Shown here: positions 1 to 64,000 of the stretch, one piece after another
Position numbering within the stretch: the stretch's first letter is position 1
Layout: every line of letters starts with the position of its first letter
From: an uncultured Gammaproteobacteria bacterium
Lineage (GTDB): Bacteria > Patescibacteriota > Microgenomatia > Daviesbacterales > UBA10151
Assembly: GCA_964446685.1 (NCBI GenBank)
Contig: CAYUPO010000003.1
Coordinates: 39,183-103,182, forward strand
Direction: 5' to 3'
Length of the DNA stretch: 64,000 bases
Made by a program: the position numbers and the translations under genes
The notes under the pieces: model-generated
What the model saw: only the letters and a program-made list of their open reading frames with translations
Databases searched by the model: none
Told to the model about the DNA's origin: nothing

Positions 1-11
1 TAAATGTATAT

Positions 12-290
12 TTGAATGTACATATGCAATACATGTCTACAACTGAATTACGCAATAAAATGGCTGTTATGGTTGCAGCTTTGAAACAAGGGCAACGAGT
101 CAAGATTATTCATAGATCTGAGATTCTGGGGACTATCCTTCCTGAATCTTCTGAACCTAAAAAATTTGATGCTGAAAAAGCTGAAAAAGCGTTAGCTAAA
201 ATGGAACCACGAAAGCTCATTTCTATTAAAGATTACGATAAAATTTATCGAGATAATTTAGAGGAAAAATATGGCAAACGTGTTCCTTGA
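12..290 (+). CDS. Small basic/acidic protein, putative antitoxin of a type II TA pair
   Basis: 92-aa ORF whose 3' end overlaps the downstream PIN-domain ORF by 20 nt. Size and arrangement are typical of VapB/Phd-like antitoxins. No specific motif recognised. Confidence 0.4.
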   Translation: MNVHMQYMSTTELRNKMAVMVAALKQGQRVKIIHRSEILGTILPESSEPKKFDAEKAEKALAKMEPRKLISIKDYDKIYRDNLEEKYGKRVP

Positions 291-636
291 TGCTAACGCA
301 TTGATTACCATCATCGAACAGCGTCCTGGACTTCTCCTGAAAAATCTTGACGGTTACACGCTTTTATATTCCCCATTATCCATACATATCTGGGCTTATT
401 TGTATAAATCTAAAATGCCACAAGAAGCTTTGATTAATTTTTTAAATGGTTTAACTTCCGTCAATCTGGATGAATCAATTACTAATTTAGCTTTATTAGG
501 CCCGACTAAAGACTTTGAGGACAATGTGCAACTTCATAGTGCAAAGAAATCCGACTGTGAGTTTTTTTTAACTTTTGATAAAGATCTGCTTAAAATGAAG
601 AAATTTGCTTCTGTAAAAATTGTTAACAATCTTTGA
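271..636 (+). CDS. PIN-domain ribonuclease toxin (VapC-like)
   Basis: N-terminus 'VFLDANALITIIE' matches the PIN-domain start with the conserved Asp. 121 aa. Overlaps the upstream small ORF. Confidence 0.55.
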   Translation: MANVFLDANALITIIEQRPGLLLKNLDGYTLLYSPLSIHIWAYLYKSKMPQEALINFLNGLTSVNLDESITNLALLGPTKDFEDNVQLHSAKKSDCEFFLTFDKDLLKMKKFASVKIVNNL

Positions 637-680
637 GGGGCTCTTGAGTAACCAAATTCAATTCATCAAATCGAGGCAGC

Positions 681-1739
681 TTACCTGTAAATAAGATCTT
701 TGGTGGAAGTAAGGAATGGAGTCAGGTTTACTCTTCTTTTGTGGTTGTCGACTGAGTCGACTAAGAAACTGTATTCACCATCAACTTCATATCCTTCTTC
801 TCCAGACAACTTGGCTGAAGGAACAATGCCTTCAATAGATTCTTTTAGCAGTACATTCACTCCATTTTGAGTAATTTTTGTTATCTTTCCTTTGATCACA
901 TCTGCAGCCTGAATATCTTTGATTTTGTCAGCGAATGGGTCTTTTGCCAGCTGTTTGATAGATAAATTGGCTCTGCCTGCTCCTTCATCAGCTGATAAGA
1001 CTTTAGCTTCTACTTCATCTCCAACTTTGAAAAGTGTATTTGGATCTTCGACTTTATCCCATGATAACTCAGAGATATGAACCAGTCCCTCTACCCCATT
1101 TTCCAGACTGACAAAAACACCAAATGATAAGATAGCGGCAACTTTGCCCTTAACAGTGGCTCCGGATTTCAGTGAACCAAGTGTAGCTTTTGATTCTTCT
1201 GACATGGTTGTTTTTTGAGTAAAAATCAATCTGTTTTGGTTTGGTTCAACCTCAAGGGTGACGAGTTCCAGATCTTTACCGATCATCTCATCGATATTGG
1301 CAGCCTGGGAAAGACTAACCTGTGATGTTGGAAGAAAACCTCTGACACCGTCAACTTCTACCACTAACCCACCTTTATTTGCTTCAATACCTTTACCTTT
1401 AAAAACCTGTTTGGAATTAATAGCCCGGATAAATTTCTGGAATTTTTCACTACCTGGTTTAGCAGAAACTGACTTTTGTAGACCTAATACTACCTGGCCT
1501 GATGGACTTTCTGAATGAATAACTGTGGCAGTAATTTTACTACCTACTTTGAGGTTTTTGAGCTGATCGGGAGAGAGATCTTTTTTCTGAAAGACACCTT
1601 CAGCTTTAGTTCCAAGATCAACGATTATTTCGCCGCCAATAAAAGTAATGACAGTACCTTCGACTTCATCACCTCTTTGAACTGATTTGATTTGTTTGTT
1701 TTGGTTGGCCATTAGATCGGCCATTGACATATTTCCCAC
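681..1739 (-). CDS. rpsA: 30S ribosomal protein S1 (four S1 RNA-binding repeats)
   Basis: Repeated S1-domain blocks ('GxxVxGxVxxIxxxGxFVxL', 'GLVHISEL'). 352 aa fits a short S1 variant. Confidence 0.8.
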   Translation of the reverse strand: MGNMSMADLMANQNKQIKSVQRGDEVEGTVITFIGGEIIVDLGTKAEGVFQKKDLSPDQLKNLKVGSKITATVIHSESPSGQVVLGLQKSVSAKPGSEKFQKFIRAINSKQVFKGKGIEANKGGLVVEVDGVRGFLPTSQVSLSQAANIDEMIGKDLELVTLEVEPNQNRLIFTQKTTMSEESKATLGSLKSGATVKGKVAAILSFGVFVSLENGVEGLVHISELSWDKVEDPNTLFKVGDEVEAKVLSADEGAGRANLSIKQLAKDPFADKIKDIQAADVIKGKITKITQNGVNVLLKESIEGIVPSAKLSGEEGYEVDGEYSFLVDSVDNHKRRVNLTPFLTSTKDLIYR

Positions 1740-1808
1740 GCATTTATTCCTCTTTCTTTATAAGATTCGATGATTATACTATAGCCGCAATCTTTTTACA
1801 AACATCTT

Positions 1809-2942
1809 TTATCTGTTAAAATTTTGGACCAAAATATTAAAGTCAAAAATGTCGATTTTGCCATTATTGTTGATATCTGCCTTAGGATTTCCGGCAATAA
1901 AATTGGAGACAAAGGCATTAAAATCAAACAAATCCACATCTCCATCACTGTCTAAATCACCTGAGTAATAGACATTAACCGGGCTGCAAACCTGTTTGAC
2001 AGTTTGACCGCTATAGGAAACTACTGAAGTAATAGTCTGATTGGCTCCCTTTTGGGTAAATGATCCACTGATGGTTTTTGCAGAAGAAGTGGCTGTAAAA
2101 CTGCCCAAATTTTCCCATTTATATGCAAGTGCACTCTCTGCAAATGTTCCAGGGTTCACGGCCATTGTATAAATAACTTGCTCACCCACTTTGGCTGTAG
2201 AATTGCTTGGTGTACAGGAGGTGATAGTTGGAGCAATAATACAGATCTGGGTATTGCAGGCTCTGGTAGCGACTCCTCCATCCAGATTGGTACAGTCAGA
2301 TCCCCCATTTAAAGGCGCTGGATTGGTACAAGTTCTATTCTGAGTCCCTCCCCCGCATGTTTGAGAGCAGACACTCCAAGCGGACCAACCACCATTAACC
2401 GGAGTTAAAATTGAAATCGCACTACCAGTCAGAGACTTAACACCATTATCACTATCTCCTCCAACTACAGCGACTTTGGTTTCAGTCTGATCAAAGGAAA
2501 TACTTACCGGGGATACCGAAGCCTGCAACGCTTTAAAAGTGACAGTTGCTATAGTACCCGGGACAGTTGGAGATTGATTTGGGACTGTGCCAGTAGTAAA
2601 TGTTAAGCTACCTGGAGTAATCTTCGGCGCTGATAACTGAGTGGGTAAATAAGCAGATAGAGTAGCACTTTTCGCTTCTAAATACTGACTGTTATAGTTT
2701 AGTTTTATACTAACTGCTGAAATAGGTAAGCCATTTGGCACAGCATCCAGTGTTACAACAAATTCCTGGCCTGGATTTACCATTTTTGAAGCTGGAGTGA
2801 TTTTTAAATCAGCGGCCTGAGTCAATTCTAAGGCTTTGGGAGAAAAAATTTGAGTTCGCTGAACTAAATAAACTCCTGTTACGACACCGACTAGAGTCAG
2901 AATTGTTATTAATCCGATAAAAAAAGCTTTTCCGTTCAGCAT
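1809..2942 (-). CDS. Membrane-anchored surface protein: cohesin-like beta-sandwich + thrombospondin type-1 repeat + C-terminal dockerin repeats
   Basis: N-terminal TM helix followed by '[13 protein letters not shown]'. Contains '[23 protein letters not shown]...C', a canonical TSP1 repeat. C-terminus '[20 protein letters not shown]...[20 protein letters not shown]' matches the duplicated Ca-binding dockerin segment. Confidence 0.6.
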
Positions 2943-3117
2943 TCTGGGTTCTTACTAATCTTACATTATTTTGGTGATTTGGAATACAGCTAAATATAGC
3001 TGTTTAAAGTAGCAGAACTTCGCAGCTCACTTCCTAAAGAAAAAGCCCTCCTTTGGGGAGTGCTTGGATCAAGTCTGGCAGTGAGCATTAGAGTTCTGCA
3101 AAGAACTTGCAGCGAAC

Positions 3118-3152
3118 TGCACAAAAAAGGCTCTCTTTTAGGGAGAGCCTTA
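3118..3152 (-). terminator. Second tandem terminator hairpin
   Basis: AAGGCTCTC TTTTA GGGAGAGCCTT. On the minus strand it is followed by TTTTTTG. Confidence 0.5.
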
Positions 3153-3235
3153 ATAGGTCTGGCAGTGAGCATTAGAATTCGTAGCGCTATCTAAACAACG
3201 ATTTAGATAGTGGCGAAGAACTTCGCAGCTCACTT

Positions 3236-3271
3236 CCTAAAGAAAAAGCCCTCCTTTAGGGAGGGCTTTGA
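3236..3271 (-). terminator. Rho-independent terminator directly downstream of the 5S rRNA
   Basis: Perfect 10-bp GC-rich stem (AAAGCCCTCC/GGAGGGCTTT). On the minus strand it is followed by TTTTTCTTT. Confidence 0.6.
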
Positions 3272-3275
3272 TCAG

Positions 3276-3388
3276 GTCTGGCAGTGAGCTATCTTCACAC
3301 AACCTTGCGGATGCATTATTGTCACCGCTGTAGCGTTTGACTACTGAGTTCGGGATGGGATCAGGTCGGACCACTACGCACAAACCAC
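3276..3388 (-). rRNA. rrf: 5S ribosomal RNA
   Basis: The reverse complement reads 'TCTGGTGG...CCGAACTCAGTAGTCAAACGCTACAGCGGTGA...CTCACTGCCAGACC'. The conserved 5S loop-C segment 'CCGAACTCAG(A/T)AGTsAAAC' is present. Helix I pairing between the two ends is present with G·U wobbles. Confidence 0.75.
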
Positions 3389-3528
3389 CAGAAGTCAAGT
3401 ATAGCGTATATAGTAATTAGTATCAAGAGGGAGCTACAAAAGGTATTAAGGGGTAAGTATTAAGTATAAAGAGAAAGACATATAAGAAGGTGACTCCTCC
3501 TTAATACTTTATACTTAACCCTTAATAC

Positions 3529-4029
3529 TTAATTTGATATGCTTTTCTTGCAGTAGAGAATTGGTGCTGATGATGTTCCTAATGCACCGCATCCGGTGGT
3601 AGGAGCGGTATCCACATTGGCTTTACCTGTTGGATTTACGAGTCTTGCACATATTATATAAGAAGTTGCTAATGTATTGGCAGCATTACAGCCATAATAG
3701 GTGTACTGATAGCTGGAAACTTCTCCGGTATTGGGATCACTAGGCGGTATATTGTTTGAAAAATAACCATTAAGCACTGTTAAAGCACTAATATTGCTTG
3801 ATCCATTAATTGCAGCTAAGGCAGGATAGCCATTGTTTGTCGCGTAGTATTGCTCTAAAGCGTTTTGGATTTCGCCGATTTCATTAATTCTTCTGCCATC
3901 CCGGGCATTTTTTTGAGCCTGACCAAAAAGTGCGGTACCAATTACTGAGACAATCGCAATTATGGCTATGGCAACCATTAGTTCGATTAAAGTAAATCCG
4001 GATCTGTTTTGAAAATGGGCAGTCTTCAT
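3529..4029 (-). CDS. Type IV pilin / pseudopilin (prepilin-type N-terminal cleavage/methylation domain)
   Basis: N-terminus 'GFTLIELMVAIAIIAIVSVIG' is the class III signal (G|FTLIE). Cys pairs sit near the C-terminus. 166 aa. Confidence 0.7.
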   Translation of the reverse strand: MKTAHFQNRSGFTLIELMVAIAIIAIVSVIGTALFGQAQKNARDGRRINEIGEIQNALEQYYATNNGYPALAAINGSSNISALTVLNGYFSNNIPPSDPNTGEVSSYQYTYYGCNAANTLATSYIICARLVNPTGKANVDTAPTTGCGALGTSSAPILYCKKSISN

Positions 4030-4093
4030 CTGTAATTAGTATTTCAGTTTTGGCTGATAAAAGTCAACAACAGAGCAAAAAATGCTATTATGA

Positions 4094-5731
4094 ATGTGTA
4101 TGAATATCCTGTCTACCATACTTTTTCTGCTTTCCTCTGCTATTTCTTTCGGATTGATTTATTTTAATTTAAGCCATGTGATCGGGCAGCAGGTGATCTC
4201 GGTAATTTTGCTGGTCTCAGTGGTTTTTTTAGGTAAATTTAATCTGGGAAAACAAAAAGCGCCACTCTGGCAGACCGGAATTGCTATTTTACTCAGTTCT
4301 TTTCTGGTCCAGACACTGATCATTTCCAGTGGCGGGCTCTATAGTCCTCTGCTGATTGTGATTCATCTTTATACTTTAGGGGCTATTTTTCTGCTGAATA
4401 GCAAATCCCCGATATTTTTTCTGCTTTTTACTTTAGGTGTCTTATCTTCTCAACTAAAATACGATCCGATTTTAGTGTCAGCTTTTCAAAATGATCCATG
4501 GACAGCAGTAATTTATGGATTATCATTTCTGATCATTATTCCTCTGGCTCTTTATCTCTCTCACAACTACTTTATTAAAGATGCCTTTACCAAAATATTA
4601 AAAAACTACATCCAGCTGCAGGAGCAAAAAGAGAGTTCGATTTTGACTTCTTTAAATGATCTGGTGGTGGTAACAGACCCTACTCTGGGAATATTGTCAG
4701 TTAATAATGCTGTGGAAAAGTTTCTGCAAATGGATAAACAACAGGTATTGGGTAAAAGATTTTTAGATATATTTTCCTTTAAAGATATGTCCGGTGTAGC
4801 TGGGAACACATCATCTTTATCAATTGACGCTGTAATGCAGGATAAATCCTCCCGCTATGTTGAAGGATATATGCTCGATACTGTAGCCAATATCAAACCA
4901 AAGCCGGTTTTACTCCAGATCCGCCCCCTGACAGATGCCAAAGGAGTAATTACTCAAATTGTCTTTGTGATGAGTGAGCCAAGCGCCAAAAAACAGCAGC
5001 AGGGCCACCAAAATACGCTTGAAGCAATTAAGCGAAAGAATAATCTGCTTGAAACATTTGCTCATCTAAGCCCAAATACTCCATATGAAAGTGTTAAAGC
5101 CAAAATCGGACTTATTACTCATATTGAAGAAGATATCTCTCTAGCGCAGGAGCTGGAAGACCATCAAATTAGTGAAAAACCCGCCTTGGTAGATCTGGTA
5201 GTGCTAGCAGATCAACAACTGCATCAGTCGCAAAGTCTGGCCGATTTTCTGGCGGTCAAAACCGTTTTTAATTATTATGATCCGGAAGGATCGGAAAAAG
5301 CTTCACTTGATCTGCAAAAATCCAATCTTTCTGATGCCATGACATCCCCTTCCCTTTATAGTCTGCCTCTGGAAAGAAAGTTTGTCAGCATTCTGATACT
5401 TAAAATGACTGAAATAGGCATACTGATTGCTTCAGGAACTGCAAACAGAGCTGTCACACTCGATGCATCCTGGGATAATGATCGAAAAGTATATTTAAAA
5501 GTTTTGCTTCCAAACCCAGGTCTCAAACAGGAAGAGTTGTCAGATTTGTTGGTCCTAAATAATCCTCTATTATCCTCCAAAACTCATCTTATTTTTGGGA
5601 GTGGCCTTGAAGGCTTCATCTTAAAAAAGCTCTGCACCTATCTAAACATTCCGCTTAACCTGCAGATAGCAGAAAATAACACCAAAATAGCCATAGAAAT
5701 CACCCTGGATAAATCTGCCAGAACTATTTAA
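4094..5731 (+). CDS. Multi-pass membrane sensor: 5-6 TM + PAS-like + degenerate H-box + GHKL ATPase-like (histidine-kinase-like), paralogue of 13960..15597
   Basis: Hydrophobic N-terminal ~170 aa. PAS-like block 'LNDLVVVTDPTLGILSVNNAVEKFLQ'. 'FAHLSPNTPYESV' resembles the HisKA H-box. C-terminal 'GSGLEGFI' resembles the G2 box. Same length (545 aa) and architecture as the second copy. Confidence 0.45.
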   Translation: MCMNILSTILFLLSSAISFGLIYFNLSHVIGQQVISVILLVSVVFLGKFNLGKQKAPLWQTGIAILLSSFLVQTLIISSGGLYSPLLIVIHLYTLGAIFLLNSKSPIFFLLFTLGVLSSQLKYDPILVSAFQNDPWTAVIYGLSFLIIIPLALYLSHNYFIKDAFTKILKNYIQLQEQKESSILTSLNDLVVVTDPTLGILSVNNAVEKFLQMDKQQVLGKRFLDIFSFKDMSGVAGNTSSLSIDAVMQDKSSRYVEGYMLDTVANIKPKPVLLQIRPLTDAKGVITQIVFVMSEPSAKKQQQGHQNTLEAIKRKNNLLETFAHLSPNTPYESVKAKIGLITHIEEDISLAQELEDHQISEKPALVDLVVLADQQLHQSQSLADFLAVKTVFNYYDPEGSEKASLDLQKSNLSDAMTSPSLYSLPLERKFVSILILKMTEIGILIASGTANRAVTLDASWDNDRKVYLKVLLPNPGLKQEELSDLLVLNNPLLSSKTHLIFGSGLEGFILKKLCTYLNIPLNLQIAENNTKIAIEITLDKSARTI

Positions 5732-5834
5732 ATCAATCCTATTACTGAAGATTTAGAAAGTTACGTAGTAATTTTAAGTATTTTGTCCACATCTGAGATA
5801 GGCTAGGGAAACAATTAGAAAATTTGCAGATCGT

Positions 5835-7160
5835 CTATTTACCAAAATTTGTTATTAATAAATTAAAATCAAAAATATCCACTTTGCCATTGTTATCAAT
5901 ATCACCCACCAGATTTGCTCCTGTTTTATTAAAATTTGTTACCAACAAGTTAAAGTCGAAGATATTTACTACCCCATTACCATCTATATCTCCCGGCTTA
6001 ATCAGAATAATGGAGGACGAAGGACTAGGTTGCGCTTGATTTATTACTTCTTCGCGCCAATTAGTAATATATAGATCTGCTATTGGACCTCCTGAACTTG
6101 TTACGCTGCGGGCTTCAGTTCCTACTCCAATGGCGGTTGTTTTAGCACCTTCCCAGCTGCCTGACACTGGAGGAATGAGTATTTTACGTCCGGTCAAACC
6201 CACTCCGTTTTTATTCTTCTCATCCTTCTCTACCAGATACTTTATAAGACCGGCAAAATCAACCTCTACATTTACCTCTTTGTTCAGAGGAAAATTGCCA
6301 TTGAATAATTGTCCATCAATTTTAATAAACTGGGCAATCTGAGAAGACTTGGCATCAAGAATTGCGTCATCAGTCAAGTAAACATCCCTATTTTTAAAAA
6401 TTTGTATCAAATCAGGGTCGTGAGGATAATCATCTCCCCATCCTGTTAAAGTAAGATTAATTTCGATTTCGTGAGCTGTTTCGTTAATTGTGGTCCCATT
6501 AATAACAGGTCTTTCACCTTCATCCCAGGTTCCCTGCCAGTAAATCAACAGTCGATTAGCGCCACTGGAGACAACCTCGTTAAAATTTATCTTTGTACTG
6601 AATTTTAACTTATCAGGCCGAGCTCTATTTATTCTTTCTCCTCCTCCATTGGCATGGTCCATTAAAACGAAGAAGTTGTAATTATCCACCCCGCATTGAA
6701 GGGGGTAGGTAAAATTATTTAAGTCTGTTTTAAGGTGCACTGTTTTATTTGGCCGATCCAGCTCATCATTGTGATCTAACCAGCCAATTGTGTTAGGCGT
6801 TGACGCATCTAAGGGGTCTTCCTCTCGCCTGAGTTTAAATGATTGAACATCAGGTCCTGGGCAACTTTTAAACCCTCCGTTTAATTGTGCTGATTCATTT
6901 TGTATTGCCACCAACCAATGGTGTTCGTCATTACATTGATTTAGTGGATCGACAAAGTAATTCAGAGTTCCCGGTGTTAAGCTTTTAATGCATCTTTTTG
7001 TCAGATTATAATCCCAACCTTGAGGTTGATAGTTAGGTTGATTCTCCTGGGCTTTTGGTGAAAGATTAGTTTTTTGCTGAACTAAATAAGCTCCAAACCC
7101 AATACCAACTACTAAAACAAGAACTGTTAAGATAGGCGCAAAACCTTTTTGACTTACCAC
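5835..7160 (-). CDS. Membrane-anchored secreted protein with C-terminal dockerin repeats
   Basis: N-terminal TM + 'YLVQQKTNLSPKAQE' family motif. C-terminus 'DIDGNGVVNIFDFNLLVTNF...DIDNNGKVDIFDFNLLITNF'. Confidence 0.6.
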   Translation of the reverse strand: MVSQKGFAPILTVLVLVVGIGFGAYLVQQKTNLSPKAQENQPNYQPQGWDYNLTKRCIKSLTPGTLNYFVDPLNQCNDEHHWLVAIQNESAQLNGGFKSCPGPDVQSFKLRREEDPLDASTPNTIGWLDHNDELDRPNKTVHLKTDLNNFTYPLQCGVDNYNFFVLMDHANGGGERINRARPDKLKFSTKINFNEVVSSGANRLLIYWQGTWDEGERPVINGTTINETAHEIEINLTLTGWGDDYPHDPDLIQIFKNRDVYLTDDAILDAKSSQIAQFIKIDGQLFNGNFPLNKEVNVEVDFAGLIKYLVEKDEKNKNGVGLTGRKILIPPVSGSWEGAKTTAIGVGTEARSVTSSGGPIADLYITNWREEVINQAQPSPSSSIILIKPGDIDGNGVVNIFDFNLLVTNFNKTGANLVGDIDNNGKVDIFDFNLLITNFGK

Positions 7161-7207
7161 CTATTTATAGTGACATAATCTGATCAAGAGAACAATTATT
7201 TAGGCAT

Positions 7208-7231
7208 TAAAAAAGCCCCTTGCGGAGCTTT
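7208..7231 (-). terminator. Hairpin + T-tract immediately 3' of the 23S rRNA
   Basis: The minus strand reads AAAGCTCCGCAAGGGGCTTTTTTAATG. A GNRA-looped stem is followed by T6, ~95 nt after the inferred 23S 3' end. Confidence 0.45.
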
Positions 7232-7639
7232 AATAATTTTTTGGAGCTAAAATTTGTGCTCAAAAATGTGAATACGACTTAGAAGGCTTCTTATACCTGA
7301 CTTTCGTCAAGCGAAACCAAAAAATCTCAACTATGACCATTAGTAGAAGTAAGCTAAACACGTTGCCATGCTTACACTGCTTCCCTATCAACCAGGTAGT
7401 CTACCTGGGGTCTTAGAGATTCCTCATCTTGGGGTCTGTTTCGTGCTTAGATGCTTTCAGCACTTATCAGGAAATAACGTAGCTACCCTGCGCTGCCAGT
7501 TTACTGACAACAGGCACACTAGCGGTTACCTCATCTCGGTCCTCTCGTACTAGAGACAACTCCCCTCAAGAATCCAAACGCCCATACTGGATAGAGTCCG
7601 AACTGGCTTACGCCGTTCTGAACCCAGCTCGCGTACCGT

Positions 7640-7672
<33 letters not shown>

Positions 7673-7705
7673 ACTTCAGCCCCAGGATACGATGAGCCGA
7701 CATCG

Positions 7706-8241
7706 CTCAATTCACAATATTACTATTATGGTTAGACTATACCTTCATCCCTCCTGATGAAATCAGATCAGATCGGATGAGATCGGATGAGATCGGAAAC
7801 TAGGTTTCTGATCTATCTGATCTATCTGGTCTATCAGATCTATCTGGATGGAGCCAATCGTGTTATAAAAGTTTGTTATCCGGGTAACCCGGCCACTTTT
7901 ATCCTAACGTACAAAAGTACGTTAAAGTCGTTACAGTGGGATGTACCTATTGGTACTTCCCTACCTCGGTATTGACCTGTCATTACTGATAGGTGTTCAC
8001 CGATTTTGATTGGTTCATCTACTTTCGTAGACTTTATTTCAAGAAGACACTAAATTAAATTCAAAATATCAAATCCAAAATTTCAAACAAATCTAAAATA
8101 TCAAACTCTAAAATTTAAAACGTTTTTAATGTTTTTATTTTTGAATTTAACCATTGTTTGTTATTTGGTGCTTTGGATTTTGAATTTTTCCAGATATTAC
8201 AGTACTACAGGATTACTCCTGCCGCACCCCAATGTTATTAA
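7706..8241 (-). mobile_element. Group I-like intron in 23S at E. coli-equivalent position 2500 (peptidyl-transferase loop), ORF-less
   Basis: It interrupts 'GGCACCU|CGAUGUCGGCUC'. The 5' exon ends in U, and the intron's internal 'GGGGTG' can pair with exon 'CACCU', giving the P1 U·G. The intron ends in G. An S-like element 'GAAGGTATAGTCT' lies near its 3' end. It contains AT-rich simple repeats and GATCGGATGA/TCTGATCTATC repeats. No homing endonuclease ORF is present. Confidence 0.6.
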
Positions 8242-8278
8242 AGGTGCCGAACCTTACCGTCCTTGTGGACTGTTGGGT

Positions 8279-8315
<37 letters not shown>

Positions 8316-8780
8316 ATAAGCCTTATCGATCCCATGATCAAATAAAGGATCACTTAAGCCTGCTTTCGCACCTGCTCGACCTGTTTGTCTCGCAGTCAAG
8401 CCCACTGTATACTTATGCGCTTGTAACCTCAATTTCTTTTTGAGGTAAGTGGACCTTTGCACTCCTCCGTTACGATTTTGGAGGAAACCGCCCCAGTTAA
8501 ACTGTCCGCCAGACCTTGTCTCACTCCCTGTTTTTATAAGGGTAAGTGGTTAGTCCTGTTAAATTAAAAGAGAGGTATTTCACGGTTGCCGAGGCTCCCT
8601 CCTATTCTACACAATTAATTCAACAAAACAGGGCCAAGCTCCAGTAAAGCTCCACGGGGTCTTCTTGTCCAAGTATGGGTAGGCCGCATCTTCACAGCCA
8701 TTGCAATTTCACCGGATCTATCCTCAAGACAGTCACTAAGTCGTTCTGCCTTTCGTGCGGGTCTGAACTCACCAGACAAG

Positions 8781-9230
8781 GAATTTCGCTCATTCCTATA
8801 TACACTTTGTATAAAATTTTGATGTTAACTTAAAACTTGCGTTTTAATGTGGATGAGTGACTTCCACTCTCTTAATCGCTTAAGAGTTCGGACTATATCT
8901 TGTACAAGTTTTAGCTTTTTTCTTGTACTCTAACATGTAGTCTCTGAGGGTTCGTGACAGATAGATCAGAGTTTCAGCGTAATCAGTGGATCAGATTATG
9001 GATAAATCGGATAGATCAGAACTTGCGTTCTGACTTCTCTGACTTCTCTGTCATCTGATTTCAGCTGATTTGCTGATCTTTCTGACGTCTCTGAAACGTC
9101 TTCCCTGCTGATTGACTCCGTCAATGAATTGTTACTGCTTTTTATAGCGAGTACCATTGCATACTGAGTTATTCCAGCAAATAGTTAGATTACAAAAACA
9201 CTGTATTGTCGCTTCTAAGGCGGCTAATTC
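8781..9230 (-). mobile_element. Group I intron in 23S at E. coli-equivalent position 1931 (helix 69-71 region), ORF-less
   Basis: It interrupts '...CTATGGT|AGCGAAATTCC'. The intron ends in G. It contains 'CAGAGACTACATG' (R element) and 'CAAGATATAGTCCGAAC' (S element), which nearly match the Tetrahymena consensus, with a P8-like hairpin between them. Confidence 0.75.
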
Positions 9231-10725
9231 ACCATAGAACAGTTATAGTTACTGCTGCCGTTCACCAGATCTTAGTCCCCAAGCTCGTCCCAACCTTGCG
9301 GCAGGAGTCACCTGAAAGTTTAAATTACTGGCACTGGGCAGGCGTCAGCCCGTATACATCAGCTTTCGCTTTGGCACGGACCTGTGTTTTTGATAAACAG
9401 TCGCTCAGTGGCGTTCGCTGCGACCCTGAAATCTTGCGATCCAGGGTGGGACATCTTGCTAACTTACGTCCAGCTATATTGCCGAGTTCCTTAAGGATAG
9501 TTCTTCCGATCGCCTTTGTATACTCAACTCGCCCACCTGTGTTGGTTTTAGTACGGTTTCTCTATGTTTCCATTACGAGGATTTTCCTGAAAACAGAAAA
9601 ATTCTTCCTTTCGGCGTCACAACTCACCTTTGTATCATGCACCTTACGGCACATGACAGCCCGACGAATCGGACCAAGAGCGGATTTGCCAACTCTCGCT
9701 AATTTGTTGCTTGCACTAGCATATAGCTAGCGAAGGTTTTCCCATTCTGTCCCCTCTTAAGGGCTCCTAGATAAATAAATTTATTTCGGACTTGTCAAAC
9801 ATAAAAAAGTACAGGAATTTTAACCTGTTGTCCATCCCATACGCCTTTTGGGGGCCTCTGGTTAGGACCGACTTACCCGACCCTGATTAACATTGGATCG
9901 GAAACCTGGGGCATTCGGCGGACTGATTTCTCATCAGTCTTTCGTTACTCATACCGGCATTCTCACTTCTAAACAATCCACCGCCTCTCACAAGTACGAC
10001 TTCACTTCGTTTAGAACGCTCCCCTACCACTTGTATTACTACAAATCTAAAGCTTCGGCAGTACATTTAGCCCCGATAAATTGTCGGCGCCACTGACCGT
10101 AGTAGACCAGCGAGCTGTTACGCTTTCTTTAAAAGATGGCTGCTTCTAAGCCAACTTCCTGGCTGTCTAAGGTCGATGACTTCCTTTAACACTTAATGTA
10201 CATTTAGGGGCCTTAGCTGTTAGTCTGGGTTGTTTCCCTTGAGACCGCTCCGCTTAGCCGGATCGGACTGACTCCTGCTACACAATATAGTATTTGAAGT
10301 TTGATTGGACCGATAGCATTGCTGCCACCAAGTCCATCCAGAGCTCTACCCCTATATTGATTGCACAGGGCTATACCTAGATATATTTCGGGGAGAACCA
10401 GCTATCTCCGAGTTCGTTAGGCATATCACCTCTAACCACAATTCATCCCAAAGAATTTCTGCTCTAGCGGGTTCGGTCCTTCACTCGTCTCTCGACGAGC
10501 TTCAACCTGATCATGGTTAGCTCACTCGGTTTCGGGTCTAAACACAGCTACTAATCGCCCGATTAGGGCTCGCTTTCACTACGGCTTCGTACAGAATACT
10601 TAGCCTTGCAGCAATGTTTAACTCACCGGTTCATTCTTCAATAGGCACGCGGTTCCACAAAAATGTGGTTCCACTGCTTGTCAACATACGGTTTCAGTTT
10701 CTATTTCACTGGGCGTCTCGCCCTT

Positions 10726-10765
<40 letters not shown>

Positions 10766-11699
10766 CGAAAGCATATTTAGCCTTAGCAAATGGTCTTGCT
10801 AGCTTCACCCAGGATTACACGTGTCCTGGGCTACTCAGGTGTTCAATAACGGTGTTTTAAATTTTAAATACAGGACTATCACCCTCTATGGTCTTACTTT
10901 CCAGCAAGTTCTTCTATTTAAAACACATCGCATAGCTTGAATCCTACAACCCTCCAGGCCTATCTCCTTACGGAAATAGGATAATCTGAAGTTTGGGCTC
11001 TTCCCTTTTCGCTCGCCACTACTTGGGGAATCATTATTATTTTCTGTTCCTGCGCTTACTTAGATGTTTCAGTTCAGCGCGTGCCCGCCGCCAACCTATG
11101 TATTCAGTTGGAGGTACTCTATAAAAGAGTGGGTTACCCCATTCGGAAATCTGTGAGTCAAAGCTTCTTGGCAGCTCTTCACAGCTTATCGCAACCATGT
11201 ACGTCCTTCTTCGGTGCTTTCGACCAAGGCATCCACCGTACGCCTTAATGTTGAGTATATTTTGGCTTCAATGACACACAAAAAGCTTCTTGCGAATCTT
11301 TCTGCATATCTAAATTTGGCCTTCCCATTCATAACTATCGATCGGATAGTTATGATGTTTGTTTTACTTCCACCCTTGCGGGTGTGATAAAACTGTCGTA
11401 TTCACATTTTAAAGTACAAACTCCAGGACTTAAGTTACTACGTCTTCCCTGCCTTTGCAGAGTTTTAAATGAATAATTGACGAATTCACCAAGCTCTTCG
11501 GCCCGGATATGAGCTTTCAATCATTTGATTAAAAAAACTTATCCTTGCTGAAAACCAACCCAAACTCTTTGCGTCAAACGTCTTTCATAGGTTGTGGGTT
11601 ATCTTTTATTTATATTTCGGCTTACGCCGAAGAGCGTAAGCTCGCAAGCTTCGCTTATATATGTAGATAACCCGTTTAAATGTCGTTCAGACATTTAAA

Positions 11700-11760
11700 C
11701 AGTCGAACCTCCTACATCTTCACTTTTGACGAAGTCAAAAGGAGCTTCGCTCACTTTCAA
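11700..11760 (-). other. tRNA-derived fragment (duplicate of the tRNA-Ala 3' portion lacking the T-stem 3' strand and acceptor) plus an 8-bp hairpin
   Basis: 'GTGAAGATGTAGGAGGTTCGACTG' on the minus strand matches tRNA-Ala positions ~39-60, then diverges. It is preceded by the perfect hairpin CTTTTGAC-TTCG-GTCAAAAG. Confidence 0.4.
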
Positions 11761-11808
11761 TTTATTGAAAGGAGTTTACTCATTGCATATGCTTCCACCG
11801 GGCAACTG

Positions 11809-11880
11809 TGGACCCGAGAGGAGTCGAACCTCCTACATCTTCATTGCAAATGAAGCGTTCTACCGGTGAACTACGAGCCC
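11809..11880 (-). tRNA. tRNA-Ala (anticodon UGC)
   Basis: Cloverleaf with acceptor GGGCTCG/CGGGTCC that includes the G3·U70 Ala identity pair. D-stem GTTC/GAAC. Anticodon loop TTTGCAA. T-arm GGAGG-TTCGACT-CCTCT. CCA not encoded. Confidence 0.8.
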
Positions 11881-12010
11881 GCTTAGGGATCCAACAACGC
11901 AAAAAAAGCCACATTTACTTTCGTATCTGTGTCTAAGTTTCGTATTTATATTTAAATTTGAGGGATGCAACGCTTGAGACTCCTCCAAGCCTGGAGGATC
12001 CAAGCTGGGG

Positions 12011-12041
12011 ATTATATGTGAGCGTTGTTTCTCGCAATCAA
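12011..12041 (-). promoter_or_regulatory. Candidate sigma70-like promoter for the tRNA-Ala/23S transcript
   Basis: The minus strand reads TTGATT-(19 nt)-TATAAT, ~130 nt upstream of tRNA-Ala. The spacer is longer than optimal. Confidence 0.3.
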
Positions 12042-12116
12042 CATCATGCTCGGTAATAATATCAAATGAGGAAATCTAAGTCAATACAGACTGTGCGAGA
12101 GAGCATCCAATAACTT

Positions 12117-13937
12117 TTACTGGACTATTCCAGACAGCTTCAAGAGCTGAACCATTCCGGCGAAGTCAAAGGTGTTGATTACACCATCATCATTAGTATC
12201 CAGTTCATCGATCAGATCCTGAGTTTTATTCCAGTTTGATAACATGATTGACAGATCAACCAGATCAACTTTATTGTCCCTGTTGGAATCACCTTTAACA
12301 AATTGTCCGGCTGCCAATTCTGTGACCTGCAGTAATGGATTAGCTGACTTTACTGCAGCTGTGCCACCCTGTACCAGTGCATTGAAGTAGTATTCTGGTG
12401 GATTATTGATTCCAAAGTAACCATCTGGCTGGAATTCAGCTAACCATGAGCCGGTTGCCTGATTATTCGTATCAAATTTAGCAGATGGTGGCTGATTGTT
12501 AACTGGATCGGTACCGAGCGCACCATCGTCCTCAAAGATATTAAAGGAGACTGTTTTGCCTGCACAGGTACCTGTACCTGTCACATTTAGGTTAACTAAT
12601 TTCTTTTCCAGGATTGGATTACTGCTTGCAACCCAAGTGGCTGAGGATATATCACAAGTGGCGGCTATAGGTGATGGAGATGCAACTGGACTTGGCGCAA
12701 CTGATGCTGAAGCCACAACTGATGGTGATGCTACAGGTGATGGTGAAGGCGCTGCTGATGGAGCCACAGAAGCAGATGGAACAACACTAGGTGAGGCTAT
12801 TGGAGATGGAACTGGTGAAGCAATAGGTGAAGGTGATACTACAGGTGATGGTGAAGGCTGGGCAACAGCAGCTACAGTATAAGTACCACCAACAGAACTA
12901 AGCAGGATGTTGGCATTATCAGAGTTTCGGAATACAGTTGAAGTCCCATCAAAGAAAGCAAAGGCAGAACCAGCGGCTTTACCGGTAAAATAGACAGTAG
13001 CCATCAGTGAAGGAGTGGTTGTTCCTTTATAACCCGGTGTTGGTACACCACCTACAACTGAAATAGTTCCAGTGGCATTATCAAAACTAGTTGGGCTGGA
13101 AACCCATTGTGTTATAAAGCTTCCGGTGGTATCTATTCTGGAAACTGATAGTTTATTTGGATCGAAATTGATTTTGGCTGAGAATAGATTGGCATTTTCA
13201 ACGGCGTTTTTAACCCGGACCTGGATTGGCATCTCAGCTCCAACATTAACCGAACCTGAAGCAGGTGTTAAAGTGAATTCAGCTGTTTTTGTAACTGCCT
13301 GAGGGTCAGTCACTGTCACATCAGAATTAGTCAGACTACCGACCATATCACCTGTTTGATTTAAGGCGGCTACATGAGTAGTAGCAGGATCAATCGTTAT
13401 TTGGGAAGCAGTGGTAGTGGTATTTAAAGCCTTAAATTCAAGTGCTGCAACTGAACCAGTGCCACTTTTGTAGGCATTTACTTCCTGAGCATAAGTTAAA
13501 GCTATTGTCCCGCTTGAACTACTAATTTGAGGGGCAACCAGATCTTTAGCAAAAAAACTACTTCGGGCTACTGTTACCAGCTGCAGATTTTGCGGATTGT
13601 ATTTGATCCCCAACTCCATTGCTGTTGGCTGTTCAGTTTTTGCATCAATTGCAACATTAACCAAAAAAGTTTTGCCTTTTTCGATAGTTACTGTATTTGG
13701 TACAACTTCCAGATCAACTATACCAGCAGCAAAAGAGGAGTTTTTTGGAAATAAACTAGAAAAAAGAGTATTTTTGAAAGGAAGTACAGAAGAGAAGAAA
13801 AGATATCCTAAGATCCCAACAACAGCCACAAGAAGCAAAATAGCCGGTGCGATTACTCCTTTTTGATTTAGATCACTTAAATACCTGGACATTAAGATTA
13901 TTATGTGAATTTCTATATCTAAATTACAAGTAGGCAA
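12117..13937 (-). CDS. Large anchored surface protein: cohesin-like domains + Pro/Ser/Ala-rich linker + C-terminal dockerin repeats
   Basis: N-terminal TM + 'PFKNTLFSSLFPKNSSFAAG' motif shared with 56662..58044. 'GGVPTPG' motif shared with 44507 and 46978. (SPxP/ASPS)n linker. C-terminus 'DSNRDNKVDLVDLSIMLSNW...DTNDDGVINTFDFAGMVQLL'. Confidence 0.6.
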   Translation of the reverse strand: MPTCNLDIEIHIIILMSRYLSDLNQKGVIAPAILLLVAVVGILGYLFFSSVLPFKNTLFSSLFPKNSSFAAGIVDLEVVPNTVTIEKGKTFLVNVAIDAKTEQPTAMELGIKYNPQNLQLVTVARSSFFAKDLVAPQISSSSGTIALTYAQEVNAYKSGTGSVAALEFKALNTTTTASQITIDPATTHVAALNQTGDMVGSLTNSDVTVTDPQAVTKTAEFTLTPASGSVNVGAEMPIQVRVKNAVENANLFSAKINFDPNKLSVSRIDTTGSFITQWVSSPTSFDNATGTISVVGGVPTPGYKGTTTPSLMATVYFTGKAAGSAFAFFDGTSTVFRNSDNANILLSSVGGTYTVAAVAQPSPSPVVSPSPIASPVPSPIASPSVVPSASVAPSAAPSPSPVASPSVVASASVAPSPVASPSPIAATCDISSATWVASSNPILEKKLVNLNVTGTGTCAGKTVSFNIFEDDGALGTDPVNNQPPSAKFDTNNQATGSWLAEFQPDGYFGINNPPEYYFNALVQGGTAAVKSANPLLQVTELAAGQFVKGDSNRDNKVDLVDLSIMLSNWNKTQDLIDELDTNDDGVINTFDFAGMVQLLKLSGIVQ

Positions 13938-13959
13938 TTTAGGTACAAAATAACGCTAT

Positions 13960-15597
13960 TTATTTTTGCTTACTCTTTTTATCAATATATAGCACCAGGC
14001 TTAGTGTTCTGGCAGTATTATCATATTCAGAATCGAGAGTAACATTTAATGCAGCGGCGATCTGCTGAGCAAAAATACCTTCCAAGCCTGAGGCGAATTT
14101 CAAATGGCTGCTGCTGCCTAGGGTTCCATATCCTTTGATAAAAAGCATTTTCTTTTCTTCAGGCAGAAGAGAGATCCCAGACACAGCGATCTTAATCCGA
14201 ACAATCGATTCATTATATAAATCTACCTGGACCAAGACCGTTTTTTGAGGGGTCGCCACACTCAGTAAATTAGCTATAAAAATAAGTTTATTTAGTAAAA
14301 TACCAAACCATTTAATTGATATTGAAGTACTGAAATAAGGAGAGGTCATCTGGATTGCAGACAGGTTTAGTCCAGGGGGCAAAGGTGCTAATTTGGTCTG
14401 AGATGAAAAAGCCAGATTATAAGACAGGGTATTGTTGATCAAATGCGAAAATTCCTGATTTTGACTGACCATATTACTGGTGAATTGGGCAAGATCAACA
14501 AATGATGGCACTTTATCATCATTGATCTGTTTAATTTCAGTTAGCAGCATACTATCTTCCCCCCAATTTTTGGCCAGATATAACTGCCCTGCCAGATGAG
14601 CTAATTTCCCTGAGATTAATTTGTCTTTCAAGTCCTCTAAAGTGGCCTGTTGTTTGATCTGAAGAGATTTAATAATCGACAGGGTATCCGGACTTGAATC
14701 AGTCTTAGCGGTAGTTTGAGTGTTAGTAATAATGAAAGTTATTTGTTCAACCGTCCCCTGAAGATCAGCAACAGGCTTAATATCCACCACTACATTAAAA
14801 GGGGCGGGATTATTTTTGGCATACATATTAATTTCGGTTAACCTTTTTTGAACTTTTTGGGTCAGAAAATCTTTAATTAACGGATGATCAGCATTCACAA
14901 AACTGTTATTTTTAGTCCTCAAATACAAAATATCAAAAATCGGCTTACTGACAATTTCTGTACGGGAGAGCATCAAAGCCCGCTCGACGGTATCATTGAC
15001 GGAAAGTATTTTTAAATCCAAATTAGTTATAAAAACCAGTTCATTGATCTCACCTAAAATAATTTTATTGGCTGAAACTTCCTTTTCTAAAATATTTGCC
15101 AGTTTTGCTTTGAGTTGAAACTGTTGGGCCAGAAAATAACAAAAAGGCAGAATAATAAAGTAGGACATAAAATAAAGCGTCAGACTGCCCGGATCCTCAG
15201 CCAAAGTAGTTGCCAGTCTGGGATCGATTTTTAAATGCACTAGCAATCCAAGTGCGGACAGGAAGACAAAAAAGAGTGACGCTTTGAGGCTAAGGAAAAA
15301 ACCAAGACCTAAAGCAAAAAAATGCAACATTACAAAAAATGAGCTGTAAAATCCACCGGTACTGTAAACCAAAAGCTCTACCAACATACTGCTGAAAAAT
15401 AAAAATAGCCATCTGATTACTGCTACTTTCCTGGCATTTGAAGCGGTAAATATAAATTTCTGAAAAAATATCAGTCCAATGATCAGCACGGCCATGGTGA
15501 TGTATTGAGTCTGAAGTGAGGAATTAAAATAAATCAGCAGCAGGGAAAAAAAATTGGACAAAAATAAAATAGTTACTTCAAGCAGAATGATTAACAT
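13960..15597 (-). CDS. Multi-pass membrane PAS + histidine-kinase-like sensor (paralogue of 4094..5731)
   Basis: 545 aa with the same architecture. PAS-like 'INELVFITNLDLKILSVNDTVERAL'. 'KLAHLAGQLY' is H-box-like. 'ASGLEGIF' is G2-like. Confidence 0.45.
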   Translation of the reverse strand: MLIILLEVTILFLSNFFSLLLIYFNSSLQTQYITMAVLIIGLIFFQKFIFTASNARKVAVIRWLFLFFSSMLVELLVYSTGGFYSSFFVMLHFFALGLGFFLSLKASLFFVFLSALGLLVHLKIDPRLATTLAEDPGSLTLYFMSYFIILPFCYFLAQQFQLKAKLANILEKEVSANKIILGEINELVFITNLDLKILSVNDTVERALMLSRTEIVSKPIFDILYLRTKNNSFVNADHPLIKDFLTQKVQKRLTEINMYAKNNPAPFNVVVDIKPVADLQGTVEQITFIITNTQTTAKTDSSPDTLSIIKSLQIKQQATLEDLKDKLISGKLAHLAGQLYLAKNWGEDSMLLTEIKQINDDKVPSFVDLAQFTSNMVSQNQEFSHLINNTLSYNLAFSSQTKLAPLPPGLNLSAIQMTSPYFSTSISIKWFGILLNKLIFIANLLSVATPQKTVLVQVDLYNESIVRIKIAVSGISLLPEEKKMLFIKGYGTLGSSSHLKFASGLEGIFAQQIAAALNVTLDSEYDNTARTLSLVLYIDKKSKQK

Positions 15598-15946
15598 AGA
15601 TAGAATTCATTGTAGTAATAAAATGTGTGGACTGTCCAGAAAGAAAGATATTTAAGAGATCAAAATTACTAAAAATCACTAGCGGGTGCTGGAAGCTTCA
15701 CTGGCAACATGCGTATTGTCTATCTGGGGGGCATTTATATATACATAGGAAGCACCAAATGCCAGAACCACAATCAGAAGCACTACAATCAGCAGACTTC
15801 CTGTTTCAGATTTTGATGATGAATTAAGCACATTTTTAAGCGTATCACCTATTTGTGAAAACTGTCAATTGGAAATTTATACCTTCCAGTTATTACAAAT
15901 CTAGTTGACATAGTATATAAGAAGATCATATCGTAAGAGTACTGCT

Positions 15947-17788
15947 GTGAGAATATCAAATATCCAATATCCAATATCCAATGCCAAATGGGGTTCTAAG
16001 TTTACTTCTTATGTGCTATCTGCTATCAGCTCTCAGCTATCTGCCAACTCTCAAGCTGGTGTTGCTCAATTAGCTCTGGTTATGCTTCTTCTAGCAGGTG
16101 TCGCTGTAGGAACCTATGTGGTCCAAAATAGAACTAATCTCATCCCCCATGCACAGGAATGCACTGAAACCAGACTTGATAATGAATGCCGTGACGATGG
16201 GTATATATATGAAATTTATCAGGACTGTAATGGAGATTATAGAAGAGAAAACACAAATGAAACATGTGGAGAAAAAGATCAGACGGAATCCTGCGGTTAT
16301 GATCAGAAATCTGTAGAATACAGCTGCAAAAATGGCTATCGATGTTTTGAAGATTATTTCAAAGATTCTTCAACCAGCTGTAAATGGCAATATAAAGATC
16401 CACATTTTCACTGTGATGAAGATTCAAAATGTAGTACCGATGCCAAAAATAGCGCAGATAAAAATGAAGAAGAATGTCGAAATTCCGGTAACGTTTGGGA
16501 AGATAACACCTGTAAACAAAAAGCCGTCTCAAAAGGGCCATCTGGTCCAGGAAGCTCAGATGATAACAAAACGGCTGATAACACTTCATATGATCAGGGT
16601 GACTGCCGGGATGGAGCTAAAGTTTATAAAGACGGATACACCTGGATTACTTACTGTACTAAAGTCTGTAGTAAAAACTCTGATTGTCCAAAAAATACGA
16701 CTGATGGTGCAGTCAATCCTGAAACCAGTAACTGGTGTTACGGCTTTAATGGCGGTAAAGCTCCCCGTTGTATGATGCTGGTTCAGAGTGATAATAAAGA
16801 AGTCAATGACCAGTCAAGGAAAAGCAGTAACTCAAAAGCAGTTGAGGAGATTAAATCTACTATTGCTCAAGGTGGAGATCCTAACCCAGCGGCTGCCGCA
16901 GCTACTCAAAGTTCTTCAGCTGATTTTAAAGCTAAAATTGATGCTCAAAATACCCAACGAGGCAGCCTCGTCAGTGAGCTGGCCACTGTTTTAAATAATG
17001 CAGGATCAGGCAATAGTTCACTCACTGGCGCAGTTAACCGAGCCCAATCCCTGATTACTTCAGCTGCTTCAAGTGCTGCTGCCTGCTATACCGGAACTGA
17101 CAAACCATTAAATGACAGCTGTGATGCTACTACCCAGGCTGCCAACGATATCGCGGTTGCTGCTTCAAGGGTGGCTTTATTTGATGCAGTAGCAGCCGGT
17201 GTCCCTAATACCTGTGTCAAAGTTGATATGGCTGTTGGAGCTAATACTTCCAATTCAATTATAGAAGTTGCACCAGCTGAAAATGCCTCCAATCTATCCC
17301 GGTTATTTATGTGTCGCGGAGCAGAAAGCGCCACAGGTAAAAAAGATGGAGATATTAAATGGCGGGTTCGCGATAATAATGGCTCACTTCAAGAAGTATC
17401 CCAAACATCATTAACTCAGCTTGGTTTACAAAATGGCCAAAAACAAATTCTTACAATTCCAGAAAATTTTATAGTTAGACGTAATAACGCGGCAGCCTTA
17501 TCATCTCAGCCTGCATTTGCTGGGACAACTACCTTAAACTTTAATGAAACATCAAGCACTGCGTGGAAGGAAGTAGCTGTTAGTAATTGTTTAAGTAACT
17601 GCTCTAGTTTTCCGTCTGGCGCTGCTTGTTATCAAAAAGGAACTACCAACGAATATAATTGTAATGGAGCCAATCAAACGCAATCAACCGTTTCGGAAAA
17701 GAAGAACTTAGCGAAAAATGCTACCTGCAACGATAATAAAGAATGTAGATCAGGCCAGTGCAATCCGGGGACATCAAAATGTTTATGA
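15947..17788 (+). CDS. Cys-rich secreted/anchored protein, member of a local paralogue family
   Basis: Anchor 'GVAQLALVMLLLAGVAVGTYVVQNRTNLIP'. Roughly 40 Cys residues. C-terminal region 'CVKVDMAVGANTS...MCRGAESATGKKDGDIKWRVRD' is shared with 18138 and 20228. The start codon is uncertain because the 5' end overlaps the (AATATCC)3 repeat. Confidence 0.55.
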   Translation: MRISNIQYPISNAKWGSKFTSYVLSAISSQLSANSQAGVAQLALVMLLLAGVAVGTYVVQNRTNLIPHAQECTETRLDNECRDDGYIYEIYQDCNGDYRRENTNETCGEKDQTESCGYDQKSVEYSCKNGYRCFEDYFKDSSTSCKWQYKDPHFHCDEDSKCSTDAKNSADKNEEECRNSGNVWEDNTCKQKAVSKGPSGPGSSDDNKTADNTSYDQGDCRDGAKVYKDGYTWITYCTKVCSKNSDCPKNTTDGAVNPETSNWCYGFNGGKAPRCMMLVQSDNKEVNDQSRKSSNSKAVEEIKSTIAQGGDPNPAAAAATQSSSADFKAKIDAQNTQRGSLVSELATVLNNAGSGNSSLTGAVNRAQSLITSAASSAAACYTGTDKPLNDSCDATTQAANDIAVAASRVALFDAVAAGVPNTCVKVDMAVGANTSNSIIEVAPAENASNLSRLFMCRGAESATGKKDGDIKWRVRDNNGSLQEVSQTSLTQLGLQNGQKQILTIPENFIVRRNNAAALSSQPAFAGTTTLNFNETSSTAWKEVAVSNCLSNCSSFPSGAACYQKGTTNEYNCNGANQTQSTVSEKKNLAKNATCNDNKECRSGQCNPGTSKCL

Positions 17789-18096
17789 GAAACAAGTTGT
17801 CAGCTATCATTCGTCAGTCTTCAGCTTCAAATGAGAATGGAGTTGGACTAATGATTATCATTGGAATTATTTCTGTGCTGCTGATTGGAGCAATCGCTGT
17901 GACGACTCCGCAAATAAAAAAATTTATCCTTCCATCATCTGCTGAACCTTCCCCTACTTTAAGTCCTGCACCAGAAACAGTTCAACTCTCAGAAAAACAG
18001 CAGTTATATTTGCGTAATAAAGAACGGATCCAGCAGGAATTAAACCTGGATGACACCCAATTTAATCTTTTAGTTGAGAGTGCTGCAAAAAACTAA
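17758..18096 (+). CDS. Small single-TM protein
   Basis: 112-aa ORF with one hydrophobic helix. Overlaps the upstream gene end by 31 nt. Confidence 0.35.
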   Translation: MQSGDIKMFMRNKLSAIIRQSSASNENGVGLMIIIGIISVLLIGAIAVTTPQIKKFILPSSAEPSPTLSPAPETVQLSEKQQLYLRNKERIQQELNLDDTQFNLLVESAAKN

Positions 18097-18137
18097 ACTC
18101 GTTGACAATATGCCCGCAAAACTAATATTGTAAGGAT

Positions 18138-19508
18138 ATGCCCTTTAAACAATTTGAAATTCGAAATTCGAAATTTGAATTTAAATATAAATGTTTTAAT
18201 TTTAAATTTTTAAACTTTTCAAATTCACTTCAAATTTCAAATTTCAAATTTCAAATTTCAAATAGCTTTTCCTCAGAACGAGGTGTGGCTCAGTTGGCAT
18301 TAGTGATTCTGTTGTTAGCTGGGGTAGCTATTGGGACTTATGTTGTCCAAAACAGAACTAATGTTTCTCCTAATGCAGCTGCGCCAAATGAGTCTGAGGG
18401 CTGTAAAAAAGTGTCCTTCTCCGGAAGAAGTGAAAAAGAGCTGGCTGATGGAAGACTCGAGATTACTTTTACCTGGGCAGATGGCAGAACAACTTATGAT
18501 TATAAAACACCTAAAAAAGCTGATGGGGATAGAACTCTAATCGGGGCTCAGTCCCGCGGTACTCTGGCTGATGGAACGGCTATCAATAAGTCAGGTATCT
18601 CTAAAACGGTCGGAACTACCATCACTCAGGGCTGGTCAGATGGGAGTGTTCAATACAACACAGTTACTTCTGGAACAAATCATCAGGGGCTGGCTGGTGA
18701 CAGAATTGATCCTAGTCATTTTATGGTTCCAAACACCAAAGGTGGTTCCTGTGGTGAATCAACAACAACTGCTCCAAAAACCGGAACCGCACCAAAAACA
18801 GGGACAGCTCCTAAAACCGGGACTGCACCCATAACAAACACCACTCCAAAAACAAATACTCAAACAAACAATGCACCCGCTCCCATCACTCAGACTCAGC
18901 CGGCTCCGGCTATTAACACTTCAGCGACCACTGCTACATCACTTTTACAGCAGTTCCAAACACTACAGGAAGTATTTAATACAACTATTGTCACCAAAGT
19001 AGCCAGCTCATCAGCTGTTTTAAGTGCTGATTCAAAAAGCCGAATAGACTCTTTAATTACAAAAACTACTCAAAGCTTAAATAATGGTATCCAGTCATCA
19101 CAAAGTTGTATCACCACACCCACCACCACCTGTGCCAACAGCCTGCCTCCCCTTTTAAATTATTCTCTGGTGGCTGTCAGGCTCACTGCATTTAGTGCGT
19201 TGTTTGCTGATATTCCTGAGATGTGTTCGCGGGCAGATTTTGGAATTACTCCGGCGATAACTGCTGTCTCCCCCGACGGTGCAACCGGGCCAATTTATGT
19301 CTGCAGCGGATCTGATGGTAAAGAAAAAAAATGGCGGATCTTTGATACCAATAACTCCCCCCATCTACTGAGTACTACTGACGCCGCAAGCTGGAAGACT
19401 CTGTCAGATCCAGCTACAACAGCTGAATTCCCTCCAGCTTTCCAGGCTAAATTCTCGCAAGCTAATACCCTGGTAAATCAAGCCAGCAGCAGTGCCTCGC
19501 TACCGTAA
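18138..19508 (+). CDS. Secreted/anchored protein, paralogue of 15947 (start probably downstream of the annotated ATG)
   Basis: The same anchor 'GVAQLALVILLLAGVAIGTYVVQNRTNVSP'. (TAPKTG)n repeat. C-terminal 'CSRADFGITPAITA...YVCSGSDGKEKKWRIFD' domain. The first ~50 codons run through the (TCAAATT)4 repeat and are probably untranslated. Confidence 0.5.
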   Translation: MPFKQFEIRNSKFEFKYKCFNFKFLNFSNSLQISNFKFQISNSFSSERGVAQLALVILLLAGVAIGTYVVQNRTNVSPNAAAPNESEGCKKVSFSGRSEKELADGRLEITFTWADGRTTYDYKTPKKADGDRTLIGAQSRGTLADGTAINKSGISKTVGTTITQGWSDGSVQYNTVTSGTNHQGLAGDRIDPSHFMVPNTKGGSCGESTTTAPKTGTAPKTGTAPKTGTAPITNTTPKTNTQTNNAPAPITQTQPAPAINTSATTATSLLQQFQTLQEVFNTTIVTKVASSSAVLSADSKSRIDSLITKTTQSLNNGIQSSQSCITTPTTTCANSLPPLLNYSLVAVRLTAFSALFADIPEMCSRADFGITPAITAVSPDGATGPIYVCSGSDGKEKKWRIFDTNNSPHLLSTTDAASWKTLSDPATTAEFPPAFQAKFSQANTLVNQASSSASLP

Positions 19509-19794
19509 GCTTATGAACCAAAAAGGATTGACTGTCATATTTCTGAGTATAGGAATCTTTTTTCTCCTATTAGGAGGGGTGGGATTATGGTTTTATTTCA
19601 GTAATTTTGGCCCACTTTCGTCACCCTACCAAATCAATGAAACTAGCCAAACAGAACAATTGGGCACGGAGTCAGAACAGGCAGGAGATAACATGTTAGA
19701 AGAAGCTCCTGATTATAATGAGGCAAGAGAGAAATATGACCTTAGTGAAACTCAGCTTGAGATCTTATCCCGGGTTGATAGCTCGCGGCTCTAA
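19492..19794 (+). CDS. Small membrane protein with acidic tail
   Basis: 100 aa. N-terminal TM 'LTVIFLSIGIFFLLLGGVGLWFYF'. Confidence 0.35.
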   Translation: MPRYRKLMNQKGLTVIFLSIGIFFLLLGGVGLWFYFSNFGPLSSPYQINETSQTEQLGTESEQAGDNMLEEAPDYNEAREKYDLSETQLEILSRVDSSRL

Positions 19795-19832
19795 TGATTC
19801 TTTTTTACTGCCGGATCATCTAAAATATTATT

Positions 19833-20105
19833 ATGCCCTACTCGCAAAAAGGTATCTCCTCCATGATTGTTTTAGTACTTACTGCCCTAATTATTCTGTT
19901 GGCCTGGGAGATTGGTGAATATGCCCAGCTTTATTCAGAAACAAATTATCAAAACCCTTTTGAAGGGCAAACCACCGGAAGAAACTGTTTTGGCAGTAAT
20001 ACCACCTTTGACTGCTATGATCAGGATGAAGGCACTGATTTTGTTGACTCTCCCTCACCCGGTGACAGGCTAATTTTTGGCTGGCAGGATGATAATAAAC
20101 CTTAA
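19833..20105 (+). CDS. Small secreted hypothetical protein
   Basis: 90 aa with an N-terminal hydrophobic segment. Confidence 0.3.
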   Translation: MPYSQKGISSMIVLVLTALIILLAWEIGEYAQLYSETNYQNPFEGQTTGRNCFGSNTTFDCYDQDEGTDFVDSPSPGDRLIFGWQDDNKP

Positions 20106-20107
20106 GA

Positions 20108-28463: not shown

Positions 28464-31400
28464 TTATGGAGTTTTTTTATTTAACAAATTACTTATCATT
28501 TCACTAACTGAAATTTGATTTAATTCAGCTTTTAAAGCAGCCATATTGAGCTTAAAATTTTGACCTACATTATATTTAACTTCAGCTATATTTTGGAATA
28601 AGCTGTGAGTTGCATTGATGGTTTTATCTATCCAGGTATTACTTTTAGGAATGGTATAAACAATCGGTGGTGTGTTTGATACATTATCAGTAAAATTCTG
28701 TTTAACCGACGCAATTAATTTTTCAGGTGTACCATCAGAAAAGATGATTTCTTCGACTTTAGATTGTTGTAAGTCAGGCAAAGTGGTGATAAAAGCTTCA
28801 ATTTTAGAGCTGCCAGGAGGTGCGGCATACTTATTGGTATAAATGCTTGTATCAGGTGCGAGATAAAAACTGATATTTGTGTTTTTTATATCTCCTGATT
28901 TCCACTTAAAGTTCAGGTTATTGGCAGCAGTCTGAATATAATTGTTGGTTAAAAAAGCCGAAACTTGGTCAAATTTGATCTTTTGCACTTTTTCTCTTAA
29001 CCCAAACTCTGTTGGAATTGTATATAGCGGAGCATCATTATAATAGTAAGCGGTTATCCGACTCGCAATGTCTTCATATGGATAAAAAATATTATTAAAA
29101 ATTAATCCTGGAGGATCACTACTTGCCCCTGCTTTTGCGTATAAGTTTGTTTGAATATTATAAATTGAATCTGAACTTTCGATGACAGTTTCTAATGGCG
29201 CAGTTGCAAAATCTATTGCTGGTAGATGGGGAGAAAACGGTGTTGTGTCTTTGACTAATGTGGCATCTCCAATTTGTTCTACAGGGATCATTTCCAGTTT
29301 TTCAACCGGCTTTAAGAATGAAGGCAGATTTATATCACTGATATCAGATAAAGCATTAGCTGCTGTCTGCTCAAATGTTTCAACTATTTGAGAAGGAAAA
29401 GATGGCGGTTTGATGGGGTCAAGTAATTCTTCTGCCACTTGATAATTTGTTGGTTGGTATTTACCAGTATTTGGATTTAACTGGAATGTAAATCTTTCTT
29501 CTTTATCTGTAATCACAACAAAAATACCATCATCTGTAACTACTTTTTTTGCGGTATGGGAAACTTGGCCGTAAGAATCTCCCCTGGTATATATTTCAAT
29601 TTGCTCTATTGCATGAGGATTAATTCCTCCTGGGATGAGAACTTCCTGCTCCCCTGGGTGATTGGTTAATATCTTACCCTGGAATGCAGGAATACCCGCC
29701 GTCTGACCGGTTGTATAGGTATCAATTGCTCCGCTTGCAGGGGATTTCAACGTAAAAACAACACCGTTTGGAACATCACCACCATCATCAAGAAACATCG
29801 CCCAATTTGAACCATTATATTTTTCTATACCAGTACTCGCATAGGGGGAAATTTTGTTTAAATCTGTTGATGTATGGGTTGAAATTGTCTGTGTCAGCTC
29901 ATCTGCATCGTATCTAAAATCAGTTGCCATTTGATCATTATGTTTTTGAAGTGCAGCAATGATATTTTCTTCTTTCATCTTCCTGGTCCAGCGCAAAGAT
30001 ACTTCCTGTAAACCAACTGCATAGTTTGATGTACCAATTGCTACTGGTTCTTCAAATAATCGCAGGATATCTTCATGTGTTGTGATAGCATCAGTAGTTT
30101 TACCGCCTCTGTAGAGTTTGGCATCAGTATAAAATCTTTCTCTAATATACCGTTCATATGCCTCATAATCCTGAGGTTTTATTTGTAACGCATTCAGGTA
30201 GGACTCAGGTACGAGTCCTCCCACCGGTATGGCAGCAGGCAACTTCATACCCATACTATTTGCTGAGACTTGGCCTTTAAATTTAGCCTCAAACTCAGCT
30301 CTGGCAGCTCTGAGTTCAGATAGAAAATTGTCATAATCACGATGAATGAGTTTTCCTCCAGGAGCGACTGGAGCTGGAGCCAGACCAAATTCATTAAAGA
30401 AGAAATCATAAAACGTTTTATCTTCACTTAGTCCAAGCATTTCTGCTTCATCGGTTATTCCTATTCTCTCAAGTGTCTGTCTCCATTTGGCCATTTCTTC
30501 AGCTTTTTGGCTGCCATTTTTTATCTGCTCAGTCCATGATTCAAGAGGCAGAATAATATCATCATTAAATTCAGACAATATTGGAGGGGTTTTACCGGCA
30601 TTTTCCAGAGACCAGTTCATCAAAGTTCGGGACAATCGACCATTTACATCTCCATATGGATGAATTGTAATCAATCTTCTTTGTAGCTCAGCAGCCAGCT
30701 GGAATGGATCATGGGATGGATTACTTGCTTGCTGGTTGTACCATTTTGCCAGATCACTTAATAATTCCTCCACAAAGGCCTGATTAGCTGGAATAGAGGC
30801 TGTTTTGCCTACTGGACCTATCCGATCTTTGGCATCTTGGGGCAGAGATTCATAAATTTTTCGGCCTTTTTCTGAATTGAGACTTGGGTATTCAATAATC
30901 CCTGCATTTGGATCTTCTCCTCTTTGCAAGAATTCGAGTAATGGATTGTTCCTAATCTCATCAGCATGTTCTTTGGTATAGGTCGCGGGACCAGGTTGTG
31001 AGTAATCCCCTCCCCTCGCTGCCCCTATTCGAGGAGATCCACCAATACTTGGATCGGCAGTTCCTGTTAAACGAATATGCAAATCTCTTATAAAATCAAC
31101 TGTTAAAGGTTGTTTACCATAGGCTCTAGCTGCTGTGCGGGCATTCAGCCAGTCAACCCATGCTTCTTCTCCAAATGTTTTTTCAAGTCCAGTCTGGCCG
31201 GTGATAATTCCAGTTCTGACAAATTTGTCATCTACTAATAAAGCCGTTTCTGCTGTTTTAGCAAGTGGGGTGTTAGTCTGGGTGATTTCTTCAACTTTTT
31301 GAGTATAAGTTGGCAGATCGATTTCATTCTTTTTCAATGAGGCAGTCAATGTATCTATTTCGGTTCTAGCTTCAACCCAATTTGGTTCAGGTAATGCCTG

Positions 31401-34400
31401 CCGAGCAACCGGAATAATATCATCAAATTGTGAAGCAGGCTGAGGTAATATCTCATCAAGTAACTCGCCAGCAGATTTCTGAAAATCAAGCACTACATCA
31501 TCAACGCCATCCGCTGCCGCAGCCACTCCGGGAATATCATCCAAACCAGGAACTGACTGAACCAAAGAACTAAGTGGTCCACAAGGCCCAGTAGAAGCTG
31601 CCAGAACTTCTCCGGTTGAGGCGCCTAGGACATTTGAAGTTTGGTTGGCTTGGGCAAGATTTGATGCTTGTGGAATTGAAGCTAAATTACAGTTAGCTGA
31701 ACCTAAGAAGCCTGATCGTACATTCACATCGGGATTTGTTTTTTCTACCTCTCTGATAAACAGTTCGACAAAATTTTCCTGCTGAAGCCGCATAGCTGCA
31801 AAATCTAGGAAACCAGCTGAAACAGGTTTTAGACCTCTTTCAGCTAGCATAGTATTTGCAATACCTAGGTAAAGTGAGTTGTTTACTTCTCTAAAAGATC
31901 TGGCTACTACACCATACTGGTATGATTCTGCAATCAATCGTAACTGATCTTCTAAAGAAAGGGTTCTATCAGTTGTTAATTGCTGCATTCTCAACCGCAT
32001 TTGTTCAAAATACTCATTTGTAAACCTTGGATCTGGATAGTTATGCGTTAATCCATAGGGATAATTCCAATCCTTACTTGCTCCGCCTTTGGATATTCCT
32101 GGTAATTGCAGGTACTGCTCAACATCAATATTTTTGTTTCTTACAGCCATTAAATTGTCAAAATATGGATCATTGAGATCCCTTGCGACTCTTGCAACAT
32201 AAGTATTTACAATTTCAAAGTGGCCCTCTGATACCATTCTTCCAGGAACAAGAGCACCCCCCTGCATATCTGGTTTATAGGCTATTTCCTGATGAGCAGC
32301 CCTCAACCAATTTAGAAATACATTTGAAGAACTAAAGTTTCGAGGATCAGAAAGTGAATCAGTGACATAAGCCCTTAGTGCAAGATTAGCATTTATAAAA
32401 TTTCCTTTAGAGAGGTCAACTGTTGGCTGATAACCATAGAAATAATGTCCATCTGGATAAATATATGGATGAACCTGTCTCATATTTCTATCTGGTCCAA
32501 TCTCTCCTGCATCTCTGACTAGACCTTTCCAAAAATCAGCTAATTCAGGTGTAACCTTTCCATCTCTCACCGCTATTTTAATTGCACTATTTAGATCACG
32601 CAGTTGGGATGGTGTTAATGGTACTGGAGGTGGATTACCAGAAGTATTTATTCTTTCTAAATCATCAACTAAGGATCCTAGAGGATAAAATGCCTGACTT
32701 ACAGCATCATCAACTCTTGTTGCTATTGGGATTCCAGTAGGGGAAGTAATTACTGCCCCGTCAGTCAGTAAATCCGCACTGTCATCAATCAATACACTAT
32801 CGTCTGTAAGCGGCGGAATCTGAGAAGTATTTTGGCCAGCTTTCAGTATTCTGGCCTGTGCTTCTAAAGATTCAGCCAATGTATCATTACCTAAAATTCT
32901 AGCAACTCTGGCAGCCTCTTCGAGCCCTTCTGCTGCCAAAATAGCAGTAGGACCAATAACAGGCATGCCTGCTAATGGAGTTTGCAGCACACCATCCACT
33001 ACATCTGCTGCAGCATTACCAGCGGTTTGAACTGGTGCAGGGGCAGTGCTAACTGCATTTCTAACAGCACTCGCAATACTGCCTGCAGCATCATCTGCTG
33101 TAGTCACTACTACCTGAACTGCTCCGGTTACATTTTGAACGGCTTGGGTAACAGGTGGGACTGAAGCTGGATTAGCAGGAGCGACAGAATTTGCCTGCTT
33201 TAGTTGAAGATAAAGGTCAATTTTCTCATCAGCTGACAAAAGACTTGGATTTATCCCTCTCCTGGTTAATTCTTCTCCTACTCTATTTCCAACTGTTGCA
33301 CTTGGAATCCTGTATTCAGTTCTGATTTCAGGAATTATTTCAATTTCTAATTCTAGATAAACAGGCTTTAACCGGCTTATGCTGTCATTTAAAGGTGCAA
33401 GTTCTCTGTTAAATTGGTCGATAGCTGCTTGATTGAGAGTTCCTGAAGCTCTGGCCTCCTCAACTCTTTGCATAATAAGTTTTTGCTGCTGAACAGCGTT
33501 TGTATATTCAGGTTTAATTTGATCTAGCCGATTTTCTGCCTGAATTAGTAACGCTCTGATCTCAGGTAATTGGTTTAAGTTTGTTCTAGCTGAAGCATGT
33601 CTTAGACTGTTTTCCAAAGAAATATAAAACGCATCTAGTTGATCCCCCAGATTATCAACTACAGCAGATATCGCAGTATTAGTTCTTGGATTTACTGGGA
33701 TCTCTCTTGCAGCTTGCGCGAAAGGACTTATTGCTGAAACAGAATTAATTGATGCTGGGGCTTGTGTGGTTGGATTAGCAGGAATATTTGGCGCCGTAGC
33801 AGGAGCTGGTGGAGTAGGTGTTTTTGGATTTATTTCATCTGAGATTCTTCTGATTGCAGCGTTTAGATCTGGATCGGTATCCCTCATCCCCTGCCTGATC
33901 AGGGCAGCGCGAATCTGGTCATCACTGACAGGATTTACTAATGTAGCCTTACCTGTACTTATATCAAAATTCACTCTCTGGAAACCGGTAAAATCCATCA
34001 CTACTTCTCTTTCAATATCAGTTACTAATCTTGTAGCTGAAGTTGCTGGATTAATTACTATCGGCACCTGCTGGGTATTAACTTTTTGGGCAGCTGCAAA
34101 TGTTGTGTTAAATTCAGATTCTGCAATAATTTTGATATCACCACTCAATTTGCCGGGTAACCACTTCCCTGGTGTTGCCGCTTTAGCAAATTCGCGGAGA
34201 TTTTGTGGTGCAGTGTGGGGTAAAATAATTTGATCTAATATTACGGTCCCATCACCAGATTTTTGGTATCTGGCAATTATCCATAATCCTTGTTTTCCTG
34301 TATCACTGATACCGAGCCTGCCAGTTGTATCCATAAAGAATGCTACATCAGTTTTTGCAGGCTGCTTCCAAAGTCCAAATCCACTCGCCTCTGAAAACCC

Positions 34401-37400
34401 TGCAGTTGGTGATAACGTATTCAAAAGCCTTCGATTAGCGTCGTTGATTTCATTTCCAGAAGCTGCACTTGTAAATACCTTTGCCCGATAATAATCAACT
34501 TCAGTTGCCAATTTATTTACATCTAGCGCTGCTGCGTTAGCATCAAAATATAATTTTTCATATTCTGATTTAAGATTATTTCTGGCGGTCAAAGCCTCGG
34601 CATAAGTTTTTTCAGAAACTTTTCTAAAAGCAAGCCCTTCACGAGCAACCCGTAACTCCTCTCTCGCTTGATCAAGCACTGCCTTAGAAGTTGTTGTGTC
34701 TCCTTCCAATTCAATTACTTTGTTATATGCAGCTAACCATCTCTGCTGCATTTCAGGTTTTAGAACTGAAATATTCTCAGAATCCCTTGCCATTTGGGCT
34801 TGGAGAGCCGCCAATTTTTGTTGTGATGCTGTAAGTTTTTCTACCAAAGTAGGCTTTACTTCTCCGGCTGGCCTCTCCTGCCATATTTCTATAGGAGAAT
34901 AGGTTAATTCATTATTTGCTTTTGCTAAGTCATCAGCTCTTTTAGCAAGTTCTCTTTCTTTTGTTGAACGCACATTTACTTGAGAAGAAATACTAGTTGG
35001 GTTTAAAACATCTTCTGCTTGTTTTAACTCTGTCCTGGCAGTAGTCAGAATACGATTTTTCGTTTGCAAATCATCAGAATTTGTTTTAATGGCTAGATTA
35101 ATTTTATCCAACTGATCTTTTTTAAGTCCTAACTGAATCTCCAGGTCATCTCCAATATTTAGCTTTCTTTTACCCCATCGCCATAAAATATTTGATCTTC
35201 GTGCTTCTAACCCTTCAATGTCTTTTAATAGGATCAGTCTATTTATTAATAAATCACTTCTTTCCTGTGTTGCTTGAGCAACCTGCGCTTCTAATGGCGG
35301 TATATCATTACTAAGTCTGCTGGCCAAACTTGCCGCACTGGCTCTGTCTAAAGCTGAACCATTTAATAACGATGTATTTGCTGGTGGGGCTGATGTCAGC
35401 CAATTCAATGGTCTGTCAACCGCTTGCAGCCAATTTGCTACTCGGTTGGTGACTCTATTCACCCATCCAGGGGCATTTGGAATAGTTGGATTGGCGGGTG
35501 TTAAAGGAGGTGTTGTGACGTTTGATGCAACAGCAGGATCTGGAACTGAAGTTGTGTTTGTTCCTGGAGTAGCTGGCCGTGGTTGAGCAACATTTGGTTG
35601 AGAATTATTGGCAGTTGTTCCGGTATTTGGAGCTGCTTGGGCAGTGTTTTGGGTGTTACTTGCATTTGGATTGAAACGGGAATCTGCCCGTAGTTGGTCT
35701 GGGGTAAACTCTTCTGCTGGTCTGCCATCTCGGAAATTGACTGTGATTTTTTGACCTGTGGCGTCACTGCTGACTCCATAACCTCTGACATCTGGATGGT
35801 TACGGAGATTATTCAATAATGTTGGATCAACCGAAGCTTGGGGTGCTGCAGCTGCTGGCGGTGTTGTTACAGAGGTGTTTCCTGTAAAACGGCTGGTAAT
35901 TGCGCCAAGTCCGTCAGCAATTCTTTCAAATATATTTGGTGAAGGTGGTGGGATACTGGCAACCTGAGGTGTCTGATCAAGCGGTATACCATACTGATCC
36001 TGAATTGCCTGAGCATAGGCTTCAGCTAATTCATCATTAGCTATTTGGACTCTTACTGGATCAACAGTGGCGCCATTTAGTTCAAAGAGACGCAAGTTAT
36101 CTACTTTCTCCTGAGCCAACCTGACTGCATCAACTTCACTGACTGTTTCACCCAGCTCTCTGACAACTGCGTTGATTCGAGCTTGCTGTAATGCCGCACT
36201 GGCAGCATCCGCCTGGATGCTCAAAGCATCAATTTGATTTACAGGTACATTTTCAATATCTGCCTGTATTCGATTTAGACTTATTTGAGCTTCAAATACT
36301 TCCTGATCATACCGGACAAGGTCATTTACCTGCTTACCAGAAGCAGAATAGGCTGCAACCAATGTTGATTCTGCCTCTTTTACTCGGGCATCTGCTAGAT
36401 TCAGATAGGCAGGCAACTGAGGATCTGCTGCAAACGCTGGGTCAGATCGAATCTTTGCTTCAAAATCAGACCGTGCCTGTTGCACTCTCAGTAAATTGTC
36501 CTGTGCCGCTAATACTGATTGTCTAGCAGCAACTACTGCATCATCTGCATTTCTGGCGTATTTGGGCGCATCCCAGATCTCTGGACCAAAAAAGGCCGGT
36601 ACCTTTTGAGACCATGGCGCATCAACTGCTGCACCCACTGACTCTCTCAGCAAACCTGCTGCTTCAGGAAGCATTTCCCTGACGCCAACAGAGGCCAGCT
36701 TTACTCCTCCTCGGGCCAAAGCCGGAACGATCTGCAAAGCATCAAGTCCCGTTAATGAAGCAAAACCTGTTCCACCGGTTGCAGCAGCTATTGGCAAAGC
36801 AATTGCAGCAGTTACAGCTGTATTACCAACTGATTCACTCACATTAAGCTGCATCTCCCAGGCGAATTTACCTGGTTCAGTATTACTTTTGACATACTCA
36901 GCTGCATAGCCATAGGCGTTAAAATCTTTTTCTAGTTTAGCTGCTTCATCAGGTGTTAATCCCAGCTGCTTAACAGTGTAGCTGGTACAGAATTCATTGT
37001 TGGCTGCACCAGATCCAGTTGCCATACAGGAAGCTTTAGCATTGGCGTATATACTAAATGATTGATAATCAGACGGTGTGTATCCAGGAAAAACTTCACT
37101 TAAGACTCTATTTGCTTTTGTATAGTCCTCTGGATTCATACTGATGGATTCTCCAAATCCGGTGTAACACAAAGAGCCATAAGTGTCGGCACAGATTAGC
37201 TGGGCAGATCCTTGGTGAATAAAGGGATTTACATCAATTGCTGCGTTCAGAAGATTATTTGACAACCATTTTAAAGGATTAGGGTCTTCATGAGGCAGGA
37301 AAGCGAAGAATGCCTGATTCTGCGTTGGACTCCAATTTTCAGGTTTCATTGCTGCATCAACTTGCTCTTGAGTCATCTTCCCCGCTTTTAGCATCTGTTC

Positions 37401-40400
37401 ATAATTTTTTGGCAATATTCCAACTTGTGCAGCAGTTTCTTCAGCCCTCTGTTTGACCTGAGGAGTATCGTAATAATTTGTATTCCAGATCCCATACTGA
37501 GTAGACAAACCGGCTGCCCGCATGGCAGCTGATAAGTCCCCTGTTGCGTTTAATGTCGCAAGCCCTGCCTGCATTTTCTCACTGGAAGATCTGGTAGAGT
37601 CTGTGGCAGTGATCCCATCATTTACAAATGACTGACCTGCATCGTATCCAATTGCGCCAATAAATGATAATGGATCCCGGACAGTTGGATGCTCACCTAA
37701 CCAGTTTTGGGCTGAAGCTACCAGTTGGCTGCCAGTTGAAACAGTAGATGATCTTACTGCCTGACATCCTTCTGTTAAGCTATAAACAGTAAAACATTTT
37801 ACCGCTGTATCTGCTTGGACAACCAATCCAGCTATTCCCTTGGCAGGAAGTATAATTCTGGCTGCTGATTGCTCAACTCTTCCCTCAGATAACTCAGCAG
37901 CGCGTTCTGCAACCCTTGTACCTACCTCCAATTCATTTTTGTTTGATTCACCAGTTAAGCTGGTCAGCGCACCTGTTCTCAAATTTTGTGGCAATGTGAT
38001 TGTTTCAGCAACTGTTGCTCCATAAATATTTCTAGCTTTTTCTAATGCATCCTGATATCCAGCCTCATCTCCGGCAGCTTTGGCCTGGGCAGCTGTTTGA
38101 TACCAGTCGTTCATAACCTTTCTTTGATCCCCTATTTTAGCTATGGTATCCAGAGAATTTGCCTGGGCTGCTAATACTGGGTCAGCCTTTAGGTCATCGG
38201 GCAGAGCACCAAAACGGGCTCTGGCTGTTTCGACTCTTTCAGCTGTCACAGCAGAATTGTTCTGATTTGCGGCATTGTAAGCAGCCCAGGTGACATCTTC
38301 CCTAAAGCTATCTACTGCTCTTTTTCTATCCAGGATGGTACTGACATTTTGGTTAAAGTTCGCTAGATCTGTTTGAAGTTTGGCTTTTTCTGGTGTTTCA
38401 GGTAAGACAGAAAGGGACAGTCTGGCATTTTCTAAAGCGGTTGTTTGAGGAGTCAGATCTTTATCAGGATTGCCAACATCATTTACAGCTAGCCTGGTGG
38501 CAAGACTAATATTTCCCTGAGCTGAACCGACCGAAGGTGCAGTATTAAAAGAGTTTTGCAACTGTCTAGCTGTGTCAGCTTGATTTGCTAAAGTAAGCGG
38601 GTTTATTACCTGTTCTCTAAATTGTCGACTTAACTCAGCCGACTGTTCATCAGTCTCAATATTTCCAGCCCGGGCAATCGCTAATCTTTCATTGACCAAT
38701 CTTTGGGCTGTACCTTCTACAACAGCGTTAGCATATTTATCCTGTAAATCTCCAACTATCACCCCATCTCCAGCTTTACTAGTAGCAGCCCTGATAATTG
38801 TGTTAAAACCTTCATCTAAAGCTGCTTTTTCATCAGCAGTTAAATGTCCGTTTGCAACCTGAGATTTAACATGATTGGAATATGCCTGGGCTGCTACAAT
38901 CTCCGGTATTACTCTGGCCTCGACTCTGAGCTGTTTAGCTTTTGCCGGATCAACTACTGCAATATGTTCTACTGAGGTATTCAGTCCATTAATAATGCCG
39001 CCAATGGCATTATTTGTGTCAGGATCCAAACTCTTACCTGCAGCAAACTCCTGCTCATATTCAGCCTTCCAGGCGTTGTAAGCAGCATTGCCAACTCTGG
39101 CTTCCAGCTGGTTAGCCTGGGCAGTTGCCACCGTGCCACCCTGAGTTCGTAATTTATCAACATAAGACAACCCGGCATCCTGCAAAAATTCAACCTCCTC
39201 TCTTCCAACATTTGTCTGACCATTTAACTTAGCATGTGCCTCAAGCAGATTGGCCATTTGAGTACCTGATTCAACTAATCTTTCTGTTGAACGAATTGCA
39301 TTTGTTCGAGAAGGAATTGTGTTAAGTTGATCTTCGAATGTGGCTGCAGAACCTTTTGACCCCAACTCTTTGAGCCGGTTAATCCCCTGCTCAGCTTCAG
39401 CTAATTTTTGACGGTAAAGCGGATCATCTTCTGGTCTGGCTATAGAAATATTTGAATCAGGATTATAGTCATTTGACCGGTCATACTGCAGTCTCAACTG
39501 TTGTGCTGCTGCTAGATCCCGTGATACCTGTTGATTGGTATCAAGAATCTGATTCACTTTTTCCAAACCTGCTACCTGAGAATCGACTGTGCTTCTATCC
39601 AGTGATAATGATGCCTGTGGAAGTATATTGATGGCTTTTTCTGCTTGTCTTAATTTTTCTAATGCTGCTTCCTGGTCTGCCTGCAGCTTTTCCAATTTGG
39701 CTGCTGTTTCTACCGGAATGTAACCCAAATCTCTAACAACTGCCGCTCCATACTGATCAAGTTGATTTGTAGCAACTGAGGCTTCTGTAACAGCATAGTT
39801 GTATTGGACATGATTGGTTACAGCTTGGGATGCTATAACAGGAGCAGTCGTGATGTAAGTAGGACATGATGCTTTAATATAATCTGTCACACATTCCTGA
39901 TGCTGCTCGACTGCTTTATCCCTATTCAAATCCCTGGCATCAGGACTATTTGAAAAACTGGTAGTGTAATAATCTGCTGCACGGGTTTCAATAGTTTTAC
40001 AACTAGTTACCGCATTGTAAGCACATCCATCCTGCCCTTGAATTTGGCCTGGGCCAACGGCTCCTCCCTGCCTGATTGTTCTGGCTGGAGTTACAACAAC
40101 TGGCTTACATTGCTCATCATTCATACACCCTGACAGGGCTGGAGCCCCAACACATTTATTTTCTGCGTTACAAGTGGCCTCCTTATTGATTTTGATTGTT
40201 CCCTTGGCCTGGCAGGCAGAACAAACTCCGCCACCTTGGCTTAAGTCACATTTACCTTCAACATCACCTTTGCCATAGCAAACATGTTCACCTTGGCTGC
40301 CGTCTCCCAGATCACAAATCTCTGGCTGAAGACAAGATTTACCTTCTTCAAATTTCTGCGAGAATAGTCTGGCAGGATCAATTGGTGCATCAGCAGCGGC

Positions 40401-42932
40401 CTGCTGTAAGGCTGCAGTTTTGGTCTGACACTGAGCATCATTAACGCAGATATATCCTGGTGCATTTAGACAGGTTTGGCCATCTTCACTACATTTATTC
40501 TCCTTACTGGTTAGGTTTAAACTTTCAGTGGTACATGCACTACAGCTGGCTTGGCTAGGATCGTATTTACAGACAGGAGCTCCATTGTCGCTGGCAACTT
40601 TTCCAGCGCAGGCTTTTTTGCCTCCATCGGCGCAGGCTTCAGTATAGACACATTGGGCTCCCAGCTCTGCTAACCCAACAAAAGCAGATACACTTGATAC
40701 TGCAGTCTGGTATGCCTTTTGGTTACGCTCATTACATTCATTGATGGCTGCTTCCCCAACCTGTGCAGCACAATTCTCTGGCTTAAATGAAGCTGCTGCC
40801 TGAGCTATTTTATCTTTTTCATAATTGCCGAATTCACAGTTAATTTTAGCTTCCCCAGTTAAGCTGGAACAATCTTTTATTCCTAGATTTTGTCTGTTCT
40901 GTTCTAATTTGATGGCCTGCTGGTTTCTCTCTGTGCAATCCTTCTTTTCCTGCTCGGATCCACTGCTGCAGCTTTCCAATCTGACATTGTCCAAAACCCT
41001 GCCTAGAAATCTGGTTTCAGTGTTTTTATTTTCACAAGCCTCTTTTGCCTCTCCCTCAAGTGATGTACAGTCATCTACTGTCAGACTGGCTTTTATCAGT
41101 GAGGCCTGATCCAGTTTTTGACCAGTTTGGGCAATCCGGGTATTTTCTTTTTGGCATTCAGCTCTTTTGGCTGCATCTACTTCATCAAGACAATTTAACA
41201 ACTTGATCTCTTGTCCTGACGTAGCGTTGTTACCTGCACAGGAATTTGGACATTGGGAAGCATTTACGGTTGAATAAACATTAACACAGGCTGCTCCATC
41301 CCAGCCGGATGACTGCTCGATACAAATATTGCCGTCACAGTAGTGATTAACAGCATTGGTTTCTTTGCAGGAGGCGTCTTTAGTTCTCTGCAGTTCTTCA
41401 GGATTTGGTAGTGAAGCATCAATGATTTGACCTGATTCTGAAATCGGTTGAGCGATTGCAGGCGCACCGGTTTCAGCCACATATTTATTGCCATTTGCGT
41501 CCTGCTCAACTCCGCATTTGCCGGCAACCAGTTCACAGTTACCACCTGGTTTTGCTTGGCCTTTTGGTTCTCCATCACAGTACAGGATATGCAACCTGCA
41601 ATACTGCAGTCCGACACAGCCGCTATCTGCTAAATCAGCAAATCCGCAAGCCTGATAGCCTGACGTATCAACCTGCTCTAATCCAGCACCTCTAAACTCA
41701 TTAAGTAACTGATTTTGACACTCAGCTTTCCATTGATCTTCAGGATTATTACAGTTAAATTTTCTGGATCCATCAGTATTGGTACAGTATTTGGCACCAA
41801 CACTGCCACCACAAGATCCACCACATTCTTCCCGGCAATAAATCTCATCATTGATGGCTGCCTGCTCGGTGTTTGAATTGACACAGCTGCCGACGTTGAT
41901 ATCCCAATATTGATTTGATGGACAAGCGCCATCATTTTCCCCAGTACTTCCACCATCAATGCCACATCCGTTATATTCCCAACTATTGTTGTCTCCAGCG
42001 TCCCCACCTTTAAATAACCAGCCATTTTCACAATAGCCAGCCGTAACATTACTGCTGCTAGCTGCTGTATAGCACCTGTTATCTCTCCATGATCCCCCCG
42101 CTTTATTACACTCCTGTTCATTGGTATCTGAGTCAACCTGACCAAGACCACAACCGGTATATTCCCAGCTGTTATTATCTCCTGCGTCACCTCCCTTAAA
42201 AGTCCAGCCGTTCTCACAATATCCAGCTTTCACCTCATTGCTGCTGGCTGGGGTATAACATCTGTTATCAGTCCAGGTGCCTCCAGCTCTGTTGCACTCC
42301 TCCTCATTGCTATCTGAATCAACTTCTCCCATTCCGCAACGGGTATATTCCCAGCTATTATTGTCGCCAGCATCTCCGCCTTTGAAAGTCCAGCCGTTTT
42401 CGCAATAGCCGGCTTCTATCTGATTGCTGTTGTTATCATTACTGCTGGCTGAAGTAAAACACCGATCATCCCTCCAGGTTCCACCCGCCCGATTACAATC
42501 CTCTTCGCTGTTATCTGAATTGTCATCGTCATCATTGTTCTGCCCACAGCCGGTATATCGCCAATTGTCATCATCTCCGGCATCCCCTCCTCTAAAAGTC
42601 CAGCCGTTCTCACAATACCCAGCTTCAACTCCTCCACCGTTGTCGTTGTTATCGTCATCGTTATTATCATCATTATTATTGTTATCACTGTCATCATCTC
42701 CATCATTGTCATCATTCCCGCCATTTCCTCCCCCTTCTTCACAACCAGTGTATTCCCAATTATTATCATCTCCCGCATCTCCGCCATTAAATGTCCAGCC
42801 ATTTTCGCAGTTATTAGAATCAAGAGCATAGGCATTTGGGGGAAACGGCTGAGGAAAATAAAAAATAGTTAAGAATGCCAGGAAAACAAACAGGAGTGTG
42901 AAAATAGATCTTTTTGACGGATAGGGCAACAT
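28464..42932 (-). CDS. Giant (4822-aa) secreted multidomain protein: signal anchor, 5x N-terminal 'CENGWTF..GGDAGD' repeats, Cys-rich region, long helical region, degenerate Fic motif, intact Fic motif, C-terminal R-S-E ADP-ribosyltransferase-like signature
   Basis: A single uninterrupted ORF. Fic motif 'HPYGDVNGRLSRTLMNWSLENAG' at nt ~30625-30663. Degenerate Fic 'SFREVNNSLYLGIANTMLAERG' at ~31850-31930. ART signature 'LYRGG' (~30100-30125), 'GTSNY', 'GEQEVLIPGG' (~29615-29672). Confidence 0.7.
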   Translation of the reverse strand: MLPYPSKRSIFTLLFVFLAFLTIFYFPQPFPPNAYALDSNNCENGWTFNGGDAGDDNNWEYTGCEEGGGNGGNDDNDGDDDSDNNNNDDNNDDDNNDNGGGVEAGYCENGWTFRGGDAGDDDNWRYTGCGQNNDDDDNSDNSEEDCNRAGGTWRDDRCFTSASSNDNNSNQIEAGYCENGWTFKGGDAGDNNSWEYTRCGMGEVDSDSNEEECNRAGGTWTDNRCYTPASSNEVKAGYCENGWTFKGGDAGDNNSWEYTGCGLGQVDSDTNEQECNKAGGSWRDNRCYTAASSSNVTAGYCENGWLFKGGDAGDNNSWEYNGCGIDGGSTGENDGACPSNQYWDINVGSCVNSNTEQAAINDEIYCREECGGSCGGSVGAKYCTNTDGSRKFNCNNPEDQWKAECQNQLLNEFRGAGLEQVDTSGYQACGFADLADSGCVGLQYCRLHILYCDGEPKGQAKPGGNCELVAGKCGVEQDANGNKYVAETGAPAIAQPISESGQIIDASLPNPEELQRTKDASCKETNAVNHYCDGNICIEQSSGWDGAACVNVYSTVNASQCPNSCAGNNATSGQEIKLLNCLDEVDAAKRAECQKENTRIAQTGQKLDQASLIKASLTVDDCTSLEGEAKEACENKNTETRFLGRVLDNVRLESCSSGSEQEKKDCTERNQQAIKLEQNRQNLGIKDCSSLTGEAKINCEFGNYEKDKIAQAAASFKPENCAAQVGEAAINECNERNQKAYQTAVSSVSAFVGLAELGAQCVYTEACADGGKKACAGKVASDNGAPVCKYDPSQASCSACTTESLNLTSKENKCSEDGQTCLNAPGYICVNDAQCQTKTAALQQAAADAPIDPARLFSQKFEEGKSCLQPEICDLGDGSQGEHVCYGKGDVEGKCDLSQGGGVCSACQAKGTIKINKEATCNAENKCVGAPALSGCMNDEQCKPVVVTPARTIRQGGAVGPGQIQGQDGCAYNAVTSCKTIETRAADYYTTSFSNSPDARDLNRDKAVEQHQECVTDYIKASCPTYITTAPVIASQAVTNHVQYNYAVTEASVATNQLDQYGAAVVRDLGYIPVETAAKLEKLQADQEAALEKLRQAEKAINILPQASLSLDRSTVDSQVAGLEKVNQILDTNQQVSRDLAAAQQLRLQYDRSNDYNPDSNISIARPEDDPLYRQKLAEAEQGINRLKELGSKGSAATFEDQLNTIPSRTNAIRSTERLVESGTQMANLLEAHAKLNGQTNVGREEVEFLQDAGLSYVDKLRTQGGTVATAQANQLEARVGNAAYNAWKAEYEQEFAAGKSLDPDTNNAIGGIINGLNTSVEHIAVVDPAKAKQLRVEARVIPEIVAAQAYSNHVKSQVANGHLTADEKAALDEGFNTIIRAATSKAGDGVIVGDLQDKYANAVVEGTAQRLVNERLAIARAGNIETDEQSAELSRQFREQVINPLTLANQADTARQLQNSFNTAPSVGSAQGNISLATRLAVNDVGNPDKDLTPQTTALENARLSLSVLPETPEKAKLQTDLANFNQNVSTILDRKRAVDSFREDVTWAAYNAANQNNSAVTAERVETARARFGALPDDLKADPVLAAQANSLDTIAKIGDQRKVMNDWYQTAAQAKAAGDEAGYQDALEKARNIYGATVAETITLPQNLRTGALTSLTGESNKNELEVGTRVAERAAELSEGRVEQSAARIILPAKGIAGLVVQADTAVKCFTVYSLTEGCQAVRSSTVSTGSQLVASAQNWLGEHPTVRDPLSFIGAIGYDAGQSFVNDGITATDSTRSSSEKMQAGLATLNATGDLSAAMRAAGLSTQYGIWNTNYYDTPQVKQRAEETAAQVGILPKNYEQMLKAGKMTQEQVDAAMKPENWSPTQNQAFFAFLPHEDPNPLKWLSNNLLNAAIDVNPFIHQGSAQLICADTYGSLCYTGFGESISMNPEDYTKANRVLSEVFPGYTPSDYQSFSIYANAKASCMATGSGAANNEFCTSYTVKQLGLTPDEAAKLEKDFNAYGYAAEYVKSNTEPGKFAWEMQLNVSESVGNTAVTAAIALPIAAATGGTGFASLTGLDALQIVPALARGGVKLASVGVREMLPEAAGLLRESVGAAVDAPWSQKVPAFFGPEIWDAPKYARNADDAVVAARQSVLAAQDNLLRVQQARSDFEAKIRSDPAFAADPQLPAYLNLADARVKEAESTLVAAYSASGKQVNDLVRYDQEVFEAQISLNRIQADIENVPVNQIDALSIQADAASAALQQARINAVVRELGETVSEVDAVRLAQEKVDNLRLFELNGATVDPVRVQIANDELAEAYAQAIQDQYGIPLDQTPQVASIPPPSPNIFERIADGLGAITSRFTGNTSVTTPPAAAAPQASVDPTLLNNLRNHPDVRGYGVSSDATGQKITVNFRDGRPAEEFTPDQLRADSRFNPNASNTQNTAQAAPNTGTTANNSQPNVAQPRPATPGTNTTSVPDPAVASNVTTPPLTPANPTIPNAPGWVNRVTNRVANWLQAVDRPLNWLTSAPPANTSLLNGSALDRASAASLASRLSNDIPPLEAQVAQATQERSDLLINRLILLKDIEGLEARRSNILWRWGKRKLNIGDDLEIQLGLKKDQLDKINLAIKTNSDDLQTKNRILTTARTELKQAEDVLNPTSISSQVNVRSTKERELAKRADDLAKANNELTYSPIEIWQERPAGEVKPTLVEKLTASQQKLAALQAQMARDSENISVLKPEMQQRWLAAYNKVIELEGDTTTSKAVLDQAREELRVAREGLAFRKVSEKTYAEALTARNNLKSEYEKLYFDANAAALDVNKLATEVDYYRAKVFTSAASGNEINDANRRLLNTLSPTAGFSEASGFGLWKQPAKTDVAFFMDTTGRLGISDTGKQGLWIIARYQKSGDGTVILDQIILPHTAPQNLREFAKAATPGKWLPGKLSGDIKIIAESEFNTTFAAAQKVNTQQVPIVINPATSATRLVTDIEREVVMDFTGFQRVNFDISTGKATLVNPVSDDQIRAALIRQGMRDTDPDLNAAIRRISDEINPKTPTPPAPATAPNIPANPTTQAPASINSVSAISPFAQAAREIPVNPRTNTAISAVVDNLGDQLDAFYISLENSLRHASARTNLNQLPEIRALLIQAENRLDQIKPEYTNAVQQQKLIMQRVEEARASGTLNQAAIDQFNRELAPLNDSISRLKPVYLELEIEIIPEIRTEYRIPSATVGNRVGEELTRRGINPSLLSADEKIDLYLQLKQANSVAPANPASVPPVTQAVQNVTGAVQVVVTTADDAAGSIASAVRNAVSTAPAPVQTAGNAAADVVDGVLQTPLAGMPVIGPTAILAAEGLEEAARVARILGNDTLAESLEAQARILKAGQNTSQIPPLTDDSVLIDDSADLLTDGAVITSPTGIPIATRVDDAVSQAFYPLGSLVDDLERINTSGNPPPVPLTPSQLRDLNSAIKIAVRDGKVTPELADFWKGLVRDAGEIGPDRNMRQVHPYIYPDGHYFYGYQPTVDLSKGNFINANLALRAYVTDSLSDPRNFSSSNVFLNWLRAAHQEIAYKPDMQGGALVPGRMVSEGHFEIVNTYVARVARDLNDPYFDNLMAVRNKNIDVEQYLQLPGISKGGASKDWNYPYGLTHNYPDPRFTNEYFEQMRLRMQQLTTDRTLSLEDQLRLIAESYQYGVVARSFREVNNSLYLGIANTMLAERGLKPVSAGFLDFAAMRLQQENFVELFIREVEKTNPDVNVRSGFLGSANCNLASIPQASNLAQANQTSNVLGASTGEVLAASTGPCGPLSSLVQSVPGLDDIPGVAAAADGVDDVVLDFQKSAGELLDEILPQPASQFDDIIPVARQALPEPNWVEARTEIDTLTASLKKNEIDLPTYTQKVEEITQTNTPLAKTAETALLVDDKFVRTGIITGQTGLEKTFGEEAWVDWLNARTAARAYGKQPLTVDFIRDLHIRLTGTADPSIGGSPRIGAARGGDYSQPGPATYTKEHADEIRNNPLLEFLQRGEDPNAGIIEYPSLNSEKGRKIYESLPQDAKDRIGPVGKTASIPANQAFVEELLSDLAKWYNQQASNPSHDPFQLAAELQRRLITIHPYGDVNGRLSRTLMNWSLENAGKTPPILSEFNDDIILPLESWTEQIKNGSQKAEEMAKWRQTLERIGITDEAEMLGLSEDKTFYDFFFNEFGLAPAPVAPGGKLIHRDYDNFLSELRAARAEFEAKFKGQVSANSMGMKLPAAIPVGGLVPESYLNALQIKPQDYEAYERYIRERFYTDAKLYRGGKTTDAITTHEDILRLFEEPVAIGTSNYAVGLQEVSLRWTRKMKEENIIAALQKHNDQMATDFRYDADELTQTISTHTSTDLNKISPYASTGIEKYNGSNWAMFLDDGGDVPNGVVFTLKSPASGAIDTYTTGQTAGIPAFQGKILTNHPGEQEVLIPGGINPHAIEQIEIYTRGDSYGQVSHTAKKVVTDDGIFVVITDKEERFTFQLNPNTGKYQPTNYQVAEELLDPIKPPSFPSQIVETFEQTAANALSDISDINLPSFLKPVEKLEMIPVEQIGDATLVKDTTPFSPHLPAIDFATAPLETVIESSDSIYNIQTNLYAKAGASSDPPGLIFNNIFYPYEDIASRITAYYYNDAPLYTIPTEFGLREKVQKIKFDQVSAFLTNNYIQTAANNLNFKWKSGDIKNTNISFYLAPDTSIYTNKYAAPPGSSKIEAFITTLPDLQQSKVEEIIFSDGTPEKLIASVKQNFTDNVSNTPPIVYTIPKSNTWIDKTINATHSLFQNIAEVKYNVGQNFKLNMAALKAELNQISVSEMISNLLNKKTP

Positions 42933-43029
42933 GTTAAAAAAATGCTGAAAAACCCCCTTTGGAAAGGGCTAAATCCATTGTTACAAATGCGTGAAAATAA
43001 GGCAAGGGTCTTTTATATATAGAGAAGGT

Positions 43030-43115
43030 TACAAATAACCCAATAAACAAATGTCAAATAAACAAATACCAAATTATTGGACATTTGACATTGGGTTATT
43101 TGTTTATTGGGTTAT
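43030..43115. repeat. Inverted-repeat intergenic element, family C (copy 2)
   Basis: 'CCAATAAACAAATGTCAAATAAACAAAT...TTGGGTTATTTGTTTATTGGG'. Homologous to 21365..21480. Confidence 0.5.
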
Positions 43116-43122
43116 GTCTCTA

Positions 43123-43563
43123 CTAGATTTGGATATAAAACACACTGCTTCCTACTAACTCGGCTGTTCCATTTTCGGTTTTATAGAGATAAATACTTAG
43201 AGTCTGACGGCCGGGGGCAGCATTTTTGGGATCAAGAGTACCCGTCATCATCAGTTTATCTTCCTGTTGAACTAATTTCATCGGAACCCCGGCTGATTCT
43301 CCGACTATAAAAACGGCATTTAATTTACCTATATCGGTCCTGTTAATTACCCGGGCTTTAACTTCAACTGGTGTGCTGAGCGCTTGGCTGGGTGAAGGAT
43401 TTAATACTTCAATTGCTTTAACCACATTTTGACTAGCCTGAGTTTTAACTGTTTGTGTCTGGGTGACATTACGGGTTATCAAGGTACCAACTAACACCCC
43501 CACCAAAAGCAGCACCACAATAAAAATACTGACTGCAATCTTTTTGTTACTTTCCCCATCCAT
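43123..43563 (-). CDS. Small anchored secreted hypothetical protein
   Basis: 146 aa with an N-terminal TM. Confidence 0.4.
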   Translation of the reverse strand: MDGESNKKIAVSIFIVVLLLVGVLVGTLITRNVTQTQTVKTQASQNVVKAIEVLNPSPSQALSTPVEVKARVINRTDIGKLNAVFIVGESAGVPMKLVQQEDKLMMTGTLDPKNAAPGRQTLSIYLYKTENGTAELVGSSVFYIQI

Positions 43564-43599
43564 ACCATTAAGGTATCACGGCAACAATAAAAACGACAA

Positions 43600-43760
43600 G
43601 TCTCAATCAGAAAGCATCTGACTCCCCTCTCACTTATGTCATTCTGGAAAGCAACGACTTTACCAGAATCAAACTAAGGATAATTCTGGACAAGCCAGAA
43701 TGACACTAAGGGCTATCAGCTAAACAATTGTCCCTTTGTCATTCTGATCCGCCAGCTGGC
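43600..43760. mobile_element. MITE-like elements (family 2: GTCATTCTGG...CCAGAATGAC) and hairpin TCCGCCAGCTGGCGGA
   Basis: Two nested GTCATTCTG/CAGAATGAC inverted-repeat pairs. A further copy lies at 60705..60860. Confidence 0.45.
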
Positions 43761-43774
43761 GGAGAAGAATATGA

Positions 43775-43845
43775 GCAAAGCTCTTCTACGAATGAGCAAA
43801 GCTCTTCTACGAATGAGCAAAGCTCTTCTACGAATAATTTACTTG
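43775..43845. repeat. 23-bp tandem repeat x3 (GAATGAGCAAAGCTCTTCTAC)
   Basis: Three perfect copies seen directly. Confidence 0.8.
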
Positions 43846-43955
43846 GATTTTATATCCTTCACGTTGTTCAGGATGACAGCCCTCCATCTACAACCTACAA
43901 ATAATTCTCCCCTTCTTGACAGCTGATATCTGATCAGTCGACAATAGATTAGATT

Positions 43956-44372
43956 ATGTTGCCCAATTTACTAGCCAGACTTTCTAGAATTTCACCACTT
44001 TATCTCTTGCTTGGTTTATTACTCTGTTTGCAGATTTTTCAGATATGGCAGGGAAACAAAGCCGCAAACAATGCCCCACTTTCTGCAGTTCCTTTGGCAT
44101 CAACAACACCGGTTGAGATTTTTAGCAGTCAGACCGCCAGTATCAGAGGCAAAATAACTGCTATAAATGGGTCAAAAATGATGCTGGAAAATGATCAAAA
44201 AGTCAGCGGCGAATTTGAAGCAGGCAGAGTTGTTTTGATCAATGATGCTACCAATCTCTCGGTTGCCTCTTCCTCTGCTGATCTGAAAAAAATCCAGTTA
44301 AACAAAGATGCAGTCATAAATTTGCTGTATGCTGATGGCAGATATGTTGTGACTTCTTTAACCTACAGATGA
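43956..44372 (+). CDS. Small secreted hypothetical protein
   Basis: 138 aa with an N-terminal signal/anchor. Confidence 0.4.
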   Translation: MLPNLLARLSRISPLYLLLGLLLCLQIFQIWQGNKAANNAPLSAVPLASTTPVEIFSSQTASIRGKITAINGSKMMLENDQKVSGEFEAGRVVLINDATNLSVASSSADLKKIQLNKDAVINLLYADGRYVVTSLTYR

Positions 44373-44375
44373 GAG

Positions 44376-44512
44376 TTAATTTCTAATTACTAATTTCTAA
44401 GTACTCTAAACAAATCCTAAATTCTAATGACTAATATATTCAGACATTTAATTTTTTGACATTATTTAGGTCAATTAGAAATTAGTAATTAGAAATTAGA
44501 ATTTTTTTAGTA
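44376..44512. repeat. Inverted-repeat intergenic element, family A/B (copy B)
   Basis: 'TAATTTCTAA..CTAAACAAATCCTAAATTCTAATGACTAA..GACATTATTTAG..ATTAGAAATTAG'. Homologous to 20108..20230. Confidence 0.55.
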
Positions 44513-45727
44513 AACCTGGTCTTTCACAAACAGTGCCTTTCTCAATAAATACCAGTCCAAATAGTTCACAACTGTATCTCCGTTGAGATCCAAAGGGCTG
44601 TCTGTAACTTCACTTCCCCATTTTTCCAGCATCCTGGAAGAATCATCTTTAGTTAAATCACTGGTGGGTTTTAATGCGACCTGCCCCGCTGCCACAGTTT
44701 TTCCATTAGGGTTTGATATCAAACCAAAAGGTGGAGAAACCTCGGAAATAATTGTTTGTCCATCTTTCATAACACTGGTCAGCTGTAAAGAATAGGTATT
44801 TTCCGCGATAACCATTGGTAAGGGAATACTCAGCGAAGGTGTCCAGGTAAAGTTCCCGGTATTGGGGATATTTTCCGCAATAATGCCAAAAGGTTCACCG
44901 TTTAGAAAGAGGGTCAAAGATTTGATACTTTCAGCTGAAGCGTTCCATTTGATATCAACTGGCCGGAAATAAAAGAAAACTTCACCCGCAGCCGGGCTTA
45001 ACAGATTTATCTGGTTTTTAGTTTCAGAACTGGGCTGCATTTCCGAGTATTTAGACTGCAGCTTACCGGTAAATGCGGTATTTGAATTTGGCAAAGCAGC
45101 ATCCCGTCTGATAGATACATTGATATTTTTTTGAGCGATAACTGCCGGCTTACTGCCAGTATTGGTTAACAACCCTGATTCAGGAGACAGTGAGATTGTG
45201 GTTTCCCCTTCACTGAGTGTCACAAATCTGACCTGAGCCAGCAAATAAGCTGCCCCGCCTGGTTCAGTTTTTAAGCCTGGTGTAGGTGTGCCGGAGATTA
45301 AGTTGATCTCTCCTTTATCATTGTCATATCCTTTTGATAACCAATATTTGCCAAAAAAAACTTTGTTTGCTGTTTGAGCCGGATTTGTCACAATTTCGGA
45401 AACTTTAACCAGAGAAGGGTTAAACTGCAGTTTGACCTGGGCCAGATTTACTGCATCACTATCTGCCCGGATTACAATATCTACCGGAATATTTTGGTTG
45501 ATGCCGACTGTTTCAGCCGGGGTTATCAGATTGATACTGTTTTCAATTACAACCTGGTCTTCCAAAGCAGCTTTTGAAGAAAATTGCTGCTGATTTTGGA
45601 CCAGATATAAACTTACCGGGAGAGATAACAACAAGAAGGAGAAAACAGCAATCACAAACATGGCTTTTTTACTGCGTTTAGCTGGTTGTTCTTCCAGCTG
45701 CAGGTGAGGTAATTGTTCACTTCCCAT
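44507..45727 (-). CDS. Anchored cohesin-like protein with a single C-terminal dockerin-like segment
   Basis: TM + 'YLVQNQQQFSSKAALED'. 'SGTPTPGLKTEPGG'. C-terminus 'DLNGDTVVNYLDWYLL'. Confidence 0.5.
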   Translation of the reverse strand: MGSEQLPHLQLEEQPAKRSKKAMFVIAVFSFLLLSLPVSLYLVQNQQQFSSKAALEDQVVIENSINLITPAETVGINQNIPVDIVIRADSDAVNLAQVKLQFNPSLVKVSEIVTNPAQTANKVFFGKYWLSKGYDNDKGEINLISGTPTPGLKTEPGGAAYLLAQVRFVTLSEGETTISLSPESGLLTNTGSKPAVIAQKNINVSIRRDAALPNSNTAFTGKLQSKYSEMQPSSETKNQINLLSPAAGEVFFYFRPVDIKWNASAESIKSLTLFLNGEPFGIIAENIPNTGNFTWTPSLSIPLPMVIAENTYSLQLTSVMKDGQTIISEVSPPFGLISNPNGKTVAAGQVALKPTSDLTKDDSSRMLEKWGSEVTDSPLDLNGDTVVNYLDWYLLRKALFVKDQVY

Positions 45728-45822
45728 TGGCTTTATTGTAACGCAATAGCAGATAAATAGTTAAATAGTGAATTAGTTAATTAGAAGAAAGCTGATTAGC
45801 TCTAATTATAGGTCTTCGGTGA

Positions 45823-46794
45823 TTACTTTAAAGCTTCAATTGTAGGCAAAGTTCCATTTACCAGAAACTGCAGCATCGCTCCTCCTCCAGTTGAAACAAA
45901 AGTAAACTTTTCCAGGAAATGGCCATGATCCAGCGCACTTATAGTATCTCCCCCACCAATAATTGTTTTTGCTCCAGTTAGTGTTATAGCGTGTGCCAGT
46001 TTGGCTGTGGCGTCATTTTTTGGATCTTCAAATTTGCCAACTGGACCGTTCCAGAGGATTTGTTTGGCTCGGTGTAAAATATTTTTCCATTCAGTCAAAG
46101 TTTTATCATCAATATCTTCCCCATTTTCAGTCAGCGTGGCAACCATGACATTCGCTCCGACTCTTTTTCCTGAGTCTCTTAACTCTTTAGCCAGCTTTCC
46201 TCCTACTAAAACCATATCGGCAATCTGACTCATTTTTTCAACAACCGGCAATTTATCTTCTAATTTTGCTCCACCCAAAATGGCGACAAACGGTCTAACA
46301 GGATGATTTCTGACCTGAGTCAGTATTTCAACCTCATCAGCAAATCTAAACCCGGCGGCATGAGGCATCAGAGTTGGTAAAACTGTAGTTGATGCAGACG
46401 GGTGATGAGAGGCGAATGCATCATTTACAAAAACATTGCCATATGATGCCAGATCTTTAGCAAAATCGATATCAGCAGCATCTTCACCCGGCTCAAAACG
46501 CAGATTCTCCATGATATGAAGCTTATGCTGGGGTAATCTAATATCGCGGGCGCCTGCTTCAAGCCATTTGATAATTGGCTGAACTGATAACTCAGGAACT
46601 TCTTTGCCCTCCGGCCTGCCAATATGTCCCATGATAATTACTGTTTTAGCATGATCCAGGCAAAAACCAAGTGTCTCCATTCCAGCACCTAAGCGGAACG
46701 AATCAACCACTTTTCCATCTTTTAGAGGAACATCCAGATCCAATCTGAGCAAGACAATCTGATCTTTAATGAAGGAGGCAGTCAGAGTTTTCAT
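45823..46794 (-). CDS. pgk: Phosphoglycerate kinase (short form, 323 aa)
   Basis: 'LDLDVPL', 'IMGHIGRPEG', 'FVNDAFASHH', 'ILGGAKLEDK', 'IGGGDTISA', 'STGGGAMLQFLVNGTLP'. Confidence 0.75.
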   Translation of the reverse strand: MKTLTASFIKDQIVLLRLDLDVPLKDGKVVDSFRLGAGMETLGFCLDHAKTVIIMGHIGRPEGKEVPELSVQPIIKWLEAGARDIRLPQHKLHIMENLRFEPGEDAADIDFAKDLASYGNVFVNDAFASHHPSASTTVLPTLMPHAAGFRFADEVEILTQVRNHPVRPFVAILGGAKLEDKLPVVEKMSQIADMVLVGGKLAKELRDSGKRVGANVMVATLTENGEDIDDKTLTEWKNILHRAKQILWNGPVGKFEDPKNDATAKLAHAITLTGAKTIIGGGDTISALDHGHFLEKFTFVSTGGGAMLQFLVNGTLPTIEALK

Positions 46795-46856
46795 CTAAAA
46801 TTAGTATATCGTAATTAAGTATTAGTTAGTAGGTTGTAGATGGTAGATAGCCTTCC

Positions 46857-46950
46857 ATGTCATTTCGAGCTTAGCGAGAAATCTCAAGACTAAAAAAGAA
46901 TCAACTTGGTTTTAATCAAGAGCTCTCTCGCTCCTCGCTCGAGATGACAA
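46857..46950. mobile_element. MITE-like palindromic element, family 1 (copy 2)
   Basis: 'GTCATTTCGAGCTTAGCGAGAAATCTCAAGACTAAAA...CTCTCTCGCTCCTCGCTCGAGATGACA'. Confidence 0.5.
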
Positions 46951-46977
46951 GTATTAACTATCCCAACTTTGTTCTTC

Positions 46978-48114
46978 CTATCTTCGAGGCAATTCCTCGT
47001 AAGTTTTGGGGTTATTGCAGCTGCCTTTTACAATCGAAATGATCGTATTTGAAGTTGAAGACAAGATGTCTTCCTGCAATGAATAGACAATATTTGAATC
47101 AGTCAGATCATTTTTTTTATTTGGATTACGTTTTATTTTAACAGCTGTCAGCCCGCTTGCAGCCTGATCATTTACCTGAAATGTAATTTTGCCAAGTGAA
47201 CCTTTTTTCTGATAGCTGCGGTTTTTTGGAGCAATATAAGCAATTGTAACTGTGTCTTTATTAAATGCCAGCTGCGGAGCATACAAAGCATCAGGTGGAT
47301 TATCCCCTCTGACTATTTTAATTGGCTTTATAAACCGGGGATCAATTGTCAGTAAAGCATCTATGCCAAAAAAGTCACTTCCATCAGTATCATATTGCAG
47401 ATTTATATCAAAAGTGCAACTGCTACTGGTTTGAAGTAAAGCCGGAGACAAGACCAATGAACCTTTTTTATTATTATCTTTGGGAGAAGCATTGGGGCTC
47501 ATTTCAGGATTACTGGAAGGGTTAGTCGGAGCACTTGTTGTTTCCTGCGAAATCGATTGTAATGTCAGCTCTTTTAAAGGCTGGTTGTCGGCATTGGAAT
47601 ACAACACAGCTTCTTTAAGAGCGATAGTAAAACTCTTACCAGCTAATTTGGATTTGAGCTGAAAATTAATCCTAGCAAAAGCAGTCCGTTTACCTTCAGT
47701 ATTAACTCCTGGTGTGGGAATTCCGCCAATTAGTTCAATCCTGCCTTCTTCCGGAAAATCACTTTTTGTCACCCATAACGATATTGGACCTGTGCCTTTC
47801 AGGTCATCAAGTGAACTGACCTTTAACAGATCTTTGGGATAATCGATTTTGGCGGAGATCAGATTGACTGGTTCTTTGGTTGACAACATTACCTCAACAG
47901 CCAGATTGTCCCCTTCTTTTAAGGACGAAGTATTTTTATCTATCAGGGACAAAACAACTGCCGGAGATTTCTCCTCTGTTTCTACTGATGCTGAAGGAAC
48001 AGGCTGCCCGGAAGGATTGGGATTGATTTTTTTCTCAATTAACACCCCCCCGGTAATCATTCCTATTAAAAGTAAAATAATTACTATGCTATTACCACTT
48101 TGAGAAAAAACCAT
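46978..48114 (-). CDS. Anchored cohesin-like secreted protein
   Basis: N-terminal TM. 'IGGIPTPGVNTEGK' motif shared with 12117 and 44507. Confidence 0.45.
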   Translation of the reverse strand: MVFSQSGNSIVIILLLIGMITGGVLIEKKINPNPSGQPVPSASVETEEKSPAVVLSLIDKNTSSLKEGDNLAVEVMLSTKEPVNLISAKIDYPKDLLKVSSLDDLKGTGPISLWVTKSDFPEEGRIELIGGIPTPGVNTEGKRTAFARINFQLKSKLAGKSFTIALKEAVLYSNADNQPLKELTLQSISQETTSAPTNPSSNPEMSPNASPKDNNKKGSLVLSPALLQTSSSCTFDINLQYDTDGSDFFGIDALLTIDPRFIKPIKIVRGDNPPDALYAPQLAFNKDTVTIAYIAPKNRSYQKKGSLGKITFQVNDQAASGLTAVKIKRNPNKKNDLTDSNIVYSLQEDILSSTSNTIISIVKGSCNNPKTYEELPRR

Positions 48115-48161
48115 ATATTAAAAGTAGTTCTTTGCAAGAAAACAGTCAAGTTAGATGGATA

Positions 48162-48722
48162 TTAATGATGGTGTTTATAGGAGCATTTAGGACATTCATC
48201 ATCTACCAGATGTTCATCACAGTTTGGACAATGTTCATGCTCTCCTTCATGATGATGACCGTGATGTGCTCCCCCACCAGATAGCTTCAGTGGAGCTGCA
48301 CTTAATCCGCTAAATGCGGAAACACTCTGCCCACCACCATGGTCATGTCCATCTCCGGCATGGCAGGCATTTTGCCGAAAACCTGCCATGCCCTGAGGCA
48401 ATTGTATTGTGTGAGGATGATCATGATGCTGATGAGCCAAAGAAATAATATCGTCATGAGTGGCATGATCATGTTCACTTTCATGATGTTCATGATCCAA
48501 GTGAGAGTGACCAACATGTACCCCAGCCAGCAGTTGACTGACAATCGACACCTCTTCTGACCCGCCAAGGCCAGGCCTTGGTGGATTTAGAGGGTATGAA
48601 TGAGAAATATGCTCTGCATCGTCATGAATATGATGCTCTTTTTTCTCATGTGCGCACTCCGGGGGTGCAGCTATGACCTGTTTTTTAATTAGGCTTGAAA
48701 AATGAATTGATTCTTTACACAT
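48162..48722 (-). CDS. Histidine-rich protein with C-terminal CPNC...CPKC zinc-ribbon-like motif
   Basis: More than 40 His in 186 aa ('HGHHHEGEHEH', 'HQHHDHPH'). Ends 'CPNCDEHLVDDECPKCSYKHHH'. Confidence 0.5.
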   Translation of the reverse strand: MCKESIHFSSLIKKQVIAAPPECAHEKKEHHIHDDAEHISHSYPLNPPRPGLGGSEEVSIVSQLLAGVHVGHSHLDHEHHESEHDHATHDDIISLAHQHHDHPHTIQLPQGMAGFRQNACHAGDGHDHGGGQSVSAFSGLSAAPLKLSGGGAHHGHHHEGEHEHCPNCDEHLVDDECPKCSYKHHH

Positions 48723-48946
48723 AAACGCAACTAAGTTGCATTTATCTTACTTAATAAAACTCCTCTTGTCAAATAGTTACTGATTGTGAAGTATTTGCTA
48801 AAAATTTCTATTTGTAACTTTGGTTATTTAAATGGATAGATTTTTTTAAAAAAATCGAAATTTGAATTACATAAATAAATCTGTCTTGAGAAAAGCCCTC
48901 TTTAAGCATTTAGTTTTTTTTGAAACATAAATATGGTATATATTCA

Positions 48947-50197
48947 ATGATGCAAGAATTCGATAGGCCACGAGTCGCTGTAACAGGCTTAGGACTTGTT
49001 TCCCCACTAGGTAATACAGTTGAATCTTCCTGGGAAAGAATGGTTGCTGGTCAAATTGGTATTTCCTCTCTTCAGACTCCATTTCGATATCAAGGTGAAG
49101 ATCGAATTTTTGTCGCTGGACAGGTTCAACATTTTTCTCAGGATATCATCAACCCTAAGCAGGCTAGAAGAACCGATACTTCTGCACTATACTCTTTGGC
49201 AGCCACTTTCGAAGCTTTGAATCAAGCTGGCCTCTGGCAGGATGGCCGGTTGGTAAATGTGAAACCAGATCAAATTGGTGCCAAGATTGGAACTGGTTTT
49301 GGGGGAGCGATCAATGTTGTTGATGTTTATAACGCCTTGAAGACTGATACAAATCTCCAGCGATTGTATGCTTTAGTCGTAGAACCTGAACGGGTTGCAA
49401 CAGTCCCAAGTATGGCATTTAATCTCAAAAATTCAGCTAGTTCAGCAGTTGCAGCCTGTGCAACCGGCGGTATTAATTTACTCGAAGGGTACAACAAAAT
49501 TGTTCTGGGTCAAGCTGAGGTGATAGTTGCTGGTTCTAGTGAAGCCGTCTTACGACCCGAAACGTATGCTATTTATGATCAGGCCAGAGCCCTGTCAAGA
49601 AATGAAGATCCAAATTTTGCCAGTACTCCTTTTGATAAAGATCGATCAGGATTTGTTGTAGCTGAAGGAGCGGGGATTTTGGTATTGGAGAACATGAACC
49701 ATGCGCAAGCGCGAGGTGCGAATGTTTTGGCAGAGTTGGTTGGAGTGGCGGAAAGCTCAGATGCTTTTAATGAAACTGCTCCTAGTGGAGAAGGCGCAGT
49801 TAGAGCAATGAGAAAAGCATTACAGATGGCTGATCTTCAACCTAGTGATGTTGATTATATTAATGCTCATGGAACAGGAACTTCTCTCGGCGACAAAATC
49901 GAACTTTCTTCCATTGAAACGGTTTTTGGACCACATGCTTTAAATATTCCAATTAGTTCTGTTAAATGGCAGTTTGGTCATATGATTGGGGCGGCAGCAA
50001 GTGCAGAAGCAGTTGCGGTGGTACAAATGATTAATCAGGGGTTAATAATTCCTAATGTTGGTTTACGAACGCCTCTTCGTGATGATCTGTATCTGCCAAA
50101 AGAATTTTTGAAACAGGAGGTCAACATTGCTATGAAAAATTCATTCGGATTTGGTGGTATTAATTCAGTAATGCTATTAAAAAAATTTAATGGGTAA
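48947..50197 (+). CDS. fabF: 3-oxoacyl-ACP synthase II (KAS II)
   Basis: 'RVAVTGLGLVSPLG', 'DYINAHGTGTSLGD', 'HMIGAAAS', and a C-terminal 'GFGGIN'. The start was chosen at the second Met cluster. The ORF track begins at 48920. Confidence 0.75.
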   Translation: MMQEFDRPRVAVTGLGLVSPLGNTVESSWERMVAGQIGISSLQTPFRYQGEDRIFVAGQVQHFSQDIINPKQARRTDTSALYSLAATFEALNQAGLWQDGRLVNVKPDQIGAKIGTGFGGAINVVDVYNALKTDTNLQRLYALVVEPERVATVPSMAFNLKNSASSAVAACATGGINLLEGYNKIVLGQAEVIVAGSSEAVLRPETYAIYDQARALSRNEDPNFASTPFDKDRSGFVVAEGAGILVLENMNHAQARGANVLAELVGVAESSDAFNETAPSGEGAVRAMRKALQMADLQPSDVDYINAHGTGTSLGDKIELSSIETVFGPHALNIPISSVKWQFGHMIGAAASAEAVAVVQMINQGLIIPNVGLRTPLRDDLYLPKEFLKQEVNIAMKNSFGFGGINSVMLLKKFNG

Positions 50198-50204
50198 GCC
50201 CCCT

Positions 50205-51143
50205 TTATCTGACCACCATCTTCAAAAGTGCCATCCTTGTAAACAATCCATTTTCTGCCTGTTGAAAGATTTTTATTCGGGGATCATCTGTTAACTCATC
50301 TGGTAGTTCATTAAAATCATTGGATCTTGGCAGAGGATGCATAACAATACTTTTTTTGCTGACTGTATCCAAAATTTCTCGGGTGAGTCTAACACCGTCC
50401 CCAGTTACTTCCTCCCCTTTCATCCGCTCTTTCTGGGCTCTGGTCATATAAATCACATCGACATTAGGAGCGACTTTAGCCAGATTATCACTAACATTAA
50501 AACTGACCCCATGTTCTTTCAGGTGTTTTAAAATATCATCTTTCATCTGCAAAGATTTTGGGGCCACCAGCTCTAAATGAACTTTTTTAAACTTGCTCAA
50601 AAGATAAGACAGTGATCTGACAGTCCGGCCATATTTCAGATCACCGACCATCGCCACTTTTACTCCATCAATTTTCTTAAACTGCTCGAAAATAGTAAAT
50701 AAATCAAGCAAAGCCTGTGTTGGATGCTGACCTGCCCCATCTCCGGCATTAATAATCGGCACTTTTGAAACAGAGGCAGCTTCTGCGGAAGCGCCTTCAT
50801 AGTCAGAACGGATTACAATAGCACTGAAATAATAGGCATTAATAATCCGAGTGGTATCAAACATTGTTTCCCCTTTGATAGCTGAAGAAAATTCTTTAGC
50901 GTTTTCAGTAGTAACAGGAATTCCACCTAGTTTGATCACAGCCTGTTCAAAAGAAGTTCGGGTACGGGTAGAAGGTTCATAAAAAAGCAGACAGACAGAT
51001 TTACCTTTTAAAACATTCAGAACTTTCCCAGCTCTGACAACTTTTTGCATTTTTAAAATTTCCGGAAATAAAGTTTTCTCAAGCCACGTCCGCTCAAATT
51101 GCTGTGAAGATAAAATATGTGTAAGTTTTTTAGAAGTAGCCAA
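50205..51143 (-). CDS. pyrB: Aspartate carbamoyltransferase catalytic subunit
   Basis: 'STRTRTSFE', 'HPTQALLD', 'MHPLPR'. 312 aa. Confidence 0.7.
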   Translation of the reverse strand: MATSKKLTHILSSQQFERTWLEKTLFPEILKMQKVVRAGKVLNVLKGKSVCLLFYEPSTRTRTSFEQAVIKLGGIPVTTENAKEFSSAIKGETMFDTTRIINAYYFSAIVIRSDYEGASAEAASVSKVPIINAGDGAGQHPTQALLDLFTIFEQFKKIDGVKVAMVGDLKYGRTVRSLSYLLSKFKKVHLELVAPKSLQMKDDILKHLKEHGVSFNVSDNLAKVAPNVDVIYMTRAQKERMKGEEVTGDGVRLTREILDTVSKKSIVMHPLPRSNDFNELPDELTDDPRIKIFQQAENGLFTRMALLKMVVR

Positions 51144-51229
51144 TCTAAAAAGAAGTTATACCTTTTAATATTCCAAAAGTCAACGAAATATTTGGTTTTC
51201 CGACTTTTATAGGTTATAATTGTAAGAAT

Positions 51230-52039
51230 ATGACATTTGGATCTCCTGAAAATAAACCTTACATCGGATTTACTGGAAATAATAATCCTGAGAATGTAAA
51301 AGCTCTTTCGGATCTTTTTAATTCAAAACTACCTTTAGTTCCCTCACACCGCGGAATGATGGGATTTTTAGTAAATAAACGATCAATTAATGGAGAAGTT
51401 GGCAATGGAAGAATGTTCCCTCCATATGCTGAATTACCCGAGCTATTAAAACAAGCTAAAATGGGTGGCTTAACAAGCCTTCATTATGTCCCACACACAG
51501 ATGTGAATATAAGTGATCAAATACAGACAATGTTAAAGACAGATGATTTATACGATCAAGGATTAGTGGATGCTGTTCAGTTAAATAATGTGTGGCCTGA
51601 CTCTGACACATTGGCACAAATCAAGACTGATTTTCCTGGTATAAAAACAATAATACAGGCAAATAAAGAAAAAATATCTATGAGTTCTGATATAGAATTA
51701 GCTCATGCTTTTATGGATTTAGATGGCTTAGTAGATTATTTATTATTTGATCCTTCTGCTGGCAAAGGTATGTCCTTTGATCCAGCTTCGGTCAGATCTT
51801 TTTATATGGTTGCAGGACATTTCTTACCAAACTCAGCAATTATTTTAGCAGGTGGATTTGATTCATTTACTACAGGTCGACGAATTGAAAGAATTGGTCA
51901 AATGCTTCATTCGAAAAAATTTGGAATTGATGCACAAACTGGTTTAAGAGATATACCACGCCATGGGCAAAAAGGAGTTTTTTCACTTTCAAAAGCAGAA
52001 AACTATTTAGATCAGGCTGTCAATTTCTTCAAACCTTAA
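51230..52039 (+). CDS. Hypothetical protein
   Basis: 269-aa ORF with no recognisable motif. Confidence 0.35.
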   Translation: MTFGSPENKPYIGFTGNNNPENVKALSDLFNSKLPLVPSHRGMMGFLVNKRSINGEVGNGRMFPPYAELPELLKQAKMGGLTSLHYVPHTDVNISDQIQTMLKTDDLYDQGLVDAVQLNNVWPDSDTLAQIKTDFPGIKTIIQANKEKISMSSDIELAHAFMDLDGLVDYLLFDPSAGKGMSFDPASVRSFYMVAGHFLPNSAIILAGGFDSFTTGRRIERIGQMLHSKKFGIDAQTGLRDIPRHGQKGVFSLSKAENYLDQAVNFFKP

Positions 52040-53646
52040 CTAATCTTTTTTCGTTCATTACGAGTAAATCTTCTAAATTCTGCTAAATCCTCTCTATTTG
52101 CAGTCGGCTGTCTGTATGCCCCATGCTCATTGATACTTGTTATTCCCAAGGTGGATCCGTCAGGATCTACTAAATGATATGTATCTGGCTGTGGCCCATA
52201 CCTTTTCAGAATCCGGGTTGGGTCAAAATCTACAATATGTGTGTTAACTTGTTGTGCACCTGCAGTTACTAATGCTCTGGCAGTGTGTGCAATAGTTGAT
52301 CCTGTTGGTGAGTTATCATCTACCACTAAAACACACTGATCCTTAAATTTATCCCCATACGTAGCTTTTAAATACTCATTCAATTTTTCCTGAGAGATGC
52401 CTTTTATTCCTGAATGAAGAGAAAGTGGAATAAAATCAATTTCTGTAATTTTGTTATTTAACACTTGAAATAGCATCTGAGTCACAATCGCAGCTTCTGT
52501 TCCCCCAGATGGAATTCCTACAATATGTTGCGTATTAGGATATTTTCTGACAGCTTCTTGTGCTCCAAGAGCAATTAGTAATGGATGCTGTGTTTCAGGT
52601 GTTTTAAAACGCTCATTAATTTGGAGAATCATTTGTCGATCCCCTTTTGAATTTTGAAATCCTTCAAAATCATCTACATATTTATCACCCAGTACATCAT
52701 TTCCTGTTTTCTGCCTTGTGTACGTAAGTAAAGGTGTAATTATTTTTTTAAGCTGGACTGGAGTAAGGCTATTATCATACTCTAATCCGAGAAGTGCTTG
52801 ATAATACATCCTAGTTGTTGTTTCCATTAATTCTAAAGCTTGCTCTTGATGCCTAAGATATTCTGGATCGTGTTGTGGAGCAAGTGCTCTCTCGTTATAG
52901 GTTAACAGATGATAGATAGTTAATGCGTGCTTTTTTGCGTAATCCAAAACCCCAAGATATAATAGAAGACTTTCGGGAGTGTCTATCTCTCTTCGATTGT
53001 AGTAGGAGGCGATGTCCATTGCATCTCCCAGATCTTGACCCATATCTTCAAATTTACCAAAATAATTTCGTTTTGAATCCGCAGCTACCTTATAGTTTAG
53101 TCCCTTAAGTGCTAATAACCCATCAGTTTGGTCAAAATTCCCAAATCTTCTTCGAAAATTAAAAAAATTGCGTAAAGGTGATTCAGGAAATTGAAAGCTA
53201 TCCATTGGTATTATCAACGAACCATCCTCTGCAAATAACCCTGACAATTCCCGTAAAGTTAGTTTGTTCTTAAATGTTGATGAGCGTTCATCATCAGTGG
53301 TTTCATCTGGCTTTTCCACTGGAAGGGCTGTCTCGTATTTTCTGAGTACATCAGGATATAGCTGTCTTACTCGTCTTTGAAGAGTGCGCGCTGGACTAAG
53401 AGGTTTGATTCCTCTTCCTATTTTGCCTTCGTTATCTGAAGGTCTGATTACATCTGATAAACTAAAATATTTTTTCTCTTCTGTTCCGTCAATCCAATGA
53501 ATTGCTCTAATAATCGCCAAAGCCTTATTCATCGGAAGTTTTCCTAAAAATAGATCGGCATTTTTAACAGCTTCGGATCGATCAGCCGTTGAATGAATTG
53601 AGCTTTTTTCAACTATCGGTCGAGATTCAAAATTTTCATAGCCCAT
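52036..53646 (-). CDS. Two-domain protein with C-terminal type I phosphoribosyltransferase domain
   Basis: PRPP-binding loop 'CVLVVDDNSPTGSTIAHT'. The N-terminal ~350 aa are unrecognised. Confidence 0.5.
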   Translation of the reverse strand: MGYENFESRPIVEKSSIHSTADRSEAVKNADLFLGKLPMNKALAIIRAIHWIDGTEEKKYFSLSDVIRPSDNEGKIGRGIKPLSPARTLQRRVRQLYPDVLRKYETALPVEKPDETTDDERSSTFKNKLTLRELSGLFAEDGSLIIPMDSFQFPESPLRNFFNFRRRFGNFDQTDGLLALKGLNYKVAADSKRNYFGKFEDMGQDLGDAMDIASYYNRREIDTPESLLLYLGVLDYAKKHALTIYHLLTYNERALAPQHDPEYLRHQEQALELMETTTRMYYQALLGLEYDNSLTPVQLKKIITPLLTYTRQKTGNDVLGDKYVDDFEGFQNSKGDRQMILQINERFKTPETQHPLLIALGAQEAVRKYPNTQHIVGIPSGGTEAAIVTQMLFQVLNNKITEIDFIPLSLHSGIKGISQEKLNEYLKATYGDKFKDQCVLVVDDNSPTGSTIAHTARALVTAGAQQVNTHIVDFDPTRILKRYGPQPDTYHLVDPDGSTLGITSINEHGAYRQPTANREDLAEFRRFTRNERKKIS

Positions 53647-53713
53647 AATCTTATTATATCAAACAAATTTAACTAAATCGAAAAATATGTAGATACTCTG
53701 CATTATAAAAAAT

Positions 53714-54055
53714 TCATTTACTTTTTAACCGATAATGAAGCTCAGATTCTGTTAAATGCTGAATATCTTTTCCAAGTATGCCTCGGGCAGACTTTATAGC
53801 ATGTTTTTTTACATCCGTTTGATGCAGTTTTAGCATTAAAGGAATATGTATTCCAAGTATAAAAGTATAAAAGGCATAAAAAACGTATTTTTCATTGGCA
53901 GTTGGATTTCCGGCAAATAATAAGCCTCCTATTCCCCAGATAAAAAACAGAATTAATAGCAAATACATTACTCCTAACACTCTGGAACGAGATGTGGGAA
54001 TTACATAAAGAAAAATTATTGAAAAAAGAAGATAGGTGATTAATATTGGTAACAT
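53714..54055 (-). CDS. Small membrane protein
   Basis: 113 aa with 3 TM helices. Confidence 0.35.
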   Translation of the reverse strand: MLPILITYLLFSIIFLYVIPTSRSRVLGVMYLLLILFFIWGIGGLLFAGNPTANEKYVFYAFYTFILGIHIPLMLKLHQTDVKKHAIKSARGILGKDIQHLTESELHYRLKSK

Positions 54056-54121
54056 TTCTTAAGTTTATCATGATTTATCTCTCCGGTATCAAGTCAGGCT
54101 GGAAAAGCATATAATTAACAG

Positions 54122-55078
54122 ATGGTTACATTATCACCCACTCACTGGACAGATTATGAATTACTGGATTCGGGCAATGGCAAGCGACTGGAAAGATTTG
54201 GAAAATATACTTTAGTCAGACCAGATCCGCAGTGTCTTTGGAAACCTCTGTTGCCTTCATCAGAATGGCAAAAAGCTGATGCAGTATTTCAGACAGAAGG
54301 CCGTGAAAAAGGACAATGGGTCAAAAATAAAAATTTACCCAGTTCATGGCAAATAGCTTATCAGGACTTGAAAATTTTAATCAAACTCTCCCCTTTTAAA
54401 CACACCGGAGTATTCCCTGAACAGGCAGTTCACTGGGACTTTATACAAAACGTCATTGCGAGGAACGAGTCATCGAGTGACAAAGCAATCTCTAATAATG
54501 ACCCTGTTCCCAAAGTTGATTTATTAGAGATTGCTTCGCCCCAGACTCCTCGCAATGACGGAAGTAGACAATTTAAAGTTCTTAACCTCTTCGGCTATAC
54601 TGGCCTCGCCTCCCTAGCTGCAGCGGCGGCAGGGGCTCAGGTAACGCATGTTGATGCTTCATACCCTACAATTGGCTGGGCCCGTGAAAATCAAAAACTG
54701 TCTGGTTTAGATAAAGCTCCGATCCGTTGGATTTTGGAAGACTGTCTCAAGTTTGTCGAACGGGAAGTGAAGCGTGGAAACGCTTATGAAGGAATTGTAC
54801 TGGATCCCCCAGTCTATGGGCACGGCCCAAAAGGCGAAAAATGGGATTTTAATATACTCTTTCCTAAGCTCATGTCTCTTTGTAGTAAGATAATGTCTTC
54901 AAAAAAAGCCTTTTTGATAGTAAATGCCTATGCTGTTTCGGCCAGTTCTGTCATGTTGGAAAATGTTTTGAAAGACTATTTTACAGATGGGATCATCGAA
55001 TCTGGTGAACTAGTTTTGGAAGAATCAAAAAATAAACGACAATTATCAACTGGGATTTTTGCCCGCTGGAGTAGATGA
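54122..55078 (+). CDS. Class I SAM-dependent rRNA methyltransferase (RlmI/YwbD-like)
   Basis: 'VLNLFGYTGLASLAAAAAGA.VTHVDAS', 'GIVLDPPVYG'. Confidence 0.55.
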   Translation: MVTLSPTHWTDYELLDSGNGKRLERFGKYTLVRPDPQCLWKPLLPSSEWQKADAVFQTEGREKGQWVKNKNLPSSWQIAYQDLKILIKLSPFKHTGVFPEQAVHWDFIQNVIARNESSSDKAISNNDPVPKVDLLEIASPQTPRNDGSRQFKVLNLFGYTGLASLAAAAAGAQVTHVDASYPTIGWARENQKLSGLDKAPIRWILEDCLKFVEREVKRGNAYEGIVLDPPVYGHGPKGEKWDFNILFPKLMSLCSKIMSSKKAFLIVNAYAVSASSVMLENVLKDYFTDGIIESGELVLEESKNKRQLSTGIFARWSR

Positions 55079-55081
55079 AAA

Positions 55082-56593
55082 TTACTCGATAGGAGTATAG
55101 AAATCAATCTGATTGTTAGTCCATCCTCTGGCCATCAAGAAAGCAACTTCAGCTAGATTTTCGGTCCAAAATTTTTGATTTGGATTACTGTTTAGAGTCA
55201 AACGATAAACTGGTTTTGTCCCTGGTTTTTGCGTTTTGGAAGCCAGGAATACAATCCCTTCGTTTACCCAACCTTGACTAGCCAGTGTATTTCTTTCAGC
55301 ATCAGTTGTGGTATATATTCTGAGTGACTGACCACTTAAATACATTCTATAGACAGGAACAACACCAGCAGCGGGGGCTTCCTGATCTTTAGCATAAACT
55401 TTAAATACAATCCCCTCATTGACATATCCTCTGGCTAACAGGTAATCAACTTCTACCTGCTGGGTGGTCCATAGTCTCTTACCGGTGGTTTGATTATGCA
55501 CACGATACAAAGGGACAGTTATTGGCATATAAATAGTAAAATCCGACCTTCTGACATTATCAAAATCTCCGTGGATATCCCAGAAGTTTCTGAAAGACAA
55601 TCTGTCAAACTTTTTAGTATTTCCAGCTCCTGGCAAATTTTGTAAATTCCAGACTATGTAATTGGTTTGTGGATCATTACCATCTGAGATATTTTGACAT
55701 CCCCAGTTTGCACAACTGATTGGAGAAAGTGTACCTGTGCCCACTGGTGCCCAGTTCAGACAATCAGAATTTTGCGGTGTTGGGTTAGCATAATCATATT
55801 CAAATCGGGCATTTGGCGGATTGTGAATAGAGCCACACCTGCCAGTCACATTCAAAGTCTGTGGATAATTTGGTCCTTGAAAAGCTGTTCTTAGCCAATA
55901 ATAGTTTAATGCTTCAATTTCGGCTTCGATCTGGTGCCCCCATGAATGAAGAGCTTCAGCGGTACCACGACCATAGTTAAATGTATAAACTCTGTATGTG
56001 TTTTGACATTTTGGCATATTATCCTCGCGGTAACTATTTGAAATATCACCAAACGGACCTGACATTTTTGATTCTGAAATATTTAGGTAAGGCAAATTCC
56101 TTGTTTCAGGATGTACTGGCCCTTGATAAGCCCACAAAAAGACTTCTCTGACATTTTGATTGTCAACATAATTACAAATATTATGATCACTCATGATTTT
56201 GTAATAATTTGGTTTACGAGAACCATCTATTAGCATCGGAACCGCTTGTGTATATTCTTTAGTATCAACAACTTTCAATTTGATTGAAGCTGGAGCATTT
56301 GGATTACTATATCCAAGATATTTGGTGGATTTTGGAATTAGGTTTATCAGGTTTTGTGTGATGGTATCGGTTTTTTGTTTGATATTGTTGTAAGGTTGAT
56401 TGACATCACCTGTTACAGCAATATCTATATCTTTACCGTTGGCGGCCAGCGGAAAATATTTAATCACTAATACCCCCATACTATAGATATTGTTTGTCGT
56501 AGTAGCAGCTTGCGCCGGTTTTAAATACGGGACTACTGTCAGAAAAAATGCCACTAATAATATATAAAATGATACTTTAACAAAGTTTGTCAT
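55082..56593 (-). CDS. Secreted protein with three C-terminal ~45-aa repeats (DUF5648-like 'YR..x..W..E.....GW.NEGI.F')
   Basis: 'LYRVHNQTTGKRLWTTQQVEVDYLLARGYVNEGIVF' occurs three times. N-terminal signal. Confidence 0.45.
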   Translation of the reverse strand: MTNFVKVSFYILLVAFFLTVVPYLKPAQAATTTNNIYSMGVLVIKYFPLAANGKDIDIAVTGDVNQPYNNIKQKTDTITQNLINLIPKSTKYLGYSNPNAPASIKLKVVDTKEYTQAVPMLIDGSRKPNYYKIMSDHNICNYVDNQNVREVFLWAYQGPVHPETRNLPYLNISESKMSGPFGDISNSYREDNMPKCQNTYRVYTFNYGRGTAEALHSWGHQIEAEIEALNYYWLRTAFQGPNYPQTLNVTGRCGSIHNPPNARFEYDYANPTPQNSDCLNWAPVGTGTLSPISCANWGCQNISDGNDPQTNYIVWNLQNLPGAGNTKKFDRLSFRNFWDIHGDFDNVRRSDFTIYMPITVPLYRVHNQTTGKRLWTTQQVEVDYLLARGYVNEGIVFKVYAKDQEAPAAGVVPVYRMYLSGQSLRIYTTTDAERNTLASQGWVNEGIVFLASKTQKPGTKPVYRLTLNSNPNQKFWTENLAEVAFLMARGWTNNQIDFYTPIE

Positions 56594-56661
56594 AATTAAG
56601 AGGAGAATATGCTACAGGTCACTTTTTGTCAACCAGTATTTTTTGAAATATCTGGAAGGAC

Positions 56662-58044
56662 TCAAGGACATTTTAGAGCAGTAATAATGACATCATTTCC
56701 ATAAGCATAGCTGGCTGTCTTTCCTGGCTGCTGCACTGTTGCTACAACCGTATAGCTATACTGGATGCCAGCAGCTACTTTATCATCATTAGAAGCAATT
56801 CCGCTCGTTTCTCCAATCTGAATCCGACTATTTGGTTGATTGGTATTTCGGTAGACTTTATATGTCACGGCATTTGCTACTGTATTCCACTGCAAATGAA
56901 TTCTGGAAGTTGATCCAGATTCCACACAATAAGCCTGGGTGGAATTATTAAAATTTGGACCGCCTGATACTGGTGTATTGGAGAAATACTGACATTTAGA
57001 AGCTACCGCCGAAATTGTATTACCATTAATCTCTTTGCCTTTGACTATTGCTTTGACAGCGTAATAATACTTGGTACCAGGATTGACTGTCTCATCATTG
57101 ACTGCTACTCCACTGGTTGCCCCTATTTCAACCAATGTCCCCCCTGTATCAGTCCATCGGTAGACCCGATAAAACTCTGCACCAGTTACAGCATCCCACT
57201 GAACATGAATCCGTGAAACAACTGAACCCGTACAATAAGCTATTGTGAATTTATTCAGATTTGGTCCTCCTGCAACAGGTGGAGTTGTAGGATAAGGATT
57301 CGGTGTAGGTGATGGTTTTGGTGAATCACAAACTAGCTTTCCACAGGTCAACTTACTATATAGCGCTGGGTCACAAGTATAAGTAAATGCCCCTTCAATC
57401 CGGCAGCCAGCAGGAACACCTTGAGCACAAGAAATGCCTTGGCAGGTATTTCCAGATGGCGAAGGACTCATTGTTGATGTCTTCAGACTGATTTTATAAT
57501 TAACAACTGCGCCTGAATCTACTAGTTTTCCTGATTTATAATAATTTATTTTTGCATTGCCACTATATATACCATCAGGCTTTGAAGCGTTGATATAAAG
57601 ATTATTTTCCATTGTAGAATTGGGAGTAATTCCACTGGAAGTGATCCAAAAACCAAAACCATCGGCGACTTTGTTTGATTCAATCACCCAGGTATCGGCA
57701 GAAATGGCGGCTGAAGCTATTATTTTAATACCTGCTCCAAATATCACTCCATCTTTAGCATTGGCACGATTCATTGTCACATCCAAAGTTAAAGGAGTGA
57801 CTGTTATTCCAGCACCTGGTGTATTCGATGGTAGAGGTGATGTCGGCCCGCTAATAGGTCCACTTACGGCAGCAAAAGAATTGTCTTTTGGATAAAGAGA
57901 AGTTAAAAACTGATTTTTAAAAGGAGCCAGATTGGCCATAGCCATTATCCCAAACAAACCAATCACTGCTACTAAAAGTAATACCGGGATCGCTCCTCTT
58001 TCATTGTTATTGCTGATTAACTTTTGGCAGGCAGACCAACTCAT
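56662..58044 (-). CDS. Anchored surface protein with two fibronectin type III-like domains
   Basis: N-terminal anchor 'PFKNQFLTSLYPKDNSFAAV'. Two 'Y(R/K)VYR...G.T....D..V..G..Y.Y.V.A' Fn3-like modules. Confidence 0.5.
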   Translation of the reverse strand: MSWSACQKLISNNNERGAIPVLLLVAVIGLFGIMAMANLAPFKNQFLTSLYPKDNSFAAVSGPISGPTSPLPSNTPGAGITVTPLTLDVTMNRANAKDGVIFGAGIKIIASAAISADTWVIESNKVADGFGFWITSSGITPNSTMENNLYINASKPDGIYSGNAKINYYKSGKLVDSGAVVNYKISLKTSTMSPSPSGNTCQGISCAQGVPAGCRIEGAFTYTCDPALYSKLTCGKLVCDSPKPSPTPNPYPTTPPVAGGPNLNKFTIAYCTGSVVSRIHVQWDAVTGAEFYRVYRWTDTGGTLVEIGATSGVAVNDETVNPGTKYYYAVKAIVKGKEINGNTISAVASKCQYFSNTPVSGGPNFNNSTQAYCVESGSTSRIHLQWNTVANAVTYKVYRNTNQPNSRIQIGETSGIASNDDKVAAGIQYSYTVVATVQQPGKTASYAYGNDVIITALKCP

Positions 58045-58288
58045 TCATTAATCATGTCAGCAGATTGTAAGCAAGTCAATACTCTCTAAATACTCTCTCG
58101 GACAAAGACTGGTAAGATTGCGCTAGGCATGATAAAATGTTCAAGCTGTGCGGGCGTAAAGCTTTGCGGGTTTGAATGTCTAAACGACATTCAAACGGGT
58201 GAAATACAATAATTCTAAAAATAAATTATTTTTCACCCCGGAAGAGCGCGCAGTGTAGTATAGGTTAACTTAAAGAATGTGTCTGTAA

Positions 58289-58363
58289 GGGCGCATAGCT
58301 CAGCGGTAGAGCGCGTCTCTGATAAAGACGAGGCCTTTGGTTCGACACCAAATGCGCCCACCA
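58289..58363 (+). tRNA. tRNA-Ile (anticodon GAU), CCA encoded
   Basis: GGGCGCA-TA-GCTC-AGCGGTAGA-GAGC-G-CGTCT-CTGATAA-AGACG-AGGCC-TTTGG-TTCGACA-CCAAA-TGCGCCC-A-CCA. Confidence 0.8.
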
Positions 58364-58383
58364 AAGAGACACATTCTTTAAAG

Positions 58384-58424
58384 AGGCCTTTGGTTCGACA
58401 CCAAATGCGCCCACATTTTTTTAA
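58384..58424 (+). repeat. Direct duplicate of the 3' 31 nt of tRNA-Ile followed by a T-tract
   Basis: 'GAGGCCTTTGGTTCGACACCAAATGCGCCCA' is repeated ~20 nt after the tRNA end, then CATTTTTTT. Confidence 0.7.
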
Positions 58425-59263
58425 GGCAAAATAATTTTTGATCTAGGTTTTTGTGATTTGATATTTGCAAAAAATTCCCTTAATTTTTCCACTTCTTCTT
58501 CTAAAGACTCAAAATGAAATCCGTTATTGAAACGGGTAACAAGATTTTTAATTGTTCCACCATTACTGATATCTATTACTGCCTCATAGCCCTTCTGTCC
58601 CCAATATCTAACAACTTCTTCCAGATTTACCTTTCTCACCATTGACCCAACCATCTCTTCTATTACTCCTTCAGCTGTGGTAATTTCCTTCATTTTTCCG
58701 GTAGACGGAATTATTGGTATTTTTGGATCTTTTATTTCAGTATTTTGTAGTATTTCTGAAAATTGTCTGGCTTCTTCTTCTCGTTCATCACTATGATATA
58801 TCCCTTCGGCTGTTAAATATCCTCTAAATCTTTTTCCGGCCTCATCTGCTAATAACCTTAACTCACGCATTGATCCTCCCAGAACATGAGCTCCAGGACC
58901 ATTATCATTTGTCCAGTCCAAACCGGGAAATTGGGCTAATAATTCTGAAATTTTATCCCGACTAGCCAAGATCACTGCCATTGCCGATCTCTCCTCTTCC
59001 GGTTTATTTTGCTCAGCTTTCCTGACTATATTAGCTCTTGTTTCTGCCAATTGAAATGCAACTTCACGCGGGAAAGCTCCTGCTATTGATGCACCAGCAA
59101 AAATCCCAAAACTATATGGAAAAATTGCGTCAGGTATAAATCCTGGGTTTATGCCTATTAATTGGTCATGTCTGGCAAATTGACTTCTTAAAATATCAGT
59201 TTCTGGCCTGATGGAAGATGTATGAATTATCCCTTGTCCAGCAATGGCCTCAATAGTTTTCAT
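58421..59263 (-). CDS. Hypothetical cytoplasmic protein
   Basis: 280-aa ORF with no motif recognised. Confidence 0.4.
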   Translation of the reverse strand: MKTIEAIAGQGIIHTSSIRPETDILRSQFARHDQLIGINPGFIPDAIFPYSFGIFAGASIAGAFPREVAFQLAETRANIVRKAEQNKPEEERSAMAVILASRDKISELLAQFPGLDWTNDNGPGAHVLGGSMRELRLLADEAGKRFRGYLTAEGIYHSDEREEEARQFSEILQNTEIKDPKIPIIPSTGKMKEITTAEGVIEEMVGSMVRKVNLEEVVRYWGQKGYEAVIDISNGGTIKNLVTRFNNGFHFESLEEEVEKLREFFANIKSQKPRSKIILP

Positions 59264-59427
59264 ACATAAAGTATACGCTAATTTTCATACCGAAGTTTTC
59301 GTGGTAGAATAGTCAGAGTTAAAGGAGGCTGGGTTAGCCCCTGTCGAATTGCACGCAATTCGCAGGCGATCTCGAAAACTTTTCTTGAAAGCTTCGCTTT
59401 CTATAAATAGAAGATGTTTTCTCCGAT

Positions 59428-59500
59428 GGTGCAGTGGTGAAGTGGAAACACTGGAGTCTGCAAAACTTCGATTGCGTGGGTTCGATTCCCACCTGCACCT
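59428..59500 (+). tRNA. tRNA-Cys (anticodon GCA), probable
   Basis: Acceptor GGTGCAG/CTGCACC. Anticodon stem GGAGT/ACTTC with loop CTGCAAA. T-arm GTGGG-TTCGATT-CCCAC. 3-bp D-stem. Confidence 0.6.
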
Positions 59501-59801
59501 CATTAGTAATCGAACCCATACCAGAGCTAGGGTTCGACTTTTTACGAAGTAAAAAGCAAGGTTCTGGCGAAGCCAGGTTCTTATTCTCGCCTGCACTCCA
59601 CACCTACATTAAGTAGTTCTTTAGAGAATGGAGTGCTATCGAAAAATCTATTTCGATAGTGACGTAATTCTCGCATGGACGAAGTCCATATTCCCACCTG
59701 CACCTCACAAAGTTAATCGAACTTGTTCTAAAGCGGATAATATAGATTCCCGATTTCTCGGGAATGACGGCGAGTCAGGGAGGGTAAATTGCTACAAATC
59801 T

Positions 59802-60614
59802 TTACTCAAACCAATCTCTTTCTATTTTCATTCTAATTAACTTTAGTGATACGCCTTCTTCATGAAACCGATGCCCTTTGGGAAATACTCTTTTAACCAC
59901 TTTTTTACTCCAGTTTTCTGAGGCCATAAAAATAAGTAACATCAGTGACAAACTGCCAAAAAGCGTGACAAAACTATAACTTGTGACCACTACAATCGGA
60001 TACTGGTAGATCTCCCCTACCAGTGGATTGGCATAATAAAAAAGTATGGCACTGGCAATCAGCGAAGAAACCAAACTGAAACTAATATGAGTGCTACGGA
60101 TGATCCCGATTGCCTGAATTACTCCGATAGCAACTCCAAAAGCTATGATCATCCAGGATGGAATTTGAGGCTGTAGAGCCGGATGGTTAATCTCTAAAAG
60201 AGCCAGAAAAAGTGAACCAAAAATAACACTTATAAATAACAGATTGTGCGAAAGTCCACCATGAAACTTTTCATTAACATCAAAAGTTGGGGAAGCGGAT
60301 TCTTTGTTTTTAACAAATGATTGATAGACACTGGTGGAAGTGGAATGGATGCCGTTGCCGACTGCAGCGATCATCAAAAAAAACACATAGGCCTGAAAAA
60401 GAAATCCACTGTCTAAATAAATATTCGCTACCTGTGGACGGTTCATGATCTCCATGCCCAAAGATAACATCAAAGAAAACATTATCGGACCAACTACCAG
60501 ATAATAAAGCTGAATAAAATAAAGCCCGCCGATGCTGATATCAGAAGTAAATCTCTTTTTATAGACTAATACCGCTGAAAGGCCGAGCAGAAACACTGCG
60601 ATCAGTGAATACAT
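59802..60614 (-). CDS. Polytopic membrane protein
   Basis: 270 aa with ~7 hydrophobic helices. Confidence 0.4.
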   Translation of the reverse strand: MYSLIAVFLLGLSAVLVYKKRFTSDISIGGLYFIQLYYLVVGPIMFSLMLSLGMEIMNRPQVANIYLDSGFLFQAYVFFLMIAAVGNGIHSTSTSVYQSFVKNKESASPTFDVNEKFHGGLSHNLLFISVIFGSLFLALLEINHPALQPQIPSWMIIAFGVAIGVIQAIGIIRSTHISFSLVSSLIASAILFYYANPLVGEIYQYPIVVVTSYSFVTLFGSLSLMLLIFMASENWSKKVVKRVFPKGHRFHEEGVSLKLIRMKIERDWFE

Positions 60615-60640
60615 ATATAAATATTGTACCAGATTGATAT

Positions 60641-60697
60641 CAGCTACCAGCTACCAGCTACCAGCTACCAGCTACCAGCTACCAGCTACCAGCTAAA
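60641..60697. repeat. Heptanucleotide tandem repeat (ACCAGCT)x8, 30-90 nt upstream of the start of 59802..60614
   Basis: Eight perfect tandem copies seen directly. Confidence 0.9.
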
Positions 60698-60704
60698 CAA
60701 TTAT

Positions 60705-60968
60705 CCCATTTGTCATTCTGGCTACATCATTAGATTTACCAGGAATTAACTATGCCTTAACAATATTTAGTCCAGAATCTTAACTTGGTTTGATTCTGGA
60801 CACTTCGACCAGGCTTCGACGATGAGCTCAGCCGAATCGCTCAGTGCATAGCAAGCCAGAATGACAGAAGATTCAAAGAGTAAGTCTATGGTTATAATCT
60901 GAGATCTCTCCACCCGTAGCACTTCGTGAAACGATGTGGACGGGTCACTCCTCGTTCGAGATGACACA
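60705..60968. mobile_element. MITE-like element, family 2, plus a family-1 half-site
   Basis: 'TTTGTCATTCTGGCT...AGCCAGAATGACAGAAG' inverted repeats ~140 nt apart. 'CTCCTCGTTCGAGATGACA' at 60945-60965. Confidence 0.45.
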
Positions 60969-61025
60969 AGAAATAATCCACTATTAATGATTGCTGAAAC
61001 AGCATTTTTTTAGTAGGGTATGTAG

Positions 61026-62240
61026 GTGATTCAAAAAATTACCCCTTTTTTACTTCTTAGTATTGTGGTGGCAGTACTTATTCATTTGGGAACATTTGTT
61101 CCCTACCGTGAACATCTTTTGTATGATGTCTCTGTTTATTATCAAAGATCACTTTATTTTTTTGATCATGCCAAGCTGACGGATGTCACCAATGAATATC
61201 TGCCGATGGCCTCACTCTTTTTTATCTCATTTTCTCCGGTATTTTTCTTTGGCAATTCTCTGGAGCTGTTTGAAAGGGTTTTTGTTTTAGGAAACGGAGC
61301 TTTACTGCTTCTGCTGGGCTTTTTGATTTACAAAGAAAAAGGGTCCAAAGCTCTTTTTTTGTTTAGCGGATTAGTCCTGGCGGCAGGTCCGATTGTACTC
61401 TACCGTTTTGAATTGCTGGTTATTTTAACCATGATTTTGGCAATACTCCGTTTTCAAAAAGGTGACTGGCTGACTTCCAGTATTTTTCTTAGTCTGGGAA
61501 CGCTGGTAAAACTGTATCCATTTTTGCTTTTGCCCTATTTTCTAATCCTGACTTTTCATAAAAATGGAATAAAACAGGCTTTTAAATATCTGGCGGTATT
61601 TATTCTTACTACTCTTGGAGGTATTTTAATTTATTTTTTTCTAACCCAAACCGGGATCAAAGAACTCTTGTTTAGCCTGGATTTTCATAAAGACAAACCT
61701 CTTGGACTGGAGAGTTCGATTGGTGGAATTACTCATCTAATGCAGTATTTACAAACCGGTCAGGCAGCACCAATTGTTGCCAGGCACAATACTTGGGGAG
61801 TTGATGATGCCTTTTTACTGCTACCAATGCCTATTTTGACATATCTTTGGACTATTCCTGTAACAGGAATCTATCTTTGGCTGCTTTTTTCAAAACAGCA
61901 AAAAGCCAGTTTTATATTTGTTATAACTTTTCTGACTAGTTTCTTTGTTTTTTCCAAACTGTTTACCCCTCAGTACTGGCTGTGGGTGCTTTTTTTGATG
62001 CCATTTCTGGAACTGAAAAAATCACTCCTCATCTGGTCAATGATTATTCTGGCGGTTCTGGCAACAGCCATTACCCAATTTATTTATCCGCTTCACTACT
62101 TTGATTTTCTGGGATATTTTTACAATCAGGATAAAAGATTTGAGTATTTATTTTGGATTTATCTGACGGAGATTTTTTGTATGATTGCTGCAGCTCTTAT
62201 TTCTATAATCTTACTTCTTAAGAGAAAAACCTGGAGTTAA
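61026..62240 (+). CDS. Polytopic membrane protein (possible GT-C-type glycosyltransferase; weak)
   Basis: 404 aa with 10 or more TM segments. Overall resemblance to DUF2029/ArnT-like topology only. Confidence 0.35.
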   Translation: MIQKITPFLLLSIVVAVLIHLGTFVPYREHLLYDVSVYYQRSLYFFDHAKLTDVTNEYLPMASLFFISFSPVFFFGNSLELFERVFVLGNGALLLLLGFLIYKEKGSKALFLFSGLVLAAGPIVLYRFELLVILTMILAILRFQKGDWLTSSIFLSLGTLVKLYPFLLLPYFLILTFHKNGIKQAFKYLAVFILTTLGGILIYFFLTQTGIKELLFSLDFHKDKPLGLESSIGGITHLMQYLQTGQAAPIVARHNTWGVDDAFLLLPMPILTYLWTIPVTGIYLWLLFSKQQKASFIFVITFLTSFFVFSKLFTPQYWLWVLFLMPFLELKKSLLIWSMIILAVLATAITQFIYPLHYFDFLGYFYNQDKRFEYLFWIYLTEIFCMIAAALISIILLLKRKTWS

Positions 62241-62263
62241 ACATAAGACTTAAAAATTAAATT

Positions 62264-63172
62264 CTAAGCATTGGAAGATCCATCACGACTTGTTGGCATC
62301 AGAGGCAAAACAGGCTCTTTAGACTTTTCCGGAGGTTGAACACCTTTAGTGGGATCGGCCATAGCTAATTCAGTTTTACTGCTGTTAGGATTCATCATCG
62401 GGGTTACAGGAGGTTCTTCTTTCTGGGGAACTGGTAAACTACCATCTGTAATCGAATTCGGATTAGCATTTGCCAGAACATATGAAGGATCCCGGGGCAC
62501 CATAGGGAGCACATCTTCCCCATTTGGGCCTAATTGATTGCCATCAATACGAAGTGAAGGTTGTTCTGATGGTCCAGTCGGCTCATCAGGATTTTCTGGC
62601 ATTTCCTGTTTAGCCATTATATCCGTATCATTATCTTGCATCATTGGCAATATATCTTCCCTATTTGGACCTTTAGCATTACCATCTACATACAGTGGTT
62701 TTGTTTCATCTTGGGTATCCGAATCTCCTGAATCTGAACTACCACCATCCTCATCTTTTGTGGGAGCATTTTTAACATAAAAATTATTTAAGTCAACGGG
62801 ATCAGCCGGAACACCATCTGGTCTATCTTGCGTTTGTCTTTCTTTTAACTCATCTACAATAACTGGATTATTCGAATCATTTACCTCCTGATTTGGAAGC
62901 ATAACATCAGGTGCTTGACGGGAAGAGGCATCAAACATAGTTTTTGAGGGATCACCAGAAGTAGGTTTTTCTCCGGAAATGGCTGAATTTGGAGCAGCAT
63001 CAACAGGTTGTGCTGTAGCTGCAACCATTGCCCCACCCATGAACAAAGATGAAGCTTTTCTGAGTACATTTTTCCAAGCTGATTTAGTATCCGGTGTTTT
63101 GTCGGTTGACTGTGTGTCAGCTTGAGTAGCCCTTGGGCTTTCTGCCTTGTCCATAAGATGACAGTAGCTCAT
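62264..63172 (-). CDS. Secreted low-complexity protein with 'GPN(G/R)EDILPM' repeats
   Basis: Repeats 'LYVDGNAKGPNREDILPMMQD' and 'LRIDGNQLGPNGEDVLPMVPR'. Shared with the next gene. Confidence 0.4.
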   Translation of the reverse strand: MSYCHLMDKAESPRATQADTQSTDKTPDTKSAWKNVLRKASSLFMGGAMVAATAQPVDAAPNSAISGEKPTSGDPSKTMFDASSRQAPDVMLPNQEVNDSNNPVIVDELKERQTQDRPDGVPADPVDLNNFYVKNAPTKDEDGGSSDSGDSDTQDETKPLYVDGNAKGPNREDILPMMQDNDTDIMAKQEMPENPDEPTGPSEQPSLRIDGNQLGPNGEDVLPMVPRDPSYVLANANPNSITDGSLPVPQKEEPPVTPMMNPNSSKTELAMADPTKGVQPPEKSKEPVLPLMPTSRDGSSNA

Positions 63173-63222
63173 AAAACTATAAGAGTCAAGTAAGGATGTT
63201 ACAGGATAATATTAGAATACAT

Positions 63223-63759
63223 TTATCCTGCCGAAGTACCCTTGTCTGCAATAGTACTTGGATTTACAGGCTTCATCATTGGCAGTATATCTTCACCATT
63301 TTCACCATATTTATTTCCATCTGTTCCAGCAGAATGAGGCTTTACTTCATTTTTTTTGTCTTTTGAAGTAACCTGCTCATCAGTTAAAGGAGGGACTTCT
63401 GCAGCTGGGGCATAGACTGGCTTTGCCTGTCCATAGGAATCCCAATTTGGCGGCATCCCATTATTTTCTTCACCTTCCCCATCGGGAATTGTTGTAGGAA
63501 CCGGAGAAACGCTCGGTGCGGCTTCTGTCTGATTTCGGCCAGATTGTGACGAAGCAAGTCCTGCACCAAGCCCGAGAGCTGCTAAAGCCCCTCCCATTAA
63601 TTTTAACAATCCACGTCTGGAGGGTCTTGTTGAAGTGGCCGCTTCAGGTGAGCTTGCAGATGTATCAATTTTATTTCTTGCATCAGCCATACTTTTCAAA
63701 GCTGATTGTTGATCAGGTGACAATATTCCCGGTGGTCGTGAATCTCTAATTTCAGTCAT
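63223..63759 (-). CDS. Secreted protein with twin-arginine-like signal and 'GENGEDILPMMKP' repeat
   Basis: 'SRRGLLKLMGGALAALGLGAG' resembles a Tat signal. Paralogue of 62264..63172. Confidence 0.4.
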   Translation of the reverse strand: MTEIRDSRPPGILSPDQQSALKSMADARNKIDTSASSPEAATSTRPSRRGLLKLMGGALAALGLGAGLASSQSGRNQTEAAPSVSPVPTTIPDGEGEENNGMPPNWDSYGQAKPVYAPAAEVPPLTDEQVTSKDKKNEVKPHSAGTDGNKYGENGEDILPMMKPVNPSTIADKGTSAG

Positions 63760-64000
63760 ACAAACACACTATCTTAAGTCAAATTAACCGTCAAGTAATA
63801 TAAATCTTGGCCTAACAATATACAAAAAATCCCCCGTGAGGAGGATTGTCGCAATACGCAATACGCAATACGCAATAAAATTATTATACATCTCTTTTTG
63901 CGTGTCTCGTGTTGCGGCTATTTATATTCAAAACAGTGGTGGGATTAGTGATGATTTTTAAGTGTCATCAACACTTTCGACTACCATTCAATAGTCTTCG

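Follow-up and report, generated by a model that had tools for sequence, protein, structure and literature searches.

A probable ORF-less group I intron with expanded hairpins after U2500 in the 23S rRNA gene of an apparently Daviesbacteria-like CPR bacterium

The 23S rRNA gene and its two insertions

The DNA analysed here, a 64-kb stretch referred to as the window, carries a 23S rRNA gene on its minus strand (Table 1). The gene is a complete bacterial 23S according to Rfam, with a length of 3938 nt against 2925 positions in the RF02541 model. Two large inserts, of 440 nt and 536 nt, stand out when it is aligned to E. coli 23S with MAFFT. The E. coli reference copy, judging by the landmarks A2058, U1915, A2451 and U2500, is presumably offset by +1/+2 from canonical numbering, and the inserts are accordingly placed after canonical U1931 and U2500. 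The shorter insert is a companion group I intron (L1931); the longer one (L2500), numbered here so that intron nt i equals window position 8242 - i, is the main subject of this report.

The L2500 insert sits between U2500 and C2501, splitting GGCACCU|CGAUGUCGGCUC. Its junctions, read directly, are ggcacct|TTAATAACATTGGGGTGCGG at the 5' side and TTGTGAATTGAG|cgatgtcggctc at the 3' side; the 5' exon ends in U and the insert in G. An initial annotation of this DNA had claimed a 23S insertion at position 2500 with this split and these two terminal nucleotides, and the alignment and the junction sequence reproduce its coordinates, split and end nucleotides exactly. The target sequence uninterrupted by an intron is GGTTCGGCACCTCGATGTCGGCTCATC, and the predicted junction of the ligated exons is GGCACCU-CGAUGUCGG. 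The insertion point falls within a conserved, single-stranded loop of the peptidyl-transferase centre rather than at a variable helix tip.

Table 1. Features of the 23S rRNA gene and its two introns, with window positions and the evidence for each.
Feature	Intron nt	Window position	Strand	Basis
23S rRNA gene		7321-11258	minus	RF02541, 2208 bits
L1931 group I intron, 440 nt		8791..9230	minus	Insert after U1931; RF00028 46.5 bits, E 8e-11
Shared hairpin module in L1931 intron	171-250 (of L1931 intron)	8981..9060	minus	Inside 138-nt P6 insertion
Whole L2500 group I intron, 536 nt		7706..8241	minus	Insert relative to E. coli 23S; RF00028; R1
P1, 5' exon strand GCACCU (U2500 at 8242)		8242..8247	minus	Pairs with GGGUGC, nt 13-18
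Internal guide: ACAUUG (P10, nt 7-12) and GGGUGC (P1, nt 13-18)	7-18	8224..8235	minus	Exon pairing
P2 hairpin, GUAA loop	20-35	8207..8222	minus	6/6 pairs compensatory; unconstrained fold
AT-rich long imperfect hairpin, P2.1 expansion	45-195	8047..8197	minus	151 nt; single-hairpin fold
Small GAAA-capped hairpin ahead of P3	210-225	8017..8032	minus	RNAfold; counterpart in L103
P3 5' strand CCAAUC	229-234	8008..8013	minus	5/6 pairs compensatory
P4-P5 domain, L5 = GUAA	239-276	7966..8003	minus	RF00028; family pairing P4 100%, P5 96%
P6/P6a	277-307	7935..7965	minus	Fold; P6 base 98.9% paired in family
J6/7 and P7 5' strand GUAACGACUU ('R' element)	308-317	7925..7934	minus	Pairs with AGUCU, nt 504-508
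P7.1 (nt 319-336) and P7.2 (nt 340-377)	319-377	7865..7923	minus	62-nt RF00028 insertion folding as two hairpins
P8, ~45-bp imperfect tandem-repeat hairpin	390-494	7748..7852	minus	Conserved covarying base; fold
Shared hairpin module in L2500 intron	402-481	7761..7840	minus	Local alignment to L1931 P6 extension
J8/7 and P7 3' strand UGAAGGUAUAGUCU ('S' element)	495-508	7734..7747	minus	RF00028 consensus AAGAUAUAGUC
P9 hairpin, GUAA loop	513-528	7714..7729	minus	6/6 pairs compensatory; fold
Terminal G (omega G), 3' splice site	536	7706	minus	Read directly; family-invariant

Core anatomy and relatives of the L2500 intron

The general group I model RF00028 matches the insert at 8066..7713 with 36.9 bits (E 5e-7, 4 kb searched), and the whole 253-position model is aligned. 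The score lies under the gathering cut-off of 50 bits, which is an operational annotation threshold and not a structural feature. The alignment accommodates inserts of 62 nt and about 50 nt, leaves the first 175 intron nt outside, and covers P3, P4-P5, P6, the GACU of P7, the long P8, the J8/7-P7 consensus GAUGAAGGUAUAGUCUAA and P9. P2, P3, P4, P5, P6, P7.1, P7.2 and P9 all emerge from an unconstrained minimum-energy fold of the 536 nt.

The ends of the intron are tied to the exons by two adjoining guide segments. In P1, U2500 and G13 form the U·G pair at the 5' splice site, which is retained in 44/44 sequences of the family alignment described below, and the 6-bp P10 joins ACAUUG to CGAUGU of the 3' exon (window 7705..7700). 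Across the 44 sequences, 90.5% of P1 cells and 94.9% of P10 cells are paired. The 5' strand of P3 finds its partner in GAUUGG at nt 383-388 (window 7854-7859). The guanosine-site region of P7 comprises A311-U508, a bulged C312 and G313-C507, the last of which, by analogy with known structures, would be the guanosine-binding pair. J6/7 (GUAACGACU) and J8/7 (UGAAGGUAUAGUCU) agree with both the family and the RF00028 consensus, and the columns of the J8/7-P7 3' strand are largely invariant across the family. P7.1 and P7.2 are located between the 5' strand of P7 and the 3' strand of P3, an arrangement that makes the intron subgroup IA-like; all six P7.2 pairs show compensatory changes.

To find relatives at the same site, species-representative bacterial genomes were scanned for a P7 strand of group I type situated 12-42 nt ahead of G|CGATGTCGGCTCATC. 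This identified at least 119 bacterial loci in which a group I core runs up to the same 3' junction as in the window. Both boundaries could be set for about 95 of the introns among the matches listed; most of these come from CPR bacteria, and they fall into size classes of 230-600 nt (66 introns) and 700-900 nt (29 introns). Credible hosts outside the CPR among the matches listed are Omnitrophota chromosomes, Pirellulales, a Coxiella endosymbiont, Elusimicrobia, Actinomycetota and Acidobacteria. The L2500 site is widely used in bacteria and not by CPR members alone: other hosts include Omnitrophota, Planctomycetes, a Coxiella endosymbiont and Actinomycetota MAGs. A match in Stenotrophomonas maltophilia (L037) was rejected as an intron, being a chance pattern match.

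In BLAST comparisons the window intron matches those of L043, L103 and L070 over P1-P2, P3-P5 and J8/7-P9. The identity of the 23S exons, among the matches listed, reaches 89.5% for L070 and about 85% for L043, L007 and L012, the nearest being Daviesbacteria MAGs; again among the matches listed, the most similar L2500 introns reside in the closest 23S relatives. By 23S similarity alone, the host would be a Daviesbacteria-like CPR bacterium. The 23S gene of L103 is 89% identical to that of the window, and several records labelled 'uncultured Gammaproteobacteria' look unreliable for this reason.

The proposed helices were examined in a MAFFT alignment (A5) of 44 sequences including the window, with the structure taken from the window helices P1-P10 and P7 and P10 treated as pseudoknots. 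Standard pairs are formed by 91.7% of cells in A5, against 36-45% when the partners are slid by 1-3 columns. Compensatory changes on both sides occur in 32 of 57 pairs, and none of 500 shuffles reaches any of the observed measures. Covariation is present at every pair of P2, P7.2 and P9 and at five of the six pairs of P3, and also in P4, P5, P7 and P8. P7 is 100% paired in the family, with pair 311-508 appearing as UA in 22 sequences, AU in 12 and GC in 10. P7.2 and P9 are only 75-80% paired in the MAFFT alignment, probably through misalignment. Every column that is invariant in the 44 sequences is retained in the window intron.

A covariance model (R1) built from 12 other genomes without the window, and spanning 195 positions from P3 to the 3' strand of P7, scores the window intron at 77 bits (E 3e-17), the sole strong match in the 64 kb. 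Family members outside the seed score 43-100 bits. The 3' end of P8 is misplaced by R1 because of the insertion in P8. For annotation, this means that an intron missed at the Rfam cut-off is easily found by a site-specific model.

These results bear out much of what the initial annotation had read from the letters. Its group I interpretation is supported by the RF00028 match, the P3-P9 fold and the covarying relatives at the same site, and the checks that it had named turned out in its favour: the cmsearch aligned the whole model, under the gathering score; folding yielded P3-P9, mostly without constraints; and the comparison with CPR introns at L2500 found that some 95 same-site bacterial introns, among the matches listed, share the covarying structure. 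The S-like element that it had placed before the 3' splice site is GAAGGUAUAGUCU, found at intron nt 497-509. Its guide GGGGUG does pair with CACCU; the position needed correction, to nt 12-17 from nt 11-16, and it is G13 that forms the U·G pair.

No ORF longer than 62 aa lies inside the L2500 intron, and tblastn with the endonucleases of six relatives detected no endonuclease remnant in it. In the longer relatives (700-900 nt), P6, which lies between P4/P5 and P7, holds a LAGLIDADG ORF. Such a gene is found in about 30% of L2500 members, and 66 of the 95 extracted introns are too short for one (600 nt or less). Since it has no homing endonuclease gene, the window intron is probably inherited vertically, or is mobile only by means of an enzyme supplied from elsewhere.

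Enlarged hairpins and a module shared with the L1931 intron

Unusually long hairpins have formed at two places in the intron, P2.1 and P8. The P2.1 hairpin has a GC content of 20%, compared with 39% in the rest of the intron and 40.5% in the window, and Tandem Repeats Finder reports internal tandem repeats of 14-18 nt within it. Among the matches listed, the retrieved relatives lack a long P2.1 hairpin and have either a short hairpin (L070, L103) or nothing at this point. Two other origins for it were considered and set aside. A repeated or mobile element was rejected, as neither the 64-kb window nor the fetched 23S loci hold a second copy of the AT-rich hairpin. A decayed endonuclease gene was also rejected, because the gene of the relatives lies in P6 and not in P2.1, and tblastn was free of remnants.

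The second outgrowth, P8, is built from two arrays: Tandem Repeats Finder gives GATGAGATCG with period 10 (x4.2) at 7756-7797 and TCTGATCTA with period 9 (x4.4) at 7807-7846. The 9-nt repeat makes up the 5' arm of P8 and the 10-nt repeat its 3' arm. The fold energy of P8 is -37.4 kcal/mol, and the module at nt 397-487 has a z-score of -5.6. The initial annotation had noticed both regions. Its AT-rich stretch is real, at a length of about 151 nt (8047-8197, 20% GC) where it had estimated some 200 nt, and its tandem arrays are present in about four copies each rather than the 2.5 proposed.

Part of P8 recurs in the neighbouring intron. A segment of about 80 nt aligns in direct orientation with the P6 extension of the L1931 intron at a score of 42, against 20.7 +/- 2.3 for shuffles; in a background of 1240 window chunks the mean alignment score was 15 and the maximum 26. 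The motif GATAGATCAGA, allowing at most one mismatch, has seven matches in the 64 kb. Six of these fall inside the two introns; 1.4 matches would be expected by chance, and none of 100 shuffles gave as many as seven. The suggestion in the initial annotation that the two introns have motifs in common is thereby upheld by the GATAGATCAGA enrichment, and its idea of a common peripheral insertion by the homology over about 80 nt, whose score exceeds the background maximum. An enrichment of GATC was considered as a further signal and rejected: GATC is not depleted in the window, and its local surplus is a consequence of the repeat unit.

The L1931 introns of L103 and L070 do not have the 138-nt P6 insertion. 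From this absence and the homology of about 80 nt, it follows that this lineage has added a related hairpin to both introns, in a different helix of each: P8 in one and P6 in the other. R1 does not detect the L1931 intron, which indicates that the two introns are of different types and belong to separate lineages. The shared module is most simply explained by copying from one intron to the other, across the distance of about 1.2 kb between them. The 11-mer of the module occurs once among the at least 119 bacterial 23S loci listed, and a metagenome scan with TTCTGATCTATCYGATYTATC yielded nothing beyond unrelated (TCTGATCTA)n minisatellites and matches due to chance, with no rRNA intron among them. 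Neither target-site duplications nor dispersed copies of the module were found; the two known copies lie within 1.3 kb of one gene.

A bolder proposal, that the module of about 80 nt is a structural cassette which moves between peripheral loops of different ribozymes, as a mobile hairpin or by recombinational exchange, appears rather unlikely. If it were true, the module might act as a shared handle that coordinates the removal of both introns from the single 23S precursor, for example by binding a host protein or by letting the introns pair with each other. Direct pairing of the two modules is not favoured, with a duplex energy of -62.6 kcal/mol against -29.3 and -45.6 kcal/mol together for the separate hairpins.

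The intron of L070 is also 536 nt long, and its surplus length lies in P6 and P8 with different repeats, so that peripheral growth recurs independently in the clade. For the evolution of such introns, these cases illustrate how tandem duplication enlarges the periphery, and they show that one peripheral module can be common to two different introns of the same gene.

Proposed splicing, alternatives and known systems

Taken together, the insert at 7706-8241 is read as a real ORF-less group I intron in a Daviesbacteria-like CPR host that splices by the standard group I route, with a probability of about 0.9. The splicing mechanism proposed here combines the observed anatomy with what is established for group I catalysis. 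P1 would form in the precursor by pairing of the guide GGGUGC with the exon sequence GCACCU, placing U2500·G13 at the cleavage site, and a free guanosine held at G313-C507 of P7 would attack the 5' splice site. ACAUUG would then keep CGAUGU of the 3' exon in P10 while G536 occupies the guanosine site, and the 3'-OH of U2500 would attack after G536, joining the exons and restoring the catalytic loop. The core consists of P3-P8 and P4-P6, wrapped by P2, P7.1/P7.2 and P9. Two terminal loops, P2.1 and P8, have been enlarged by tandem duplication into long hairpins, and part of the P8 hairpin has a common origin with the P6 extension in the neighbouring L1931 intron. Most likely, both outgrowths are decorations directed away from the core, with a neutral or stabilising effect. 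If the intron does self-splice despite about 240 nt of extra hairpins, it would show, as a natural experiment, how many peripheral additions a group I core can bear.

The large hairpins (151 nt in P2.1, about 45 bp in P8) could also slow or misdirect folding, and a protein helper may be needed for that reason. This bears on the alternative that the insert is group I by descent and no longer autocatalytic, its long outgrowths and lost endonuclease/maturase gene having left it dependent on a host protein, or else unspliced or poorly spliced, as is reported for the L1931 intron of Simkania. The unusual size of both expansions, the absence of an ORF or an endonuclease remnant and the RF00028 score under the cut-off all speak for this alternative, and an unspliced bacterial 23S intron has a precedent, going by the title of reference 28 in PMC11270868. 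However, the core is intact at every invariant position, as are the U·G pair, P10, the guanosine-site pair of P7 and the terminal G, and the outgrowths occupy terminal loops, a place at which insertions are usually tolerated in group I introns. Were the insert to stay in the peptidyl-transferase loop, it would, moreover, very probably inactivate the ribosome. As the site lies in this loop and CPR 23S genes are usually single copy (PMC11270868), removal of the intron is very probably essential. Loss of self-splicing is on balance improbable, and an intron that still splices by the standard route is preferred.

Excision by RNase III without ligation, leaving a fragmented 23S rRNA, was the outcome that the initial annotation itself had named as contrary to its reading. 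Short non-intron insertions are known in the 23S genes of CPR and other bacteria (PMC11270868), and the long double-stranded hairpins of this insert are possible RNase III substrates. Neither the site nor the anatomy fits such an intervening sequence, however: the insert lies in the conserved single-stranded catalytic loop and not at the end of one of the variable helices (H9, H25 or H45), base pairing of its two ends is limited to about 5 bp in the fold (nt 1-5 with nt 531-535) where a long terminal stem would be expected, and it contains a complete group I core backed by covariation. The probability of this explanation is very small. The same is true of an assembly artefact, in which foreign intron or repeat sequence would have been mis-joined into this 23S gene. 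The window is probably metagenome-assembled, its proteins being found only on short Logan contigs from environmental runs, and rRNA genes are frequent points at which assemblers break or mis-join. The Logan contigs that carry a neighbouring protein end at the rRNA gene and hold no copies of the 23S region from other strains. Against a mis-join stand the base-exact junctions, at a site used by about 95 other genomes among the matches listed, and the residence of the closest intron relatives in the closest 23S relatives. The guide sequences likewise fit the exons of this very gene, and the same repeat module is present in both of its introns. An artefact is accordingly given next to no weight.

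The intron can be set beside several known systems. Brown et al. (2015; reference 2 of PMC11270868) were the first to note group I introns in CPR 23S genes. A later survey found insertions in 82% of CPR 23S genes; group I introns, as identified by Rfam, account for 45% of these insertions and cluster around the peptidyl-transferase centre, and an ORF-less class makes up 222 of the 433 group I insertions in 23S, beside a class bearing LAGLIDADG genes (Tsurumaki et al., 2024; PMC11270868). The sites given in its available text are 1917, 1931, 1952, 2593, 2604 and 2657, together with 23IS9-11, which are new for bacteria and fall between 1952 and 2593; position 2500 is not named there (PMC11270868). 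The window intron has in common with this group its hosts, its gene, its clustering and an architecture detected by RF00028. The survey presents no secondary structure or covariation analysis for the L2500 site, and the 151-nt P2.1 and repeat-built P8 of the window intron are absent from the retrieved CPR relatives among the matches listed. The window intron belongs to a type already known to be common in CPR bacteria; its shared module and extreme P2.1 are modest curiosities. [quoted passage not shown]

Among bacterial 23S group I introns that have been studied experimentally, examples at L1917, L1931, L1951 and L2593 come from Coxiella, Thermotoga, Simkania and Synechococcus C9/C1 (PMC1995217; references 27-30 of PMC11270868). 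Like the window intron, they interrupt domain IV/V, often with several in one gene, some have P7.1/P7.2, and a LAGLIDADG gene is optional. They differ from the L2500 intron in their insertion site, and the window has an L1931 intron as well.

Organellar LSU introns, from chloroplasts and mitochondria, are reportedly found at position 2500 itself, as compiled on the Comparative RNA Web site and by Jackson and co-workers in 2002. The likeness to the window intron is one of position, and the same site implies the same P1 and P10 exon sequences. Literature searches for 'L2500' with 'group I intron', or for 'mL2500', returned nothing relevant. Short palindromic or repeat insertions in peripheral loops, such as GC clusters and double-hairpin elements, occur in organellar group I introns. 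Like the outgrowths described here, these insertions occupy terminal loops (P2.1, P6 and P8 in the window introns), are present in one lineage but not in its close relatives, and place a similar module in more than one intron. Unlike them, the window module is known from two copies in one gene, without target-site duplications or dispersed copies.

The subgroup IA introns of phages offer a further comparison, in the arrangement of P7. In the Twort crystal structure, P7.1/P7.2 wrap the guanosine pocket (PMC1995217). The window intron interrupts another host gene at another site than the phage introns Twort orf142-I2 and T4 td, and has extra hairpins between P2 and P3. It resembles them in having P7.1/P7.2 between P7 and the 3' strand of P3, and in the common J8/7-P7 consensus AAGRUAUAGUC.

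Introns at position 2500 in other bacteria

Among the matches listed, position 2500 of the 23S gene (L2500) holds a group I intron beyond the CPR as well, at loci L008, L033, L060, L019, L028, L030, L036, L038, L081, L092, L094 and L124. Their hosts include Omnitrophota chromosomes, Planctomycetes, and a Coxiella endosymbiont of Ornithodoros, together with Elusimicrobia, Actinomycetota and Acidobacteria MAGs. Approximately 30% of the extracted L2500 members, again among the matches listed, have a LAGLIDADG gene of the single-motif type within P6. The L2500 family covariance model also matches additional sites in the 23S genes of the relatives L009, L020, L060 and L114, with 2-4 matches per locus, which suggests that one gene can contain multiple related IA-type introns.

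The nearest 23S relative among the matches listed, L070, has an L2500 intron (L070:2271-2806) of the same length as that of the window, 536 nt. The extra sequence of the L070 intron is divided between P6, where it is an AT-rich palindrome, and P8, where it consists of GUUAUGAGUU-type repeats; this peripheral growth is independent of that in the window intron. The P6 palindrome is possibly a decayed endonuclease gene. Another relative, L103, has a 23S that is 89% identical to that of the window. Its record belongs to a set titled "TPA_asm uncultured Gammaproteobacteria" (L103, L027, L034, L046 and others) whose 23S exons and introns group with Daviesbacteria or Levybacteria; judged by these sequences, the Gammaproteobacteria titles look mislabelled.

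Second intron and smaller 23S inserts

The second group I intron of the window 23S (L1931) scores 46.5 bits with the Rfam group I model RF00028, likewise under the cut-off, and is not detected by the L2500 family model. Its P6 has a 138-nt lineage-specific extension, and additional hairpins lie 3' of P9. Compared with the E. coli 23S, the window 23S also has three smaller inserts, possibly extended helices or short intervening sequences; their positions follow the numbering of the compared E. coli copy, which is offset by +1 to +2 from the canonical one.

Gene layout around the 23S locus

The rRNA genes of the window (region 3276-11880) are unlinked: no 16S lies within the 64 kb, and three protein ORFs occupy the 23S-to-5S interval. 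Two oppositely oriented PAS-domain membrane proteins flank the 23S locus; they are paralogues, with 27% identity over their full length (E 1e-51). The dockerin-like protein scores 22.5 bits with Dockerin_1, slightly under the Pfam cut-off of 22.9 bits. This protein, the cohesin plus dockerin protein, the thrombospondin type-1 repeat protein and the giant ORF are encoded in an apparent CPR genome.

Features in and around the 23S locus (window coordinates)
Feature	Position	Strand	Size	Location
Thrombospondin type-1 repeat protein	1809-2942	-
5S gene	3276-3392			3.9 kb downstream of 23S
PAS-domain membrane protein	4094-5731	+	545 aa	between 23S and 5S
Dockerin-like protein	5835-7160	-	441 aa	between 23S and 5S
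N-methyl pilin-like ORF			166 aa	between 23S and 5S
L1931 intron	8791-9230		440 nt	after U1931
Short 23S insert	9700-9719		20 nt	after position 1451
Short 23S insert	9757-9797		41 nt	after position 1414
Short 23S insert	10927-10981		55 nt	after position 282
tRNA-Ala(UGC)				directly upstream of 23S
Cohesin plus dockerin protein	12117-13937	-
PAS-domain membrane protein	13960-15597	-	545 aa
Giant ORF	28464-42932	-	4822 aa
tRNA-Ile(GAU)	58289-58363			46 kb away

Follow-up and report, generated by a model that had tools for sequence, protein, structure and literature searches.

The 23S rRNA gene in the window, by which we mean the whole 64-kb stretch of DNA that was analysed, raises the question of what interrupts one of its near-universally conserved strands and whether the interruption leaves the transcript. 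Based on its borders, its core and its homologues, we consider it highly probable that this element is a bona fide group I intron without an open reading frame (ORF), inserted after U1931. BLAST comparison with an intron-less bacterial 23S gene gave two clean breakpoints, with insertions of 440 nt and 536 nt; the reference was NZ_AP027616.1, which is labelled as an E. coli plasmid and whose 23S is not E. coli-like. Together the two introns make up 976 nt of the 3,938-nt gene (the model has 2,925 positions), and without intron annotation the gene would appear as a 3.9-kb 23S with unexplained insertions. The coordinates of all features are collected in Table 1.

Among the matches listed, the best 23S match was to Candidatus Daviesbacteria STC_54 (locus L092), with 76-87.5% identity. 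Judged by its 23S and intron matches among the loci listed, which are a biased sample, the host resembles Candidatus Daviesbacteria, a lineage of the Candidate Phyla Radiation (CPR). No 16S rRNA gene was identified within the 64-kb window. Unlinked 16S, 23S and 5S genes are typical for CPR, and the layout of the rRNA genes in the window matches this pattern (PMC8172020).

Table 1. Position and strand of the rRNA gene features and of the elements of the two introns; nt denotes intron numbering.
Feature	Window position	Strand	Details or evidence
5S rRNA	3276-3392	minus	
23S rRNA gene	7321-11258	minus	3938 nt; RF02541 2208 bits, model positions 1-2925
Second group I intron, L2500	7706-8241	minus	536 nt; between GGCACCU and CGAUGUC, after E. 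coli U2500
P8 hairpin of L2500 intron, 105 nt	7748-7852	minus	arms GAUAGAUCA x4, CGAUCUCAUC x3
3' exon start AGCGAAAUUCC	8780-8790	minus	sequence, Rfam LSU alignment
Group I intron, L1931	8791-9230	minus	440 nt; nt 1 = 9230, terminal G (nt 440) = 8791
Post-P9 3' peripheral hairpins UGGA/UCCA, UUAAAAC-GCAA-GUUUUAA, UAUACA/UGUAUA	8792-8868	minus	read from sequence
S element + P9 (7-bp stem, GCGA tetraloop)	8869-8901	minus	RF00028 alignment, covariation
S element AAGAUAUAGUCCGAAC	8886-8901	minus	J8/7 + P7 3' strand
P3 3' strand nt 297-302 + P8 hairpin nt 303-329	8902-8934	minus	compensatory changes
R element CAGAGACUACAUG	8934-8946	minus	P7 5' strand with bulged A, then J7/3
P4 3' strand nt 120-124 + whole P6 nt 125-284	8947-9111	minus	folding
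Lineage-specific P6 insert, 132 nt	8958-9089	minus	unaligned by relatives' profile
P3 5' strand nt 42-47, J3/4, P4 5' strand nt 53-57, P5 + extension hairpin nt 62-116	9115-9189	minus	RNAalifold on relatives
Internal guide sequence GCCUUAG	9215-9221	minus	intron nt 10-16
5' exon end CUAUGGU	9231-9237	minus	last 7 nt; P1 5' strand; final base U1931
tRNA-Ala(UGC)	11808-11880	minus	upstream of 23S

In the comparison with the intron-less gene, the 440-nt insertion separates ...CUAUGGU from AGCGAAAUUCC, and the Rfam LSU alignment leaves 443 nt unaligned after ...GUUCUA and before G--AGCGAAAUUCC. The intron begins with GAAUUAGCC and ends with ...UAGGAAUG; on the minus strand the 5' border joins ...GUAACUAUAACUGUUCUAUGGU to GAAUUAGCCGCCUUAG and the 3' border joins UAUAGGAAUG to AGCGAAAUUCCUUGUC..., and intron nt n corresponds to window position 9231-n. 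We assigned E. coli numbers by counting from three anchors, the H69 loop, U1939 and A2503; from the first two of these, the last base of the 5' exon is presumably U1931 of E. coli. An earlier reading of the sequence alone, the first-pass annotation, had placed the insertion at 23S position 1931, interrupting the GGU junction and ending in G. Both points were borne out, as the break falls directly after U1931 in both 23S comparisons and the G at window position 8791 stands directly before AGCGAAAUUCC. The span given at that stage, 8781-9230, was right at its 9230 end; its other end had to be moved to 8791, the original span having taken in 10 nt of the 3' exon (AGCGAAAUUC).

The core of the insertion is that of a group I ribozyme. 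A match to the Rfam model RF00028 had been proposed as the check on this identity, and its outcome is divided: the entire model (positions 1-253) aligns to 8869-9240 on the minus strand with E=1.4e-10, and the score of 46.5 bits falls below the gathering score of 50 bits. A scan at the gathering threshold accordingly returned nothing at the L1931 intron. This near miss is largely due to the 138-nt P6 insert and to a P8 that is short relative to the model. The second intron scores lower still (36.9 bits, E=1e-7), and because the cut-off lies above the scores of both introns, a default Rfam scan misses both. The RF00028 alignment displays P3, P4, P5, P6, the R and S elements, P8 and P9 of the L1931 intron. 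Independently, an nhmmer profile built from 10 relatives, with the window excluded, matched 9237-9090 (E=5e-19) and 8957-8786 (E=1e-13), and these were its sole matches in the 64 kb.

The R and S elements are located where the first-pass annotation had seen them, with CAGAGACUACAUG at 8946-8934 and AAGAUAUAGUCCGAAC at 8901-8886 of the minus strand, and the P8-like hairpin that it had described between them is present as a 7-bp stem, GUACAAG...CUUGUAC (8928-8902). RNAalifold applied to the 10 relatives alone recovered P3, P4, P5 with its extension, P6, P8 and P9, with compensatory changes in 33 of 47 pairs. When the helices of the window intron were mapped onto an 18-sequence MAFFT alignment, with P7 added as a pseudoknot, standard pairs occupied 98.5% of the 646 cells formed by 36 core pairs, and both-sided changes were identified in 21 of these pairs. 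None of 500 shuffles reached the observed pairing values, and sliding the partners by 1-3 columns lowered pairing to only 30-38%. Covariation across the 18 homologues extends to P3, P4, P5, P6, P8 and P9; compensatory changes affect five of the six pairs of P3, all five of P8 and six of the seven of P9. All five pairs of P7 are invariant in the 18 sequences, as are three of the four positions of the P9 GCGA loop. Its 17 relatives have 60 columns without variation; the window intron agrees with them in 59 and differs in one, by an A to U substitution in J3/4. The post-P9 hairpins have counterparts at matching places in the related locus L032, with compensatory differences and an identical GCAA loop. 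The core of the window intron is thus shown to be intact and covarying, and the group I identity originally assigned to the insertion is upheld by the RF00028 match, the nhmmer match and the covarying core alike.

To place the intron among its relatives, we scanned GTDB representative genomes for CAGAGACTACA-N15-45-AAGATATAGTC and retrieved at least 120 loci. In at least 45 loci, bacterial and archaeal, the R/S core is inserted exactly between CTAAGGT and AGCGAAATTCC. Among the matches listed, the hosts of these L1931-site insertions include Patescibacteria, uncultured Gammaproteobacteria, Acidobacteria, Phycisphaerales and DPANN archaea, and the insertions range from 224 to 816 nt. Among the matches listed, locus L032 of a Candidatus Daviesbacteria MAG has the nearest relative, an intron of 322 nt with 82.6% identity over aligned positions. 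In shared core columns of the 18-sequence alignment, the window intron agrees with that of L032 at 70%, with the L1951 intron of L092 at 68% and with other L1931 introns at 52-64%. A search of JGI metagenomes added 12 loci; P6 was readable in four and short in all four, of which two are of the L032 type and one is of the L1951 type. With its exact position after U1931 and homology over the whole ribozyme, the window intron belongs to a widespread L1931 family with an IC1-like core, a complex P5 and no convincing P2. A LAGLIDADG gene in P6 is typical of the classical members of this family and is not a requirement for membership.

The L092 locus also bears on how such introns change place. Its intron has nearly the core of the window intron, but is inserted at L1951, between UCUGGU and GAGUUC, 20 nt downstream of L1931, and its guide is matched to that site. 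Near-identical cores at L1931 in the window and at L1951 in a related genome are direct evidence for site switching within the lineage.

P1 of the window intron is formed by CUAUGGU and GCCUUAG. Six of its seven positions pair, with a U.G pair at the splice site and a U.U mismatch at -4, opposite U1928. The usual base at position 1928 is A; U1928 is found in the window and in all seven other CPR loci examined that carry a related intron (L012, L032, L061, L064, L107, L108 and L092). Of the 46 L1931 insertions extracted, 30, that of the window among them, have exactly GCCUUAG as their best-scoring guide heptamer. Among hosts with U1928 (n=7), four have the compensating guide GCCAUAG, and GCCUUAG is kept in the window, L032 and L108. 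Sister lineages have compensated for U1928 and the guide of the window intron has not, which may point to a recent transfer or to a mismatch that is tolerated. The canonical P10 pairs AGCG of the 3' exon with CGCU upstream of the guide, and only two of these four pairs can form in the window; an alternative pairing between the first intron bases, GAAUU, and exon AAUUC is possible.

As had been claimed from the start, the L1931 intron contains no ORF of note: the longest that overlaps it encodes 53 aa, aside from an antisense ORF that continues into the exon. We searched for an endonuclease remnant by tblastn with 21 endonuclease-length ORFs from relatives; the best hit in the 23S gene had E=0.25, and nothing reached E<=0.01 in the whole 64-kb window. 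The long relatives encode LAGLIDADG-type ORFs with motifs such as NQQERL...VGFVDGEGCFS, and about half of the retrieved L1931 members, like the window intron, lack an endonuclease gene. Lacking a homing endonuclease gene, the window intron is no longer capable of homing on its own. It was most likely inherited vertically.

The peculiarity of this intron is its P6. Nucleotides 126-283 form a 158-nt imperfect hairpin with a GCAA tip (MFE -55.2 kcal/mol; z=-5.4 against dinucleotide shuffles), whose arms, within the 132-nt insert, are made of tandem units of about 9 nt, GAnnnnUCA on the 5' arm and UGAnnnnUC on the 3' arm. TRF reports 9- and 10-nt units at 9029-9071, and GATAGATCAG occurs at 8960 and 9010. 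The GATC-type repeats that the first-pass annotation had described as filling the intron are real; they are not scattered through it, and all lie in this one long hairpin inserted in P6. Among the matches listed, the 132-nt insert is missing from the closest relatives, L032 and L092, and no comparable tandem-unit P6 hairpin of this length was identified in any of the 132 other retrieved loci. P6 of L032 is short, CCUGAUCUACAUCAGG, and already contains CUGAUCUA.

P6 regions of family members fall into two length classes, 18-38 nt and, where an endonuclease gene is present, 410-485 nt; the window P6 region, at 157 nt, is intermediate between these classes. In the endonuclease-bearing members retrieved, the extra length lies in P6, and the window insert occupies the same spot as the LAGLIDADG gene of relatives, the tip of P6. 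Two further ORF-less members, L020 (Phycisphaerales) and L061 (Levyibacteriota), also have a P6 expanded by short tandem units, unrelated in sequence to those of the window. Loops that hold an endonuclease gene in relatives have thus been filled repeatedly by hairpins of short tandem units. The antisense of the window P6 hairpin folds more stably than the sense strand (-61.9 against -55.2 kcal/mol), which argues against selection on the repeat hairpin at the RNA level and leaves the case for the ribozyme core unaffected. Together with the P6 lengths of the family, the short P6 of L032 and the unrelated hairpins of L020 and L061, it suggests that P6 grew by a generic process, the duplication of units in a peripheral loop that tolerates them. 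We consider the P6 insert a tolerated peripheral expansion, produced by duplication of the unit of about 9 nt on both arms, which has no catalytic role and is presumably neutral.

The second intron, at L2500, had gone unmentioned in the first-pass annotation. It has extra hairpins between P3 and P8, as is typical of IA-type introns, its P1 is GCACCU/GGGUGC, and its terminal base is G. A homologous intron of about 300 nt with a short P8 is present at the L2500 site of L092. In the window, P8 of this intron is a long repeat hairpin, the antisense of which again folds better than the sense (-50.6 against -36.6 kcal/mol). The two window introns have in common an 11-13-nt unit, (CA)GATAGATCAGA, in opposite orientation. 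They share 6 positions of 11-mer identity where 0.23 are expected, a value that none of 2,000 resamples reached; the longest common word is 13 nt, and words of at least 13 nt arose in 25 of 2,000 resamples. A periodic pattern, UCAGA-N4, has five matches in the 64 kb against 0.28 expected, and all five lie inside the two 23S introns. No repeat copy outside the two introns was identified in the 64 kb by motif, periodic-pattern or blastn-short searches, and a clustered-motif scan of the relatives' loci found none among the 120 matches listed. The two 23S introns of L092 also have a hairpin in common, of another sequence (ACGUUYAGUUUACAURAACGU) and present three times, and the 8-mer core of this hairpin occurs nowhere else in the 8-kb locus. 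In two genomes, tandem-unit or private hairpins are common to introns that are unrelated.

One alternative concerns the hairpins and regards those of P6 and P8 as copies of one lineage-specific element that did not arise by neutral slippage: a small mobile palindrome, or a platform for a trans-acting protein that aids folding or degradation. The excess of shared 11-mers in (CA)GATAGATCAGA, the restriction of the UCAGA-N4 arrays to the two introns and the parallel in L092 favour such an origin. We nevertheless regard it as unlikely. With every copy in the 64 kb confined to the introns, nothing indicates a mobile element spread through the genome; the better folding of the antisense strands does not fit selection on RNA; and the two hairpins differ in second arm, loop and unit length. 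The unrelated units in P6 of L020 and L061 fit generic slippage, direct-repeat arrays in myxomycete introns are regarded as probably neutral (PMC8395846), and, with the introns 1.1 kb apart in a single gene, local gene conversion could account for the common unit. A more specific form of this proposal, in which a palindromic mobile insert colonises loops vacated by endonuclease genes, or in which the hairpins are a docking platform for a host protein that endonuclease-less CPR introns need, is in our view similarly doubtful. If it were true, it would reveal an undescribed general habit of CPR rRNA introns, the exchange or co-option of peripheral hairpins within a genome.

Returning to the reading of P6 as a neutral expansion of an otherwise conserved ribozyme, we infer that the L1931 intron actually splices, by the standard group I route. 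P1 would form in the precursor rRNA when the guide GCCUUAG base-pairs to CUAUGGU at the end of the 5' exon. A free guanosine docked in P7 would make the first attack, after U1931, and the freed 3'-OH of U1931 the second, after the terminal G (window 8791). The exons would be joined, ...GUUCUAUGGU to AGCGAAAUUCC, and the connection between helix 69 and helices 70 and 71 would again be a continuous strand.

The intron might also be real and yet retained in the mature 23S as a tolerated expansion at the junction of helices 69-71. The U.U mismatch in P1, the weak P10 and the altered invariant base of J3/4 are consistent with retention, and Everett et al. (1999; cited in PMC11270868) describe the L1931 intron of Simkania in their title as unspliced. 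We judge retention to be very unlikely, as conservation of 59 of 60 family-invariant positions and of all five P7 pairs would be unexpected for a ribozyme no longer under selection. Moreover, the insertion would remain in a near-universally conserved strand adjoining helix 69, and helix 69 forms an intersubunit bridge. In CPR, insertions in rRNA are reported to be removed and absent from transcripts (Brown et al, 2015, as summarised in PMC11270868).

Extremely unlikely, in our estimate, is a dead or inefficient ribozyme whose P6 hairpin (and P8 of the second intron) is cut by an RNase III-like enzyme without ligation, leaving a fragmented 23S as with bacterial intervening sequences. Both introns do contain unusually long, near-continuous hairpins (158 and 105 nt), which are RNase III-type substrates, and such intervening sequences are known in bacterial 23S genes and suspected in CPR (PMC11270868). 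A cut in P6, however, would leave most of the intron on the two rRNA fragments, at a functionally critical site, and the closest relatives listed keep the core without long hairpins, so these hairpins were added late to a ribozyme that is conserved. Furthermore, known intervening-sequence sites lie elsewhere: the short insertions at them that are not introns are 23IS2 and 23IS4, whereas position 1931 corresponds to the intron sites 23IS6-8 (PMC11270868). An RNase III-processed intervening sequence of the simple kind, a stem-loop at the tip of helix 9, 25 or 45, was rejected because the insertion instead splits a conserved single strand at 1931 and holds a complete, covarying group I core.

The intron can be compared with known group I systems. 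The RF00028 consensus is matched at its R and S elements and at J8/7. We take the R and S elements and J8/7, AAGAUAUAGUC, to be near-identical to those of the Tetrahymena intron, as the first-pass annotation also did for R and S. The LSU intron of Tetrahymena thermophila belongs to subgroup IC1, lies at L1925 of a eukaryotic nuclear gene, and has P2 and P2.1. Its site and peripheral domains differ from those of the window intron; the likeness is one of mechanism and not of close kinship.

Closer counterparts are the L1931 introns of Simkania negevensis, Thermotoga spp. and Synechococcus C1/C9, which are 654-700 nt long, carry a gene for a single-motif LAGLIDADG endonuclease, and have an IC1-like core in which P5 is complex, P7 is classical and P2 is absent (PMC1995217). 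The window intron occupies the same site and its core fits this description; homology with them is suggested by the site, the description and the LAGLIDADG-bearing relatives that we retrieved. In contrast to these introns, the one in the window has no ORF or detectable remnant of one. Of the L1931 comparators originally suggested, Simkania and Thermotoga are appropriate, and Coxiella is not, as its introns lie at L1917 and L1951 (PMC1995217). The Coxiella burnetii intron Cbu.L1951 shares the L1951 site with the L092 intron, the second-closest aligned relative of the window intron.

For the repeat hairpin, the nearest parallel is found in myxomycete nuclear introns, which are likewise ORF-less and carry tandem repeats in peripheral helices off the core, sporadically and in a lineage-specific manner (PMC8395846). 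Their units are 20-303 bp long and lie in P1, P2 or P9 of eukaryotic nuclear introns (PMC8395846), whereas those of the window measure about 9 nt and occupy both arms of one long hairpin, in P6 (P8 in the second intron), in a bacterial host.

Among the closest matches are introns of CPR bacteria themselves. Of 348 CPR 23S genes surveyed, 82% have insertions, 45% of which Rfam classes as group I introns; that survey counted 222 ORF-less group I introns in CPR 23S genes, with position 1931 a recurrent site (Tsurumaki et al, 2024; PMC11270868). The window intron falls below the RF00028 gathering score, yet it passes the E<=1e-5 criterion of the same survey (PMC11270868). ORF-less introns at 1931 are already documented in CPR, and the window adds one more case. 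Its two introns leave existing knowledge of the group I mechanism unchanged, and the repeat hairpin and its sharing between them are a minor curiosity. The window intron has the same host group, gene, site, core and absence of an ORF as the ORF-less CPR L1931 introns, and, as in CPR cases, it is accompanied by a second intron and by unlinked rRNA genes (PMC8172020); unlike the other CPR L1931 introns listed, it has a 132-nt tandem-unit hairpin in P6.

The 23S rRNA gene carrying the L1931 intron also contains a second, unreported group I intron, L2500, which scores only 36.9 bits (E=1e-7) against the Rfam group I intron model RF00028 and is consequently missed by default scans. A homologous intron was identified at the same insertion site in Candidatus Daviesbacteria STC_54 (locus L092). 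The core of another intron of this relative, L1951, is nearly the same as that of the L1931 intron in the window, and the different insertion sites of these two introns imply a site switch within the lineage. Tandem repeats of 14–18 nt, AT-rich in composition, occupy positions 8057–8121 of the window L2500 intron.

Features of the window and of the STC_54 locus (L092)
Feature	Location	Strand	Description
Membrane-plus-PAS protein	4094–5731	(+)	545 aa; one side of 23S gene
Membrane-plus-PAS protein	13960–15597	(-)	545 aa; other side of 23S gene
L2500 group I intron	7706–8241	(-)	536 nt; junction GGCACCU/CGAUGUC, after E. coli U2500
L1951 intron, STC_54	L092:4701–5076	(-)	junction UCUGGU/GAGUUC
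L2500 intron, STC_54	L092: about 3880–4180	(-)	about 300 nt

The two window introns are unrelated and share a repeat: a unit of approximately 9 nt, GATAGATCA, builds long hairpins in both (7748–7852 in L2500 and 8948–9105 in L1931) and is oppositely oriented in the two. Within the 64 kb, we found no copy of this unit outside the two 23S introns. For both hairpins, the antisense RNA fold is more stable than the sense fold. The STC_54 L1951 and L2500 introns have in common a private hairpin, ACGUUYAGUUUACAURAACGU (three occurrences), the 8-mer core of which is absent from the remainder of the 8-kb locus.

Expanded P6 hairpins, located in the helix that holds the endonuclease gene in relatives, were also identified in the ORF-less L1931 introns of a Phycisphaerales MAG (L020; 7-nt tandem unit CTAGGAA) and a Levyibacteriota MAG (L061; AT-rich tandem units of 7/11 nt). 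Because these hairpins likewise consist of short tandem units, such repeats appear to be a recurrent filler of the loop otherwise occupied by endonuclease genes.

Position 1928 of the host 23S rRNA, within the exon end at 9231–9237 (-), is a U, where most bacteria have an A. The L1931 intron guide sequence (GCCUUAG, 9215–9221 (-)) is unchanged, leaving a U.U mismatch opposite U1928; among the matches listed, four other U1928 hosts have a guide changed to GCCAUAG.

A separate observation concerns NZ_AP027616.1 (L005), a RefSeq record of 2.9 kb that carries an E. coli plasmid label and contains little besides a 23S rRNA gene. This gene, which starts with GGTCAAGCTACGAAGGGC, is not E. coli-like, and the record is probably a contaminant contig in its assembly.

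The two PAS proteins flanking the 23S gene are paralogous over their full length (27% identity, E=1e-51), and a dockerin-containing ORF adjoins each of them (5835–7160 and 12117–13937). Elsewhere, one ORF encoding 4822 aa spans 28464–42932 (-). The rRNA genes are unlinked in the window: within 3276–7321, the 3.9 kb between 5S and 23S contains three ORFs, encoding a pilin-like N-methyl protein, a dockerin protein and, on the opposite strand, a PAS protein, and the stretch upstream of 23S (11259–12000) contains no 16S gene, only tRNA-Ala(UGC). This layout is consistent with reports on Candidate Phyla Radiation genomes.

Follow-up and report, generated by a model that had tools for sequence, protein, structure and literature searches.

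Organization of the locus

On the minus strand of the window, by which we mean the whole stretch of 64,000 nucleotides that was analysed, the ORF list and the translation reveal a single ORF of 4822 codons (14.5 kb), followed 37 nt downstream and on the same strand by a gene for an ADP-ribosyl(arginine) hydrolase. A giant protein of this length had been proposed in a first-pass annotation made from the sequence letters, and this claim is borne out; every motif quoted there is present at its place in the translation. Genes with housekeeping functions (GAPDH, PGK and alanine racemase) surround the locus, which comprises the following features:

28464..42932, minus strand: giant ORF, 4822 aa (ORF list, translation and a 4721-aa orthologue, P0001)
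42825..42932, minus strand: Sec-type signal peptide or signal anchor, aa 1-36, core aa ~10-27, AYA-L (only strongly hydrophobic segment)
41961..42809, minus strand: five CENGWTFxGGDAGDxxxW-Y-xC repeat modules, aa 42-324 (motif positions; 186-nt tandem repeat, 76% identity)
39858..41960, minus strand: Cys-rich region, aa 325-1025 (14-16 Cys per 200 aa)
32733..39857, minus strand: Ala-rich central region, presumed stalk, aa 1026-3400 (composition; holds a block conserved in P0012, aa 2439-2960)
31698..32660, minus strand: orphan module, aa 3425-3745, with the string previously read as a degenerate Fic motif (no Pfam match; no homologues in a word-index search)
31581..31691, minus strand: Cys-bounded linker CNLASIPQASNLAQANQTSNVLGASTGEVLAASTGPC, aa 3748-3784 (conserved; just upstream of the Fic-ART cassette)
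30393..31265, minus strand: Fic domain of the cassette, aa ~3890-4180, Pfam core 4034-4109 (PF02661, PDB matches, conserved residues)
30627..30662, minus strand: Fic active-site motif HPYGDVNGRLSR, aa 4091-4102 (family-conserved residues)
29463..30230, minus strand: predicted ADP-ribosyltransferase (ART) domain of the R-S-E clade, aa ~4235-4490 (catalytic candidates R4275, S4366 and E4428-Q-E4430)
30108-30110, 29835-29837 and 29643-29651, minus strand: ART catalytic candidates R4275, S4366 and E4428-Q-E4430, respectively
28467..29435, minus strand: C-terminal domain, aa 4500-4822 (weak relative after the ART domain of P0002, 25% over 150 aa)
27434..28426, minus strand: ADP-ribosyl(arginine) hydrolase gene with one in-frame TAG at codon 157, 27956-27958 (PF03747)

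The contiguity of the giant ORF is supported by two independent lines of evidence. The orthologue P0001, which originates from a separate Logan assembly, matches the giant protein in two BLASTP segments, with 77.5% identity over aa 1-2496 and 95% identity over aa 2860-4822, and another assembly (L083) is 100% identical across 3077 nt that cover the hydrolase gene and GAPDH together with the 3' end of the ORF. When the giant protein sequence was looked up for an exact match, no record was returned.

The N-terminal part and the central region

The only segment of the giant protein with a Kyte-Doolittle 19-residue mean of at least 1.5 is located at its N-terminus (aa 6-31) and is followed by A-Y-A and L, with the cleavage site being assigned by eye, in agreement with the signal anchor that had been claimed. 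Five tandem CENGWTF repeats had likewise been claimed and are indeed present, the CENGW motif occurring at aa 42, 107, 177, 239 and 301. At the DNA level these repeats have a period of 186 nt with 2.5 copies and 76% matches (TRF), and they are thus sufficiently diverged to make a collapsed repeat unlikely. A Pfam search with the modules (aa 42-324) yielded no match. Cysteines of the giant protein are concentrated in aa 1-1025 (8-16 per 200 aa), a composition that supports the previously noted Cys-rich region, and aa 325-1025 of this part is 37% identical to the N-terminal part of another giant protein of 5508 aa (P0012) while producing neither a Pfam nor a PDB match.

Alanine is the most abundant residue in every 200-aa block from ~aa 1000 to 3400, and of the A/Q/E-rich middle described before, the Ala-rich character therefore stands and a notable richness in Q and E does not. 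This region shows only weak, coiled-coil-like matches in PDB, and its block at aa 2439-2960 is 49% identical to P0012. Together, the repeats, the Cys-rich part and the Ala-rich part place ~3400 aa ahead of the effector region.

The orphan module (aa 3425-3745) contains the string SFREVNNSLYLGIANTMLAERG (aa 3679-3700), in which a degenerate Fic motif with a lost catalytic His had been seen. This assignment is unsupported by Pfam, hhalign, the cassette HMM, homologue search or AF2 modelling: Pfam returned nothing for aa 3679-3700 at E-values up to 10, hhalign placed the string in register with the genuine motif of the cassette profile at a probability of 0.3%, and an HMM derived from the Fic domains of 28 cassettes scored it at -2.1 bits, a value equalled or exceeded by 77 of 500 shuffled sequences. 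In addition, a word-index homologue search with the module found no relatives, and its single-sequence AF2 model (pLDDT 40) was unusable. The degenerate motif is accordingly left without statistical support, though it is not disproved. Between this module and the cassette lies the Cys-bounded linker, which is also common to P0012. When compared with P0007 by BLASTP, the giant protein shows a single matching segment beyond the cassette (66% identity over 44 aa), and the linker is included in it. The linker is a candidate processing or activation loop.

The Fic domain

The Fic segment scores 48 bits with PF02661, twice the cut-off of 24 (E 2.3e-12; 41.1 bits with the whole protein), so that the Fic assignment of the first-pass annotation holds above the Pfam gathering cut-off, and sequence matches in PDB include FICD, IbpA (E 4e-4) and 3cuc. 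With PADLOC, the giant protein matched Fic models and no others. The active site lies within HPYGDVNGRLSRTLMNWSLENAGKTPP (aa 4091-4117), where the HxFx(D/E)GNGRxxR motif, including the catalytic His, is present with V rather than G at its sixth position. Each of the residues H4091, D4095, N4097, G4098, R4099 and R4102 is retained by no fewer than 26 of 28 family members, while the position of V4096 is occupied within the family by A, V, G, N, S, M, C, Y or I; the motif previously described as intact with one G-to-V change is therefore upheld, and the substitution falls at a family-variable position. The eighth motif position is G, which indicates that the motif is not of the Doc (Lys) type (PMC4177925). 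The chemistry catalysed by Fic proteins, which may consist in the transfer of AMP, UMP, phosphocholine or phosphate, is not readable from sequence, and their usual targets are GTPases (PMC4177925).

A search of aa 3800-4230 for the auto-inhibitory helix motif (S/T)xxxE(G/N) gave no match. This motif is the auto-inhibitory element of class I-III regulated Fic proteins, and its absence is consistent with an unregulated, toxin-type Fic domain and does not speak against membership of the Fic family.

The ADP-ribosyltransferase domain and the C-terminus

An R-S-E triad had been proposed downstream of the Fic motif on the basis of LYRGG (aa 4273), GTSNY (aa 4300) and HPGEQEVLIPGG (aa 4425). The Arg and the ExE of this proposal are retained, as R4275 (YRGG) and E4428-Q-E4430 are invariant in 29 sequences, and so is S4366 within SPYASTG (4362-4368). 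GTSNY is ruled out as the source of the triad serine by this invariant S4366, which is located on the second core strand. In the structural model of the domain the R, S and ExE fall on strands 49-60, 145-149 and 211-215, and the register corresponds to that of the FVSTT and EAE motifs of TreX, which was matched at E 0.085 in a PDB profile search. TreX was also the best structural match of the model, with further matches to the A subunits of cholera toxin, pertussis toxin, LT and Plt, and the predicted domain thus has the fold and the clade (ART, R-S-E) that had been suspected.

With ~270 aa, including a helical insert and an extra beta-sheet, the domain is larger than the ~130-aa core of TreX. 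Its best Pfam match is Scabin-like (E 0.17, below the 27-bit cut-off; the best relative reached E 3.8e-4), and no NCBIfam model reaches threshold. Since no curated model does so, the domain represents a distinct and uncurated ART family. It is not the extreme C-terminal domain, because ~330 aa follow it in the giant protein. This C-terminal domain (aa 4500-4822) has no match in Pfam, NCBIfam or PADLOC, and it is absent from P0012, whose ART domain ends the protein.

Distribution of the Fic-ART cassette

Relatives of the cassette were found 46 times among 1.84 billion cluster representatives, and a Pfam Fic domain lies upstream of the ART in 33 of the 36 that were scanned. Judged by these sequences, the Fic domain and this ART are a conserved two-domain unit. 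Among reference genomes, the complete cassette was found in CPR bacteria only (Levybacteria, Saccharibacteria and WWE3). Word-index searches produced four matches for the cassette and one for the ART profile, and a genome scan with a single protein as query returned nothing. The locus defines both an ART family missed by curated models and a conserved Fic-ART cassette, of which the literature searched contained no description.

The N-terminal part, central block, linker and cassette are common to P0012 and the giant protein, PP2C-type modules occupying in P0012 the place of the orphan module. Between these two related giants the cassette is thus conserved rather than swapped, and it is the part upstream of the cassette that varies. 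Stand-alone homologues of the cassette have hydrophilic N-termini and possess neither a hydrolase nor a conserved neighbour. Within the giant protein, no HINT, VENN, DPxGL or other pre-toxin or processing domain was recognised by Pfam. A candidate for immunity against the Fic domain was likewise not found.

The downstream ADP-ribosylarginine hydrolase

Both halves of the hydrolase match PF03747 (E 5e-40 and 5e-28), and the best PDB match is Tri1 (6dre/6drh, E 5.5e-38), followed by DraG, with which the metal-site motifs TDDT and GGDADS can be aligned in both cases. The NCBIfam DraG model provides the top score (E 2e-54), and scores remain below the equivalog cut-offs both for Tri1 (NF041672, 167 versus 490 bits) and for DraG (TIGR02662, 185 versus 337). 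The alignment with Tri1 starts at Tri1 residue 64, meaning that the N-terminal toxin-binding extension of Tri1 is absent, and the protein begins straight at its catalytic domain with no signal peptide. ADP-ribosylglycohydrolase immunity is strictly associated with R-S-E ART polymorphic toxins (PMC3482391), and the gene located immediately downstream of the giant ORF is a predicted immunity gene of the Imm-ARG type of that study.

In this genome a C-to-T substitution creates a stop codon (Q157*) that knocks out the hydrolase. The substitution is polymorphic between samples, given that a 99.95%-identical contig from another sample (L084) carries CAG at this codon and an intact gene. Recoding or read-through of TAG was rejected as an explanation for the split gene, because TAG ends other ORFs of the window and because of the CAG in the near-identical contig. 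The order of giant or cassette gene, hydrolase and GAPDH is maintained in three related contigs (L085-L087), whose hydrolases are only 46-48% identical to that of the window; a remnant of the 78-aa ORF of related loci was looked for in the window and not found. A role of the hydrolase as general partner of the cassette was rejected, as tblastn detected none in 82 loci, five of them cassette loci. The stand-alone cassettes being devoid of a hydrolase, the link holds only for the giant-protein lineage.

Comparison with known systems

The arrangement resembles the Tox-ART-RSE polymorphic toxins (Zhang et al. 2012, PMC3482391), large exported proteins that likewise bear an R-S-ExE ART towards the C-terminus; the same study also covers Doc/Fic toxins and toxins with long stalks. 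The polymorphic-toxin comparison that had been made earlier is borne out and is strengthened by the downstream ADP-ribosylhydrolase, which is new to it. The nearest experimental systems are Tre1-Tri1 of Serratia proteamaculans and TreX-TriX of Xenorhabdus bovienii, in which the toxins, Tre1 and TreX, belong to the R-S-E ARTs and modify FtsZ by ADP-ribosylation (PMC11606950). As in those systems, the hydrolase lies directly downstream on the same strand, and Tri1 and TreX are the closest solved relatives of the hydrolase and the ART domain, respectively. In contrast to Tre1 and TreX, which travel through T6SS on Rhs or PAAR carriers, the giant protein is apparently Sec-exported in a probable monoderm CPR bacterium, its ART is paired with a Fic domain and is followed by the additional ~330 aa, and the hydrolase of the window lacks the toxin-plugging extension of Tri1.

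Similarities extend to other large exported proteins. CdiA of contact-dependent inhibition and the wall-associated WapA (Bacillus subtilis) equally combine an N-terminal Sec signal, a multi-thousand-residue stalk, a C-terminal toxic region and an immunity gene directly downstream, whereas the giant protein shows neither FHA nor Rhs/YD repeats in Pfam, is devoid of VENN and further pre-toxin motifs recognised there, carries two enzyme domains plus an extra C-terminal domain, and would have an immunity that is enzymatic rather than by binding. IbpA of Histophilus somni, a giant fibrillar surface protein in which two Fic domains are combined with a cysteine protease at the C-terminus, is also very large, exported and filamentous, with Fic preceding a second enzyme. 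IbpA uses two-partner (T5SS) secretion, possesses FHA-type repeats and targets eukaryotic Rho GTPases. In the giant protein the second enzyme is an ART and not a protease, and Pfam gave no FHA/TPS signal. A kinship with MARTX toxins had been suggested as well, and the two have in common a giant protein with serial effector modules whose content differs between relatives (PP2C in P0012, the orphan module here). Yet a Pfam scan of the whole giant protein at E-values up to 1 retrieved Fic only, with no RTX glycine-rich repeats and no inositol-phosphate-activated cysteine-protease domain, and the signal is N-terminal with no sign of type I secretion, by which a MARTX identity is ruled out.

Interpretation and alternative explanations

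The 23S gene of this genome is ~1 kb longer than the model and its rRNA genes are unlinked, and together with the occurrence of relatives in CPR genomes this indirectly marks the producer as a probable member of the CPR/Patescibacteria, with a small genome and a probably episymbiotic lifestyle. In such a bacterium, the giant protein is probably a Sec-exported, stalked, polymorphic-toxin-like surface protein equipped with predicted enzymes and a putative hydrolase antidote, and it would serve as a contact weapon. Its N-terminal part and stalk would display the C-terminal effector region to a neighbour cell, being either the host bacterium or a competitor, and the region C-terminal to the Cys-bounded loop would be freed into that cell. 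There, the ART could use NAD+ to ADP-ribosylate an arginine on an essential protein, arginine being suggested as target residue by the invariant ExE and by the arginine-type hydrolase partner, while the Fic domain may modify a hydroxyl side chain, on this target or on a different one, with AMP or some other phosphoryl-linked group. By stripping off the ADP-ribose, the cytoplasmic hydrolase would shield the producer as well as its kin, in the way that Tri1 counteracts Tre1. A more speculative version of this scheme, which we hold to be unlikely, is that Fic and ART constitute one integrated two-enzyme effector, acting on the same target in sequence or with Fic gating ART, and represent a new effector family by which CPR episymbionts control their hosts, with release on giants through an AB-toxin-like, disulfide-bounded loop at aa 3748-3784. 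For the molecular means by which CPR/Patescibacteria attack, control or compete for hosts, the locus represents a concrete candidate that combines an exported giant with two protein-modifying enzymes, a matching eraser and a natural knock-out allele of this eraser.

Instead of killing, the effector might reprogram the host bacterium of the episymbiont, for example through a reversible arrest of division or translation, with the hydrolase mainly protecting the producer before export. CPR bacteria depend on hosts and their giant surface proteins are thought to mediate attachment (PMC8080830), no immunity genes accompany the stand-alone cassettes, as expected if the producer is unexposed to the toxin, and Q157* shows that loss of the hydrolase is possible in a natural population. 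Nothing in the sequence distinguishes manipulation from killing, however, and we consider this reading rather doubtful given that the closest solved relatives, TreX for the ART and Tri1 for the hydrolase, belong to interbacterial killing systems (PMC11606950) and that the conserved linkage to a hydrolase is a kin-protection signature of polymorphic toxins (PMC3482391). It is improbable that the protein is an anti-eukaryotic toxin acting on small GTPases or G proteins in the manner of cholera toxin, pertussis toxin, LT, VopS, IbpA or AnkX. The A subunits among the structural matches of the ART, IbpA and FICD among the sequence matches of the Fic domain, the preference of Fic proteins for GTPases (PMC4177925) and the stand-alone homologues, whose size and hydrophilic N-termini are reminiscent of effectors from intracellular bacteria, would all be in line with such a function; the best structural match, though, is the antibacterial TreX, a Pfam scan of the giant recognised no receptor-binding, B-subunit-like domain, and a cytoplasmic arginine-ADP-ribose hydrolase would be needless in a producer whose target is found only in eukaryotes.

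Killing or control of a neighbour cell can finally be weighed against two inward-looking explanations, namely an endogenous, DraT/DraG-like reversible switch acting on the bacterium's own proteins, or inactive enzyme relics on a structural fibre or adhesin, which we regard as highly improbable. The top score of the hydrolase against DraG and the housekeeping neighbours would suit the former, which is contradicted by an export signal on the ART protein and none on the hydrolase, placing writer and eraser in different compartments. The departure of the Fic motif from consensus at one position would suit the latter; against it, the catalytic residues of both enzymes are all conserved in distant relatives, and the enzyme-bearing C-terminal half is better preserved relative to P0001 than the N-terminal half (95% versus 77.5% identity), which would not be expected of relics.

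Organization of the giant protein

This locus brings together an ADP-ribosyltransferase (ART) family that is paired with Fic and missing from curated collections, a giant, probably Sec-exported protein that carries the pair, and a conserved hydrolase partner whose inactivation in the window's genome is recent. The ORF list and translation of the window give one uninterrupted minus-strand ORF of 4822 codons (28464..42932), and all strings quoted from its product by the first-pass annotation were found at the positions assigned to them. Contiguity of this 14.5-kb ORF is backed by two independent assemblies: P0001, a 4721-aa orthologue from a separate Logan assembly, aligns in two BLASTP segments (aa 1-2496 at 77.5% identity and aa 2860-4822 at 95%, no segment being reported for aa ~2496-2860), and contig L083 is 100% identical to the window across 3077 nt that take in the 3' end of the ORF plus two downstream genes. 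The N-terminal halves of the two proteins are less alike than their effector-bearing C-terminal parts, and P0001 has four CENGW modules to the five of the giant protein. Motif positions, composition and annotation delimit the following parts:

aa 42, 107, 177, 239 and 301: starts of the five CENGW modules
up to ~aa 1025: Cys-rich part
~330 aa following the ART domain: region with no match in Pfam, NCBIfam or PADLOC

The CENGW repeats have diverged at the DNA level (period 186 nt, 76% matches), and Ala is the top residue in each 200-aa block from ~aa 1000 to 3400. Strong hydrophobicity is confined to aa 6-31, followed by AYA|L, and this segment fits a predicted Sec signal peptide or signal anchor.

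The Fic and ART domains

The proposal that two protein-modifying enzyme domains reside on one giant secreted protein is supported by Pfam for Fic and by structural modelling and Foldseek for ART. The Pfam model PF02661 scores 41-48 bits, against a cut-off of 24, with its match at aa 4034-4109, and phmmer against PDB sequences matched this domain to 3cuc, FICD and IbpA. The motif HPYGDVNGRLSR deviates from the consensus only by V at the sixth position; its H, D, N, G, R and R are all retained, as they are in 26 or more of 28 relatives. Because the sixth position is A, V, G, N, S, M, C, Y or I across the cassette family, the V represents a family trait rather than a lesion. A second, degenerate Fic-like motif claimed by the same annotation found no support in Pfam, hhalign, homologue searches, HMM scoring against shuffled sequences or AF2. 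The eighth motif position is Gly; Doc kinases have Lys there (PMC4177925). The inhibitory motif (S/T)xxxE(G/N) was not found within aa 3800-4230. The group that a Fic domain transfers may be AMP, UMP, phosphocholine or phosphate (PMC4177925), so AMPylation is just a default guess for this protein.

No curated Pfam or NCBIfam model matches the ART domain at threshold (NCBIfam gave zero matches, and Pfam Scabin-like reached E 0.17 across the ExE region), and the domain is a family absent from these models. Searched exhaustively with HMMER, using aa 4180-4520 as the query, 1.84 billion cluster representatives yielded only 46 relatives. In alignment A3 (29 sequences) the residues G4238, L4240, R4275, G4276, N4332, H4353, P4363, S4366, E4428, E4430 and G4435 are invariant. 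The AlphaFold model built from A3 (pLDDT 90, pTM 0.90) places R4275 on strand 49-60 and S4366 on strand 145-149, with E4430 opening strand 211-215 after a lower-confidence loop, so that the predicted layout is the canonical R / S-T-S / ARTT-loop-ExE. Foldseek matched this model to ART folds, TreX first (E 2.9e-4) and then cholera toxin A1, pertussis toxin and LT, and a profile search of PDB sequences aligned FVSTS and ExE to FVSTT and EAE of TreX (E 0.085). Invariant residues, model strands and the TreX alignment together indicate that the R and ExE of the originally proposed R-S-E triad were correctly placed, but that its S is S4366 in SPYASTG (4362-4368) and not GTSNY (4300-4304).

Distribution of the cassette

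Pfam Fic lies upstream of ART in 33 of 36 relatives scanned, the cassette consensus is continuous from the N-terminal helices of Fic across the ART domain, and the ART family is obligately paired with Fic. Most relatives stand alone, are 550-1100 aa long and have a hydrophilic N-terminus. Among species-representative genomes, the complete cassette occurs in one Levybacteria, one Saccharibacteria and one WWE3, and the Fic part alone in Nocardia; proteins of five Nocardia loci (L004, L007-L010) match the Fic part of the cassette, N-terminal helices included (query residues ~38-359), without the ART part. No description of a Fic-ART cassette, or of ART toxins in CPR bacteria, turned up in the literature searched.

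The related giant P0012 (5508 aa, contig L085, 6001-22527) has four parts in common with the giant protein: ~1300 aa of N-terminal region at 37% identity, a central block (aa 2439-2960, 49% identity), a Cys-bounded linker and the cassette. Upstream of the cassette, PP2C/SpoIIE-type phosphatase modules take the place of the orphan module of the giant protein, and therefore effector content differs by lineage; P0012 ends with its ART domain, whereas the giant protein continues past it. The linker, CNLASIPQ...GEVLAASTGPC (aa 3748-3784, window 31581-31691), comprises 37 residues with Cys at both ends, is reminiscent of the activation loops of AB toxins, which are nicked and disulfide-bridged, and lies in the sole BLASTP segment that the related protein P0007 also shares outside the cassette (66% identity over 44 aa).

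Genomic neighbourhood and hydrolase inactivation

The giant gene is flanked by the following genes:

27434..28426, minus strand: ADP-ribosylglycohydrolase (hydrolase), starting 37 nt past the giant ORF stop codon
43123-43563, minus strand: small protein with hydrophobic N-terminal segment, directly upstream
43956-44372, plus strand: small protein with hydrophobic N-terminal segment, directly upstream

PF03747 matches both hydrolase halves (E 5e-40 and 5e-28). The closest solved relative is Tri1 (6dre/6drh, E 5.5e-38), with DraG behind; Tri1 is the hydrolase immunity protein for the ART toxin Tre1 (PMC11606950). The DraG and Tri1 models of NCBIfam give matches that fall short of the equivalog cut-offs, the toxin-binding N-terminal extension of Tri1 is missing, and no signal peptide was seen in the hydrolase. 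A single in-frame TAG (window 27956-27958, minus strand) splits the gene at codon 157. TAG serves as a working stop codon within the window, and the near-identical contig L084 (SRR21621036; 99.95% identity over 2152 nt) differs only by CAG (Gln) at this codon, giving an intact 330-aa allele, whereas L083 (SRR12762304) shares the TAG; the C-to-T change, Q157*, is thus a recent, polymorphic nonsense mutation. An immunity-type gene has accordingly been knocked out not long ago in the window's genome, by a change that varies between samples.

In the related contigs L085-L087 the order is a cassette-ending gene (P0012 in L085; in L086 and L087 starting no more than 20 nt from the locus end), a 78-aa ORF, an intact hydrolase and GAPDH. 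The toxin-hydrolase linkage is old, and the hydrolases of these contigs are only 46-48% identical to that of the window; no hydrolase lies nearby in the 82 other loci, five stand-alone cassette loci included. The conserved 78-aa ORF is Pro/Lys/Ser-rich (L085 22582-22818, L086 4591-4827, L087 2344-2580) and has no counterpart in the 37-nt gap of the window. Both small upstream proteins, in which no known domains were found, are placed identically beside P0012 (51% and 74% identity). In the intergenic region upstream of the giant gene (42933-43122) lies a long inverted repeat of AT-rich sequence, AAATAACCCAATGTCAAATG ... CATTTGTTTATTGGGTTATTT, which could be a terminator or operator.

Interpretation and host lineage

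Of the two likenesses suggested at first, that to MARTX fails on a Pfam scan of the whole protein, and that to polymorphic toxins is borne out. The locus agrees in its features with stalked polymorphic toxins whose ART is of the R-S-E clade and whose immunity is enzymatic (Imm-ARG). Given the specificity of ARTT loops, the invariant ExE and the arginine-type hydrolase point to arginine as the residue that the ART would probably ADP-ribosylate. The association of R-S-E ARTs with Imm-ARG has been described as strict, with Doc/Fic toxins also listed (PMC3482391), and CPR bacteria are known to have giant surface proteins (PMC8080830). The effector region may be delivered into another cell, with release at the Cys-bounded loop, and any targets of ART and Fic, as well as the Fic chemistry, are presumptive.

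The host lineage is probably CPR, on the indirect evidence of its long 23S rRNA gene, unlinked rRNA genes and relatives in CPR genomes. The rRNA region comprises:

3276-3392: 5S rRNA gene, separated from the 23S rRNA gene by three protein-coding genes
7321-11258: 23S rRNA gene, spanning 3938 nt vs the 2925-nt model, with ~1 kb of insertions in all
11808-11880: tRNA-Ala, just upstream of the 23S rRNA gene

No 16S gene was found within the window. Cohesin and/or dockerin domains are present in three proteins (46978-48114, 12117-13937 and 5835-7160), suggesting that this small genome encodes a surface assembly of the cohesin-dockerin type.

What the first reader, a model, noticed from the sequence alone, without database searches (positions are those of the whole stretch)
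60641..60697. (ACCAGCT)x8 heptamer array in the promoter region of a membrane-protein gene: candidate phase-variation switch
Eight perfect 7-nt units lie 30-90 nt upstream of the start codon of 59802..60614. Seven-nucleotide tandem repeats recur at many other gene boundaries in this window. (AATATCC)3 and (AATATCT)3 lie at the alr/24746 divergent region and at the 15947 start. (TCAAATT)4 lies at 18138. (GATTTAC)4 lies at 21062. (ATTTGAT)4 lies at the gap stop. (CGCAATA)4 lies at 63840. A recurring heptamer periodicity is unlikely by chance. It suggests slipped-strand contingency loci changing promoter spacing, or a family of protein-binding sites.
Basis: seen in the sequence. Interest (0 to 1): 0.55.

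Follow-up and report, generated by a model that had tools for sequence, protein, structure and literature searches.

The report
Heptamer microsatellite upstream of membrane gene
The eight-copy 7-base repeat is real. It is one of many slippage-made 7-base microsatellites filling the spacers, and some gene starts, of this small uncultured (CPR/Microgenomates-like) bacterium, and nothing found here shows that it works as an on/off switch.

Summary
Window 60639..60695 reads ATCAGCT + (ACCAGCT)x7 + A, 25-81 nt upstream of the ATG of a 7-TM protein gene (59802..60614, minus strand). Perfect arrays of at least 3 copies with period 7 number 8 in the window, against 0.005 expected. Periods 5, 6 and 8-12 give none.

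The heptamer arrays are not specific to promoters. They fill 3 of 4 convergent spacers and abut the stop codons of gap and a pilin-like gene. The target array lies upstream of a conserved extended -10 (TGGTACAAT, 8 nt before the ATG, probably a leaderless mRNA), so it cannot change -35/-10 spacing.

Two lineages with 91-93% protein identity carry an array at the same site with units TAGCTGA or TAGCTGT instead of TAGCTGG. This shows unit turnover by slippage. A paralogous segment at 43712..43746 keeps a single unit. Relatives at 46-50% identity have no array.

In a sister clade, strains 1% apart show no unit-sized indel in 8 arrays. No independent strain was available for the target array.

My best reading is a clade-specific case of the known over-representation of heptanucleotide repeats (cyanobacterial STRR-like). 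Any effect on expression would be modulatory.

Three arrays inside 5' coding tails (genes 15947, 18138, 21041) are better phase-variation candidates than the target.

The parts
60639..60695 (.). Heptamer array: ATCAGCT + (ACCAGCT)x7 + A on the + strand. On the gene strand this is (TAGCTGG)x7 followed by TAGCTGA.
   Evidence: The same array and copy number are present in L001.
60623..60631 (-). Putative extended -10 promoter element TGGTACAAT. It ends 8 nt before the ATG, which suggests a leaderless or near-leaderless mRNA.
   Evidence: Read from the sequence. The 24 nt AATCTGGTACAATATTTATATATG are identical in three lineages whose genes are only about 84% identical in DNA. The L012 ortholog has TTGCGT-N17-TATAAT ending 6 nt before its ATG. 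Promoter function is inferred, not shown.
59802..60614 (-). Gene for a 270-aa polytopic membrane protein of unknown function, downstream of the array.
   Evidence: There are 45 homologs, all in CPR/Microgenomates-type metagenome contigs.
61026..62240 (+). Divergent neighbour, a GT87-like membrane glycosyltransferase. The pairing with the membrane-protein gene is conserved in distant relatives.
60700..60708 (-). Second, weaker extended -10-like site TGGGATAAT just distal to the array. If it is used, the array would be transcribed as a 5' UTR hairpin.
   Evidence: Sequence. RNA fold of 60585-60712 (minus strand) gives -44.7 kcal/mol, z = -3.8. Speculative.
60711..60866 (.). Inverted-repeat element: 13-nt perfect arms TGTCATTCTGGCT/AGCCAGAATGACA enclosing the hairpin 60770-60801. 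It forms the distal flank of the array.
43712..43746 (+). Paralogous 35-nt segment GCTATCAGCTAAACAATTGTCCCTTTGTCATTCTG. It has the same flanks as the target array but a single ATCAGCT unit, and represents the unexpanded state.
15952..16044 (+). Two heptamer arrays (AATATCC x4.4 and TATCTGC-type x5) inside the 5' coding tail of gene 15947..17788, ahead of its TM anchor.
18151..18263 (+). Heptamer arrays (GAAATTC, TTCAAAT x5 and others) inside the 5' coding tail of gene 18138..19508.
21062..21092 (+). CGATTTA x4.4 array inside the 5' coding tail of gene 21041..21364, between the conserved start codon and the TM anchor.
20109..20224 (.). AATTTCT x4.3 and TTAGAAA x4.3 arrays in a spacer between two same-strand genes.
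21436..21475 (.). Imperfect heptamer/octamer arrays just upstream of the true start (21479) of the 21419..21988 ORF.
23265..23400 (.). AATTTGA and TTTCAAA x9.3 arrays in the convergent spacer between 22220..23266 (+) and alr (-).
24632..24700 (.). AATATCT/AATATCC x7.1 plus TCACTGT x2.7 arrays in the divergent spacer between alr and 24746.
26265..26297 (.). TATTTGA x4.7 array abutting the gap stop codon, in a convergent spacer.
44377..44501 (.). TAATTAC x4.1 and AATTAGA x4.1 arrays filling a convergent spacer.
3443..3533 (.). GTATTAA x4.1 and CTTAATA x4.9 arrays between the stop of a pilin-like gene and the 5S rRNA.
63850..63877 (.). CGCAATA x4.0 array upstream of 63223..63759. The whole segment 63801-63921 is absent in a 97%-identical relative.

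Best explanation
The array is a slippage-generated heptanucleotide microsatellite. It is one instance of a clade-specific proliferation of 7-nt tandem repeats in the non-coding spacers, and in a few dispensable 5' coding tails, of this Microgenomates-like CPR bacterium.

Origin. It grew by tandem duplication of a pre-existing ATCAGCT heptamer at the edge of a small dispersed inverted-repeat element. It has since been repeatedly expanded, contracted and homogenised.

Why this unit. On the gene strand, the hexamer core TAGCTG is self-complementary (an AGCT palindrome plus G.T/G.U pairs). This should stabilise slipped-strand hairpins and make the unit prone to expansion. Only the seventh, unpaired base differs between lineages.

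Position and effect. The array sits directly upstream of a -35-independent extended -10 promoter of a probably leaderless membrane-protein mRNA, at about -25 to -81. Copy-number change therefore does not alter core promoter geometry. At most it would modulate expression through upstream DNA properties or through the helical phasing of elements further upstream, since each 7-bp unit rotates them by about 240 degrees.

Shown: the array, the excess of period 7, the spread across all spacer types, the restriction to one clade, unit turnover at a fixed site, the single-unit paralog, and the conserved core promoter sequence.

Inferred: slippage as the mechanism, promoter identity and leaderless status, and the absence of a switch function.
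For: - Period 7 is the only enriched period: 8 arrays against 0.005 expected. The lag-7 signal is confined to intergenic DNA.
- Arrays occur in divergent, same-strand and convergent spacers alike, next to housekeeping genes such as alr, gap and 5S rRNA.
- The lag-7 excess in non-coding DNA is shared by relatives with alr at least 70% identical: L019 z = 3.5, L023 z = 6.5, L003 z = 4.5. It is absent in syntenic but more distant relatives (L012/13, L011) and in Curtissbacteria and Peribacteria loci.
- Orthologous spacers carry different units or no array.
- At the target site, three lineages have TAGCTGG, TAGCTGA or TAGCTGT arrays next to an identical core promoter.
- The window's promoter-proximal unit is TAGCTGA, the L009 unit.
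- The paralogous segment 43712-43746 has one unit between the same flanks.
- Relatives at 46-50% identity have a 130-nt spacer with no array.
- Arrays of (AYCAGCT) with at least 4 copies occur in at least 120 metagenome contigs spanning 30-70% GC. Only 1 of the 120 encodes a homolog (38% identity) of any of the 34 window proteins tested. In those 627 kb, period 7 again dominates: 189 arrays (at least 120 of them the selected arrays themselves) against 12 for period 6 and 4 or fewer for the others.
- Heptanucleotide repeats are reported as the most abundant long simple-sequence repeats in many bacteria, with a polymerase-slippage explanation proposed (Mrazek 2007, as summarised in PMC4679880 and PMC4692102).
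- L024 and L025 against L023 (99.0-99.2% identity, 106 substitutions in 10.8 kb) show no unit-sized indel in 8 arrays.
Against: - An array has been kept at this exact site in all three lineages at 91-93% protein identity, each with more than 30 nt of array. Variation is confined to the one position outside the self-complementary hexamer. This could reflect selection for the array rather than mutational persistence.
- Eight perfect copies is the range in which slippage rates become high. The stable arrays examined in the sister clade are shorter (2.3-5.1 copies) and mostly imperfect.
- No read-level or independent-strain data exist for this array.
- The promoter assignment is untested. The consensus scan found no sigma-70 site with a -35 element.
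- Why 7 nt is favoured remains unexplained.
Confidence: 0.6

Rival explanations
1. It is a true contingency locus. Frequent gain or loss of 7-nt units upstream of the promoter switches or grades expression of the membrane protein, for example by rotating an upstream activator or repressor site or the divergent promoter relative to the core promoter. This would resemble the Neisseria nadA TAAA tract.
For: - Eight perfect copies sit directly upstream of the core promoter of an envelope-related gene that pairs with a GT87 glycosyltransferase.
- The array is retained at the same site in three lineages and has been fully homogenised in each, so many slippage events occurred.
- Heptamer repeats are proven phase-variation elements at H. 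influenzae hmw1A/2A (PMC12721329).
Against: - The array is not between -35 and -10.
- The same kind of array fills convergent spacers and flanks housekeeping genes.
- No copy-number polymorphism was seen. L001 has the same number but is the same strain, and sister-clade arrays are invariant at 1% divergence.
- No upstream regulator site is known.
Confidence: 0.2
2. It is a transcribed 5' UTR element similar to hmw. Transcription from a promoter distal to the array (TGGGATAAT, 60700-60708) would produce (UAGCUGG)n. This folds into a long hairpin of 6-bp UAGCUG self-pairs, which could control mRNA stability or translation, for example through RNase III.
For: - The RNA fold of 60585-60712 (minus strand) is -44.7 kcal/mol, z = -3.8, and none of 200 shuffles folds as well.
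- The only position that varies among lineages is the unpaired seventh base.
- The hmw 5' UTR hairpin built from heptamer repeats is a precedent.
Against: - A better, fully conserved extended -10 lies between the array and the ATG, and orthologs without arrays also have a -10 right before the ATG.
- Any array with a self-complementary core folds well, so the fold is not independent evidence.
- The sequence distal to the array is unknown in the other lineages because their contigs break inside the array.
Confidence: 0.08
3. The arrays are reiterated binding sites for a DNA- or RNA-binding protein, such as a nucleoid-associated protein, an iteron-type protein or a cold-shock/S1-type binder that reads 7-nt registers.
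For: - Some units recur at several loci: the AATATCN family at 15959, 24632, 24653 and 26265, and at the orthologous site in L023 (17889). AAATTAG occurs at 20121 and 44487 and in L019.
- MacGregor 2015 speculated that cold-shock proteins bind heptamer repeats.
Against: - There are more than 10 unrelated units.
- Orthologous spacers carry different units.
- Single copies occur at chance frequency.
- Arrays lie at both 5' and 3' gene ends.
Confidence: 0.07
4. It is an assembly or sequencing artefact.
For: Short-read k=31 contigs (Logan) break inside the array.
Against: - The 55-nt array is shorter than a read.
- An independent JGI assembly (L001) reproduces it exactly.
- Three lineages from different studies carry arrays at the same site.
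Confidence: 0.01

Closest known systems
Over-representation of heptanucleotide long simple-sequence repeats in prokaryotic genomes (Mrazek, Guo and Shah 2007, as summarised in PMC4679880 and PMC4692102)
   Same: The unit is 7 nt, the arrays are short and tandem, and they are biased to intergenic DNA. Period 7 is the dominant long-repeat class and many different units occur. A polymerase-slippage origin has been proposed.
   Different: It was described mainly for large genomes such as Burkholderia, cyanobacteria, Actinobacteria and Xanthomonas. Here it appears in a CPR/Microgenomates-type lineage and switches on and off between fairly close relatives. Some arrays here also lie inside 5' coding tails.
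STRR (short tandemly repeated repetitive) heptamers of heterocystous cyanobacteria, and GGGAATC / GGGGAYT repeats of Xanthomonas and Nostoc (PMC4692102)
   Same: Heptamer arrays lie in spacers, including between convergent genes. Length and sequence vary between close species at conserved positions. No proven function is known.
   Different: STRR and the G-rich repeats use a few dominant units genome-wide, and some can form G-quadruplexes. Here the units are diverse and mostly AT-rich. The target unit has an AGCT palindromic core and cannot form a G4.
TAACTGA intergenic direct repeats of marine Beggiatoaceae, cyanobacteria and Bacteroidetes (MacGregor 2015, PMC4679880)
   Same: Arrays of 2-6 heptamers lie in spacers, often just upstream of start codons. 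Singleton frequency does not predict arrays. The rotated unit AACTGAT differs by one base from this site's AGCTGAT.
   Different: There a single unit dominates, with an orientation bias toward 5' UTRs. That is not seen here.
Haemophilus influenzae hmw1A/hmw2A (ATCTTTC)n phase-variable repeat (PMC12721329, PMC8262952)
   Same: A heptamer array lies upstream of an envelope protein gene, and the array RNA can form a long hairpin.
   Different: The hmw arrays have at least 11 copies. They lie between the promoter and the ATG, are transcribed, and have been shown to vary within populations and to grade expression. Here there are 8 copies, probably upstream of the promoter, with no variation data. 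The same repeat class is spread over all spacer types.
Neisseria opa CTCTT repeats in the signal-peptide coding region (from my own knowledge, not checked here)
   Same: This comparison applies to the arrays at 15947, 18138 and 21041, not to the target. A repeat whose unit is not a multiple of 3 sits in the 5' coding region ahead of the membrane-targeting segment, so a change of one unit shifts the reading frame.
   Different: No on/off alleles were observed here. The N-terminal tails are hypervariable in homologs, which could simply mean they are unconstrained.

Membership tests
Phase-variable contingency locus (repeat-mediated) | The repeat is placed where a one-unit change alters expression: between -35 and -10, inside the ORF, or in a regulatory 5' UTR | tested here: inconclusive
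   The array is not in the ORF, because TAG occurs in every unit on the gene strand. It is not between a -35 and a -10, because it is 55 nt long and lies upstream of the conserved TGGTACAAT. A 5' UTR location would need the weaker distal promoter. The transcription start site is unmapped.
Phase-variable contingency locus (repeat-mediated) | Copy number is polymorphic among near-identical strains or within a population | tested here: inconclusive
   L001 has the same number, but it is identical to the window outside 59484-59551 and so is the same strain. L002, L009, L010 and L150-152 break inside the array. In sister-clade strains 1% apart, 8 arrays show no unit-sized indel.
Phase-variable contingency locus (repeat-mediated) | Repeats are concentrated at surface or host-interaction genes rather than spread over the genome | tested here: not met
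   Arrays occur in 3 of 4 convergent spacers of at least 100 nt, at the gap and pilin-like gene stops, next to 5S rRNA and flanking alr.
Heptanucleotide long-repeat class (Mrazek-type / STRR-like) | Tandem array with a 7-nt unit and at least 3 copies | tested here: met
   7.9 perfect copies.
Heptanucleotide long-repeat class (Mrazek-type / STRR-like) | Period 7 is over-represented relative to other periods and to chance | tested here: met
   8 arrays against 0.005 expected, and periods 5, 6 and 8-12 give 0. There is a lag-7 peak with harmonics.
Heptanucleotide long-repeat class (Mrazek-type / STRR-like) | Bias to intergenic DNA, with sequence and length variation between related genomes at conserved spacers | tested here: met
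   The lag-7 signal is present only outside genes. Units differ at orthologous spacers in L003, L019 and L023 and at the target site in L009 and L150.
hmw-type 5' UTR heptamer hairpin | The array is transcribed as part of the 5' UTR and pairs into an RNase III-cleaved hairpin | not testable with these tools
   Only a predicted fold is available. There are no transcript data.

The most novel reading that the evidence does not exclude
In this CPR clade, heptamer microsatellites could act as a genome-wide contingency system for the cell envelope. The target array would tune a leaderless promoter or form an hmw-like 5' UTR hairpin. The in-frame arrays in the N-terminal tails of three membrane-anchored proteins (15947, 18138, 21041) would switch those proteins on and off by +/-7-nt frameshifts. 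That would be the first phase-variation system described in an ultra-small episymbiotic bacterium. The on/off distribution of the heptamer trait among close relatives could also expose the factor that sets the long-unexplained preference for 7 nt.
Probability: 0.15. Interest if true: 0.65.

Novelty: new member of a known kind. Interest (0 to 1): 0.35.

Why it matters
Heptanucleotide repeats are the most common long simple-sequence repeats in many bacteria, yet neither the reason for the 7-nt preference nor any general function is known. This case offers a small genome in which the trait is strong. Relatives with alr at least 70% identical share it, while syntenic relatives at about 46-50% protein identity lack it. 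That contrast makes a comparative search for the responsible replication or repair factor feasible.

The target site also gives an unusually clean natural series: a single-unit paralog plus three lineage-specific homogenised arrays that differ only at the base outside a self-complementary hexamer. This supports hairpin-assisted slippage.

For annotation, it warns that a repeat in a promoter is not enough to call phase variation when the whole genome is littered with the same repeat class. It also flags three 5' coding arrays as the candidates worth testing.

Tried and rejected
- Protein-guided scans of genome contigs and metagenome contigs with the 270-aa protein found no relative.
- Exact-protein look-ups for the GT87-like protein and for the 243-aa ORF 20228..20959 found nothing, probably because the called start codons differ.
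- Logan contigs break at every array longer than about 30 nt. Copy number could therefore not be read in L002, L009/10, L016-18 or L150-152.
- L001 looked like a 98.6%-identical second strain, but all its differences lie at 59484-59551. It is not an independent test.
- Rfam found nothing in 59200-61200 except tRNA-Cys.
- The sigma-70 consensus scan found no promoter with a -35 element.
- A sigma-54 reading of TGG-N-GC within the array was considered and dropped. The spacing is off by one, and this was an eye check only.
- A small-ORF reading (41-aa ORF 60624..60749, encoding SYQLPAT repeats) was rejected as a by-product of a unit that lacks stop codons.
- A dispersed binding-word reading was rejected because the singleton counts of ten units match expectation.
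- A literature search for heptamer repeats in CPR/Patescibacteria found no report.

Full report
**1. Observation**

The + strand at 60639..60695 reads ATCAGCT, then ACCAGCT seven times, then A. TRF reports 60641..60695, period 7, 7.9 copies, 100% matches, score 110. On the minus strand it lies 25-81 nt upstream of the ATG (60614-60612) of ORF 59802..60614. That ORF encodes a 270-aa protein with about seven hydrophobic segments and no Pfam match.

The divergent neighbour 61026..62240 is a GT87-like membrane glycosyltransferase.

**2. More than chance**

Among perfect tandem repeats of at least 3 copies with periods 4-15, the window has eight of period 7, one of period 4 and none of any other period. 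In 200 first-order Markov simulations the expectation for period 7 is 0.005 per window. Self-match at lag 7 in intergenic DNA is 0.328 against a baseline of about 0.27, with harmonics at 14 and 21. Genes show only the period-3 signal.

**3. Organism and clade**

The window carries a 23S rRNA gene spanning 3938 nt against a 2925-nt model, an unlinked 5S gene and three tRNAs. It also has pilin-like, cohesin/dockerin and giant-protein genes. The nearest alr homologs are an unnamed MAG at 72% (labelled Gammaproteobacteria, probably a mislabel), then Curtissbacteria, Daviesbacteria and Microgenomates at 45-50%. This is a CPR/Microgenomates-type genome.

The lag-7 excess in non-coding DNA is shared by relatives with alr at least 70% identical:
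- L019: z = 3.5
- L023: z = 6.5
- L003: z = 4.5

It is absent in syntenic relatives whose membrane protein is 46-50% identical (L012/13, L011) and in Curtissbacteria and Peribacteria loci. The heptamer trait is therefore specific to one clade.

**4. Where arrays sit**

From the ORF map and TRF, period-7 arrays occur in four settings:
- Divergent spacers: 24632-24700 and the target.
- Same-strand spacers: 3443-3533, 20109-20224 and 43076-43094.
- Three of the four convergent spacers of at least 100 nt: 23265-23400, 26265-26297 abutting the gap stop, and 44377-44501.
- The 5' ends of three ORFs (section 8).

They flank housekeeping genes such as alr, gap and 5S rRNA.

**5. Anatomy of the target promoter region**

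On the gene strand, the array is followed by TATCAATCTGGTACAATATTTATATATG. TGGTACAAT (60623-60631) is an extended -10, and its hexamer ends 8 nt before the ATG. This points to a leaderless or near-leaderless mRNA.

The 24 nt AATCTGGTACAATATTTATATATG are identical in three lineages whose coding DNA is only about 84% identical. The ortholog in L012 has TTGCGT-N17-TATAAT ending 6 nt before its ATG.

So the array lies upstream of the core promoter and cannot change -35/-10 spacing. Whatever occupies the -35 position is array sequence at any copy number. The tool's consensus scan, which requires a -35, found no site. The promoter assignment is therefore an inference.

A weaker TGGGATAAT lies just distal to the array (60700-60708). 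If it were used, the array would be transcribed. (UAGCUGG)n folds into stacked 6-bp UAGCUG self-pairs (-44.7 kcal/mol, z = -3.8).

**6. Evolution at the site**

- *Close lineages.* Two further lineages carry an array at exactly the same position but homogenised for another seventh base. L009/L010 (93% protein identity) have TAGCTGA. L150-152 (91%) have TAGCTGT. The window has TAGCTGG. All of these k=31 contigs end inside the array, so it exceeds 30 nt in each, but the copy number is unknown.
- *Ancestral unit.* The window's promoter-proximal unit is TAGCTGA, the L009 unit.
- *Which base varies.* The only variable position is the one outside the self-complementary hexamer TAGCTG.
- *Unexpanded paralog.* A paralogous 35-nt segment at 43712-43746 has the same flanks (…GCT ATCAGCT AAACAATT.TCCC.TTTGTCATTCTG) with a single unit. 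The flank belongs to a small inverted-repeat element present at 43637-43705 and 60711-60866.
- *Distant relatives.* Relatives at 46-50% identity keep the GT87/membrane-protein gene pair with a 130-nt spacer and no array.

Together these give a series: single unit, then expansion, then lineage-specific homogenisation. That is the signature of replication slippage or unequal exchange acting on a microsatellite.

**7. Is it hypervariable?**

This could not be tested for the target. L001 (JGI) has the same copy number, but it differs from the window only at 59484-59551 and so is the same strain.

In the sister clade, L024 and L025 differ from L023 by 1% (106 substitutions over 10.8 kb). They have only one indel, of 2 nt, and no unit-sized change in eight arrays of 2.3-6.9 copies. 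That argues against contingency-type mutation rates for arrays of this class. Those arrays are, however, shorter and less perfect than the target.

A 97%-identical relative (L147-149) lacks the whole segment carrying the CGCAATA array and has an extra gene there instead.

**8. Arrays inside genes**

In three genes the arrays lie between a start codon conserved with the L023 ortholog and the conserved TM anchor, and they are in frame:
- 15947..17788 (613 aa)
- 18138..19508 (456 aa)
- 21041..21364 (107 aa)

Homologs of the 613-aa protein have hypervariable N-terminal tails. Several show peptide repeats that translate heptamer arrays, for example SYQLSA, which corresponds to (ATCAGCT)n.

A change of one unit would shift the frame, so these are formally better phase-variation candidates than the target. 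The same pattern is also expected if unconstrained tails simply tolerate in-frame arrays.

**9. Generality of the unit**

Arrays of (AYCAGCT) with at least 4 copies occur in at least 120 metagenome contigs with 30-70% GC. Only one of the 120 loci encodes any homolog of the 34 window proteins tested. About 75% of the evaluable arrays are not inside long open frames.

In those 627 kb, perfect arrays of at least 3 copies number 189 for period 7, against 12 for period 6 and 4 or fewer for the other periods. At least 120 of the 189 are the arrays the loci were selected for, so the comparison partly reflects that selection. Heptamers with an AGCT core therefore appear to be expansion-prone across bacteria.

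Single copies of ten array units occur in the window at chance frequency. This argues against a dispersed binding-site family.

**10. Comparison with known systems**

Heptanucleotide repeats have been reported as the most abundant long simple-sequence repeat class in many bacteria, with polymerase slippage proposed as the cause (Mrazek 2007, as summarised in PMC4679880 and PMC4692102). Closely similar phenomena of unknown function include cyanobacterial STRR, the Xanthomonas/Nostoc G-rich heptamers and the Beggiatoaceae TAACTGA repeats.

The only well-characterised functional heptamer repeat is (ATCTTTC)n at H. influenzae hmw1A/2A. That array has at least 11 copies, is transcribed in the 5' UTR, forms an RNase III hairpin, and has been shown to vary. 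The target shares the unit length and the hairpin potential, but not the demonstrated features. I found no report of heptamer arrays in CPR bacteria.

**11. Verdict**

The feature is real and the statistics are strong. The mechanism is ordinary: a clade-specific heptanucleotide microsatellite, making this a new member of a known kind.

The phase-variation reading is not excluded for this eight-copy array, but the evidence that could be gathered does not support it. 'Promoter spacing' is contradicted by the anatomy.

Confidence in the passive or modulatory microsatellite explanation is 0.6, and in a true contingency switch 0.2. Interest is 0.35.

Noticed in passing
window 15947-16100, 18138-18290, 21041-21100: Heptamer arrays lie in frame inside the N-terminal cytoplasmic tails of three membrane-anchored proteins, between start codons conserved with L023 orthologs and the conserved TM anchor. 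A change of one unit would shift the reading frame. Homolog N-tails are hypervariable, and some encode SYQLSA, which corresponds to (ATCAGCT)n.
   Followed up: partly
window 60711-60866 and 43637-43705 (plus 43712-43746): A small inverted-repeat element has 13-nt arms TGTCATTCTGGCT/AGCCAGAATGACA around a CCAGAATC...GATTCTGG hairpin. It occurs as a short and a long copy in two divergent spacers. It could be MITE-like or a structured RNA (minus-strand fold z = -3.6). There is no Rfam match.
   Followed up: partly
window 60948-60968, 22107-22127, 46931-46949: A dispersed motif of about 21 nt, CTCCTCG(T/C)TCGAGATGACA, occurs in three spacers, always on the + strand. Its role is unknown.
   Followed up: no
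window 7321-11258, 3276-3392, 11808-11880: The 23S rRNA spans 3938 nt against a 2925-nt model, so it has about 1 kb of insertions. Tandem arrays (7756-7846, 8057-8121) and ORF 9206..9730 lie within its span. The 5S gene is 4 kb away with three protein genes in between. tRNA-Ala sits upstream, but no 16S gene is adjacent. Similar GATGAGATC/ATCTGATTT arrays occur at L023 17988-18100.
   Followed up: no
window 27434-28426: The ADP-ribosylglycohydrolase gene is split into 156-aa and 169-aa ORFs in the window and in L017. It is a single 330-aa gene in L018 (99.86% identical, one gap). This is a frameshift allele or pseudogene.
   Followed up: partly
window 43771-43835: A perfect 21-nt (3 x 7) tandem repeat with 3.1 copies (ATGAGCAAAGCTCTTCTACGA) lies in a divergent spacer next to the inverted-repeat element.
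   Followed up: no
window 63801-63921 vs L147-L149: In a 97%-identical relative, the segment holding the CGCAATA array and a GC-rich hairpin followed by a T-run is replaced by about 800 nt carrying an extra 201-aa gene.
   Followed up: partly
window 28464-42932: A giant 4822-aa ORF carries 186-nt internal repeats (41962-42429) and other coding repeats.
   Followed up: no
L003 (CAYOMO010000056.1): This MAG is labelled 'uncultured Gammaproteobacteria', yet it has the closest alr in the species-representative genome collection searched (72%) and shares the lag-7 signal. It is probably a mislabelled CPR genome. It also has a 29-nt x2.6 array at 8947-9021.
   Followed up: no
L027-L146 (metagenome contigs): Arrays of (AYCAGCT) with 4-18 copies are widespread in contigs of 30-70% GC, almost none of which encode homologs of the window proteins tested. 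In those contigs period 7 is by far the commonest perfect-repeat period, although the loci were selected for a period-7 array.
   Followed up: partly
L008 (Paceibacteria, JBFEPE010000004.1): Non-coding DNA shows a lag-7 excess (z = 4.2) without a lag-14 harmonic and without perfect heptamer arrays. The cause is unknown.
   Followed up: no
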